NCBI GenBank assembly: GCA_964016885.1 | Contig: OZ024741.1 | Coordinates: 207,328,001-207,392,000, forward strand | DNA length: 64,000 bases | Direction of reading: 5' to 3' | Source: Eledone cirrhosa | Taxonomy: Eukaryota | Part shown: positions 1-64,000 of the stretch, one piece after another | Numbering within the stretch: the first letter of the stretch is position 1 | Layout: each line of letters begins with the position of its first letter | Translations under genes and position numbers: made by a program | The notes under the pieces: generated by a model | The model's database searches: none | Seen by the model: only the letters and a program-made list of their open reading frames with translations | Told to the model about the DNA's origin: nothing

Positions 1-578
1 TTCCAGGCTGCGTTGTGTTCTATTGCTATTGTTAGTTGTGTTGTTTCTATTTCTATTTCCACCATCAGCCCCATGGTTGTTTCTATGTCTCTCATTGTTA
101 CTACTGTCCCTTCCTTCTGACTCCTTGTTATTATCTACTCTATTTTGTTTGTCTGTGTGTTCGTCCTGGTTATTTCCTCTGTCATTGTCATTAGTCTTAT
201 TAGTCTTACCTATCTTGTTTCTATGTCTCTCATTGTTACTCCTGTCTCTTTCCTCTGGCTCATTATTATCTAGTCTATTTTGTGTGTCTGTGTGTTCGTC
301 CTGGTTATTTTATCTGTCAGTGTCAATAGTTTTTCTACTTCTCTCATTGCTATTACAGTCCTTCACCTCTGTGTTACTGTCATTATCTGTTTTCTGTGTC
401 TGTGTGTCTGTTAAGATTGTGGTGGTGGTGAGAGGCATAGGATGTGTGTGTGTGTGTTGTTGTTGTTGATGTGTGTTGTTGTTGTTATTGTTGTTGTCTC
501 TGTGTGTGTTGTTGTTATTGTTGTGTGTGTTGTTGTTATCGTTGTTTGTGTCTGTGTGTCTGTTGTTGTTGGGATGTG

Positions 579-676
<98 letters not shown>

Positions 677-1190
677 ATGTCGTTCGTGTTATTACTTTTG
701 TTTTTGTTTTTGTTGTTGTTGTTGAGGCTCCAACGTAATTTTGGAAATGATTTTTCTATTTCTGACAAGCATCTTATCATGTTTATCTTATTATATGTGG
801 CATATTTAGGTGGTAGCTGTAAGATGGATAATTCATCAGAGTCGACTGTAGTGTTGCCGTATATATTTGTGTTATTGTTGTTGAATTCGTCCGTTATTGA
901 AACATCAGCCATGTTTATACCATCAATCATATCTGGATATTTATCTCTATTCTCTGAAGTTTCTTGGTTTAGTTTCATCTGTTTGAGCCACCTTAATTTC
1001 TTGTTAAAGTGTTTGTTGCATTCTTGGATGATGTACTTTTCTTCTTCGTATATAATGTTTATGTATTCTAATTTTTCTTTTGGTGTGGTGATCTTAGTTA
1101 TTTCTTGTATTAGGTTACGCTTATGTTTTTCTTGGTGACTTAATTCTCTGTAAATCTTCTTTTTTATGTTTAGAATTAGTGTTCGTTTTA
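1..1190 (-). pseudogene. Penelope-like element N-terminal (pre-RT) ORF fragment with Asn/(CA)n low-complexity insert, inverted relative to the adjacent EN fragment
   Basis: ORF 310..1314(-) contains ELSILQLPPKYATY...EIEKSFPKLRW, typical of the region upstream of PLE RT. It is joined at about 1190 to a plus-strand PLE 3' fragment. Confidence 0.55.
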
Positions 1191-2221
1191 GCCAAATGGC
1201 GAAAAATGGTAAATAATGATACAAATGGGACCTTCCCCTTGTATAGGAGCAAATTTTGGAATAAAATATATACTGGTGTGATAGCAATAAATACCAGAGT
1301 GTAATGTTCATCAATTCAACTCCTAGAGGTGAACTAGCTTACAAATTTAGAAGGGCACTACATAAATTTAAACTAAATATTAAGATCTTGGAAAGACCAG
1401 GTACCTCCATAAAAACACTTATACATACCCTTTTCAAAGACCTCCCTGTATAGATAAGAAATGCATAATCTGTAAACTAAGCCCCCATTTTCACTGCAAA
1501 ACTAGAAACATAGTATATAACATAAGATGTACTGAGGGACAATGTAAAAATACGAATATAGTGTACATAGGTAATACAGCTCGTAGTAGAGGAGAACGAT
1601 TAAATGAACACTAGCTAGAGCTTCAAGATAGAACAGAATCATCAGTACTCCACCAACATGCTAAAATAGAACATAAGGGCAAATTAGAGAACATAGAAAT
1701 AAAAATAAAATCTACACACAGAAAAGACGCAATGTTTAGACAAATCACAGAGGCAATAAACATAAATGAACTCCAACCAAAGTTAAATAAAAAGCATGAA
1801 TGGAATAGCAACATCACAACTTAGAATTAAGGATAAAATGAAAACGCACACACATAGAACAAACAACCAACTAGGAACCTGTAAATAAACAAATAAATAA
1901 ACAAATATAAACACACACAGACGCCCGGATGTAACACATGCGCAAACTAAGCACACAACACACACAAAAACAAGATGGCGTAGGACAGAACAAAGGAGAG
2001 GCACAAAACAAAGAAAATAATCCCCGGTCACTGATGAGGTCACAGAATGTGTGACGAAAGAACTTTTACAATATATGAACAACAGTCCGGTTGTGGAACC
2101 AACCAATCAACATGAAATTTATAAATTTCTTAAATTTATAATTTAATTTATAATAAATTGGAGTGAAAGCAACTGGTGCGTGTATTTCTTATTGGCAACA
2201 TGACCCTCGCAAAGTATAACA

Positions 2222-2225
<4 letters not shown>
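1191..2225 (+). mobile_element. Penelope-like element family A, 3' fragment (GIY-YIG endonuclease + pseudo-LTR)
   Basis: Frames read VYNIRC...VYIGNTARS.GERLNEH...SVLHQHA...RQITEAINI. Near-identical to 18810-19865. Ends in (TA)n. Confidence 0.85.
2027..2069 (+). ncRNA. Minimal type I hammerhead ribozyme (PLE family A pLTR)
   Basis: GTCA-CTGATGA-G-GTCACA/gaatg/TGTGAC-GAAA-GAAC-TT-TTAC. One stem I mismatch compared with the sister copies. Confidence 0.7.
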
Positions 2226-2255
<30 letters not shown>

Positions 2256-2860
2256 GTATACATACTCATACTCACATATTTATATACATACAGATACATA
2301 TACAGATCCACCCCCAACTATAACGAGACCCCAGCCCGCAGCAGCTTTAAGGACACATTCACCCACATAGACAGCACATCCAGACACTTTAACAGAAATA
2401 GACACAAGTGAATTAGCTGGTACAATCCCTCTTCAACAGGGTGGTTCAACTTAAATTTCAATTTCAATTTCAAAATTTCTTTTATATTATACTCCAGAAA
2501 ACTTGTCGAGTGCTCTGAATTAGTTATAAACATTTATATTTGTTGAATTACCAACAAATTGAATATCCCTTCTGCTTATATATATACATATATATATATA
2601 CATTCATATATATATATATACATATATATACATATATATATACATATATATATATACATATATATATATACATATATATATACATATATATATGTATATA
2701 TATATATAAATATATATATATATATGTATGCAAAAGTTTTATTTAAAATTGTTGGGATACAACAAGTAAATATTTTATAACTGATATAAAGCACTCGACA
2801 AGTTTTTGGAGTAGATATACGATATTAAATAAATGGAAACTATATTTATAAAACCATATT

Positions 2861-2925
2861 TATTTCATTATACATATTTCAGGGATACCAAATTAAAATA
2901 TGGCATGCCTTCGTCAGATAAAATA
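2861..2925 (-). ncRNA. Type I hammerhead ribozyme
   Basis: Reverse complement of 5388-5452. Confidence 0.75.
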
Positions 2926-3376
2926 CAATATATAAACAGTTTTATAGATAATTTTGACGTACCCTATTATAAGCGACCATTATTTTTGGAAGCTGTCTGG
3001 ATAGTGAGATGTTTATAATTATTTTATTAGTTATAGTGTTAAGCACAGTTAGAAAAAAGATGGAGAGAAAGAAAAAACGGGGAGAGAGAAGGAGAGAGAA
3101 AAAGAAGGAGAGAGAGAAAAAAGGAAGATATATATAAATAGATAGGAGGAAATGAAAAAGAAAAAAAGAAAGAAATAAGAAAGGCAAAAGAAAGCAACAG
3201 TGAGATAATAATTCATCATACAGATAGAGAAACTCAAGAGAGAGGAAGTACTATATAGAGAGAAGAGGATACAGTGACAACTTTACGTCATGTCATATTA
3301 AGTTGAATTAACAATTCATATGAAATGAATAATAAAAATGCAAATATCAATATTCATGAATGAGACATAGATATAT

Positions 3377-3558
3377 AATTGTTTCTACTTTAGGCACAAG
3401 GCCAGCAATCACCAGTTCATTACTGGTACTTTATTTTATCGACCCCGTAAGGATGAAAGGCAAAGTCAACCTCGGCGGGATTTGAACTCAGATCGTAAAG
3501 GGACGTAACTATGCTGGAAAGCATGGCGTCCGACCCTCTACCGATACTGCCAATCCAC
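3377..3558 (-). mobile_element. tRNA-derived CORE-type SINE
   Basis: A box TGGCAGTATCGG, B box GAGTTCAAATCC, core GCCTTTCATCCTTACGGGGTCGATAAAAT. TSD catagatatata. Absent from the other arm of the inverted repeat. Confidence 0.9.
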
Positions 3559-5387
3559 ATAGATATATAGTATGAGAAAATAACATTGTTCAATAATGAC
3601 CATATGTTTAGTTTAAAACTCTGAGGTCAATATACCAAAATCTGAGTTAAAACCTTCAAAAATTACCCTATTTATAAAAATACGGATACATATATGTATA
3701 TATATATACACGCATATGTACGTTCTGAAAAAAGAAAAAAGAGAAAATTATGTCTACTCTAGTCAATAATATAGACATACAAATGATTTCACCTGATCAC
3801 TTCTATACATTTCTTGTGTTATAAAAATGTCACAGTATATATACATAGAACATACGATTAATATTCATGTCCTCACATACATGATTACCGTTCATGTATT
3901 TAATATTATGCACATCTGCACCACACATCAACATATACACACAGAACCATACATATACATATATATATATGGATAAATAAATATCTGCGTGAGTGAATAA
4001 AGGTGAAGGAATCATTTGATTCCTTCACCTTTTTCTTTTCAAACTTTCTTCCTAAATATAAACAAGGATATAATAAACTACTCTAAAATGTATATGCTCC
4101 CAATGTATTAAATAAAATTTACGTAAGATAAATTTCTATACTAAATATAAGGGCATCCGTAGAATCACTGGGTCTTCTAAATCTTTTAAATAATTTTTGT
4201 TTTTTATTTTTGTTTTTTGACTCTGATAGCTTCTAATAACTTTCATATGTCTGCCCTTGCAATATCTTGTCTGAGATATAGGTAGGATAGATTTCTATAA
4301 TAAATATATGAAACATATTGTTTTGGCTTGAGATACTCTATAGTGTGTTAAAGATATTTTAATGCTTTGATATTTCTGTATTAATATATTGATATTTGAT
4401 TATCTCTATACAAAGGCCATTTGTGTGTATTAACATGCATATAAAAGGTTTATAGAGTTTATTTATGTGTTCGTATATATGTCTCTATATGTGCATAACG
4501 ATGCTGGAAAACTCACGCAGATATTTATTTATCCATATATATATATGTATATGTATGGTTCTGTGTGTATATGTTGATGTGTGGTGCAGATGTGCATAAT
4601 ATTAAATACATGAACGGTAATCATGTATGTGAGGACATGAATATTAATCGTATGTTCTATGTATATATACTGTGACATTTTTATAACACAAGAAATGTAT
4701 AGAAGTGATCAGGTGAAATCATTTGTATGTCTATATTATTGACTAGAGTAGACATAATTTTCTCTTTTTTCTTTTTTCAGAACGTACATATGCGTGTATA
4801 TATATATACATATATGTATCCGTATTTTTATAAATAGGGTAATTTTTGAAGGTTTTAACTCAGATTTTGGTATATTGACCTCAGAGTTTTAAACTAAACA
4901 TATGGTCATTATTGAACAATGTTATTTTCTCATATTATATATCTATGTCTCATTCATGAATATTGATATTTGTATTTTTATTATTCATTTCATATGAATT
5001 GTTAATTCAACTTAATATGACATGACGTAAAGTTGTCACTGTATCCTCTTCTCTCTATATAGTACTTCCTCTCTCTTGAGTTTCTCTATCTGTATGATGA
5101 ATTATTATCTCTCTGTTGCTTTCTTTTGCCTTTCTTATTTCTTTCTTTTTTTCTTTTTCATTTCCTCCTATCTATTTATATATATCTTCCTTTTTTCTCT
5201 CTCTCCTTCTTTTTCTCTCTCCTTCTCTCTCTCCGTTTTTTCTTTCTCTCCGTCTTTTTTCTAACTGTGCTTAACACTATAACTAATAAAATAATTATAA
5301 ACATCTCACTATCCAGACAGCTTCGAAAAATAATGGTCGCTTATAATAGGGTACGTCAAAATTATCTATAAAACTGTTTATATATTG

Positions 5388-5452
5388 TATTTTATCTGAC
5401 GAAGGCATGCCATATTTTAATTTGGTATCCCTGAAATATGTATAATGAAATA
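5388..5452 (+). ncRNA. Type I hammerhead ribozyme
   Basis: TATTTTAT-CTGACGA-AGG.ATGCCA...TGGTAT.CCT-GAAA-TATGTA-TA-ATGAAATA. Stem I 8 bp, near-palindromic stem III. Confidence 0.75.
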
Positions 5453-5505
5453 AATATGGTTTTATAAATATAGTTTCCATTTATTTAATATCGTATACAT
5501 ATGTG

Positions 5506-5576
<71 letters not shown>

Positions 5577-5935
5577 GTATATATATATGTATATATATAT
5601 ATATAGTCTACGATTTCACAGAACTTATGTTCATCGATTTCAGGGACTTGACTCCTTCTTCCTCCCGTTTGACCTGTGCGAAATTCTTTCCTCACTTACA
5701 TTTCGACCAGGTTGGATGGTCTTTATTCTCTCTAGTCTACGATTTCACAGAAATTTGTTCATCGATTTCAGGGACTTGACTCCTTCTTCAAAAATGTTCG
5801 TTGCATTACCATCTTTGTTTGTTTACTGTCTCGCTCGTTCCCCCTATTTACGTGTCCCAACGACTTTCTTTAGCCGTTGCTCGCATCAACCAGAGATATA
5901 GTCTTTAAAGCGATGAAATACCAATGAAGGCTGGA

Positions 5936-6119
5936 AGATCACTGATGAAGGACTAAATTTATTCATATGTAACCCATATGCAACCACGCAGCACGCCATG
6001 TTTTCATATATTTATATATATATATGTAGATATATATATATAAATATATGAAAACATGGCGTGCTGCGTGGTTGCAAATGGGTTACATATGAATAAATTT
6101 AGTTTTTCATCAGTGATCT
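5936..6119. repeat. Palindrome centred on a (TA)n tract
   Basis: gatcactgatgaa...catgttttcatata / tatatgaaaacatg...ttcatcagtgatc, arms about 75-85 bp. Confidence 0.85.
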
Positions 6120-6218
6120 GATTAAATAAACATGTTTTAACGGTCTATTCTCCGATTTTTTACTTTCCCACGTGCTATATGTAGATATATATATTTTATA
6201 TATATATATATGTGTGTG

Positions 6219-6315
<97 letters not shown>

Positions 6316-6427
6316 AGCAGAAAGGATATTCAATGTGTTGGTAATTCAAAAATATAAATGATTATAACTGATTCAGAACACTTAACAGATTTTCTGGAGC
6401 ATAATATAAAAGAAATTTTGAAATTGA

Positions 6428-7215
6428 ACTACCAGTCAGACTTATTGCACCATCTAAATCGGACTTAGGCATAATTAGCAAATATATATTAGATAGAATT
6501 ATACCATTACTTAAAGAAAAATCACACCTTAAACTATGGAACGGTACTAATGAAGTTATAGATTGGTTCAATAACATAAAATTAAAACATAACAAAAAAA
6601 TCATTCAAATGGATATTGCAAATTATTACTCTTCTATTACTCCTAGTTTACTTAATAAGGCACTTATCTACGCGTCTAAACATGCAGACTTATCTAGTGA
6701 TGAAATGAATATAATTCTAACAGCACGTAAAACACTAATTGAATTTAATAATCATCTCTGGACAAGAGCCGACAGAAAAAACAATTTTGATAACACTATG
6801 GGATCATCTGACTCGGCGCAACTAACGGACCTCGTTGGAATATTTATTAATAATGTACTGCATAGGAAAATGCCAGAGATGACCGGAGGTTTATATCGTG
6901 ACGATATGTTGCTTTTAATTGAAAACCATAGCAATATTGAAATTAATAGGAAAAGAAAATCCATAATACAATTTTTCAACAACTACAATCTTAAGTTAGA
7001 AATAGAGAATAACTACAAAATCGTTAACTTCTTAGATGTAACCTTTCCATAAAATTAACGAAAATCTAAATTATGTAAGTTTCAATTCTAATCATCCTAG
7101 AAGTATTAAAAACACTATTGTCAATAGCGTCCAACAACGGATTTCACGCATCTCCGCTAATAAAAATATTTGTGATGATAAGGCAGAATATTACAATGAG
7201 GCTTTACATAGAGCA
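6428..7215 (+). pseudogene. Penelope-like RT fragment, YRDD-type family
   Basis: PVRLIAPSKSDLG...MDIANYYSSI...TMGSSDSAQLTDLVG...GGLYRDDML...VNFLDVT, then a frameshift to SNHPRSI. Paralogue at 62931. Confidence 0.85.
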
Positions 7216-7223
7216 ATATTCTC

Positions 7224-7326
7224 GTTTTCTGATGAGTTGATCAGAGGTAAATAATGCAATGGAGATCGAGTGACGCAACTTCAAGCGATTAGCGACCTCT
7301 AGAATCAATGAAACAATTGCCAATAC
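7224..7326 (+). ncRNA. Degenerate type I hammerhead with long stem II
   Basis: CTGATGA-GTTGATCAGAGGT...ACCTCTAGAATCAAT-GAAA-CAATTG(palindrome)-CC. The conserved U16.1 appears mutated. Confidence 0.55.
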
Positions 7327-7471
7327 CTGAAATAAAGCCCATTGTTGTACAGCCAACCATGATACTCTTCACTCTTTCACTATTATTACTCCAAGTATAA
7401 CCTACATAGGAATTAACGCAAACTCGCTGCCTAACTATGTAAACATCTTATATATATTTATATATATATAT

Positions 7472-7585
<114 letters not shown>

Positions 7586-7979
7586 ATGTATGTATATTTG
7601 CATATTTATTTCTATATTTATGCATAAAGATTCCTCTCAAACTACTTAAAGTTTCTTCTCACTCTCTTAACCCCATCTTCTTCCTCCCCTTCCCTCCTCT
7701 AATTCACTACTTGATATCTGCCACTAAAAATATATCCCACCACTACTACCTCCAACCACAATGCTACCTATAAACAGCAACGACTTACTATGTCATCCAG
7801 AATTCCTGATGATTTCATCCGAATAAAACAGTAAAACCCATTTCTATATTAGATTTTCGTTGTTTTCACCCTACTAATGTATTGAGCATCTTATTTACTG
7901 TGATTACTCCCTATATCACTCGGGATCTACACACACATACACACACACTGATTGCTTGCTTGCTTGTCTGGAAGGAAAC

Positions 7980-10900
7980 ATTGTTTTAAGAAGCAAATTT
8001 GTTCTGTTGTTATTGTAGTTTTTATATAACAGAAAACAGTATCTTTTCAATAACCTTTCAGCTTGTCACAAACTAATGCCATAACGGCGATGAATTAGTT
8101 TTGCGAGGTTTTTGATATGAAATCGTGTGTCGAAACAAATATTGTTATACTTGGGTAGGGTCATATTGTTGTAATAATATTGCCAGAATTAATAACAGAA
8201 CACACTCACTGTTTAGTTGGTTTTCGATTCTGTGTCTTTTATATCGGTTAATTTAATTTATTCGGTCTTCAATGTTACCATTGACTAACCAGCGGTCAAA
8301 AATACAGATATAATATAGACACAAACACATATATATATAGTCTAACGAAGTTCTTTCGTTTCACATCTGCAACATCGTCAGTGGTGTTATTATGTTTCCT
8401 CCCGTTGTATTGTATGCCTATGCATCTTTATTTAGTCTGTTTATTTATTTATTAATTATTTTATTTTATTTTATTTTTTTTTTTTTTGTATTCTATCTTA
8501 GTTTACTAGTGTGAGTTTATATGTGTTTGTTGTTATTGTGTTTGTGTATGTATTTATTTATTTATTTATACTTCTCTTAGGTCAGTGTTGTTTGTTTGGG
8601 TGTTGTTATTCCATTCATTTTTTTCTGGTTAGCCTTGGCCTTCTAAGTTCTATTTCGCTGGCCTCTCTGATTTGCCTATCTGCTGGGTCATTTCTATGTT
8701 TAAATATTATTCTGATTTCTATGTTGTCTATGTTACCGTCGTGTTGTTGTCTGGCATGTTCGTATAGTACTGAACCATTTTTTCGTCCTTTTAGTTCCCC
8801 CCAGTGTTGGTCTATCCTTTCATCTATGCTACGAGCTGTCTCGCCTATGTATGTTGTTGTCATGTTTCTGCAAGTACCCTTTGTACATCTTATGCTATAG
8901 ACTACGTTTCTAGTTTTACAGTTTATCCGGGGGTTTACTTTACATATAATACATTTCCTATTAGTACAGTGGGTTTTCTTAAAAGAGTAGGTTTTGCTGA
9001 TCAGGGATTTTATGGTCGTTCCTGGCTTTTCTACCACCTTAATCTTTAAGTGGGACTTTCTCAGGGCCTTTCTACACTGGTTAGCTAATTTCCCTCCAGG
9101 GGTAGCGTCTACAAACATGACACTCTGGTATCTCTGATTGTCGTACCATGAGGTGGCTTTCCCTATCTTATGTCTAGTCCTATCAAAGCTATTCCATAAT
9201 TTTCTCCTGTATAATGGACAAATTCCTTTCATGTCCAGTTCTATGAGGGTCTTATATTTCTCCCTGGATCCTTCGTATACTCTCATTCTGTCTTGTTGGT
9301 TGTAGCCAGAGAACTGCATGCGGTTGATGAAGTGTTGGATGTGTATTTCCATATCTTTTGGGTCGCACATGCGGGACACGTTCTTCATCACTCGTACCAA
9401 GTCTACGATCAGAATATTAAACTTAGCACTACTGGACATTGCTGAGTTTTTGAGTATCAGGTATTTGGAGACCATGCGTTTAGCATAGTGTGAGTGGAGA
9501 ATTTGGGCTCTCTTGTCTATAGTATTAATCCAGAGTTCCGTTTCTAATACAGGTAGTCTATTGTTAGGGTGGAAGGGTAGTCGATAGTTACAGTTATATT
9601 CTGGTGTATGGAATTAGCTATCTGCTGGATGCTTTCCATTGTGCTACGTTCTAAATCAAACTTGTTAGCACTCTCTTATGGGGATGTCCTTATTACTATA
9701 TTGATGTCGTCCACGTAACGAGAGTACATGATGAGGTCTATGGAGCTCTCATCAAGGAGATCTTTGAGTCTCCTTTCCCACCATACCATAAAAAGTTTGC
9801 CAACGTCACCAGCTATACTGTCATCAATGGCTGCTCCCTCATTTTGGGTGTAGATTTTCTAATTGAATTTGAATATGTGGCCCTATAGGGTAGTTTTGAT
9901 ACTAGCCCCTATTGCATGTGCGACCATTTTTCTTACCTGATCATTGTTTTGGGGGGACCGTATACCTTTGGTCCACCCAATCCACCTTCTCATGGGAGTC
10001 TTTTGTGCCATTGCGGTTATGGTGGGGGGTCTACCTCTTATGGGTCTACTAGGGCAGAAACGTCTAAGGTCATGGCTGTCTAGATAGTCAGTGTCATAGG
10101 TAAGTCTAAGTAGGAGGCCCAGTTCGTCTGTGTCGACGTCGCAGAACTCCACGTCACTCTCAATGATCATCTCCACACATTTTACACAGCAAAATCAATG
10201 TTAATGGATGGGTACAGTGATACCACATCCATACTGCCTATTATGCAGCTGGATAGGTTTTTGTTTTTGTTGCACTCACTGATTCTGCTGAGGAGGTCTT
10301 CTGTACTGTCACATACATCTGGGGACATCTTGATTATGGGGCGTATAACCATTGAGAGGAAGTACGAGATCCTGTAGTTGCTAGCTATATTTGCTCCGCA
10401 TACAGGTCTTGTCGGGTCTTCGACTGTCTTGTGGTCTTTTCGGAGCCCATACAAGGGGGGGTATGCCATTATTAGACGCCTGGAAGTTGTTGGCAGTGCG
10501 TCTGCTTGGCTTTAGGATTTTCTCTCTCCCATCATGTATTTGCTGTGCAATTTCGCTCGTGTTGGTGATATGTGGTTGCATATCCTTGATGTAGTTCGGC
10601 ATGCTGTCTATTGACATCCTACCAGACTTATACGTGGGTAGACATACTACCTCACCTCCCTTGTGCGCTGCTTGAGGCTAACCAAGCCTTCTACAGATTT
10701 CCTCCCAAGTTGTTGGACCTCTGGTCTGCTCTGTCTCTTAGTATACCGGTCTACTATTTGTCTAATCTTATTTCTAGCTATGGTGAACTGTGCCTCTGTC
10801 TCGTTACCTATTTGCTGTGGTATACAAACCCTTTTATTAAAGGGTAACCTCGTAGGATAGATATTACCCATCTTATATGTTTTGTCAGTTGGAACAAACA

Positions 10901-11403
10901 ATACTGACCTAAGAGAAGTATAAATAAATAAATAAATACATACACAAGCACAATAACAACAAACACATATAAACACACACTAGTAAACTAAGATAGAATA
11001 CAATAACCAATATACATTCACCCAAACACGAACACACATCAAACACTAAACACACACGCAAACGCATGCGCAGAGAAGACAATAAATAAATAAATAAATA
11101 AACAGACTACATAAAAATGGCGTAAGCATACAATACAACGGGAGGAAACATAATAGCACCATTGATGATGTTGCATATGTGAAACGAAAGAACTTTGTTA
11201 GACTATATATATGTGTTTGTGTCTATATTATATCTGTATTTTTTACCGTTGGTCAGTCAATGGTAACATTGAGGACCGAATAAATTAAATTAACCGATAT
11301 AAAAGACACAGAAGCGAAAACCAACTAAACAGTGAGTGTGTTCTGTTATTAATTCTGGCAATATTATTACACAAATATGACTCTCCCCAAGTATAACAAT
11401 ATA
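7980..11403 (-). mobile_element. Penelope-like element family B (RT + GIY-YIG, disrupted) with inverted pLTR at 10910-11403
   Basis: Minus ORFs give PPLYGLRKDHK, RPVCG, MDVVSLYPSI, YSRYVDD, CIIC..NCKTRNVVYSIRC..YIGETARS..HARQQH. 8140-8580 is the reverse complement of about 10910-11403. Confidence 0.9.
8343..8388 (-). ncRNA. Weak or degenerate minimal hammerhead (family B pLTR; sister copy 11155-11200 +)
   Basis: CTGACGA-TGTTGCA.ATGTGAAAC-GAAA-GAAC-TT, with the same GAAAGAACTT stem III as family A. Stem I is poorly paired. Confidence 0.45.
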
Positions 11404-11517
11404 TATATATATATATATATATATTTAAAGCTTAAACAAGGTTCAATGAATAAATCAAAGAATGAGTTTTACAATACATTGGAAGCACTCAACAATATTG
11501 GTTTTCCGGAGTTATTA

Positions 11518-11866
11518 ATATTAATTCAAAATATTAACAAAAATAGACATTCGTGTGATCAAGTATATTTTATTATACATATTTGAGAGGTACTCAGCTA
11601 TCTTCAACAGTACGTCCTCATCAGAAAGATGATGCATGACATACCCTGACTTAGTAGATGGTTAAGATTCAGTCATGGTAGTGAATAAGATATGACATCT
11701 TATTCACTACCATGACCATCTACTAAGTCAGGGTATGTCATGCACCCTCTTATTTTATCTGATGAGGACGTACTGTTGAAGATAGCTCAGTACCTCTGAA
11801 ATATGTATAATAAAATATACTTGATCACACGAATGTCTATTTTTGTTAATATTTTGAATTAATATA
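11518..11866. repeat. Palindromic element carrying a hammerhead on each arm
   Basis: Arms are mutual reverse complements around ataagat-atgac-atcttat (about 11694). The left-arm core has CAAA in place of GAAA. Confidence 0.85.
11751..11817 (+). ncRNA. Type I hammerhead ribozyme
   Basis: TATTTTAT-CTGATGA-GGAC-GTACTG...CAGTAC-CTCT-GAAA-TATGTA-TA-ATAAAATA. Perfect 8-bp stem I. Confidence 0.75.
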
Positions 11867-11876
11867 TATATATATA

Positions 11877-12397
11877 TCTTATATATAAAGTGAAGTTGGG
11901 CGTTGTTTGGTGTACCGAACTTGCATGCTACACCGTTCATCCAATTTTCATGAAACCTCACACATATATGAAACTCAACGCGTAGAGTGGAATAGGCTAC
12001 TTGAAAATTTCGAAAACTCGATAATCGGGACCCCAGAAACCAAAAATCGATATTTACAAAAATCGATGAAACTCGACGCAAGTGTGTATTATGATCTGGG
12101 GATAAACGTGCGCTACATTAAATTTTTGAAAAATCGATAATTGGATCACCAGAGGCAAAAATCAGGACAACTCTACCTTACTCTCTTTCCCTCTCTTCCA
12201 CCTCACTGGCGCAGCCACACCTCCTGCCTGCTGATAAAATACATAGATAGATAAACAAACACATATATAGATATGTATATACTCTCTTTCCCTCTCTTCC
12301 ACCTCACTGACGCAGCCAAAACCTCCTGCCTGCTGATAAAATACATAGATAGATAAACACACACATATATAGTTATGTATATATGTATATGTGTGTG

Positions 12398-12428
<31 letters not shown>

Positions 12429-12435
12429 ATATATA

Positions 12436-12478
<43 letters not shown>

Positions 12479-13711
12479 ATATATATGTCGTCCCACTGCA
12501 TCGTCATGCCTCACCATGCCGCATACATGCTCTGTCAGCCACCATGCCCTCCCCTTCCCTCTCCCTTACCCGCACGACTTGGTCCTTCACGAGTGCCATA
12601 GTTCACCATGCGGAATCCCTGCAACCGTCAATCCCGGCCATCTCCCTTCCCTGCACGCCGTCGTCCCACTGCATCGTCATGCATCACCATGCCGCATCAA
12701 TGCTCTGTCAGCCGCCATCCCCTCTTTGGCCCTTTCTTTTTCCTGACTGCAGTGCTCCTTCAAGACTGCCATGGATCACCATGCGGCATCCTTGCCACCG
12801 TCCACCCCTGCCCTCTTCCTTGCCTGCTGGCCGTCACCCCACTACATCTTCACGCCTCAGGATGCCGCCTCCATGCACTGTCAGCCACCATCCCATCCAC
12901 GGCCCTTTCTTTTGCCTCACCGCCGTGCTCCTTCAAGACTCCCATGGCTATCTATGCCGTATCAATTCCTTGCCACCCGCTTAAACGTCATCAGTATGGC
13001 TTATTATTGCCTCATTTGATCACCGATTTTCGCAGGCTAAACACAATACCAACGTGCACGATAGTCCATGGTAAATCTTTTAATTACATGTTCTTGAGGC
13101 TGTTGCAATGGGAAATAACCCTAGACGCAATTTTGATCAACTTTTTTTCACATATAGCAAATTTACCGGGACAGGTCTTTAGCTACTCAAATCTAATTCA
13201 GAGGTCACGCGTTCATGTAAAAAATCAATAAAACTGAAGCGGGGGTTCGACTTTGCGCAAAAAACAAGGCAAAGTTGCAGATGGGATAATTTTTTACAGG
13301 AACGTCCGATTTTCGTGAAAACAGTCGCAATTGATTCGTCCATTATGCCGCGATTCAGATAAAGTCCCTTTTATTTCTTCTTCTGCACATGTGAGCGCAA
13401 AAATTGTAAAAATAAAAAAATATTTGAAAAAATCGACTTTTTCACCCTGCTTTAAAAATCAACTGAAAATTCAATTTCAAGTGAATTTGACTTCCGTCAG
13501 TCTTGCAAAGAACAATTTCAACGATACACTGTGAACCTACAATTGATCCATTATTTATGCTCAATTACACACCTGCGTATACTAACCTCTGTTTTTTTCC
13601 TTGAGGTTCGAAGGTTTTTGCACCTGTGATGCACGGGAAGTAACTTTCAAACATTTTAACAACAGCCAAAGGTCGACTAAACACCCGGGCAACGCCGGGT
13701 ACTTCTGCTAG
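11877..13711 (+). mobile_element. Non-autonomous Helitron
   Basis: Begins A|TC and ends with the hairpin CCCGG-gcaacg-CCGGG followed by CTAG|T. No TSD. Internal direct repeats at 12177-12365 and 12487-12980. Confidence 0.75.
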
Positions 13712-13719
13712 TATATATA

Positions 13720-14260
13720 TATATATATAAAGTGAAGTTGGGCGTTGTTTGTTTGTTTGTTTGGTGTCCCGAACTTGCAGGCTACGCCGTTCATCTGACT
13801 TTAATGAAACTTGACACATATATAAAACTCTAACCTTAGATTGGAATAGGCTACTTGAAATTTTCGAAAAATCGATAATCGGGCCCCCAGGAGCCAAAAA
13901 TCGATATTTTCAAAATTCGTCCGAATTCGATGAAAATCGACGCAAGTGTGTATTTCAATCCGGGGATGAACGTGGGCTACATTAAATTTTCTAAAAAATC
14001 GATAATTGAATCACCAGAGGCAACAATCGATATTTACGAATTTGTCCGATTCCAATAAAATTTGACGTAGGTATGTATTTTGATGCGCAGATCAAATTGG
14101 GGTACTTGAAACTTTCAGAAAATCGATAATCGGACCCCCAGAGGCAAAAATCGATATTTTCAGAATTCGTCCGATTTAAATGAAATTTGATATTACCACA
14201 ATAATAGATCCATTGGGAGTTACTCCAAGGCTGCAAACATTTAGGAAGTTTTTTTAAACT
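13720..14260 (+). mobile_element. 5' part of a second copy of the same Helitron family
   Basis: Repeats tatataaagtgaagttgggcgttgtttg... of 11880 and the aaaatcgata(a)t subrepeats. Confidence 0.65.
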
Positions 14261-14299
14261 TATAAATCATGCGTTAAATGAGACCTTTAAGAGTTAGAG

Positions 14300-17200
14300 A
14301 AAAAGAGATAAATAGCTTGGCAGGTGTCAGAAAATTAGCAGATCATGAAATTGTCTAGGGAGTTGAAACAAAATACTAACATTTATGCTAACAACTATAA
14401 TGTAGCAGTGTGAAAGAATGGTATTTAACTAATGTAATGGTACGCTATGGGGCCCACTCACAGCCCCGGCGGACAGAATGGAGAAGGCGTTTCCCCGGAG
14501 GACGGCAAGGGAGAAGCGCTGGAAAAGCCACTCCAACTCGCGGGGCTCACACCTACGGCTGGCCAGCTCAGCGCCTATGGTAGTGAGTAAGGAGGTAGCC
14601 CTGGGGCCGAGGACACCAGAAGTTTCCACTGCCAGGGGAACGACCGCAAACCTGTCGGAGAGCGACCGGTATTTGAGGAGTTTGGCCCCCTCAGCCCGAC
14701 TTGCAGCAGAACCTGCGTCAGTCGCAGACTGCACCAGGTTGCGGCTGCAGAAAGTGTCGGTGCAAGTGGCATCCCAGACGAGGGGTTTACCACCGCGGAA
14801 CGGAAAGATGGCCATGCCATCTGGCCTTTTGCTGTCCCCTCGATCCAGCCCCACCGGCTCGAGCTGGGAAGGGAAGCCTGCAGCGTCCAAGCCATGCTTG
14901 GGGGCAGTATGGCGTGGAATGCGGCCGGCACTGTGGCGACAGGAAAGCGGGTGGAGGCCGAAAGAGTCCACGGTGGAACCGCAGCGACATTGGTATGGCT
15001 GGCAGATCCGGAGACCGAGCCTCAGGGAAACGCCGATTCGCTGGCTATGGTTGTCTAGCTGCGTGCCAGTGGAGAAGGAGAGCAGAGCATGGAGCCAGGC
15101 ACCACTGTGGGGTTTGGAGGCCGCACGAAAACAAGCAAGGCGGAGCTGGTCGAGCTGGCGCGTGAGCCTGTCTGAGGCCAGGCTGCACTGGATGGCATCC
15201 CAAGTGCGTTGGGGGGACTTTACTTCAACAGGGGGAGAAGGAGGAGGGACGTCTACTGGGCTAAGTCCCAGCCGGTCGCACGTCTCACAGGCGGCCTCAC
15301 GTTCTCTGAACACGGAGGGTTCTGTTGTGTTTTGAAGAACCCTGCTGACGAGGACGCGGCACGAGGTTACCGACGAAAGATATGCCGGAAAAGCTAGTGA
15401 GATCGGGGAAAGGAGGCCTAGGCCGCCATACCTGACCGGTAAAGTGGCCTGTTGCCACCTTATGTCGTCAAACTTGACGTTGCATATCCCTTCGGCTGCT
15501 GCTCGGATACAAGTATCGAGCTCAGCGCGGAGAGATGCCTGGGTGTAGCATGGAGCGCTGCGGAGTGTATAGAAGAGCTTCGGCATGGCAAGCAGTTCCT
15601 CAGCAGAAAGAGTGCTGGGTGGCCGTCAATCAAGCCCAGTCGGCTCGTGAAAGTCTAGAGCTGTTGAAGCCTGGACCTGATGGTGGAGCGGATGGCCGGC
15701 GGGTGGATCGGTGACCCGAGGATGAGGACATCCTCTTTGGGGGTCACATGAACCTGGCGGAGAATGGATCGCACGTCCAAGACGGAGGCTGCAAAGCTCA
15801 CAGCATCGAGGCTGACGTTCACCACCTCCGACTTGGCCGAGTTGACCTGTAGGCCGATTCCCGCTAGGGCAGGAATCACCGATTGAAGGTCTTGGCAGAC
15901 CGTCCGTACGGGCCCACCCAACGTAGCATCATCCAGATACCAAAAGGTGAGAGGAGCCGTGATACTCCGGGAGATGTGGTCAATACCAAGGGCGAACAGG
16001 AGGGGTCCCAAAGGGTCGACCTGTTGGACCTCAGTAGCCGAGGGTATGACCCTATCAGCAGCTAGGAGCATGCTCGGGGCTCCATATGACAGGTAGGCCA
16101 GCGGGTAGGCAGAGGGGGCTCGGCTGAGGCAGGCCTCGAGCAGATGATCACGGCGTAAAGAGTAAAGAGTTAAAGGCATTCCTCATGTCAAGCTTGACAA
16201 TGAGGTGCCTGGAGTCCCTGGATGCCGGTACCGATGGGCAGCTTCTGAAGAACTGCCTGATTGCATGAGAGGCTCCCTCACAGCCACCTGACACGCCGAC
16301 ACCCAGTTGCACCTGACTAAACTCCTCACCCAGTTCGTGTATGACGGACTTGCAGATAACCTTTGCAGCCAGCCTCCGGAAGACATTGCCCACAGCAATG
16401 GGGCATATGCTACCCTCTTTCTTCCTGAGAGCAGTGAGGCTGGCCGAAAAAAAGAAGCCTCGGGCGTAAGGGTCAAGGGCACCATGAATGAGCCATTTGG
16501 TGAGCGCCACAATTGCACTCAGAAGGCGGCGCCCGGCCTCGGCGGAGAGGGGGATGTCAACTCCTTGAAGTGGCCTGGTCAGAGACCATCAACACCTCCG
16601 CAGCTGCTAGCTGGGAAGGAGCTGATGGCGGACATGATATCTGCATCAGTAGCCACAAGGAGCAGGTGGGGGTCGGGTGGGTGTATGGGTCTGAGATCAG
16701 TGGGTGGCTCAGGGTGTTTGAGCCGCAAAGCAGCCAGGATCTCCTCGGTGGGTTGGAGGACAGTTGCCTCTGAGGCAACAACTCTGACTGCGGCCGATAC
16801 ATGACCCATGATAAGCTTTGCGTTTACCTTGTCACGCAAACGCTTGGCGCTGGCCTCGGGGGTGGAGCATAGGGGGTAACTGAGGGTGGGGTGTGTGGCG
16901 TCCCTGGGCACGCTTGGAATGGGCGCTCGCCCAAATGACGAGACATTGGCCTTGACGAAGGCTGCTGTTGACCGGCCGCCCCGGTCAGCGCCAGAGCTGG
17001 GAAGGCCGAGGGCGAGTGGGGTGAAATAGAGCAGCCGCCCCCAGTCAATGGCTCGATTGGTATCCAGGGCGTTCTCAATCGAGGAAGCGAGGGCATCGGC
17101 TACCGGCACCCGTGCCGCTCCCGGGATCCTGAGTAGGATGTTCCGGAGCCGCCTGAGCCGAGCGATGTTGACCAGCGAGGCTTCGGCGTCAGGCAAGCTC

Positions 17201-17870
17201 GCTGTCCCATCTGGTGGTGTGCCAGACAACCGTGGCTGGGAAGACGTTGGGAAGAGGCAGCTCCTGCACCTCCACGCTGCGAGGATATTGGAAGCTCGAC
17301 GAGTCAAGCCAATGCAGGTGAGGTGGTGGAAGCAGCCGCACCCCAAACAGTTCCGGCCCCTCTTCCGTTTGTTAGTAGTGCCGCAAGTGCTGCAGGTGTC
17401 GATTTGGAGGGGTGGGGGATGGGGCGTGGGGCCGGGGACTGGGGCACCGAGCGGCATCAGGGGTAGGTGGCTGGTGTGTGTGGTTGGAAGGGAAAGTGTT
17501 GGTAAGAGGGCAACATAGCTCATCTATATATATGGGGGTGCCAGAAAACGAGAGTGAAAAGGGGGGGGACACGGGAAGGTAGAATGGCAGTAAATGAATG
17601 AGTGAATGGAACAACAACAAAAAAGGGATAGGAGGGGGGGAACAAGGGGTTGTTCCCAGGGGAAAGACCCAGAATTCAGCACGCACACATGCGAGCAACT
17701 GAGCGGAGTTAGGGCAGACAATTATTCATAGTTTAATAATCAATGCTGCAAAATCTTCTACCCTGGGGTCAATTCTCCATGCAGAGCCTAAAAGCATCCC
17801 TTCGCACACGCCATTATCTATCAGCTTAATTGAGCATCACCGTCCGGCGACCGAAAAACGCCATTCTTCT
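14300..17870 (-). mobile_element. CRE-like non-LTR retrotransposon (PHD finger - RT - zinc knuckle - restriction-like endonuclease), frameshifted; ends approximate
   Basis: Successive minus ORFs 16579-17523 (C4HC3 finger), 16148-16510 (PIAVG..RRL, QLGVG, KLDMRNAFNS), 15655-16179 (QQvDPLGPLLF, WYLDD) and 14429-15586 (CRCG..H..SC, RPDG..WDATCTDT, K..KY, PLAVETSG). Confidence 0.85.
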
Positions 17871-18454
17871 TGCTGACCTTAGCAACCAGTGCCCTACAAG
17901 ACCAGCAAGAGGCAGACCACCTACCATTAACTCAATGGCTAAGAAAAGCCACACAGATAGATGGAACGGGTGGACCAGAGCCATACGGACCCCCGAAAAC
18001 CACGATGAACTAAAGAAATTGATTGCACATGCGGTGGGGGCCAGTATAAAATTAACCCTTAAGGAACATATGTTCAAATTTAATGGAAAACATATGCCCC
18101 AGAGGAGGGAGCAGCTATTGGTGTCAGCATTGCAGGTGGCATAGCTAACCTATTCATGGTATGGTGGGACAATAGACTTAAACATAAACTTAAAGAACAA
18201 TTAGAAGACAGCAACCTCTTAACCCTGATAATGTACTCCCGTTACGTTGATGATATAAACATCGTATTAAAAGCACCCCCACTAGAGAACAGTCAGGAAG
18301 TAGAGAAAAACACCATGGAAAGCATCCAGCAAATAGCTAACTCCATCCACCAGAGTATTAGAGTTACTATAGACTACCCAAGCAAACACCCTAACCATCG
18401 ATTACCTGTACTAGACACAGAGCTCTGGTTAGATACCATTAATAACAAAAAACA

Positions 18455-18550
18455 CGAGGTTAACTTTGCCTTTCATCCTTACGGGGTCGATAAAATAAAG
18501 TACCAGTAATACACTGGGTAATTGCTGGTCTTGTGCCTAACGTAGAAACA
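18455..18550 (+). mobile_element. 5'-truncated SINE inside PLE
   Basis: SINE core and tail with a 17-bp TSD attaataacaaaaaaca. Confidence 0.9.
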
Positions 18551-19683
18551 ATTAATAACAAAAAACAAATCCTCCATTCCCATTATGCCAAACCCATGAC
18601 TTCCAAATATCTGATCCACCGAAACTCAGCTGTTCGGACCATACCGAAATCAACATACTGATTGCAGATTTGGTAGGGGTGATGAGAAACGTGTCCCGCA
18701 TGTGCAACCCCAAAGAACTAGAGAGACACATACAACACTTCATCCACCGTATGCAATTCTCTGGTTACAATCAGAGAGAAAAAATCAGAGTATATAGCGG
18801 AGCCAGAACCAAATGGGAAAAATGGTAAATAATGATACAAATGGGACCTGCCCCTTGTATAGGAGCAAATTTTGGAATAGAATAGAAAGAACTAGGAATA
18901 AGGTTAATAGAATAAACTCATGGCATGATAGCAATAAATACCAGAGTGTAATGTTCATCGATACAACCCCTAGAGGTGAATTAGCTTACAAATTTAGAAG
19001 GGCCCTAGATAAACATAAACTCAATATTAAGATAGTAGGTACCCGGTACCTACATAAAAACACTCCATAAAAACACTTATACCCTTTTCAAAGACCTCCC
19101 TGTATAGATAAGAAATGTATAATCTGTAAACTAAGCCCCCATATTAACTGTAAAACTAGAAATGTAGTATATAGCATAAGATGTACTGAAGGACAATGTA
19201 GAGATAAGAATATAGTGTACATAGGTGAGACAGCTCGTAGTATAGGGGAACGGATAAATGAACATTGGCGAGAGTTACAAGATAGTAAAGAATCATCTGT
19301 ACTCCACCAACATGCTAAAATATAACATAAGGGTAAATTAGAGAACATAGAAATAAAAATAGAATCTACACACAGAAAAGACGCAATGTTTAGACAAATC
19401 ACAGAGGCAATAAACATAAATGAACTCCAACCAAAATTAAATAGAAAACATGAATGGAACAGCAACATCCCAACTTACAATTAAGGACAAAATGAAAACA
19501 CACACACACATAGAACAAACAACCAACTAGTAACATGTAAATAAACAAATAAATAAACAAATATAAACACACACAGACACCCGGATGTAACACATGCGCA
19601 AACTAAGGACACAACACACTCAAAAACAAGATGGCGTAGGACAGAACAAAGGAGAGGCACAAACACAAAGAAAAGAATCCCCA

Positions 19684-19726
19684 GTCACTGAAGAGGTCAC
19701 AGAATATGTGACGAAAGAACTTTGAC
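19684..19726 (+). ncRNA. Minimal type I hammerhead (family A pLTR)
   Basis: GTCA-CTGAAGA-G-GTCACA/TGTGAC-GAAA-GAAC-TT-TGAC. Confidence 0.75.
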
Positions 19727-19885
19727 AATATAAGAACAATCGTCTGGTTGAGGAACCAACCAACCAACCGGAAATTTATAAATTTAATTTATAATAAATT
19801 GAAGTGAAAGCAGCTGGTGCGTGTGTTTCTTATTGGCAACATGACCCTCCCAAACTATAACAATATATATATATGTATATATAAA

Positions 19886-19948
<63 letters not shown>

Positions 19949-19972
19949 TTATATATATATATATATATATGT

Positions 19973-20041
<69 letters not shown>

Positions 20042-20567
20042 ATACAATAACAGAGATAGTTTACAGTTTATGTAGAAGCCTAACATATATTCATGTTCTT
20101 ACCGCAGTTAAAAATCGTGTCTGCTAAGCTGCTCCCTCACGCATCGAATGACCGCCAAATTTGAAATTCCAGCAGTTTTTGACTGAGGAAGTATTATAGC
20201 GTCACGAAGCGGGAAGGGGAGATAACTAATACACGAGAAAAGAAAAAATAATATTCACGCGGGTTAAATAAATAAATGTATGCGTGTATTAATTACACAC
20301 GCATATAGATATTTTCTAGGCTAAAAACAGAAGTCGTACCCGAATAACAAACCGCATTTCATAACCGTAGTAAATTCGGAAAGTTACGCTTTAAAGGGCA
20401 ATCTGGAATGTAAATCTCTGGCCGAATTAAGAGTAAAATATTAAATATACGTGGGTTAATTAGTTATTTCAAAACTAATATCAATTCCACGTGTTAAGAA
20501 CTCAATTAATTTTTTTTTTAAATAAATATATATATATATGTGTTTATATATATATATATATGTGTGT

Positions 20568-20661
<94 letters not shown>

Positions 20662-20757
20662 AAGTATGTATGTATACGTATATATATATATATATATATA
20701 TACATACAGGCACACATATAATTATGATACGTACATATATATATGTGTACCTGTATG

Positions 20758-20834
<77 letters not shown>

Positions 20835-20946
20835 GCTACTGTACGTCTGAATACATATATGTATGTACGTATACATACATACTTACATTTAAGTAAGTGC
20901 CGTACTAAGAGTGAGAAATGAAATTTCGTTTCATTCTATTCCAACT

Positions 20947-20995
<49 letters not shown>

Positions 20996-21201
20996 TTATA
21001 TATATATATATATGTTTTTATATATATATATATGTTATTTATTCATTCTGACGACTGAAGACAGACAAAACATCTGCCTTCCAAAAACCACTGGTAAAAT
21101 CAAATAATTATCTTATGTTATTTATTACATAACTAATAAGCTCTGTAGCCTACTTAGAGTACTTTTTTTTCCTGTACCTTTCCGACGGAAATACTTCATT
21201 T

Positions 21202-21247
<46 letters not shown>

Positions 21248-21324
21248 CTAGTCTGTGTACAATTATGATATCATGCCGCAGGTTCAAAAGAATGTTTATA
21301 GCCTACAGCAGATCCAAAAGTGTC

Positions 21325-21355
<31 letters not shown>

Positions 21356-21363
<8 letters not shown>

Positions 21364-21721
21364 TAAAAGGAAAAGAAAATGCTGACAAATTGTTCCCAGT
21401 GAAAAATAAGTAAAAATTACTAATAAGTATTGGTTAGTATTCAGTTTTGGTTTTAAGTTATTACCGGTTGTGCATTTCTAATGCTTTTCAAAAATAATTT
21501 TGAGATAGAGCGCCCGTGATGTTTGCTCTAATCTGATATACAGATTAGAGCAAACATATCAAAATTATTTTTGAAAAGCATTAGAAATGCGCAACCAGTA
21601 AAGACTTAAAACCAAAACTGAATACTAACCAATACTTATTACTAATTTTTACTTATTCCTAATTAAACTATTTTTCACTGTGAACAATTTGTCAGCATTT
21701 TGTTTTCCTTTTACCAATATA
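21356..21721. repeat. Fold-back/MITE-like palindrome (about 365 bp) at a (TA)n tract
   Basis: ttggtaaaaggaaaa...aatctg-atata-cagatt...ttttccttttaccaa, with near-perfect arms. Confidence 0.85.
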
Positions 21722-22134
21722 TCACAACTCGTGTGTTACACCTCTATTCATTTAAATATATATATATATATATATAAATATATATATAAAGGGAAATATT
21801 TATTTTTTGTGGTGGCCCGGAGCGGCACACACTCTAATTACGTCACTATATATATACGTGTGTATGTGTGTATGTGTATTTAATTATTAAAATCTTTCTC
21901 ATAAAGAATCAATTGTTTTCTACCTGAGGAAGAATGTTCCATTGCTGGAATTTAGATAACAACAATAGGGAATAATTACATACTAAACCTTAGCAAAGAC
22001 TTGAATATTTTAGTTTTCAGTTCAATCAGATGCAAAACTTCATCGTAGGAGTTCAGAAAATAATTACAGGGGTATAAGAGCAACACAGAATTTCAAAATG
22101 AAAGTACAACTAAAATTTTCCGATTACCGATATA

Positions 22135-22621
22135 TATATTGTTATACTTTGGGATGGTCATGTTGCCAATAAGAAACACACGCACCAGTTGCTTTCACTT
22201 CAATTTATTATAAATTAAATTTATAAATTTAGGAATTTATAAATTTCCGGTTGGTTGGTTCCACAACCAGATGATTGTTCATATATTGTCAAAGTTCTTT
22301 CGTCACACATTCTCTGTGACGTAGGACAGAACAAAGGAGAGGCACAAAAACAAAGAAAATAATCCCCAGTCACTGAAGAGGTCACAGAATGTGTGACGAA
22401 AGAACTTTGACAATATATGAACATTCATCTGGTTGTGGAACCAACCAACCAATCGGAAATTTATAAATTCCTAAATTTATAAATTTAACTTATAATAAAT
22501 TGAAGTGAAAGCAACTGGTGCGTGTGTTTCTTATTGGCAACATGACTCTCCCAAAGTATAACAATATCTGTTTCAACACACGTTTTCAGATAAAGAATCT
22601 TGCTAAACAAATTCAGAAACG

Positions 22622-22625
<4 letters not shown>
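22135..22625. mobile_element. Inverted pair of PLE family A pLTRs (solo, non-coding)
   Basis: 22135-22312 is the reverse complement of about 22386-22566. Both outer ends abut TA tracts. Confidence 0.85.
22369..22411 (+). ncRNA. Minimal type I hammerhead (family A pLTR)
   Basis: GTCA-CTGAAGA-G-GTCACA/TGTGAC-GAAA-GAAC-TT-TGAC. Confidence 0.75.
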
Positions 22626-22677
<52 letters not shown>

Positions 22678-22680
<3 letters not shown>

Positions 22681-25505
22681 CTCCCTCACGTCCCTACACT
22701 GTAGTCACCATACACCAGGACCTACCACTCTCCGAAGCTGAGCGCTCCCTCCTCGCCCGTGGTTTGCGTTTTATACCAACCACTTCTACCTGCGACGCGT
22801 TCCAAACACGTGCCGATATTGAAGGGTTCTTCCGACGATTAAAGCTGAAAGCTTTTTTTCACGACACGCCATCATCGACACACACGGATGACTTCACTTG
22901 TCTCAATCGCCGGCAATCACATTGGATGCTGAGCTCTGGCTAGTTCATCACCCTCGGCTCCTTTGTCGATACTTGCCGGCGTACTGTTAACCGGTTCTGT
23001 TTCCACCAGCATTCTCGTCACTCTAATATTACGCATGTTGAGCTCTCCGCTCTTCTCAAGCTTCGGCTTCGCGATGACATTGTCATCAGACCCACTGACA
23101 AAGGTGGCGCTGTGGTGGTTTGGAGCGTTGACCTCTATAAGGTTGAGGCCCTCCGCCAGCTTCACGACCCCCTTTTTTACCGCACTTTATCCTCCGACCC
23201 CGCTCCTGGCTACCAATATCTCGTGTCCATCTACCAACTAATCTCCTCCTCTCTCCTACCCCCCACAGCCACCAAACTTATTGTACGCACCACTCGCACA
23301 CCCACCATCTAATTCCTCCCAAAATACATAAACAAAATAATCCCGACCGTCCTATAGTTTCTGCATGCAGCTGCTCCACCGAGATCATTTCTGAATATTT
23401 AGACACCATCCTCGCCTCGTTAGTCGTCAATCTTCCCTCCAACATCCACGATACCAATCATGCCCTTAGACTCTTCAACTCCTTCTCCTTCCCTCCTGGC
23501 CCCTCTCGCCGTCTCTTTACCCTTGATATTACTTCCCGCTGTACCGCCATCCTTCATGATGACGGCCTCCACGCTTTCCAACATTTTTTAGACTTACGCC
23601 GTACCCTTTACCCCAGCACTACCACTTCTTCTGTCTGGCTGAGCTTGTTCTGACACTCAATGGCTTTTCCTTTTCGGGTGAATTTTATCAGCAGGTCTCT
23701 GGGATAGCGATGAGAACCAGAATAGGACCAAACTATGCCAACTTGTTTGTTGGCTACGTCGAAGCCCAGATCTTCTCCCATTACGCTGGACCGACTCCTG
23801 AGCTATACGGTCGTTATATCGACGACTGTATCGGTGCCACCTCTCTATCACGAGAACAGCTCGATTGCTTTCTATCTTTTGTCCTATCTTTCCATCCTGC
23901 TCTCCCCTTCACCGCCTCCGTCTCCGACTCTTATGTCCCCTTTCTAGATATCACTCTATCTATTAATCACCCTCACCACACCCTCTCTACTTCCATCTTC
24001 TATAAACCAACAGACTCCCACTCTTACCTCGACTTCACCTCTTCCCATCCAACCCACACCAAACACTCCGTTACCTATTCACAATTTCTCCGTCTTCGTT
24101 GGTTCTGTAGCCAGGACGACGATTTCGAAACCCATTCCCTTCGCATATGGCTTCCCGCTTCATCCAGCGTGGATATACTCCCACCTTGATCCAAGCTGCT
24201 CTCACCTGCGTCCGTGAAACTGACCGTACCACAGGGCCCTCACCTCACCAACGCCCTCCCAACACCCACCTTCCTTTCCCTCACCTACCACCCCATCACC
24301 CTACCACTCCGGCGACATATCCTCCGTTCCTTCCGCACCCTCTCTTCTGACCCCGTCACTTCTCGCTGTTTTCCAAACCCACCCATTACCGCATTTAAGC
24401 GCACACGTAACCTCCGCGACCTCCTGGTACGCAGTTCCTTCTCGTCCTCTCCTACGACTCCACCCGGCTCTCATCCTTGTTCTCGTCCCTGCTGCAACAC
24501 TTGTTTCTTCATTTCCACCCTCACCACTCTCACAGGCCCTAACGGTTCATTCCGTATCCGCCACTCCTTCACCTGCACATCCACCCACGTTGTCTATGCC
24601 CTCCGGTGTTCCCTTTGGACGTCTTTATGCATCGGACAAACTGGACACCGTATGGCGGACCGTTTTGCTGAGCATTTGAGTGACATACGACTCGGTTTGG
24701 ATACTCCTATCGCCCGTCATTTCTGTTATCCTGGTCATTCTTCCCTACATGCCTCAGTCCTGGGTGTCCTTTTACATCATGGATCACAGGCCTCGCGCAC
24801 CAGGACTGAGCAGAGTCTGAATCACCGCCTTGGGTCCTATTTCCCTCATGGACTCAACTCACCTCCCCAATTTCTTTAATACCCTGTCCATTATCACACA
24901 CGCGCTTGTACATTTACCCCTAGATTCCTATGGCTCTCTTATGGTCATAAACATATACTCTTACAACTAATACAGACTGACAAAATATGCACACTTCACT
25001 TTTCCCTTCACAGCTCTGTATATACACATACACACCCTTTATTAACATGCTTTTGCTCGTAACTTCGTACTTACAAGCACACACACTCTCTTTTACTTAC
25101 ATATACACACACATTTCTTCTTAGCTTCGTACGGACGTATAATAACACACACACACATGCATACGCACGTGCACAAGTATAGCTCTTTTTACAAAACGTT
25201 TTTTTTTTTTTATTTCAGGTAGACGCACTCCATCATCCACTTTTCTATAAAATAAATCATACACAAAACGCCAGTACCAACAGTTTTGCAAGAGATGTAA
25301 ACATGAATGGACCTGTTATTTTCATCTAAAGACATATTTTTCAATTCCACCCCACCCGTCCCTTCAATCTATCTTATTTCTCATTCTTTCTTCTGATGAA
25401 GGTCTAGTGTCCGAAACATTAAAACCCGCTTCCTGCTATTTCAACCTAATATATTCCTTCCATATACTGTACCGATTGTGTTTTTATTTCCGTTTACTTT
25501 TTACA
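22678..25505 (+). mobile_element. Penelope-like element (Neptune-like), RT + GIY-YIG pseudogene with 3' pLTR
   Basis: LLARGLRFIPT, DKGG, RPIVS, GPNYANLFVG, RYIDD, FLDI, YKPTDSHSYL..SSHP, SQFLRL, C..C..C..C, VVYALRC..IGQT..RFAEH..HF. Several stops and frameshifts. Confidence 0.9.
25389..25424 (+). ncRNA. Minimal hammerhead, partly decayed
   Basis: TCTT-CTGATGA-AGGTC.AGTGTCC-GAAA-CA-TT-AAAA. Intact paralogue at 27470. Confidence 0.6.
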
Positions 25506-25549
25506 TATATATATATATATACAGTATATGTATATGTATATGTATATAT

Positions 25550-26408
25550 ATATAAAAGTAAAAAACAAAAACAATAACAAAGAGTGCAGTACAAACAGTG
25601 TTGGTAGGTTTACGCTTGAGAGTGGGGGTGGGGAACGACGTTTCGAGCATAAGCCCTTCATCAGGAGACAGGTTTCCTCCACCATCCAACACCTCGTCTC
25701 CTCCCCCGCTCACCGCCTCCCACCTCATCGCCCGCACCCTCCACACCCCCACCATCTACTTCCTCCCCAAGATCCCACAAACCCGACAACCCCGGCAGGC
25801 CCCATCGTGTCCGCCTGCAACTGCCCCACCGAACTCATCTCCGCCTTTCTCGACTCTACCCTCGACCCCCTTGTCACCGCCTTCCCCTCCCACATCTCCG
25901 ACACCAACCACGCCCTTCACCATTTTTACTGCCTCGCCTTCCCACCCGCCCCACACCCCCTCCTCTTCACCCTAGACATTAAGTCACATTACACCGTCAT
26001 GCCCCACGCCGACGGCCTACGCGCCCTCCGGCACTACCTCGACCTTCACCCTTGCCCGTCTCCTCTACCGCTACCCTCTTCCGCCTCATCAAGCTGGTCC
26101 TCACCCTTAACTACTTCTCCTTCTCGGATGAGTGTTACCAGCAGGTCACTGGGGTAGCCATGGGCACAAGAATGGGCCCCAACAATGCCAACCTTTTCGT
26201 TGGCCATGTTGTGGCCCAAATCTTTCCCCAGTACACCGGTCCCACGCCCGAACTGTACGATCGGTACATTGACGACTGCATCGGGGCCACGACTCTCATC
26301 CGAGAACAGCTCGACTCCTTTCTATCCTTCTTCTGCTCCTTCCACCCCTCCCTCCACTTCACCACCTCTATCTCCACCACCCACGTCCACTTCTTGGACA
26401 TCTCCGTA
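25550..26408 (+). mobile_element. Second Neptune-like PLE RT fragment (25666-26408) with inverted pLTR piece (25550-25665)
   Basis: YFLPKI, PIVSACNCPTE, LFTLDIKS.YT, GVAMGTRMGP.NANLFVG, RYIDD, FLDI. TA tracts on both sides. Confidence 0.85.
25631..25669 (-). ncRNA. Minimal hammerhead core, 5' arm of stem I lost at the inversion junction
   Basis: CTGATGA-AGGGC-ttat-GCTC-GAAA-CG-TC. Confidence 0.65.
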
Positions 26409-26429
26409 TATATACATATATATATATAT

Positions 26430-26930
26430 AGGGTGACTTTGGACATCCTGCAGACTAAAAACAAAACCTGTCAAAGGGCAAAGGAGCTCTTAAGAGTCAA
26501 TGGCCATCCAAAATCACCGGGAGAAATGACCCCTTAGCCTTTGTCAAGGCAGAATTCTAGGAGAAGGAAAACTCTGATATAACACCTGCAACCCTGATGG
26601 TATCCAATGATGTTGACTTGTTCTTCTTTTTGGTAAATATCATCTTGGTTAAGAGAGTGGGACTGGCTTTGTGCAGTGCCTTTGCTCACTATAAAAGCTT
26701 CACAGCACAGGCATTGCTTTATATCTGGAGATCTCTCTGCACTTGTCGTCACATGGTACCATGGGCCCAGCACTATGTGTCAATAATTGTCACAAGTGTA
26801 GTGTTTGTACCAGAGTTTTCAAGTCGCTGGCTGGACTAAAAAGTCACACTCATTCAGCGCATCGGTAGGGGTTCTCCTACATGGATATAAAGTAGTGGCT
26901 GTACTCGAAAACGAGTTGGCAGCCACCATA
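26430..26930 (+). mobile_element. Probable decayed 3' end of an RTE-type LINE
   Basis: One frame ends CSVCTRVFKSLAGLKSHTHSAHR* (C2H2 finger), followed by the terminal hairpin gtggctg-tactcg-aaaa-cgagt-tggcagccac and TA repeats. Confidence 0.45.
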
Positions 26931-27385
26931 TATATATGAAAAGAATCAGAGCCCCGACGGCTGAGCTCCGACCGTTTCTGCTAGATCCGAACTAAGCCAC
27001 AAGTATTAGAACGGCGGAATCTAGCTGAACTTGTCAAGGGGCACAGTCAATATATGGGCATGCAGTCAAAGTAAAAAAAAACAACAAAAGCAAAAGAATC
27101 TAAGCAAAAAATTGTAAGCGGCAGGGGGCTAAACAGGTCTGAAAAACAAGGAGGAAGAGGTAAGAAGGCAGACTGACCTGAGGGTGCCAAGCCAGTCAGG
27201 CGTGCGCGCACGGCAGTAAGAGAGATTTAATCTTATACAACTATCTTTCATATATAGAAACGGTAAACTTAAAAGAAAGGAAAACAAAAAAAAAACAAAA
27301 AAAACGCGAGAAAGAATATAATTTCAGCGTGTAAGAATCAAAGAAGGTTTATATATATATATACCTTCTTTGATTCTTACACGCT

Positions 27386-27600
27386 AAATGGACCTGTTAT
27401 TTTTATCTAAAGACATATTTTCCAAATTCCATCCCGCCCGTCCCCTCATTCTATTTTATTTTTCATTTTTCTTCTGATGAAGGGCTAGCGTCCGAAACGT
27501 TAAGACCCTCTTCCTGCTATATCAAGCGTTAACCTAATATATACCTTCCATATACTGTACCGATTGTGTTGTTATTTCTGTATACCTTTTACATACATAT
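27386..27600 (+). mobile_element. Solo pLTR of the Neptune-like family
   Basis: Aligns by eye with 25306-25505. Confidence 0.8.
27470..27505 (+). ncRNA. Minimal type I hammerhead
   Basis: TCTT-CTGATGA-AGGGC-tagc-GTCC-GAAA-CG-TT-AAGA. Palindromic AACGTT stem III. Confidence 0.8.
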
Positions 27601-27732
27601 ATATGCTTAAAAATAAGAATAAGAGGAAAGGAAGAACAGGGGGGGGGGTCCTCATCAGTTGGCTGCTGGGGATCTCGCGAGACCAGCAGACAACTAATGA
27701 GGAAAACTTCCCCATCCCCCGTTCTTGCTTTC

Positions 27733-27868
27733 CCGCCGACGAGGTTAACTTTGCCTTTCATCCTTATGGGGTCGATAAAATAAAGTACCAGTCACGCACT
27801 GGGGTCGATTTAATCGACTTTCCCCTCCCCCCAAATTACTGGCCTTGTGCCTATATAAGAAACCATTA
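27733..27868 (+). mobile_element. 5'-truncated SINE (long-tail subtype)
   Basis: Core plus gtcgatttaatcgac insert and tail. Confidence 0.85.
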
Positions 27869-28742
27869 TTTTTAAGCATACCTTATCTACCAACTACACA
27901 GCCAATCCACTTCTTCATATATATATATATATGAGTGCGTATGTATATACATTTATATATAGAAGAATGCATGCATGTCTGCCAGTCTGTCTGTATGTAT
28001 ATATGCATGTGTATATGTATTCAGGTTTGTATGTATGTATATATATATGTATGTATATATGTATGCATGTATGTATGTATGAATGTATGTATATATGTGC
28101 TTCAGAATTGATTATCGAAGAAGCGTTGAAAGAAAAAAGAAATCACAAAACAACATACAACATGACATTTTAATTAAGAGGATGTATTAGTTTGTTGGAT
28201 GAGTTTTCCTACTTTATGTTTATTAAGTATTTTATTGTTATAATGGCATGGTGATTTTGTTCTTTGGCATAGCCTTAAATGGCATCTTTTTTTATTGTGG
28301 AGAACGACTTTTTTTATTTTAGGTTTTACAAACAGAATTAAATCGACAACACTTGCGTTCCTCATTTCAACTTAAGTGGGATTGATTTAAAACCTCAGCA
28401 ACAGTAGTCGCTTTCCAAGAGGTTTAACGACAATTTACAGATGTATGAAGGTAGAAATTTAATCTAGTTTAACGAGTTGCCAATTTTTATGAGGTAATTA
28501 ATTATTAGAAACACGCATTAAAAAAACATAAACGAAGAAAATATTACGGAATAATGTAATTAGATGTATTTATACATTTGCTACGACTCGTTAGAGCAGA
28601 GGTTCTCAAGCTATTTGCCCCATCCCCAATGCCACGTAATACATTCAGTGCCCCCCCCCCCCCCATTTCCAGAGCGACCTGCCTATACGCAAATTGTAAA
28701 TAATACATAATAGATAAAATCGTTAATTTATATATAACAAAT

Positions 28743-28923
28743 AATTGTTTCTACGTTAGGCACCAGGCCAGCAAATACCCAGTGTATTACTGGTACTTTA
28801 TTTTATCGACCCCGTAAGGATGAAAGGCAAAGTTAACCTCGACGGGATTTAAACTCAGAATGGTAAGGGCCGTAACTCTATGCGTCAAAGCATGGCGTCC
28901 GACCCTCTACCAATACTGCCAAT
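28743..28923 (-). mobile_element. SINE
   Basis: A/B boxes, core and tail as at 3377. Confidence 0.9.
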
Positions 28924-28992
28924 AAATAATATATATATATTATGTATAAATAAATATATATATTTTTTTTATTTTACTATAAATATATATTC

Positions 28993-29169
28993 TATTTTGG
29001 GGACAAGGCCAGCAATTATCCCAGTGCATTACTGGTGCTTTATTTTATCAACTCCGTAAGGATGAAGGGCAAAGTTAACCTCGGCGGGATTTGAACTCAG
29101 ACCGTAAAAGGGCATAACTCTATGCAGCAAAGTATGGCGTCTGATCCTCTACCGATACTGCCAATCCAT
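28993..29169 (-). mobile_element. SINE
   Basis: A/B boxes, core and tail. Confidence 0.9.
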
Positions 29170-30200
29170 CATAATATTTTGATATTTGATATACTATTAT
29201 ATCATCTCTATCGCCCCCACTATTCCATTAGGCTCCATCTCGCCCTGGCCCTACTCAATGCCTCCCGGGGTGATAGCACCCACTTTGAGAACCTCTGAAT
29301 TAGAGCGTTGAATAGAATGTTTAATCTGAGTTCGATCACCACCGAATTCCACTTTGTCTTCTTTTCCGAGTCAATAAAAAATGTACAAGTACAGTTTTGG
29401 TGCAACTCTCTTCCTCGTGTCACGCCATGTACGATCCACTGCGTGACACTTGGGGAAGTTGAATGTGTTCATGAATATCTGCGCTCCTAGACCCATAAAT
29501 TTTCATAGTTATCCTCGATTGTGATGGTCGACCGTAGTTTAGTTTTGGTTCTTTCAATATTTGCCTCTTGAGAGATGTGCCTGGTCATACCATCCTTTCT
29601 TCAGGTTTGATGGAGCCTCCGGCGGTTTCGACGATTTGTATCCAGTGGTTCGATGAAACAGTCGTCGCTCATTAAATCTGTGGGTGAGTGACTGATTATT
29701 ATATAGATATATATATATATATATACCTCTAACGTAATTCGCAAGCCGGATCAGTCGGAAAAAATATGTAATAAAGCTAGGCTTTTGAATTACAACTGCA
29801 ATACTTCTAATGTTATTCTGAAGTTTCTGTTTACCCAAAGCTAACATGAGATTAAACAACTACAACAATTATAGCAGCAAAAACAACAACGGTAATAAAT
29901 ACAACAGCAACAACAAAAATAGCAATAACAAAATAGTTTCACATTATCTCTCGCAGTTATTGACCGTTACCCCAGAAATTATACTATGTTGACAGACCAA
30001 CCTACAATCATTAACTGCTAGCTGACTTACTTACAGAACATCATTGGACATTTTGATTGAAGCCTTGCCAGTGAAGCATAGACTTCACCGTACTTATCGA
30101 ATTAGTTTAATTCTGTTAGTTTGAGAACTTTAATAATGATAATTTATTCATGATAAAAAATGTATATGATATTATTTACAGTAACAATGATAATAGTAAT

Positions 30201-30370
30201 AATTGTTTCTACTTTGGGCACAAGGCCAGCAATTACCCAGTGCATTACTATACTTTATTTTATCGACGCCGTAAGGATGAAAGGCAAAGTTAACCTCGGC
30301 GGGATTTGAACTCAGAATGGCAAGGGCCGTAACTCTGGCGTCCGACCCTCTACTGATACTGCCAATCCAC
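30201..30370 (-). mobile_element. SINE
   Basis: A/B boxes, core and tail; abuts (TAA)n. Confidence 0.9.
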
Positions 30371-30427
<57 letters not shown>

Positions 30428-30428
<1 letters not shown>

Positions 30429-31370
30429 GGGAAGAAGACGCACGAGGTGGCGGAGGTCATGAAATCGCTCCCGTAAGTTTTGAATTTTTAACATATTTAA
30501 ATCATTTGTGAAATAACAACTCTTAGTACAAATGCTACGTAAAGCACCCGGCTTGAGCCCCAAAAAATTCGGACCCAAAATATATTGTTATAAGGCTCAA
30601 ATATTCAAATATTCAACTTTGTATTGTACACTGTATATCCAAAAAAGAAAATGGCTATGAATGGAAGAAGAACCCCCCCCCCCCTCCTCTCCTCTGTCTA
30701 CACTATATAGAACAGCCAAACTCACCAACACCAGAAACTAGATACACCACCCACCCCATCACCTGTGTACACTAAACACAACAGCCAGATAACGGCATTT
30801 TCACCACCACCGCTCACTACGGCCATCATTACCACAATTATCCCATCACCGCCGCCACCACCCCTTCACTCCTTCACTGCTGCCACCGCTACAGCACCAT
30901 CACTACAGTAATACGGTCACATCACCGCCACCACTGCCTCGGTATCGACATCACCACCACCACTGTCTCAGTATCGCTACCGCCGCCAGTCTTCCACTTC
31001 TCCCAGCTGGCTGCTGCCACCACATTATAGAATCCCTACTGCTAAAAAAGAGGAAGGCATCAAAATATATAGATAGACTCAAAAGAAAAAAGAAAAAACA
31101 AACAACAAAACCAAAGCAGCACAGCAACAACAGCAAAAAACGAGAAAAACAAACAGAGAAAAACAAAAAAAAAAAAAAAAAAAAACGTAAAGAAAATAAG
31201 AATGAAGAGAGAAGCAGGCGGACGAACAGAAAAGAGGGGGGAAAAACTAAAACTTAAAAAACAAAAACTAAGTCAGACATTCGAACACTACATTACAATG
31301 AAACTTATGCTTATTCATTTTTGGGGCCCTTTCTGCCTGTGTGTTTGTTTGTTTATGTGTGTTCGTATAC
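30428..31370 (+). repeat. Dispersed non-coding leader/spacer repeat preceding R4/Dong copies (relatives 34997-35700, 39794-40578)
   Basis: Shared blocks gggaagaa..aatcgct.ccgtaa.tttt, ggaaggcatcaaaa.atata.atagact and aactaagtcagacattc.aaca.tacattacaatgaaacttatgcttattc. Confidence 0.7.
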
Positions 31371-31500
31371 AGCGTGGTGATAATGCCACACAAGGGCCAA
31401 GTGGAATGGCGGATCCACAGATGGCTATGTAACCATACATTCGCCAATCCTCGATAAGAGTGTTTAAATATCGAACATAAACAGTTCTAATAACGGTGAA

Positions 31501-34500
31501 ATGGAGACTAGAACGTCATGTGACAGACTCTCACCCAACAGGTGCCCCCTGGCTCAGCAGCAGGAACCTGACTGTCAACCAAATACTGCTGATGTTGGAG
31601 GAAGGAGAAGAAGGAAAGGGGCCAGAACCAACTGGACGAAAGAATTGAATAGAACTGTTATGCAATGTTACCTGAAAAGTAACCCCAAGGAGAGGGGCTA
31701 CAGGAGACGGATGCATAACATCTGGAACGAGATTGGTTTATTTAAATTAGATGAACAAAAATTGGCCGGGCAGGCTCGGGTAATAAGAACTAATGGGTGG
31801 ATAAGCGAGCTGGAACTGGAGGAACTGAGCATAGAGAATGGCTTGGAGATGGCGGGTGTAGTATGCCAGACAAGCGAGCCAGTGGGAAATGAAGGTGAAG
31901 AGGTCCTGAGAACGGAGGAACCACCCGAAGCAGACAATGATCTGAATACTGAGATAAATAATACCTGGAACAGAGATACGGCCACTGAGGAGATGAATGC
32001 TGACGGGCTAGGACAAGATTCGGTTGACATCCTAAATTTAGTGGTAGATGAGTTGAACAATGATAGTGGGAGACCTATGAACCTAAGATTTGTAGACAGG
32101 AAAAAGTTAAAAGAAACAACAGCTAAGGTAAACAAAGTCATCCCATACCTTGAAGCGAGGAGCCTTCACCAGTGCAACAATATCCTCAAAGCAACAGCAA
32201 ATACGGTGAGGAAACTACTTGGCATAAAAGCGAGAGGAAACAACAGACAAGAAAGAGCAGAGCCGTGGTGGAAGAAGCGACTGAGTGGGCAAATCGGGGA
32301 AATGAGAAATGACATAGGAAAGCTTGAGTCACTACTGAATGGGACACTAAAAAACATAGGCACTAAAAATAGACTGGAAATAAAATACAAAACTAGGAGG
32401 AAAAAGCTAAATATTATCATAGAGGAACTGAAGCAACGCATTGTAGCAAAGAGTGCAAAAATCAGGCGATACGAGAACAGAGTCAGTCAGTATGAACAGA
32501 ACCGCATGTTCGACAACAACCAGAAGATGCTGTTTGAACAGCTTGAGGGGAAAGAAAGAGGCAACGACTTGATCCCTGGGGCGGAGCAAACTAAAACATT
32601 CTGGAGAGGAATATGGGAGCAGGATGTTAGACATAATGTCCAGGCAGGGTTGATTGAGACAGTACAGAGGGAGATCAGTGAGCAGGCACAACAACAAACT
32701 GATTTGAGTATCACAGTTGAAACTCTTAAGGGGCAGGCAAAAAAACTAACCAACTGGAAATCACCAGGCCCAGATGGTGTGCAGGGGTATTGGATTAAAA
32801 ATATAACATCCCTCCACCCGAAGCTGACGGCCATGTTCAATGACTGCTTGGTGTCGGGTGAGGTGCCAGAGTGGTTGACAAAAGGTACCACAGTTCTGAT
32901 AATGAAGGATCGAATCAAGGGTAACGATGTTACCAACTATAGACCTATCACATGTCTGTCCGTAGTGTGGAAACTGTTGACGAGCATTGTGTCTGAGGAA
33001 ATCTACCATCACCTCCACACAAACAACTTGTTACCGGACGAACAGAAAGGATGCCGAAAGAAGTCACGTGGTACAAAGGACCAGTTACTTATTGATAAGA
33101 TGGTAATGGGGAATTGCAGGAGGAGACACACTGATCTTGCCATGGGATGGATAGACTACAGAAAGGCATTTGACATGGTGCCTCATTCTTGGATCACCAA
33201 AAGCCTGGAGATCTTCAGGGTGGCAGATAACATCAGACAGTTGCTAGGCAGGAGTATGGGGTCCTGGGAGACAGAGTTGACATCAACTGGAGTATCCTTG
33301 GGAAGCGTGAAGATCAAGAGAGGTATCTTCCAGGGAGATAGCCTGTCCCCTCTCTTGTTTGTCCTTGCCCTGATGCCCTTGACCATTATGCTGCGAAAAG
33401 TGAGAGCAGGATACAAGTTGGGAAGGGGAGAGCTTACCATCAATCACCTCCTCTTCATGGACGATCTTAAGCTCTTCGGGAAAAGTGAGAAGGAGTTGGA
33501 TGTGCTTGTTGACACTGTCCGTATTTTCAGCAGTGATATATGTATGCAGTTTGGTATTGGTAAATGTGGAGTCATTGTGATGAGGAGGGGTAGGTTGAGC
33601 AGAAGTAACGGGATCCAGATACCAACAGGTGAGATGATAAAGGAAATTGACTCTGAGGAAGGATACAAGTATTTGGGCGTTCTGGAGGCTGATGGCATAA
33701 AGAACAAAAAAATGAAGGAATTGTTAAGAACTGAATACATTCGGAGAGTAAGGAGCGTATTGAAGTCACATCTGAACAGCAGAAATGCCATAAGCGCAGT
33801 AAATTCCCGAGCTGTGTCTATTATTAGGTACAGTGCGGGAATTCTGAGATGGAATGTTGCTGAACAAAAAGAAATGGATAGGAAGACTAGGAAGCTATTG
33901 ACTATCTACAACATGTTCCACAAGAGGAGTGATGTCGATAGACTCTACCTAAGGAGATCTGAGGGTGGAAGAGGTCTTATCAGCATAGAGGACTGTGTTC
34001 AGATGGAGAAAAACAACCTATACAAATACGTGACCTATAGTAAGGAGCCAATGCTCAGAACTGTACTGAAGGAGGGGACAGTAGGCCAGGGGATGTCTAA
34101 GGAGGAAATAACATCAAGGAGGAAGAGCAGCCTTAAGGGAAAATCCCTTCATAGTACCTTCTTTGAGAAAACTGAATTTAGAGATCCACAGACATGGAAC
34201 TGGTTGAGAAGAGGAGACCTCAAAAAGGCTACAGAAGGAATGCTAATGGCTGCGCAGGAGCAGGCCCTCAAAACGAAGTGGTTGAAGCACCATATTTACA
34301 AGGAGGAGGCTAGCCCACTGTGCAGAATCTGTGGAGAGAGAGAGGAGACTGTGGCTCACATTGTGTCCGAGTGTAAACACCTAGCCCAGACCCACTATAA
34401 GGGCTGGAGACACGATGTGATGGGCAGGGTGATCCACTGGCACCTGTGCAAAGTAAACAATTTACCACATTCTGAGAAATGGTATGAGCATAGGCCAGAG

Positions 34501-34884
34501 GCGGTGATGGATAACGATCAGGTGAAGGTGCTGTGGGATTTTAGGATACAGACGGACAAAAAACTGGAACACAATAGACCTGACCTGGTGGTTGTGGACA
34601 AAGAAAAAAGATCGTGTCTGATTGTGGATGTGGCCTGCCCGTTCGACACGAGAGTGCAAGAGAAGGAGAGGGAGAAAATTAACCGATACCAGGACCTAAA
34701 GTGGGAGGTGAAAAGGATTTGGAACTGCCATGAAGTCAAAGTGATCCCGATTGTCATAGGCGCACTGGGGACTATCTCCAAAAGTTTCCAGGGATGGTTA
34801 AAGAAAATCGGCCCCTTCACGCTTTTTGGAACGCTTCAAAAGGCCGCTTGCTTGGAACAGCAAGAACCCTCCGATACGTCCTGA
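31501..34884 (+). CDS. R4/Dong-type non-LTR retrotransposon protein (Myb-like N-terminus, RT, CCHC, restriction-like endonuclease), nearly intact
   Basis: 1127-aa ORF: R..W....N..VMQCY, WKSPGPDG, NYRPITCL, WIDYRKAFD, IFQGDSLSP, FMDDLK, CRIC..H...C, RHD, RPD...D, K..RY.DL. A likely 1-nt frameshift removes the LLGTARTLR C-terminus. (TAA)n tail at about 34975-34996. Confidence 0.92.
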   Translation: METRTSCDRLSPNRCPLAQQQEPDCQPNTADVGGRRRRKGARTNWTKELNRTVMQCYLKSNPKERGYRRRMHNIWNEIGLFKLDEQKLAGQARVIRTNGWISELELEELSIENGLEMAGVVCQTSEPVGNEGEEVLRTEEPPEADNDLNTEINNTWNRDTATEEMNADGLGQDSVDILNLVVDELNNDSGRPMNLRFVDRKKLKETTAKVNKVIPYLEARSLHQCNNILKATANTVRKLLGIKARGNNRQERAEPWWKKRLSGQIGEMRNDIGKLESLLNGTLKNIGTKNRLEIKYKTRRKKLNIIIEELKQRIVAKSAKIRRYENRVSQYEQNRMFDNNQKMLFEQLEGKERGNDLIPGAEQTKTFWRGIWEQDVRHNVQAGLIETVQREISEQAQQQTDLSITVETLKGQAKKLTNWKSPGPDGVQGYWIKNITSLHPKLTAMFNDCLVSGEVPEWLTKGTTVLIMKDRIKGNDVTNYRPITCLSVVWKLLTSIVSEEIYHHLHTNNLLPDEQKGCRKKSRGTKDQLLIDKMVMGNCRRRHTDLAMGWIDYRKAFDMVPHSWITKSLEIFRVADNIRQLLGRSMGSWETELTSTGVSLGSVKIKRGIFQGDSLSPLLFVLALMPLTIMLRKVRAGYKLGRGELTINHLLFMDDLKLFGKSEKELDVLVDTVRIFSSDICMQFGIGKCGVIVMRRGRLSRSNGIQIPTGEMIKEIDSEEGYKYLGVLEADGIKNKKMKELLRTEYIRRVRSVLKSHLNSRNAISAVNSRAVSIIRYSAGILRWNVAEQKEMDRKTRKLLTIYNMFHKRSDVDRLYLRRSEGGRGLISIEDCVQMEKNNLYKYVTYSKEPMLRTVLKEGTVGQGMSKEEITSRRKSSLKGKSLHSTFFEKTEFRDPQTWNWLRRGDLKKATEGMLMAAQEQALKTKWLKHHIYKEEASPLCRICGEREETVAHIVSECKHLAQTHYKGWRHDVMGRVIHWHLCKVNNLPHSEKWYEHRPEAVMDNDQVKVLWDFRIQTDKKLEHNRPDLVVVDKEKRSCLIVDVACPFDTRVQEKEREKINRYQDLKWEVKRIWNCHEVKVIPIVIGALGTISKSFQGWLKKIGPFTLFGTLQKAACLEQQEPSDTS

Positions 34885-35849
34885 ATATCTGAGGCTGAAG
34901 GTAGTGGCTTGATATTCAATCCAACGGACTTTCCAGTTAACCAACATCAATGACTGAGATTCAAGGAATAACAACAATAATAATAATAATAATAATGAGG
35001 TCCCATAAAGTTTCGGATCCATATTATATTGTTGTATCGCTCAAATATTCAATTTTGTATTCTATATTTTGTATTCAAAAAAAGAAAATGGTTATAAATG
35101 GAACAAAACACCCTCTGTCTACACACTATATAGAACAGCCAAATAGCAGCAATTTAACTAACACCAGAAACTTGATACACTACCTATCCCATCACACTAA
35201 ATATAACAGCCAGATAACGGCAATTTCACCAGCATCATAATAATAATTACTATTATTATTGTCTCAAATTTTAAAAAATGTTTAATTCAAACTTTACGGG
35301 AATATGTCAACACAAAATATAATAAAAATATATATTAAACATACGAACACAAACTCATAGATACTATATCAGTAACCACAACACCACCGCTGCCACCACC
35401 CCACCGCATCCATCATCGCTACCACTATCCCATGGTCGCCGCCACCACTCATTCAATACTACCGACACTATTCCCCTGTTAACTTGAGAGAGAAAGGGGA
35501 AGGTGGCGGTATCACTAGACAAGAGAGAGGCTAGCAAAAGATATAAATAGATTGACTTGGTGACCTTGCCACCGGCCAAACGTCTACATCAACAACTATG
35601 GGACTGCTGGCTCACCCCTTCCTCACCAACAATATAAAAAGCCCCGGCACCACCACCAACATAGCCAACAACAATAACAGCCAACTACAACAAAAAGTAT
35701 ATTATATTATTGTAATGCACTGGGTGATTGCTGGCCTTGTGCCTGGAGTGGAGACAATTATTAATAATTTCGTTCTTAAGCCACGCAATGCTCACATTAA
35801 GGAACCACTCATGATAATAACAACTTAAAAAAACAACAAAAAGAAAACC

Positions 35850-38800
35850 CCGTGACCAAGAAATACCGGGATGGCGGCCGGCGGGGAATAGCCATGTCTC
35901 TAGGGGAGAACGACCCCTCTAGTCTTGGTTGACACTCGTTCTAGAAGTGGTAACACGAAATGATTACCCCCTTGGCGGATAAGGATAAAACGCGACAAAA
36001 TAAAGTAAATATCTAATAATAAAATCTCATACCGGATCGGCCGTCACCCGGGTAAAAAAGGGCCGCGTCCCTCAGAGAGGAACCAGACTGGGGTCGAAAA
36101 ATCAGCTAATGGTTCAAACCTTCCCATCACTTCGGAGCTGGAGACCTCCCATAACCGGAATACTCCTACTGTTGGCCCTCCATGCTCACCACCAAGAAAT
36201 CCAAAGAAAAAGAGAGAAAAATGGTCAAGGGAAGATAATAAAGAAGTCCTTGAGGCTTTCTACACTGCTATGTACTACCCATCAAATACATCGAATACAG
36301 AACAAACATATATCAACTGGAAAAAGAAACATCCCGAAAACAGAGGCTATATTGACAGTAACAAACTAGCCAATATACGAAGAAATATTGTAAGAAAAAA
36401 GTTACTAACTGATATAGAAATTGATCAGATCAAGCTATTAGCACAAAGTCAGCGAAGGGAAAATGAAACATGTGTCAGTGAAAACGAGGTAAACTGTAAC
36501 ACTTCGAATCCCAGGGTTGGGGCGGAATCACTGGCAACAGAACAAATTAAAGAAAGGAGCGAAAAAGTGGAGGGAGTGCATGCTCAGGATGAAACTCCAA
36601 ATGAAAATAATGAGATCGTAAATGATAAAGAAATGAATGAGAATGAACTTGCCAACTTGAAGGATGAAATTATGATCGAATGGATGAAAATGAAAGAATC
36701 TGACATGGGGCAACGAGACACCCTCCCTAAGATCCAGAACTCCAAACAGAACCAAAAGATAATACACAAGACTAACATAATTCTCAAAAACATTATCATC
36801 ACAAACAAACTAAACATTACTGACTTAAATCATCTCTATTATGCATCGGCTAAAGTCACCACTCACTTATGTGGAGTGAAGATGAAAAAACAAAGGAATT
36901 CCCACAAGAAATCTACTTGGCAAGATAACATCAATCGCCAAATAAACCTTCTCCGATCTGACATAGAAATTTTAACAAACTATAAAGTAGGTGAACATGT
37001 TAAACAAACTAAACTTAGAAAATTGAAAAAAAAGTACAGTATAAGATCAACATGTGACATAGACATGCTGATAGAAACAATCAAGCAAAAAGTGTCGGCC
37101 AAAGCTGCTCGTATAAGGCGCTTTGAAAAACGATCGAGATTCTATAAGGACAATAATATGTTCAAAAACAACCAAAGAAACTTCTACAGAAAAATTGGTA
37201 AGTCAACAATATCTGCTAAATCAATACCACCCAAGGAGGAAGTGCAAGAATTCTGGGAAAAGATCTGGGCCGAAGAAAAAGTTCATAACATACATGCCCC
37301 ATGGATAGACAGACAAATGAAAGAAACAGCTCACCTTGAAGAACAAACATGGGAAAATATAACAGTTGAACAGTTGCGCTTGGCTCTAAGAAAAACCAAC
37401 AAATGGAAATCCCCAGGAAAAGACAAAATACAAAACTTTTGGATAAATGCCTTCACAGAGTCTCATGAGCTGTTAGCCCAACTTTACAATGAAATAGTTA
37501 AGGAGCCAGAAAAGATACCATCATGGCTAGTTAACGGCATTACATTCCTGCTACCGAAGAATGATGAGACAAACAATCCCAAAAATTACAGACCGATAAC
37601 CTGCTTGACCACAATGTATAAAATTTTAACATCAGTCCTAACTGAATACACATATGACCACCTGATAACAAATGACCTATTTCCCATTGAGCAGAAAGGG
37701 TGTAAACGAGGCTCATATGGCTGTAAGGATCAGCTTCTGGTTAACAAAATGATACTGGAAGATTGTCATAATAGACACAAAAATCTATCGATTGCTTGGA
37801 TAGATTATAAAAAAGCATTCGATAGTTTGCCACACAGTTGGATTGAAAAATGTTTAGAGATTTTCAAAATATCCCCCGTTGTCAGGAGGTTTTTGTCATT
37901 CAGTATGAAGACATGGAGAACGACACTCCTTTTGAATAGTGAAACAAAATCACTGGAAGCTGGAGAAGTTAATATTAATTGTGGAATTTTTCAGGGTGAC
38001 TCTTTATCACCGCTTTTATTCTGCATCGCACTTATACCATTAAGTAAAATGCTCAATGAAACAAAACATGGATATAGAGTCTATGACAAAACCATTAATC
38101 ACCTGTTCTACATGGATGACCTGAAACTATTTGCAAAAAAAGATGAACAATTGCAAGGGCTATTATCCACTGTGAAGCAGTTCAGTGATGACATTAAAAT
38201 AGAGTTTGGACTGGATAAATGCGCCAAAGCAACGTTCACCAGAGGAAAGCTGCTGAAGAGTTCAGACATTAATCTTGATCGGGGGAACGTGATAAGAGAG
38301 CTTGATCAAGAAAAATCTTACAAATATCTAGGTGTTTGTGAAGGAGACGGAATCAAGCACTCGACAATGAGGGAAAGGATAAGGAAGGGATGTTACCGCA
38401 GAGTGAGAGCAATCTTAAGAACGGAATTGAATGCAAGGAATAGGATCGATGCCATAAACACGCTTGCCATACCAGTAGTAACCTACAGTTACAATGTCAT
38501 CAACTGGTCAAGCACAGAGATCCGTAGGCTCGATACAAAAATCCGAAAATTCTTAACCATGCACAGAATGCATCACCCTAAAGCAGACATAGATAGAATA
38601 TATCTCCCTAGTAAAGAAGGAAGACGTGGGTTAATCCAGTTAGACATTGCGTTGAAAACTGCAACAATTGGATTATCCACATATCTAAGGGAATCACATG
38701 ATTGGATGATCAAACTCGTTTTGAAACACGAAAGCACTAAAAGATCATATTCCATTACAAAAGATGCACAAAGATACAGTAATGGACTACAAATTTCAGA

Positions 38801-39793
38801 AGTCCCATTTACTGCTGAAATGGAAAACACAGAAAAAGCAAAGCAGGTAAAAGTAACTGCAAAGAAAGAACTGCTACAGAAAAGCCTCTGTATGGAAAAT
38901 ACCCAGAGCGAGCTAACAATCCTGATGTTGACAAAACTTTAACCCATCAGTGGTTGGCATCCTCTGGACTGAAATCGGAGACTGAAGGACTGATTATATC
39001 GGCACAAGATCAGTGTCTGCCAACAAAAAATTACCAAGCCAACATAATAAAAAATGGGTGCAGCCCATTATGCCGTGTATGCAAAAAACAACCAGAGACC
39101 ATTGACCATATAATTTCAATGTGCAGTCCTATAGCTCCAACCGAATACCTAAACAGGCATGACAGAGCTGCACAATACATACATTGGATAATGTGTAAGC
39201 ATTTTGACCTGCCCCATCAAAAGAATTGGTGGGAGCATCAACCACCTCCCATACTTGAAAAAGATCACATCTCAATCTTGTGGAACTTTAGCATCCAAAC
39301 AGACCGAAAAATAGATGCAAATAGACCTGATATAATATTGAAGGACTTTCAAAGGAGGGTATGCCTGCTAATTGATATGTCTGTTCCAATAGACAAGAAT
39401 GTATCTATAAAAACATTTGAAAAATTGAGCAAGTATAAGGACCTGGAGATAGAAATTGGAAAAATGTGGAAATTGAGAACTAAAACCATACCAGTGGTTG
39501 TAGGCGCTCTGGGAATGATACTAAGGGGTCTAACGACTACTTATCGCAAATCCCAGGAAACCCGCGTATAGGAGAAATACAAAAGATAGTACTAATGGGA
39601 ACTGCCCATATACTAAGGAAGATCCTGTCAATATAAGTACATCACAAGTCTAAACACTAAGGATGCATGTGTGAATATGTATGTTCTTTCTTGAACATGG
39701 CGGACCTTGTTGTCTCTTGAGGTCACTGGTTGTGACTTGGTGATAACTCGTATGAACATAAAGCAAGATAAATGCAAATAATAATAATAATAA
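35850..39793 (+). mobile_element. Second R4/Dong-type family, near full length, frameshifted
   Basis: ORFs 36270-38942 (RT: NYRPITCL, FQGDSLSP, YMDD) and 38954-39571 (CRVC..H...C, RHD, RPDII..LIDMSVP..EKLSKY). (TAA)n tail. Confidence 0.92.
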
Positions 39794-40578
39794 GGGAAGA
39801 AAACGAACATGGAGGATATATCGTTATGGAATCGCTACCGTAAATTTTTGATTTTTACTTATTTAAAACAAGATTACAGTTTTAACGCTCAGCAAGCCAC
39901 AACGCATCACATTACGGCATAGGGCCCCAATATTTAATATTTAATTTTGGATCAGAAATGTTATAGTCGAAAAAGAGAAAAATGGCAAAATGGCTAAGTG
40001 GACAGACAGGCAAATAATTTCACCACCAACAACACCACCGCCACTATCACCACTACCACGCCAAAAACTCTAGTCAAGTTACCTCAACTTCTATTTCTAC
40101 TTCAACTTCAACACCGTCACTACAGTACTACATCACCACCACCACTGCCTCATTATCGCTACCGCCGCTATTCTCTCCCACTACCTCCTGCTAAGTACTA
40201 CTAACACAGCACCACCACCACTGCCTCATTATCGCTACCGGCGCTATTCTCTCCCACTACCTCCTGCTAAGACAGGCATCGTAGTATCCCCACTAAAAGA
40301 GGAAGGCATCAAAAGATATAAATAGACTGATTTGATGACCCGGTCAAAAAATCAAAAAAACAAAAATCAAAATCAAAACAGCACAGCAGCAACGAAAAAC
40401 GTAAAGAGAAGAAAAAAGAAAAGAAAAACAGACAGACAGAGAAGGAAAATAAAAAAAAACTAAGTCAGACATTCAAACATTACATTACAATGAAACTTAT
40501 GCTTATTCTTTTTTTTTGGGGGGGGGGGTATGGGGGGTTACCTATTTGTTTGTTTGTTTATTTATGTTCATCTACAGC

Positions 40579-43500
40579 GTGATAGTGCCACACTAAAATC
40601 ACCGGAGGTGATGAAATCACCGGTGGTTATGTAACCATACATTCACCAATCCTCGATAAGAGTGTTTAAATGTCGAACCTAAATAGTTCGAATAAGGGTG
40701 AAGTGGAGACTGGAATGTCATGTGATAGACTCTCACCCAACAGGTGCTCCCTGGCTCAGCAGCATGGACCTGGCAGTCAACCAAATACTGCTGGTGTCGG
40801 AGGAAGAAGAAGAAGGAAAGGGACCAGAACCAACTGGACGAAAGAATTGAATAGAACTGTTATGCAATGTTACCTGAAGAATAACCCCAAGGAGAAAGGC
40901 TATAGGAAACGGATGCATAACATCTGGAACGAGATTGGTCTATTTAAATTAGATGAACAAAAATTGACCGGGCAGGCTCGGGTAATAAGAACTAATGGGT
41001 GGATAAGCGAGCTGGAACTGGAGGAACTGAGCAGAGAGATTAGGTTGGAAATGGAGAGTGGAGTATGCCAGGCAAACGAGCCAGTGGGAAATGAAGGTGA
41101 AGAGGTTGAGAGAACGGAGGAACCATCCGAAGCAGACAATGATCTGAATGCTGAAATAAATAATACCTCGAACAAAGATACGGCCATTGAGGAGATGAAT
41201 GCTGACGGGCTAGGACAAGATTTGGTTGATATACTAAACTTAGTGGTAGATGAATTGAACAATGATAGTGGGAAACCTATGAACCTAAGATTTGTAGACA
41301 GGAAAAAGTTAAAAGAAACAACAGCTAAGGTAAACAAAGTCATCCCATACCTTGAACCTTCACCAGTGCAACAATATCCTCAAAGCAACAGCAAATGCGG
41401 TGAGAAAATTACTTGGCATAAAAGCGAGAGGAAACAACAAACAAGAAAGATCAGAACCTTGGTGGAAGAAACGACTGAATGGTCAAATCAGGGAAATGAG
41501 TAATGACATAGGAAAGCTTGAGTCCCTACTGAATGGGACACTAAAAATTGACTGGAAATAAAGTACAAAACTAGGAGGAAAAAGCTAAATATTATCATAG
41601 AGGAACTGAAGCAACGCATTGTAGCAAAGAGTGCAACAATTAGGCGATACGAGAGCAGAGTCAGTCAGTATAGACAGAACCGCATGTTTGACAACAACCA
41701 GATGTTGTTTGGACAGCTTGAATGGAAAGAAAGAGGCAACGACTTGATCCCTGAGGCGGAACAAACTAAGACATTCTGGAGAGGAATATGGGAGCAGGAT
41801 GTTAAACATAATGACCAGGCAGTGTGGATTGAGACAGTACAAAAGGAGATTAGTGAACAGGCACACAAACAAACTGATTTGAGTATCACAGTTGAAACTC
41901 TTAAGGGGCAGGCCAAAAGACTAATCAACTGGAAATCGCCAGGCCCAGATGGTGTGCAGGGGTTTTGGATTAAAAAAATAACATCCCTACACCCGAAACT
42001 GACAACCATGTTCAATGAGTGCTGGATGTCAGGTGAGGTACCAGAGTGGTTGACAAAAGGTACCACAGTTCTGGTAATGAAAGACCGAATCAAGAGTAAT
42101 GATGTTACCAACTATGGACCTATCACAGGTCTGTCCGTAATGTGGAAACTGTTGACAAGCATTGTGTCTGAGGAAATCTACCATCACCTGCACACAAAAT
42201 ACTTGTTACCGGACGAACAGAAAGGATGCCGAAAGAAGGCCCGTGGTACAAAGGACCAGTTACTTATTGATAAGATGGTAATGAGGAATTGCAAGAGGAG
42301 ACACACTGGTCTTGCCATGGGATGGATAGACAAAAGAGCATTTGACATTGTGCCTCATTCTTGGATCACCAAAAGCCTAGAGATCTTCAGGGTGGCAGAT
42401 AACATCAGACAGTTGTTGAGCAAAAGTATGAAGTCCTGGAAAACAGAGTTAACATCAGCTGGAGAATCCTTGGGAGGCGTGAAGATCAAGAGAGGTATCT
42501 TCCAGGGAGATAGTCTGTCCCCTCTCTTGTTTGTCCTTGCCCTGATGCCCCTGACCATTATACTGCGAAAAGTGAGAGCAGGATACAAGTTGGGAAAGGG
42601 ACAGCTTACCATCAATCACCTCCTCTTCATGGACGATCTTAAGCTCTTCGGAAAGAGTGAGAAGGAGTTGGATGTGCTTGTTGACACTGTCCGAATTTTC
42701 AGCAATGATATATGTATGCAATTTGGTATTAGTAAGTGTGGAGTCCTTGTGATGAAGAGGGGTAAATTGAGCAGAAGCAACGGAATCCAGGTACCAACAG
42801 GTGAGATAATAAAGGAAATTGACACTGAAGAAGGATACAAGTATTTGGGTGTTCTGGAGGCTGATGACATCAAGAACAAAACAATGAAGGAATTGATAAG
42901 ATCTGAATACATTCGGAGAGTAAGGAACGTATTAAAGTCACATCTGAACGGTAGGAATGCCATAAGTGCAGTAAATTCCCGAGCTGTGTTTATTATTAGG
43001 TACAGTGCGGGAATTCTGAGATGGAATGTTGCTGAACAAAAAGAAATGGATAGGAAGACTAGGAAGCTATTGACTATCTACAACATGTTCCACAAGAGGA
43101 GTGATGTCGATAGACTCTACTTAAGGAGATCTGAAGGTGGAAGTGTTTTTATCAGCATAGAGGACTGTGTTTAGATGGAGAAAAACAACCTACACAAATA
43201 CGTGACCTATATTAAGGAGCTAATGCTCAGAATTGTACTGAAGAAGAGGACAATAGACCAGGGGATGTCCAAGGAGGAAATAATAACAAGAAGAAAGAGC
43301 AGCCTTCATGAAAAATCCCTTCATAGTACCTTCTTTGAGAAAACGGAATTCAGAGATCCACAGACATGGAACTGGTTGAAAAGAGGAGACCTTAAAAAGG
43401 CTACAGAAGGAATGCTAATGGCTGCGCAAGAGCAGGCCCTCAAAACGAAGTGGCTGGAACACCATATTTACAAGGAGGAGGCTAGCCCACTGTGCAGGAT

Positions 43501-44160
43501 CTGTGGAGAGAGAGAGGAGACTGTGACTCACGTTGTATCCGAGTGTAAACACCTAGCCCAGACTCACTATAAAGGCTGGAGACATGATGTGATGGGCAGG
43601 GTGATCCACTGGCACCTATGCAAAGTAAACAATTTACCACATTTTGAGAAGTGGTATGAGCATAAGCCAGAGTCGGTGATAGAAAACGATCAGGTGAAGG
43701 TGCTATGGGATTTTAGGATACAGACGGAAAAGAAACTGGAACACAATAGTCCTGACCTGGTGGTTTTGGACAAGGAAAAGAGATCGTGCCTGATTGTGTA
43801 TGTGGCCTGCCCATTCGACACGAGAGTGCAAGAGAAGGAGGGGGAGAAAATTAACCGACCCCAGGACTTAAAGTGGGAGGTAAAAAGGATTTGGAACTGC
43901 CATGAAGTCAAAGTGGTTCCGATTGTCATAGGCGCACTAGGTACTATCTCAAGGAGTTTCCAGGGATGGTTAAAGAAGATTAGTCCAGCCCCGCTTTTTT
44001 TGGTACACTTCAAAGGGCATGCTTGCTGGGAACAGCAAGAACCCTCCGATACGTCCTGAATATCTGAGGCTGCAAGTTGCAGCTTGATATTCATTTCAAC
44101 AAACTTTCCAGTTAAATAACATCAAAGACTGAGACTCAAAGAACAATAATAATAATAATA
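40579..44160 (+). mobile_element. Disrupted second copy of the 31.5-kb R4/Dong family
   Basis: ORFs 40670-41503, 41684-43174 and 43175-44059 are colinear with the 1127-aa protein. (TAA)n tail. Confidence 0.92.
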
Positions 44161-44342
44161 AGTGTTTCTACTTTAGGCACAAGGCCAGCAAATACCCAGT
44201 GCATTACTGGTACTTTATTTTATCGACCCCGTAAGGATGAAAGGCAAAGTCAACCTCGCCGGGATTTGAACTCAGATCGTAAAGGGACGTAACTATGCTG
44301 GAAAGCATGGCGTCCGACCCTCTACCGATACTGCCAATCCAC
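44160..44342 (-). mobile_element. SINE in the tail of the R4/Dong element
   Basis: Full SINE with TSD tcaaagaacaataataataataa. Confidence 0.9.
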
Positions 44343-44371
44343 GACATCAAAGAACAATAATAATAATAAGA

Positions 44372-47052
44372 GAGACTATGAAGGAATTAAAGCGAAAGAT
44401 ACTGAATGAGCTTGCAGTAGTAAGACACTCTAGTATAAATGATAGAGAACCCCTTCAAAAACTCCCAAATACAATTCAAAATAGAAAACAAATAATGATT
44501 AGTAATTCTGTGACAAAAGAAATCATAGAAGAACTAGAACCTGATCTTACTGAGCTAAATAAATCATGTATGCATCTGCTAGAGTAATTGAAACAAGTTT
44601 TTTACTACAAAAAAAAACAAAAAAGTTGAACCTTCGAGGTAAACCAATTTCGAGGAGTAGAAAAGGAGATTGACGTAATGAGAGGAGAAATATCTTTATT
44701 GAGTGAGTTAACCGCTGGAAATGATATAAGATCCAAGAAGGTAAGAAAGCTAAAGAGAAAGTATGAACTGTCTTCTAGAGAAGCAATTGTTTCAACAAAA
44801 GAATCTCTGAAACAAAAAGTCCAAGTAAAAGCCCAACGAATTCGTAGATTCGAGAAGCGGAACAACTTCTACAGGCAAAATAAGTTGTTCTCATCCAATG
44901 CCAAGTCATTTTATAGAGGAGTAGGGAAGGAAAAAATAATTATTGATTTAGAAGAACAGGCGTGGGAAGACATCTTTATAGCGGGCAGCACTCAGTAAAT
45001 CTTATAAATGGAAATCTCCTTGTAGAGACAGGGTGCCAAATTTCTGGCCTTCCTCACTCATAATATATTGGTCAAGCTGTTTAATGGAATTATGAAAGAT
45101 CCAAAAAATACACCTGATTGGATAGCAAGTGGCATTACCTACCTTCTACGAAAGAACAACGAAACCAAAGATCCAAAAACTATCGGCCCATAACATGCTT
45201 GTCCAGCACTTATAAACTGTTAACCTATATTCTCATGGAAAAAGCATACGTGTTTTTGGAGGAGAACAATCTTTTCCCCATTGAACAAAAAGGGTGCCGA
45301 CGAGGTTCATATGGCTGCAAGATCAACTTTTGATTAATCGTATGATCCTTGAGAGCTGTCATAATAAACACAAAAATCTCAGTTCTGCATGGATCGATTA
45401 TAAAAAAAGCCTTTGACAGCATACCACACTCATGGATTCTGAAATTACTGGACATCTTCAAAATCTCACCTGTGATCTCAAACTTCCTGAAGCACAGTAT
45501 GTCATTATGGAACACAAATCTTCAATTGTCTCATTCCACTGGGGTACTGTGATCTAGGAATATAAACATCAAATATGGTATATTCCAGGGTGACTCATTT
45601 TAACCCTTGATTTTCTGCATAGCTTTAATACCCCTTACATCCGAGCTTAATAGAACAGGGTACCGTTATAGAATTGACAAAAAAAAAATAAGCCACTTAT
45701 TTTATATGGAGGATTTGAAGCTATATTGCAAAGACAATGACGAACTGGTAGGCCTTTTACGCACAGTAAAAATGTTTAGCGATGACATCAGGATGGAGTT
45801 TGAACTTGACAAGTGTGCAAAAGCCACTTTCAAGAAGGGGAAGCTTGTCAACTCTACTCAGTTGAATTAGTTGCTGAAACAATCATAAAAGAACTTGAGC
45901 AGGAACAAACCTATAAATACTTAGCGATTAATGAGGGCTCTGACATACAGCATGCTAGTATGAAAGAGAGGATACGGAAAGAATGTTACGTGCAGAATGC
46001 TACGTGCAGTTCTGGGATCAGAACTAAACGCTCGTAACAAGGTGCTAGCCATAAATTCCTTGGCAGTCCCAGTTGTCACTTCAGTGTGTTGAACTGGAAT
46101 ATGAGTGAAATCAAAAGAATCGACACCAAAGTCCGTAAGCTACTGACCTGTAATAGGATGCACCACCCAAAAGCAGATGTGGATCGTCTTTACCTTCCTA
46201 GAACTCAGGGAGACCGTGGCCTGATCCAATTTGAACTTGCTTACAAGACCACCATCATTGGACTGGCCAAATACCTTGAAACAACTAACGACTATATGCT
46301 GAAACTTGTTGAAAAGCGTGAGAGAAGTAAGAAGCTTCATTCTATCTTGAAGGAGAGCAAAAAATATGCTACTGATCTCATGCTGGACAGACTAAAGAAA
46401 CTGATGCAACTGATGCTGCTAGGCACATAAAATCACTGGCAAAAGCAAAAGGGCAAGGACAATTAACATCAAATTGGGAGCAGAAACCTCTGCATGGCAA
46501 ATATGTGGCCCGTAGCAAACAAGCTGATGTTGACCAAAAGCACACCCATCAGTGGCTACGTAGTTCAGAGCTAAAGGCGGAGAGTGAAGGCTTCATCTTA
46601 GCTGCCCAAGATCAAAGCTTATTGACTCGTAATTACCAGGCCAATATGATGAGAAACGGAATAAACCCAAAGTGCCGATTCTGCAATGGTGGGGTTGAAA
46701 CAGCAGATCACTTAGTCTCCGGATGTAAAGTTTTAGCACCAGTAGAATACAAATATAGACATGACAGAGTTGGCCAATATCTACACTGGGTAATATGTCG
46801 GCATTACAAAATCAAAGCTGAAGACAAGTGGTACAACCATCACCCTGAGGCTGTAACTGAAGGAGAAGAAGTAACAATTCTCTGGGATTTTCCTGTACAT
46901 ACTGACAGGACCATAAAAGCAAATAGACCTGACATCATTATAAAAGATCAACATAACAAGGTCTGTTTTTTTATAGAAATGAGCATCCCATGTGATCACA
47001 ATATCGCGGCAAAGGAGTTTGACAAGCTACGAAAATATAAAGATCTGCTTAT
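44372..47052 (+). pseudogene. Third R4/Dong-type family, heavily decayed and truncated at both ends
   Basis: Fragments NYRPITCL, EQKGCRRGSYGCK, FYMEDLKL, HHPKADVDRLY, CRFC..H...C, RHD, RPDII. Confidence 0.88.
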
Positions 47053-47465
47053 TTTGATTTCAATGATGCTTATGTTTGTCGGGAGAGTTCTTGGTGCTGG
47101 TGGGGTGTAGTAGTTTTTTTTTTGTGATGTCTGTGTGCTGCTTTATATATTGTATGAGTTCTTTATTTGTCATGTTTATGGCTGTGTACGTTATGGGGAG
47201 AAGGGTGATTTTGTTGCTGTGTGTGTTTTGTTGTGTTTGCGATGTTGGTGTTGTTGGTGATGTTGGTGATGGTGTGGTTGTTGTTGGCGCTGGTGCTTGT
47301 GGTGTACTGGTGATGGTGGTGGTGTTGCTGCAAGTCTCCTTGCAGCCTTTAAATCGTATATATAGCATATAGCATATATAGCATATTGGCATCTGTTATA
47401 TATAGGAATCAGTTGATTTCATATCAACTAACTCTTTTTTCACTGATTAATATATATATATATAT

Positions 47466-48002
47466 CGTCGGTCATAGCACTAGAAGAGGTAAATATTTAA
47501 ATCGTATATTAATTTATTTAAAAGATTGTTTAATGTTTACTTGTTCCGCTCATATTTACAGTTCTGGTATCTCAAATTAGTACCATGGAACAACCACTAT
47601 TATAGACACCATATATTTCCGTGGGTACTTAGTACCTACTGGAATATCTATATCATTTATCTGAATTCTCCTTAATGTTGAGAAAAAAATGTTGTATCAT
47701 GCTGCTGTTTCTAGTAACATGAGATATCAACGAGTCTATTATTCCCGCTTTTTCTAACGGCCCGTTTGTGTCGTGGTAATTTTAACGGCTTGCTTAATTC
47801 ACCGGGCAGAAAGCGATACATCCACATCTACGTGGATTTATATCTAGTAGGTTTGGAAAAGCTATCTGAAGAGCTTTATCTTTCCATTGGAAATTCTCTG
47901 AATTTCAAATCTTTTGATTAGCGAAACCGTCGGTCATGGCACTAGAATATTTAAATGGTATTTTAATTTATTTAAAAGATTGTTTAATTTTTACTTATTC
48001 CG

Positions 48003-48005
<3 letters not shown>
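47466..48005 (+). mobile_element. Retrozyme-like element R1: one 462-bp unit plus terminal redundancy, between (TA)n tracts
   Basis: cgtcggtcat(a/g)gcactagaa...ccgctcatat occurs at 47466 and 47928. The repeat starts in the 3' half of a hammerhead. Confidence 0.75.
47861..47940 (+). ncRNA. Type I hammerhead ribozyme (R1)
   Basis: GCTAT-CTGAAGA-GCT...AGC-GAAA-CC-gtc-GG-TC-ATGGC (ATAGC in the other copy). Predicted GUC cleavage after 47935. Confidence 0.8.
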
Positions 48006-48091
<86 letters not shown>

Positions 48092-48231
48092 AGAAACACA
48101 GTAAACCGTGTGTCTAGTCTAAAATTACAAGGGTTGAAAAACCACATTTGTTTGAAATATTTAACCAAGAAGCAGACAGAATGATAAAATAAAAATATAT
48201 TATTATACAAACCGCCTCAATAACCATTATA

Positions 48232-48311
48232 TCTCTCGGACAGATTATCCCTAATCTGTTTCGCCCTGAGTGCGTTTGTAACAGATAATCCTGGGCATCA
48301 TCAGCGAGAGA
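48232..48311 (-). ncRNA. Canonical type I hammerhead (R2 unit 1)
   Basis: TCTCTCG-CTGATGA-T-GCCC...GGGC-GAAA-CAGATTA-ggga-TAATCTG-TC-CGAGAGA. Stem I 7 bp, stem III 7 bp plus A-U, GUC triplet. Confidence 0.92.
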
Positions 48312-48699
48312 ATCTGATTAAATGCAACAAACACTATTTGCCAACGTTCACACAGAAAGATGAATTTGTCACCTCGTGCGCCGCTAGTCAAACGTGGTAA
48401 GCGCGTATTGAATAGAAATAACAGTCCAACACACACAACTTAATATGCTCAACTTGTGAGGGAGCAGAAATATATATGAAAATTAGAGTTAAAACTCCAA
48501 TTGGAACCCTGTAACTATTAAGCTCCAAGTATAAAAATACTGAACCGATTAATAATATATAGTAAGAAACACAGTAAACCGTGTGTCTAAAATTACATGG
48601 GTTGAAAAACCACATTTGTTTGAAATATTTAACCAAGAAGCAGACAGAATGATAAAATAAAAATATATTATTATACAAACCGCCTCAATAACCATTATA

Positions 48700-48779
48700 T
48701 CTCTCGGACAGATTATCCCTAATCTGTTTCGCCCTGAGTGTGTTTGTAACAGATAATCCTGGGCATCATCAGCGAGAGA
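48700..48779 (-). ncRNA. Canonical type I hammerhead (R2 unit 2)
   Basis: Same motif 468 bp downstream; the only difference lies in loop II. Confidence 0.92.
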
Positions 48780-49167
48780 ATCTGATTAAATGCAACAAAC
48801 ACTATTTGCCAACGTTCACACAGAAAGATGAATTTATCACCTCGTGCGCCGCTAGTCAAACGTGGTAAGCGCGTATTGAATAGAAATAACAGTCCAACAC
48901 AGACAACTTAATATGCTCAACTTGTGAGGGAGCAGAAATATATATGAAAATTAGAGTTAAAACTCCAATTGGAACCCTGTAACTATTAAGCTCCAAGTAT
49001 AAAAATACTGAACCGATTAATAATATATAGTAAGAAACACAGTAAACCGTGTGTCTAAAATTACATGGGTTGAAAAACCACATTTGTTTGAAATATTTAA
49101 CCAAGAAGCAGACAGAATGATAAAATAAAAATATATTATTATACAAACCGCCTCAATAACCATTATA

Positions 49168-49247
49168 TCTCTCGGACAGATTATCCCTAATCTGTTTCGC
49201 CCTGAGTGCGTTTGTAACAGATAATCCTGGGCATCATCAGCGAGAGA
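49168..49247 (-). ncRNA. Canonical type I hammerhead (R2 unit 3)
   Basis: Same motif 936 bp downstream. Confidence 0.92.
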
Positions 49248-49784
49248 ATCTGATTAAATGCAACAAACACTATTTGCCAACGTTCACACAGAAAGATGAA
49301 TTTGTCACCTCGTGCGCCGCTAGTCAAACGTGGTAAGCGCGTATTGAATAGAAATAACAGTCCAACACACACAACTTAATAAGCTCAACTTGTGAGGGAG
49401 CAGAAATATATATGAAAATTAGAGTTAAAACTCCAATTGGAACCCTGTAACTATTAAGCTCCAAGTATAAAAATACTGAGCCGATTAACAATATATAGTA
49501 AGAAACACAGTAAACCGTGTGTCTAAAATTACAAGGGTTGAAAAACCACATTTGTTTGAAATATTTAACCAAGAAGCAGACAGCTTCGTCACAGTGGCGT
49601 GAATAGGGTTATCGACAACTAGAAACAGCAGTCAAATCCTTTCAACAGAGTTAGCTCTACAATTAAGGAGCCGTATTTATATATCTATATCCAAAATTGA
49701 TGATGTGTATTTCTAGTAGATACAGCACGTCTTGCTGGCCAGTCACTGATTTGAACTTGAAGTGTAAACATAGATAGCTGGACT

Positions 49785-49879
49785 TCTTCCTTGTTGAAAA
49801 TCCAAGTACCGGCCTCCATGGTTTACCATTCGATTAATTGGTGAAATATATTTCTTTAATGGAATATATACAGGGAAGA
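49785..49879 (+). ncRNA. Type I hammerhead with U3-A8 variant core (R3 unit 1)
   Basis: TCTTCCTTG-TTGAAAA-T-CCAA...TTGG-T-GAAA-TATATTTC-tttaat-GGAATATA-TA-CAGGGAAGA. Stem I 9 bp, stem III 8 bp plus A-U. Confidence 0.78.
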
Positions 49880-50330
49880 TTAATCATATTATAAGGTATC
49901 TATTTTTGAAGTTCTGGTTAACTTTATTTAGTTACCTACCTAGCTATGTGTGCTTACACACTTGTAAAAATTATCTCCTGTGATTATTCATGTTTATTTA
50001 TATGTTAATCAATTTCTAGTTATTATAAAATGCTTGGATCTATTCGTTAGAATCTTAGAGCTTATTTTGCAGGTGATATGGCGCATCTCTTTCTGGCATG
50101 ACACCCATAATTTTGATTATCTTAATTTTGGATATAGATATATAAATACGGCTCCTTAATTGTAGAGCTAACTCTGTTGAAATGATTTGACTGCTGTTTC
50201 TAGTTGTCGATAACCCTATTCACGCCACTGTGACGAAGCTGGTATGATGTGCGTATTTCTAGTAGATGCAGCACGTGTTGCTGGCCAGTCGCTCATTTGA
50301 ACTTGAAGTGTAAACATAGATCGCTACACT

Positions 50331-50425
50331 TCTTCTTTGTTGAAAATCCAAGTACCGGCCTCCATGGTTTACCATTCGATTAATTGGTGAAATATATTTC
50401 TTTAATGGAATATATACAGGGAAGA
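50331..50425 (+). ncRNA. Type I hammerhead with U3-A8 variant core (R3 unit 2)
   Basis: Same motif 546 bp downstream. The single stem I change (C to U) retains pairing as U-G. Confidence 0.78.
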
Positions 50426-50566
50426 TTAATCATATTATAAGGTATCTATTTTTGAAGTTCTGGTTAACTTTATTTAGTTACCTACCTAGCTATGTGTGCT
50501 TACACACTTGCAAAAATTATCTCCTGTGATTATTCATGTTTATTTATATGTTAATCAATTTCTAGT

Positions 50567-50636
<70 letters not shown>

Positions 50637-50696
50637 GACGTAAAATAAGAGAATTTTAAAAAAATTTAAAAAATTAACTTACTTACTAAAATTTTC

Positions 50697-50778
50697 ACTC
50701 CAACTAATTAGTTTCTGCAATGGGATAAAGACAGTTACGTAATATAACCGTCGAGAATTCATTGCGTCATCAGGGAGT
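50697..50778 (-). ncRNA. Type I hammerhead with extended stem II, in an element starting at (TA)n about 50631
   Basis: Exact reverse complement of 61439-61520. Confidence 0.82.
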
Positions 50779-51850
50779 CTATTCTCAGCTAAGTCTCCAG
50801 GCAATGCGCGGACACTGGGGACTCATATAAAGATAATAATAATTCGGTAGATGGAACAGCTAGCGGGGACTGGATTCCATGCACTGAAAAGCTCGCTGTC
50901 TTTGGTCAAATGGCAGATTCTAAAGAATCAATCACGTGACACTGAGGCTAGTCGGAAGGAGTGGGATGGTAAGATGACAGAAGCCTACTACCACACCAAT
51001 AAATTAGTAGTGGTTTTGGCAGGTTTGCTCAACAAATAAATAATTTGGAGATAAATATAGAGAATTTAGTATATATATATATATATAAGACGGTTAAAAT
51101 GGAAACAGAATTAAAGTTAAAAAGAAATATAATGTCAACAGCAACACACTCGCAAGCACTCACACACACAGCATATGCAATTCCTGGTTTACTGGTATAT
51201 ATTATATATGTGTATGTATGTATGTTTGTATGTATATATATGTGTGTGTGTATGTGGAGGTTCTGTGTGTGAGTGTATTTGTGTACGGTTATGTTATTAG
51301 ATATAGGTACATAAATCTAGGAAGTACTCTTTTAGTTCATCTAAGCGAGTCATCTAATCAGTGACCAGCTTTATATCTGAACATTATCATTTAATGATAG
51401 GAACTACCGTTCCTGTAGAAATTTGGCGGATTTGATCTGGAGACTCAAAGATACGCAAACCAAGTTTAGGATGTGTTGGAGTATAATTAGACACGCGTCG
51501 CCTCATTCATCGTTCTAAAGGAGGTGCCGACTCTGTTTAGCGGAAGCCCTGGAAATTACAAAATGAAAATAAAAAAAAGAACCCAGTAAACCTTAAATCA
51601 GAAATAATACTCAGATGCAGACACATTCGACAGTCAACATTCTCGGCTCTATGCTTCACGCAATAGAACCCAACAAACGAAAAACCAGTCGTACATGAAA
51701 TATACCAATCACTGGACGACACTATGCTCTAAGCAATCTCTAGGAACCACTCTATCCTATTGTTCATATTCTTCTGTTGTATTTCATTATATTCTAATTC
51801 ACGAACTACTAATACTGCTGTTTTGCTATTATATTATTATCATTATTATT

Positions 51851-52049
51851 ATGGACTGGCAGAATGGTAGATGCTTAGTAGCATAGAGTTATGGCCCTTT
51901 ATGTTCTGAGTTCAAATCCCGCCGACGTTAACTTTGCCTTTCATCCTTACGAGGTCGATAAAATAAAGTACCAGTAACGCACTGGGGTAGATTTAATCGA
52001 CTTTCCCCTCCCCCCAAATTGCTGGCCTTGTGCCTATCTAAGAAATCAT
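51851..52049 (+). mobile_element. SINE (long-tail subtype)
   Basis: A/B boxes, core and tail. Confidence 0.85.
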
Positions 52050-52478
52050 TATGATTAATTTCTTCAGGTTTCACTTGAAGACGAAAATCAGGGTGAAAAA
52101 CAAAGTGCTGCCTCCAAAGCAATTTGTTGAAAGATGGGTGAGAGAGGCGAGCATGTCCCGAGTGAATGGGCCGGCCTGAATGTGTGTCTGCAGATTAAAG
52201 GAGGACATCTGGGGTGGGGCACTTACTCTGGCGGTCAGCGTGACTGTGTCTTTCCCCATGAGTAACCCCCAGAAGTCTTCCGCTATTGGAGAATTTTCTT
52301 TTTGTATATGTATATATACTTTTTTTTTTTTTTGTTATTCCTTTCTTTCATTTATACGCATCGTTACACGCAGAAACCGACATTATACCGTCTTCTGCTA
52401 TTCTTAATGTGTTCTTTCTCTTCTTTTTTTTTGTAAACCCTTTGTGATCAATAAAGAAAACATTATCATTATTATGAA

Positions 52479-52687
52479 ATGGCAGTATCGGTAGAGCGTC
52501 GGACAATATGCTTTGTAGCATATAGTTACGGCCCTTTACATTCTGAGTTCAAATCCCGCCGAGGTTAGCTTTGCCTTTCATCCTTACGGAGATTGATAAA
52601 ATAAAGTACCAGTAATGCACTGGGGTCGATTTAATCGACTTGCCTCTTCCTTTCAAATTGCTGGCCATGTGCCTAAAGTAGAAACAA
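52479..52687 (+). mobile_element. SINE (long-tail subtype)
   Basis: A/B boxes, core and tail. Confidence 0.85.
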
Positions 52688-52837
52688 CTACAACTACTAC
52701 TACTACTACTACTACTACTTACTATTTCCTGTATTATTTCGTGGTATTACTTCATATACTGTTATTAGTACAGATTAAAAGTTTAAGAAAAGAATTTCTG
52801 ATTTCACCCTTATCGAGCCCTCTTTCGTCCTTGCATT

Positions 52838-52889
<52 letters not shown>

Positions 52890-52895
52890 TATATA

Positions 52896-53802
52896 ATATA
52901 ACTGGTAAAAGGATGATTAACACGGATAAGCGATATAAAAGGCTTTTATTCCAAGCTTTAACATATGTTTCGTCGTTTAATAAGCAATTAATTAAAATCG
53001 CAATAGACGTGATCCGATCCACCATTCTCACAGCTTATATATAAATATTCTACATCTCCCAGACTTCTAATGCTTGAAACTGTGGCGCCATGAATAACAT
53101 TAACTAGCCTTATCACACACACGTAGTCTTCTTATCTATCTATAACTGTTTTCAACAGAACCATAAAAAAACCACTTGTTTGACAACATCAAAAGATGAA
53201 CATACTTTGCCAGGACTGGTCGAAATGAACTAGAACACTCAACCAATCAGCTATCTATCACTGTTTCAACAGTACCATAAATAAAACACTTGTTTGACAA
53301 CATCAAAGGACGAACATAGTATGCCAGGACTGGCTGAAATGAACTAGAACACTTAACCAATCAGCTGTTAGTGAAACTGACCGCTTCTAGCCGCACCCAT
53401 CTAAAACTTGCTAACATGCTCCGTATTTTTTTTTTTTTCTTTAAGCTTCTCTATCCTTCTTTGTTTTTTCCCAAGTGTTATTCTAATCTTTTATTATCCC
53501 TATTTCCCACCCACTCAAGTATATAATTTTCTCTCAGTTTATTTTATTTTATATTTTGATGTTTATGTTATTTGGTATAAAACCGTTCTGAGGCTAAACC
53601 ATGACCAATATTTTGATAATTTACCTAGTGACTGCATTGTTTTGTGTATTTAAAATCGAATTTCGCAATAACCAATCAACTACTGAGATAGCGATTTCAA
53701 GACATAATTAATTGCTTATTAAGTGATGAAACATATGTTAATGCTTAGAATAAAACCCTATTATATCGCTTATCTGTGTTAATCATCCTTTTACCTGTTA
53801 TT
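52896..53802. repeat. Element with diverged terminal inverted arms of about 95 bp and an internal direct repeat of about 120 bp (53133-53365)
   Basis: ggtaaaaggatgattaacac...ttaataagcaattaatta versus taattaattgcttattaa...gtgttaatcatccttttacc. Confidence 0.7.
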
Positions 53803-54250
53803 AATACTCCAAGAACTACTAATCACGCAACTATCAGGAAGCTATCCTTCGAAAAATCTAACTAAATAAGCATCTTGTTGAGTCAACACGCACCGCGTGC
53901 TGAAATATTCCTCGGTACAGATTACCCGTAACCTGAACCTAGTTAACCTTAAACAATATCTAGTATACTTTGATATATATATATATATATATATAAAGTA
54001 GTGACTACGGCACTTACTTGGTCTCGGCAAAAGCAAAGGGAAGCAATCGACGGCCGTTTCTCGCTCGTTAGTGGTTGTCAAGATTACATATCCCTTCGCT
54101 TTTGCCGAGAATTATAAAAGCTTTATAGAATTCCAGCAATGTTTAAGAGCTGATTAAACAGAGCGGTTGCCGGTCCAGCAAAATTTAGGAATTAGTATTG
54201 GTGCTCTGAAATAGCGATGTATGTATGAATGCACGTATGGCATATTTGAT

Positions 54251-54437
54251 AATTGTTTCTACTTTTGGCACAAGGCCATCAATTACCCAGTACATTACTG
54301 GTACTTTATTTTATCGACCCCGTAAGGATGAAAGGCAAAGTTAACCTCGGCGGGATTTGAACTCAGACCGTAAAGGGACGTAACTATGTTGGAAAGCATG
54401 GCGTCCGACTCTCTACCGATACTGCCAATCCACCGCC
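54251..54437 (-). mobile_element. SINE
   Basis: Full length with a 20-bp TSD cgtatggcatatttgataat. Confidence 0.92.
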
Positions 54438-54815
54438 GTATGGCATATTTGATAATATACTGTATGTTTATCTGCAAAATGTTTTTAAAAGAGGGAGAAA
54501 AGGTGGAATAGAAAATAGCACGGAAAATATATTTAAGGATCTATTTTTCTTTTTTTTTCTTCTTTGATTCGTGAAAGTAACATTATTGAAAAAATGAGAG
54601 GAACAATTCTTTTGAAAATAAAAAGGAGTTTTATAATGTATATGAAATATATAAAATATAACCAGTTTCGATGTATCAGTGTGAACCAGCTTATTAAATG
54701 TTGAATATTCCAATTAAAAAGAATTAATTTTTTTTTTTATTTAAAATTAAGTGTTGAAAGGTCTGTTCATCTTTCTTGTGAAGACTGGGTCTATAATAGA
54801 ACCTTATATTCCACA

Positions 54816-54876
<61 letters not shown>

Positions 54877-55749
54877 CAAATATAGTTAAGTCATGTGTTT
54901 ATTTTATTTATTTTGTGTGCTTGTATGTATAGCTAGCAGCAAAAATGCTGACAGGACAAGCGGTAAAGCGATCACACGATGAAATATAGAGATAGAAGAA
55001 AGTACCCGACAGAAGAAAAAGTGTGTTATAGAGGTAACGTGATAAAAGGGAAACGTAATGATAGTGATTGAATGACGGAGAGAGAAATAAGAATAGAGAA
55101 GTGTGGGGAGTTCATGTATGATATGAAACAGTGTAGGAGATGATGTTGTGAAATGAAAACCAAAGGTGGAGGTATAATTTGATTGAAATGTTTCTGAAAA
55201 CAAGGTGATCAACGGAAAATTCTACAAGCTGCATGATCTCAGCAGAGGGGGAAACCAAAAAGTTATGGCATGACATGTTCAGGAAAACTAGTCAGTTTCT
55301 TGCAGTCAGTGATAACTTTTAAAAACAAATTTCACAAACATCACAACTACCCCCACCCGACCCTCACCACCAACAAATTCCATAACCACCACAAAAAATA
55401 CTCATCACCATTACCATCTCCATCTCATATTATAAACATAACGTAACCATTTCCTATTGAACACTAGAGAACTCATTAATTTTGACATTTAACTATACGC
55501 TGCTCACAACCACTACCAACAAAACTAGCATGATCTCAACCAACATCATCTCTTCTCTATGAGAAAACTCATCACAAACATTATTTCCTCACACTACCAT
55601 CAAAAGCATCACTACTACGACAAATTCTTCTCAACCATTGGTGTAAAGTAGGTAAAACATCTGCGTTATGCAGATGTTTCTATGAACATGTATATATATA
55701 TATATATCTATATATATATATAGATATATATATTCTTTCATGTACAGAT

Positions 55750-55802
<53 letters not shown>

Positions 55803-55804
<2 letters not shown>

Positions 55805-55927
55805 GGAAAAGAGTCAGGACCCCGACGGCTGAGCTCCGGCCGTTTCGACAGCTGGATCCTAACTGAGTTCGGATCTAACTGTCGAAACAGCCAGAGCTCA
55901 GCCATCGGGGTCCTGATTCTTTTCCTA
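55803..55927. mobile_element. Hairpin MITE (about 125 bp) in TA context; partial relative at 26938-27000
   Basis: taggaaaagagtcaggaccccga...tcggggtcctgattcttttccta, an almost fully paired hairpin. Confidence 0.8.
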
Positions 55928-56019
55928 TTACCCACTCTACTACCCTAAGTATTGAGTACTCTGGTGCGTTATGGTCCACCTGGTATCTTACCACCCCTTC
56001 TTTGTTGTTATATATATAT

Positions 56020-56203
56020 AATTGTTTCTACTTTTGGCACAAGGCCAGCGTATCCCAGTGTATTACTGGTACTTTATTTTATCGACCCCGTAAGGATGAA
56101 AGGCAAAATTAACCTCGGCGGGATTTGAACTCAGAATGGCAAGGGACGTAACTCTATGCGTCAAAGCATGGCGTCCGACCCTCTACCGATACTGCCAATC
56201 CAC
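56020..56203 (-). mobile_element. SINE
   Basis: A/B boxes, core and tail. Confidence 0.9.
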
Positions 56204-56258
56204 TATATAATGATGTGCTCATTCTGGCCCTGAAACTACGGAAAAAGAAGTTGCCATC

Positions 56259-56332
56259 GGCCACTATCAGGAATCGAACACCATATCTCCTAGATACCGT
56301 CTAGGTGCTTTTAACCATTAAACCAAAGGACT
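56259..56332 (-). other. tRNA-like Pol III module inside a degenerate tandem repeat of about 307 bp (about 56240-56720)
   Basis: A box TGGTTTAATGG, stem-loop CCTAG-acggtat-CTAGG, B box GTTCGATTCC, downstream TTCTTTTT. The acceptor stem is poor. Confidence 0.55.
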
Positions 56333-56884
56333 AGGACAACGTTTACTATCTTAAATAAGATAGATAGCTGAATCACACCTTTCAGATGTCAACAGATATC
56401 CGTATGTAAATATCGTGTATACGTAGCCGATCTCTCGAATTCTTACAAAATGCTGAGAAGATAAAGTTAATATAAAGAATGGTATACTCATGCACGAAAG
56501 TGCTATAAAATAACTTATAAAATAGGGCGAAGACCCTTAAAAGAAGGGAAAAGAAGTTGTCATTGGCCGTTATGAGGAATCGAAACCCATATCTTCCGGA
56601 CCGTGACAATTTTTTACGTCATAAATTACATAAATATGGATTGTAACAATTCTTAACATCTTAAATTACATAGATAGCTGTCTCACAGCATTCAGATGTC
56701 AACAGACATCCGTGTGTAAAGAAATAAATATCCTTATCTTCTCATCACTTTGTAAAATTCGGAGAGATCGCTCATCGACTCATCACCTCCATGCACTATC
56801 TTGAGTAATGGTCATAATTGGACCTTGAAACCTTAGGTAGCGCTTTTTCTTCCGTGTATGAACAAACATAAATAATATAACATA

Positions 56885-57833
56885 CTAGCAGTGGTACCCG
56901 GCGTTGCACAGGATAAGTTATTTTGGAACGCGGGCCGCCAACAGACCTAATCGTGGAAAAACTGCATGCCTGGACAATATGTAAAGAAAATAAACCGAAT
57001 ACTCTGATGGCTGGATAATCTTTAAGATTTTCCTCGATGAAGCAGGAAAAATGCAGGTTTTCACCTAATGCGAGCCCTGGGGGATCAAGAAAAGGAATTT
57101 TTTTAATGTACATAATATGCCTTGAAATTTCGGGAAAATCGGCTAGACATAACGCCTCCAAAAATCCCTAAGAAGCTGAAAAAATGAAGTTTTTCACCTA
57201 ATACGGGCCATAAGAAAGTTGGATTTTCTTTGCTTATGGTATGAAGAAGAGACTGACTAATACATAGTTACAATTTCAAGGAAATCGGCCTGACGTAATG
57301 CCTCAAAAAACCCCTAGAAACCTGAAAAAAGGCAGTTTTTCACCTAAGAGATGAAAAAAAGTTGAATTTTTTTATTTGCATAACACTCCCTGAAACATAA
57401 GTAACACACATGTAAAGTCTGAAAAAAATCGGTCGGGTACTTCTCGAGTTTTAGGGATTCAAACTCACAGACACACACAGACAGACATCCTCAGGAGAGT
57501 GACGTAATGCAGACAGTCAGACATATAGACAGATATTATAAGGGCGCGACGTTATATGTATGTATCTATCTAAAAAGAGAAAGACTAAGAAAGACTAAGA
57601 ATTATAGAGAGAGATCGTTAAATCACCTAATGCGTTAAATCCCTAGGATTAAAATCTTAATGCGTTAAATCCCTAGGGCATTGAAAATTTGAAAGTTTTT
57701 TGCTTAGAACACTCCCTGAAACATAAGTATTACATGTGTAAAGTTTGAAAACAGTCGGTTTGGTGGTTCTCGAGTTTTAGGGATTCGAACTCACACACAC
57801 ACAGACAGACATCCTTAGTTTTATATATATAGT
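56885..57833 (-). mobile_element. Non-autonomous Helitron (second family)
   Basis: Minus 3' end cctgtgcaacgccgggtaccactgCTAG|T resembles 13684-13711. 5' end ctatatatataaaac. Internal ttttcacctaa subrepeats. Confidence 0.65.
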
Positions 57834-58037
57834 TTAGCTCCCATACCAGATTGAGCACTGTTTTCCTTTTCACATCCACCGAATTTTTGCCACACACACA
57901 TACACACACACACACACATACACACACACATATATATGGGAAGCCTCGCTGTCAAATAATTCTTTTTTTGTAACGAAACGACATTTCTCTCTATTTTTAC
58001 TCTGAATATATGACCAAATTGTCAGTATGTTCTGAGA

Positions 58038-58086
58038 ATGTGAGACAGCGCTGTTTCAAGATTTGTTAATCTTTCATCAGTGACAC
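58038..58086 (-). ncRNA. Type I hammerhead ribozyme
   Basis: GTGTCA-CTGATGA-AAGATT-aaca-AATCTT-GAAA-CAGCGCTG(palindrome)-TC-TCACAT. One stem I mismatch. Confidence 0.75.
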
Positions 58087-58676
58087 TCATTCAAAACTTA
58101 CTGGCATGAAATAGACTATACTGTATATAGAATGTTGCGTGATGATCACCGGTTGGGGATGCTCATTTGTATATAGCAAATAGAAAACATTGAGCCCATT
58201 ATGACTTGAATTTTTCCATTTAATGGAAAGTTCTATACAAATCCAGGCCATGCAGAAATTGAACCCTACCAGTAAGCTGTGATTTGATGGAAGAGTTAAT
58301 ATCTTGCAGAGGTTACGTAATAGTTCTTGCCTTAACATAATAGCCGATTTTTAAACCGCTACGAAGTATCTGATACATAACTGGAGAGGATCCAGGATAA
58401 CTAACATTTTAACCCGAAATGAACTAACGCAAAGGAAAATTGTGTCCCCTACAACAGTCTAGCTTCAGTTGTCTCCCTTGTCACCAAACTACCGACATCT
58501 ACCGTGCATAATCCGGCCAGCTCATATATACTTCCGTTCTCATTGCAGCCATACACGGATTGAAGACCCGTCCGGTGAAACGCGCATTCTCGAGTATGGT
58601 TTGCTAGTTAGTTGCGGAACTAACTATATCTGGTCCCAGTGTTAAATTATATTAGATATGAAATATGTAGCTTAAT

Positions 58677-58857
58677 AATTGTTTCTACTTTTGGCACAAG
58701 GCCAGCAAATACACAGTGTATTACTGGTACTTTATTTTATCGACCTCGTAAGGATGAAAGGCAAAGTTAACCTCGGCGGGATTTGAACTCAGAATGGCAA
58801 GGGCCGTAACTCTATGCGTCAAAGCATGGTGTCCGACCCTCTGCCAATCCACCGCCC
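58677..58857 (-). mobile_element. SINE
   Basis: TSD cttaataat. Confidence 0.9.
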
Positions 58858-59209
58858 TTAATAATCATTAAAAGGAAACTATATATCAAAATAAGTAAAT
58901 ACAGAAGTAACTATAACCTTTCATTAAATTAATGAAATAAAACTTTTGAGAGTAAATATAACTGCAGTTTAATCCTAGGAATTAAATGAAAATTAAAGAA
59001 TAGTGCAGATTTTATAAAGAGAATATCCTAATTAAATTAAATAATTTGGGTAATAAATGATTTAAATATATTATATGTATTGATGGTGATATATGCATGG
59101 TATTATATTTTAATACATATTTAATAATTATTTAAATACGCTTTAAAGATTAATTCTTTTAAAGTTGTAACAAAATATTTATAGAATATCTTACTTTAAA
59201 ATTAAAAAT

Positions 59210-59381
59210 AATTGTTTCTACACAAGGCCAGCAAATACCCAGTGCATTACTGGTACTTTATTTTATCGACCCCGTAAGGATGAAAGGCGAAGTCAACCTC
59301 GGCGGGATTTGAACTCAGATCTTAAAGGGACGTAACTATGCTGGAAAGCATGGCGTCCGACCCTCTACCGATACTGCCAAA
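59210..59381 (-). mobile_element. SINE
   Basis: A/B boxes, core and tail. Confidence 0.9.
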
Positions 59382-59421
59382 TAATCTATAATGAGTTAAA
59401 TTAAATTATATAAATTCTTAA

Positions 59422-59610
59422 GGGCGATGGATTGGCAGTATCGGTAGAGGGTCGAACGCCATGCTTTGAAGCACAGTTACGTCCCTTTACGGACTGAGTT
59501 CAAAACCCGCCGAGGTTAACTTTGCCTTTCATCCTTAAGGGGTCGATAAAATAAAGTACCAGTAATACACTGGGATAATTGCTGGCCTTGTGCCAAAAGT
59601 AGAAACAATT
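59422..59610 (+). mobile_element. SINE
   Basis: Full length with a 23-bp TSD aattaaattatataaattcttaa. Confidence 0.92.
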
Positions 59611-60149
59611 AAATTATATAAATTCTTAATTAAACTAAATATGTGATTGCTATAGAAAGTAATCTATACTGATTAATTTTGATATAATATATAAGTATAA
59701 TTAGCTAAAGCATAATCAAATACAAGAGATATTCAATTGTTTATTTGAATTGTTTAGATGTCCTATTTGATCTAACATTTGAAAACAACGGTTTTTTTCT
59801 CTATCCCCCTCTATTTGATGTTCCCTTAATTTTCTTTATTTTTCTTTACCCCCTTCGTTCCCTTTACTTTCCCCACACCTTCCCTCTCTTTTGTCGTTAT
59901 TCCTCTTTTCTTTTTTACATATTTCTTTTATTCATTCATCCATTTATTTATTCTTTATTCATTTATCTATTTATGTACGTATTTATTTATTTTTCTTGCC
60001 TTTTCTCTTCTTTACACCCTCTCTTATATCTCTTTAAGTTTATCATATTATTTGTGGTATATAAACGTTGAGATTTGATGAAATAAATCACAGCCAATAC
60101 TGGAATTGAATAATCAAGACCGTAGCGGTATGTCATATATCAAATCATA

Positions 60150-60215
60150 TATTTTGTCTGATGAGAACGTACTGAAAAAACAACACAGTACCTTTGAAAT
60201 ATATATAATAAAGTA
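60150..60215 (+). ncRNA. Type I hammerhead (related to 11751)
   Basis: TATTTTGT-CTGATGA-GAAC-GTACTG...CAGTAC-CTTT-GAAA-TATATA-TA-ATAAAGTA. Confidence 0.7.
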
Positions 60216-60244
60216 TATCTAAAGATATACAATATGTTTAATAA

Positions 60245-60293
60245 ATAATTGTCCTGACGAGACCATTTAAGTTCGAAATGCATAGAAAATTAT
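60245..60293 (+). ncRNA. Minimal type I hammerhead
   Basis: ATAATTGTC-CTGACGA-GACC-atttaa-GTTC-GAAA-TGCA-TA-GAAAATTAT. Palindromic ATGCAT stem III. Confidence 0.7.
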
Positions 60294-60545
60294 CCCCTTG
60301 CTTCTGCTAAATTCCACTAGACGGCGTTGACTGTCGGCCTTCTATTTGTAACGAATAGATGGAATTGTTGGTGTGATGGTTTCAATGCAAAGAATAATAC
60401 CAGGATTATTTTGTTACAATGTTTATTTTATTATAACAATATTCAATTTGAACATTGAATGATAAAATCTATAACATGAAATATTCGTACAATCAGTTGG
60501 TGGCTCTTCGAGCCACGTAAATACAAGTATCACAGAATACGATAT

Positions 60546-60642
60546 AATTGTTTCTACTTTTGACACAAGGCCAGCAATTACCCAGTGTATTACTGGTACT
60601 TTATTTTATCGACCCCGTAAGGATGAAAGGCAAAGTTAACCT
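60546..60642 (-). mobile_element. 5'-truncated SINE
   Basis: 15-bp TSD agaatacgatataat. Confidence 0.9.
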
Positions 60643-61244
60643 AGAATACGATATAATATAATTTGTATTGTATCTGAAAGATACAATATGACAGACAGAA
60701 ATGGTGCGTGTAAAAATGCAAGCAGCGTGAACTTACTATGTGTGCGTGTGTGCCTATTAGTATACTTTCTTGTCTTAGCAGTAGCAATATTCAATCAGCC
60801 AGGCGGGAATGGCATGTGAGAAATTAGTGGACAGACTGGTTTTTCGTGAAGGGAGTTTAGCAGCGTAAGTGAATACCTCCTCTCTTATCTGTAGTACCAC
60901 TTTTTCTGCTGGGCATAAACAAATCCTTGTATTTATAACTTCGTTGAAGTTAGAAGGATGGATATATCATCTGATCTGTGGTTAGCATCTCCCAAGGGGT
61001 TGGTCTGCCGGGCGTAAACCAACCCTTGTATTTATAACGGTTGAAATTAGAAGGATGGATATATCATCTGACCTCTTTTCTGCCGGGTGTAAACAACCGT
61101 CATCTGACCTGTGATTAGTATCGCCCAAAGGGTTGGTCTGCCGGGCGTAAACAACCAACCACGGCTTGTCCCAGAGGCGGGAAAGCGGCATCCTCCTGCA
61201 TTGAACCACCTAGGTGTTTCAATGCAGGAGGATGCAGAACAATA

Positions 61245-61583
61245 ATATGAAGGACGTAAAATAAGAAAATTTTAAAAAAAGATTTAAAAAATTAACTTAG
61301 TTACTAAAATGTTCACTCCAACTAATTAGTTTCTGCATGGAATCCAGTCCCCGCTAGCTGTTCTATCTAAGGAATTATTATTATTTTTATACGAGTCCCC
61401 AGTGTCCGCGCATTGCCTGGAGACTTAGCTGAGAATAGACTCCCTGATGACGCAATGAATTCTCGACGGTTATATTACGTAACTGTCTTTATCCCATTGC
61501 AGAAACTAATTAGTTGGAGTGAAAATTTTAGTAAGTAAGTTAATTTTTTAAATCTTTTTTTTTTATTTTCTTATTTTACGTCC

Positions 61584-61590
<7 letters not shown>
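61245..61590 (+). mobile_element. Hammerhead-bearing element with an inverted copy of its own 3' end (61245-61337), ending in (TA)n; same family as 50631-50883
   Basis: atgaaggacgtaaaataag...ctaattagtttctgca is mirrored at 61498-61589. Confidence 0.82.
61439..61520 (+). ncRNA. Type I hammerhead with extended stem II
   Basis: ACTCC-CTGATGA-C-GCAATG..GACGGTTA-tattacg-TAACTGTC..CATTGC-A-GAAA-CTAATTAG(palindrome)-TT-GGAGT. Confidence 0.82.
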
Positions 61591-61632
<42 letters not shown>

Positions 61633-61636
<4 letters not shown>

Positions 61637-61945
61637 CGTTTCTGAATTTGTTTAGCAAGATTCTTTATCTGAAATCGTGTGTTGAAACCGATATTGTTAT
61701 ACTTTGGGAGGGTCATGTTGCCAATAAGAAACACACGCACCAGTTGCTTTCACTTCAATTTATTATAATAATTTTTTTAATTTAGGAATTTATAAATTTC
61801 TGGTTGGTTGGTTGGTTCCACAACCAGATAGTTGTTTATATATTGTCAAAGTTCTTTCGTCACACATTCTGTGACCTCTTCAGTGACTGGGGATTCTTTT
61901 CTTTGTTTTTGTGCCTCTCCTTTGTTCTGTCCTACGCCATTTTGT
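61633..61945 (-). mobile_element. Solo PLE family A pLTR with hammerhead (61845-61887)
   Basis: Reverse complement of 22320-22625; TA tracts on both sides. Confidence 0.85.
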
Positions 61946-61954
61946 TTCTCTATC

Positions 61955-62020
<66 letters not shown>

Positions 62021-62059
62021 GATGTTAACAAATGAAAACTATATTTATAAAACCATATT

Positions 62060-62124
62060 TATTTCATTATACATATTTCAAGGACACCAAGTTAAATTAT
62101 GGTGTGCTTTCATCAGATAAAATA
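62060..62124 (-). ncRNA. Type I hammerhead (family of 5388)
   Basis: TATTTTAT-CTGATGA-AAG.ACACCA...TGGTGT.CTT-GAAA-TATGTA-TA-ATGAAATA. Stem II differs from 5388 but stays paired. Confidence 0.78.
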
Positions 62125-62930
62125 TAATATAGATCAGTTTTATAAATAATTATTGACATACACTTAAAGAATGCAACCATTACTGTTGGAAGCTCCCGGA
62201 TAGTGGAGTTATAGCTTTAATTATATTATTAGGTAAGTTAGTATTGGATATTTTTTAAATAAGCCGTTGGGTTACGGAGAAAGAGAAAGAGAGAGAAAGA
62301 GCAGAACAACAGAGAGAGAAAGATAGAGAGAGAGGGGAGACAGAGAAAGGAGAGAGAACGAAAAACTCTAAGTCATATCTTGTTGAGTTATCTTAACAAT
62401 TGAGATGAAATGAATAAATAAAATTAGAAATGTTAATAATCATGAATGGAATATACATATATAATATGAGAAATTTAACCATTGTTTAAATATGATTAGA
62501 TGTTTATTTAATCAGTTAAATATTGAGATCAATAGATTAAAAATTGGGATCTATATATTAAGAAATCTATATATTATTATTAAGACTATATTGTTAAAGA
62601 TCTATATATTATATAACACGTATACACACGCAAAAATACATACATATAAATATATATACATACGTATAAAAATATATATACATATCTAACTACGTATATA
62701 ATATATACATACAAAATATAAAGGATTCTTTAATTTAAAATATAGGAGTCTTATAAAATCAGAGAAGGAAAATTACGTTATATAGTTATATCAATGTTAC
62801 AATTGTTAAGATATTAAAGGAAATTTTGTTATACATTTTATGTTATTAAACAATTTTTTTTAATATAAGTTTTATAAGATTACCTGTTATGTATTTATGG
62901 CTGTTATTATATGTCTATTTGTCACGAATC

Positions 62931-64000
62931 ATGGATATTGCTAACTATTACTCATCTATCACTCCTAATCTACTGAATAAAGCACTAACTTACGCATTTA
63001 AACATACAGACCTAACTAGCAATGAAATGCACATTATACTATCGGCACGGAAAACATTAATAGAATTTAATAACCAACTCTGGACTAGGGCAGATAGAAA
63101 TAATAACTTCGATATAACTATGGGATCATCCGATTCCGCTCAGGTAACGGATCGTGTGGGCCTTTTTATAAATAATTCTCTACATAGGAAAATACCTGAG
63201 ATAACCGGAGGTTGATATCGTGACGACATGCTTTTACTTATAGAAAATAATAACTGTGAACTAAATAGAAAAAGAAAACAAATTATACAATTTTTTAATT
63301 ACCTTAATCTAAAAGTAGAAATAGAGAATAACCATAAAATAGTTAACTTTCTAGATGTAACTAAATCTTAACACATGTCTTCATTATCCATTTCGCAAAC
63401 TAAATGAGAACTTAATCTACGTCAATTTTAACTCTAATCACCCCAGATCCGTTAAAAATACTATAGTGAACTCTGTACAGGAACGAATTTCAACTAATAA
63501 GAATATATTTGATGAAAAAGCACATTATTACAACGAAGCGTTAGGTAGAGCTGGGTATAGAAATAAAATTAAATACATTGATAATAATAATAATAATAAT
63601 ATAACAACTAACCATAATCGTAACAATTTTAACTATTTTAACAATTTTAACAACTATAATAGAAAACTTTACAATAATTCCGAAAGCGGAAAAAGAAATA
63701 GAACTAGGAACATATTATGGTTCGCTCCTCCTTTCTCATTAAATATTAAAACCCCTATTGCTAAACTATTTTTTAAAGCTCTTGACAAATGCTTCCCTAG
63801 AACACATAGATATTACTCAATTTTTAATAGACATACTATAAAATTAACTTATTCTTCCACCAAAAATTTAGCGCAAAATATTAATAGAATTAATAATAGA
63901 AATTTAAAACCTAACCAAAATACCACTAATAACCCAAGCAATATCCAATTTGATAAATGTAACTGTAGAAATAAATCTAACTGTCCGTTAAATAACAATT
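62931..64000 (+). pseudogene. YRDD-type Penelope-like RT/thumb/linker fragment running off the window
   Basis: MDIANYYSSI...GG*YRDDML...VNFLDVT...SNHP...ILWFAPPFS...KLTYS...CNCRNKSNCPL. Contains a stop and frameshifts. Confidence 0.88.

Follow-up and report, generated by a model that had tools for sequence, protein, structure and literature searches.

Retrozymes, a proposed link between them and Penelope-like elements, and the tail and inverted arm of Penelope-like insertions are all in print already. Animal non-LTR retrozymes (Cervera and de la Pena 2020, PMC7229834; Li et al., bioRxiv 10.64898/2026.07.22.740005) are built of non-coding tandem units with one type I hammerhead each and a GC content below 50%; their predicted circles are structured, their copies are dispersed, and the same genomes hold Penelope-like elements. 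Hydra-clade Penelope-like elements (Craig et al. 2021, PMC8557442) target (TA)n, carry a hammerhead near the 3' end and form partial tandems with an inverted, 5'-truncated arm and a tail at one end. For PAc, a Poseidon element of the anole (Frangieh et al. 2024, PMC11167929), two internal start sites used in vitro by this non-Hydra Penelope-like protein account for the tail, both target strands are cut and extended, and sequence 3' of the start sites is needed. Non-autonomous Chlamys elements such as MRC1 are likewise non-coding, head-to-tail and multicopy, with a Penelope-like mover (PMC8557442). Which enzyme moves animal retrozymes, and how the Penelope tail and inverted arm originate, are stated as open questions in the accessible portions of PMC7229834, PMC8557442 and bioRxiv 10.64898/2026.07.22.740005.

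Here we describe a retrozyme, family A, from a 64,000-nucleotide stretch of the Eledone cirrhosa genome (the window). It resembles the animal retrozymes in all the respects listed above, and its 468-nt unit falls within the 51-972 bp range given by Li et al.; relative to the 170-400 nt circles of PMC7229834 it is longer, with an 8-bp stem III and a 26-nt loop II. It resembles the Hydra clade in target and insertion structure, and the Hydra-type elements of this genome have the same start-site helix and a similar tail length, but family A has no ORF, has no alignable homology to them beyond the start-site motif, and carries a full hammerhead where the clade has the short-stem-III form (PMC8557442). 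Tails of 82-125 nt in the elements treated here compare with the 30-40 bp that PMC8557442 gives for Penelope-like elements. The start sites of PAc are adjacent and lie in an AC-rich loop without target homology (PMC11167929), whereas those of family A are 82 nt apart and consist of UAUA, able to pair with (TA)n. The MRC1-type Chlamys elements are found in green algae and share 3'-end similarity with their partner, and most Chlamys elements are without a canonical hammerhead (PMC8557442).

Nothing in the accessible portions of PMC7229834 and bioRxiv 10.64898/2026.07.22.740005 describes a pair of fixed 3' ends, inverted insertions with two arms, or a cis helix in common with a named mover. Neither these two sources nor the accessible portions of PMC8557442, PMC11167929 and PMC8969392, nor literature searches, yielded the two-ended insertion pattern of a retrozyme, the pairing rule or the shared helix reported below, although such detail could stand in supplements like figure S9 of PMC7229834, figure S2 of PMC11167929 and files S1-S2 of PMC8557442. 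What is new here is that the signature of Penelope-type insertion is complete in family A and that its insertions indicate one particular mover. We propose, as the probable reading, that family A is a non-coding hammerhead retrozyme whose ends fall at two fixed points beside (TA)n, and that it is copied in trans by a Hydra-type reverse transcriptase/endonuclease from one, likely circular, 468-nt RNA. In family A the template is 468 nt long and both start sites are mapped, a helix that may be the binding site varies naturally by paired changes, short ends strictly go with long ones, and a candidate enzyme can be named; the questions of the mover and of the tail and arm become testable in vitro with a substrate far smaller than a full element.

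The array and its dispersed family

The array occupies 48082-49583 on the minus strand (period 468, 3.2 copies, 98% matches). With phase 1 set at the predicted ribozyme cut, this arm consists of unit phases 60-468, 1-468, 1-468 and 1-152, ending on its 3' side at the short (S) start site of the family. A first-pass annotation had recognized three canonical minus-strand hammerheads whose cuts would release two exact 468-nt monomers, in about 3.2 units differing by only a few bases, and motif, pairing and spacing all agree. The hammerheads lie at 49168-49247 (predicted cut 49175/49174), 48700-48779 (48707/48706) and 48232-48311 (48239/48238). In each, 19 of 19 predicted pairs form, with 7 bp in stem I, 4 bp in stem II and, counting A15.1-U16.1, 8 bp in stem III; every unit has the CUGAUGA/GAAA core and a GUC triplet, which conforms to the type I motif (CUGANGA, GAAA, NUH and three stems). 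Between the predicted cuts lie two predicted 468-nt minus-strand monomers, u1 (48707-49174) and u2 (48239-48706), with 3 differences between them; against these two monomers the 5' partial unit has 4 and 7 differences. GC content is 35%, below the 50% mark. No ORF of at least 120 aa and no long terminal repeats occur in 48082-49583, and the array is without a reverse transcriptase and GIY-YIG ORF, which shows that family A is not an autonomous Penelope-like element. With at least two consecutive tandem units and one type I hammerhead apiece, the array element belongs to the non-LTR retrozymes, a known class in which it is unexceptional; it behaves like a Penelope-like element in trans but falls outside that class.

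Rfam hammerhead models gave no match at the gathering score in the whole window or at E ≤ 10 in 47900-50700, and the basis of the ribozyme call is therefore its motif, pairing and conservation; the missing match may be due to the long loop II. Core columns are 99-100% conserved across family A copies, against 91-98% elsewhere in the unit (indels included). Predicted folding energies of the circular monomers are -115 and -119 kcal/mol, with z = -5.05 for u2 relative to 40 dinucleotide shuffles, and the active ribozyme fold, 1.6-2.0 kcal/mol above the ensemble of the predicted circle, is predicted to be accessible. Self-cleavage is predicted, including the activity as a monomer that the annotation had expected. 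Loop II (49203-49228) repeats 10 of the 11 bases of the stem III 3' strand; as a ribozyme off switch this repeat is unsupported, its predicted occupancy being only 0.003-0.12. In a subfamily represented by L091, L124 and L140, the stem III loop is reverse-complemented (UCCC for GGGA) and the stem is retained.

A 26-mer of family A has 634 exact matches in the 3.0-Gb genome (reversed control, 0), and the family is spread over many contigs. The annotation had singled out the phases and copy numbers of other genomic arrays as informative, and their comparison reveals a dispersed multicopy family with variable start phase. The first 100 matches listed reach 425.7 of the 442.9 Mb of contig C1; all 59 underlying loci were fetched, and the unselected set comprises the 56 loci left after removal of three segmental duplicates (L098-L100). 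L097-L100 are a single two-armed insertion present four times inside 240 kb of that contig, a segmental duplication.

Family A 3' ends fall at phases 146-158 (S) or 233-240 (the long end, L), about 82 nt apart, with L at 208 in a deletion subfamily; they nearly always adjoin (TA)n, and a few abut other simple repeats. The 5' ends of the contig-C1 loci are scattered over the phases. When S and L are assigned from the end coordinate, the 28 head-to-head two-armed loci of the contig-C1 set divide into 24 S+L, no S+S, no L+L and four with a disrupted end; if the ends were chosen independently, the probability that 24 pairs in 24 are mixed would by our arithmetic be 0.5^24. Another 26 of the 27 single-orientation loci in the set terminate at S or L, and one locus is arranged tail to tail. 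Family A insertions therefore display each part of the Penelope-like signature: 5' truncation, partial tandem, inverted 5' arm, a tail at one end and a microsatellite target. The non-integral copy number of the array comes from a fixed 3' start site combined with random 5' truncation.

Template of an insertion

Arm haplotypes were compared by direct pairwise alignment of 258 segments from 88 loci (the contig-C1 set and the top similarity matches), with L073 and L129 counted apart. Copies within the same arm differ by 1.65% (97 pairs) and copies in opposite arms by 1.74% (70 pairs), against 5.8% between different loci (24,287 pairs), and in 28 of 34 loci the arms are closer to each other than to 90% of other loci. 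Opposite arms cover the same phases, often both over more than half a unit, which means that the same sequence was copied twice. These comparisons support the derivation of both arms of an insertion from one homogeneous template. Taken with the 24 of 28 S+L loci and the lack of like pairs, the shared arm haplotype points to two primings on the same RNA sequence.

The predicted cut site is spanned by 61 of 85 arms, 38 arms are longer than one unit, and the junction at the cut site has its exact length in 109 of 109 pattern matches; L079 carries a 43-nt duplication across this junction. A cleaved linear monomer as template can be rejected, since none of the 85 arms begins at phase 1 and six begin near it where 3.5 are expected. 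The template ran through the cut site, and a circle, which fits best, is its likely form.

The insertion pattern does not in itself require a circle made by the ribozyme, because family B, an unrelated non-coding family adjoining the array, gives the same partial tandems without a hammerhead core. This bears on an alternative in which mover and start sites are the same but copying would proceed along an uncleaved, linear tandem transcript, or by repeated precise template jumps, while the hammerhead rides along or acts at another stage. Insertions of family B share the architecture of those of family A, and their copies are likewise homogeneous (3.8-4.5% difference within insertions, against 8.6%). 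Cleavage is unnecessary in vitro for the anole element, whose main substrate is unprocessed RNA (PMC11167929), and eight of nine Xenopus retrozyme dimers stayed uncleaved in vitro (bioRxiv 10.64898/2026.07.22.740005). A linear multimer, however, would transmit the differences between its units, whereas family A copies within an insertion are 3.5 times closer than those between loci, several being identical. The uniform length of the cut-site junctions also speaks against it, as does the hammerhead core being the most conserved part of the unit, and circles have been demonstrated for other animal retrozymes (PMC7229834). We consider a linear template unlikely on balance and favour the circle.

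The candidate mover and the start-site helix

Hydra-type Penelope-like sequences of the window include a two-armed insertion at 2730-5497 with one long and one short 3' end, and a reverse-transcriptase fragment at 6405-7052 on the plus strand that served as the query for fuller copies. The family of this fragment is abundant (31,329 first-look candidates, 150 of them scored). Its fuller ORFs have DKT, a CxCX5C linker and a C-terminal nuclease region, and its copies also carry a hammerhead and (TA)n ends. By these motifs and (TA)n ends, which match those in PMC8557442, the family appears to belong to the Hydra clade. The N-terminal RWK, a Hydra motif, was not found in three ORFs, which are possibly truncated, and a Pfam search of the window's Penelope-like fragments gave one weak match among seven.

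These Hydra-type copies have the same paired ends as family A. Among 45 rows, 3' ends lie 10-23 nt (21 rows) or 85-111 nt (20 rows) past the anchor, about 90 nt apart, and in the two-armed copies (2730-5497, L012, L162, L169 and L170) a short end is paired with a long one. The tail measures 82-85 nt in family A and about 90 nt in the Hydra-type copies. When family A, limited to its L-site region, is locally aligned with four Hydra ends, the significance is only weak (p 0.02, 0.06, 0.15 and 0.33).

What the two also share is a small helix beside the start sites. Both family A start sites are UAUA, predicted to be unpaired in the circle (P ≥ 0.9). A GCUC...GAGC helix follows the S site at 49458-49481 and the L site at 49383-49401, both on the minus strand; further copies of the first start at 49013 and 48545, where a C-to-U change keeps a wobble pair, and further copies of the second at 48933 and 48465. 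Such a helix lies 0-12 nt 3' of the start site at nine of nine sites examined, in families A, B, C and D and the Hydra-type elements, the motif having been defined post hoc on A, B and Hydra and C and D having been inspected afterwards; its background is 8-17% of positions. The sequences are GCUC/GAGC (A-S, A-L, B-L and Hydra-L), GCUU/GAGC (B-S), ACUC/GAGU (Hydra-S), GUUC/GAAC (C-S and D) and UCUC/GAGA (C-L), so that bases change in pairs: G-C, A-U or U-A at pair 1, and C-G or U-A at pair 2. The core is only 4 bp, worth about -1 to -7 kcal/mol. In the Hydra copy L171 the helix is mutated; the script chose another register for two Hydra-S copies, one of them mutated, and the predicted fold of C-L favours another register as well. 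B, C and D are sister non-coding families; with A they make a minimum of four non-coding families, unrelated to one another, that have the helix in this genome.

Since fixed ends, S+L pairing and a start-site helix with paired changes are common to family A and the Hydra-type copies, the Hydra reverse transcriptase/endonuclease is the likely mover of family A. We think it improbable that the retrozyme is moved by another retroelement, whether of a different Penelope-like clade or a LINE, and that the helix is general or due to chance. The window does contain several further reverse-transcriptase families, the sequence similarity of family A to Hydra ends is weak, and Naiad elements target (TA)n as well (PMC8557442). 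Tail length, (TA)n target, S+L pairing and helix nevertheless all agree with the Hydra copies, and paired fixed 3' ends are not known from LINE insertions.

With the Hydra protein as mover, we tentatively go a step further and suggest, as a possibility for which our confidence is limited, that the 4-bp helix 0-12 nt 3' of UAUA, occurring twice per unit, is the recognition signal of the Hydra reverse transcriptase. One circle might then offer both signals to a protein dimer, and both ends of a cut (TA)n run might prime on the same molecule. Because the copied part does not include the helix, both signals would be retained on tandem or circular templates only. If correct, this would explain the Penelope tail together with the inverted repeat, and an animal retrozyme would have its mover identified.

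The mechanism we propose for a family A insertion has four steps. Tandem transcripts are predicted to self-cleave at GUC, and the 468-nt monomer would be ligated to a circle. The Hydra protein would then bind the two short RNA helices, each 0-12 nt 3' of a single-stranded UAUA, and cut a (TA)n run. The two target ends, in a pattern that is observed and by a chemistry that is conjectural, would prime at phases of about 155 and about 237 on the same RNA sequence, probably aided by pairing of UAUA with (TA)n; each cDNA would extend 5' through the ribozyme junction for a random length, after which the cDNA ends would join head to head or one arm would be lost. As a last step, which the alleles described next suggest for the present array, a unit may be added at the DNA level.

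History of the array and its neighbours

The annotation had read the array as a recent insertion made by rolling-circle copying of one circular RNA. With about 8 variant sites in all, the array is indeed a fairly young copy, yet not a new one. Copying from one homogeneous template that runs across the cut site is likewise upheld, and that template is likely circular. The two fixed 3' ends, the two-armed insertions and the Hydra link were no part of the annotation. What does not hold is a single pass for the 3.2 units: u1 and u2 share private alleles at phases 109, 163 and 261; these are seen in only 1 of 88 loci, and neither flanking partial unit has them, a pattern that points to later duplication or conversion at the DNA level. 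From these shared alleles, the array appears to have been inserted as about 2.2 units and to have gained one unit later. That all 3.2 units were made in one recent rolling-circle pass is therefore very improbable, even though the units are 98-99% alike and L073 has six identical units; L129, with its duplicated two-unit block, also argues against it. L073:1433-6433 comprises 7.2 identical units and an inverted 62-152 piece with the same ends, amid perfect inverted repeats, and is either a recent expansion or an assembly problem.

A DNA-level satellite or assembly artefact with a chance ribozyme motif is scarcely credible, for while no short-read record bridges the array, so that the unit count is that of the assembly, there are hundreds of short dispersed copies with fixed 3' ends, the ribozyme core is conserved, and family A sequence was found in four of four public sequencing runs compared. 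In runs X4 and X5, A and B sequence at 90-99% was seen, including in the run labelled as another organism (X4).

Beyond the array, and unnoticed in the annotation, family B sequence makes up the rest of the insertion (49581-50569), which stops at a second (TA)n run. A minus-strand piece (49581-49698, phases 101-218) is joined to family A phase 60 via a 3-nt microhomology, and a plus-strand arm (49700-50569; 546-nt period, 1.6 units) runs from phase 221 to the S end, with start-site helices at 50032-50061 and 50151-50168. Family B is non-coding, with partial tandems and two fixed ends 125 nt apart, and its 27-mer has 597 exact matches. Among 90 contig-C1 loci, its two-armed insertions number 44 S+L, two L+L, no S+S and 17 unclassed. 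BLAST of A and B against the window and the Hydra loci gave short matches only. Family B copies have no CUGANGA core, except for one deletion variant; no HDV-like descriptor matched, and no Rfam ribozyme was found in 47900-50700 at E ≤ 10. A break hot spot was considered as a hint of a hidden ribozyme on the strength of a first set of loci, including the window, in which phase 221 accounted for 3 of 92 5' ends and phase 218 for 2 of 16 internal 3' ends; in a preset test the corresponding counts for 60 new loci were 1 of 94 and 0 of 21, and the hot spot was rejected.

The A-B fusion pairs two S ends, against the S+L rule if it arose in a single event. Either one event used two RNAs, B phases 218 and 221 nearly abutting, or two insertions were followed by a deletion, with the rule kept; we slightly favour the latter. 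No further A-B fusions were found among the family A and B loci examined.

The two (TA)n runs that flank this insertion act as landing pads, since A, B, C and D all end there. The (TA)41 run at 48006-48088 adjoins the 3' ends of the A arm and of family C, a second hammerhead retrozyme on the plus strand of the left flank (47470-48005; 454-nt period, core CUGAAGA at 47866). In its type I hammerhead, stem II carries a very long insert and stem III measures 3 bp; the ends of the family lie at phases 454 and about 115, with start-site helices at 47561 and 47667, and there are 2407 first-look candidates for the family. The (TA)31 run at 50570-50632 adjoins the 3' ends of the B arm and of the minus-strand element D, which has a CUGAUGA core and a start-site helix after its 3' end. 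Further retroelements of the window lie at 14429-17523, 22509-26537 and 31468-47110; they comprise a GC-rich element on the minus strand, Penelope-like fragments whose hammerheads are minimal, and a plus-strand cluster of reverse-transcriptase ORFs, one of 1138 aa. Element D (50633 onward; about 61444) is very abundant, and in the public runs it has the highest read depth among the sequences compared.
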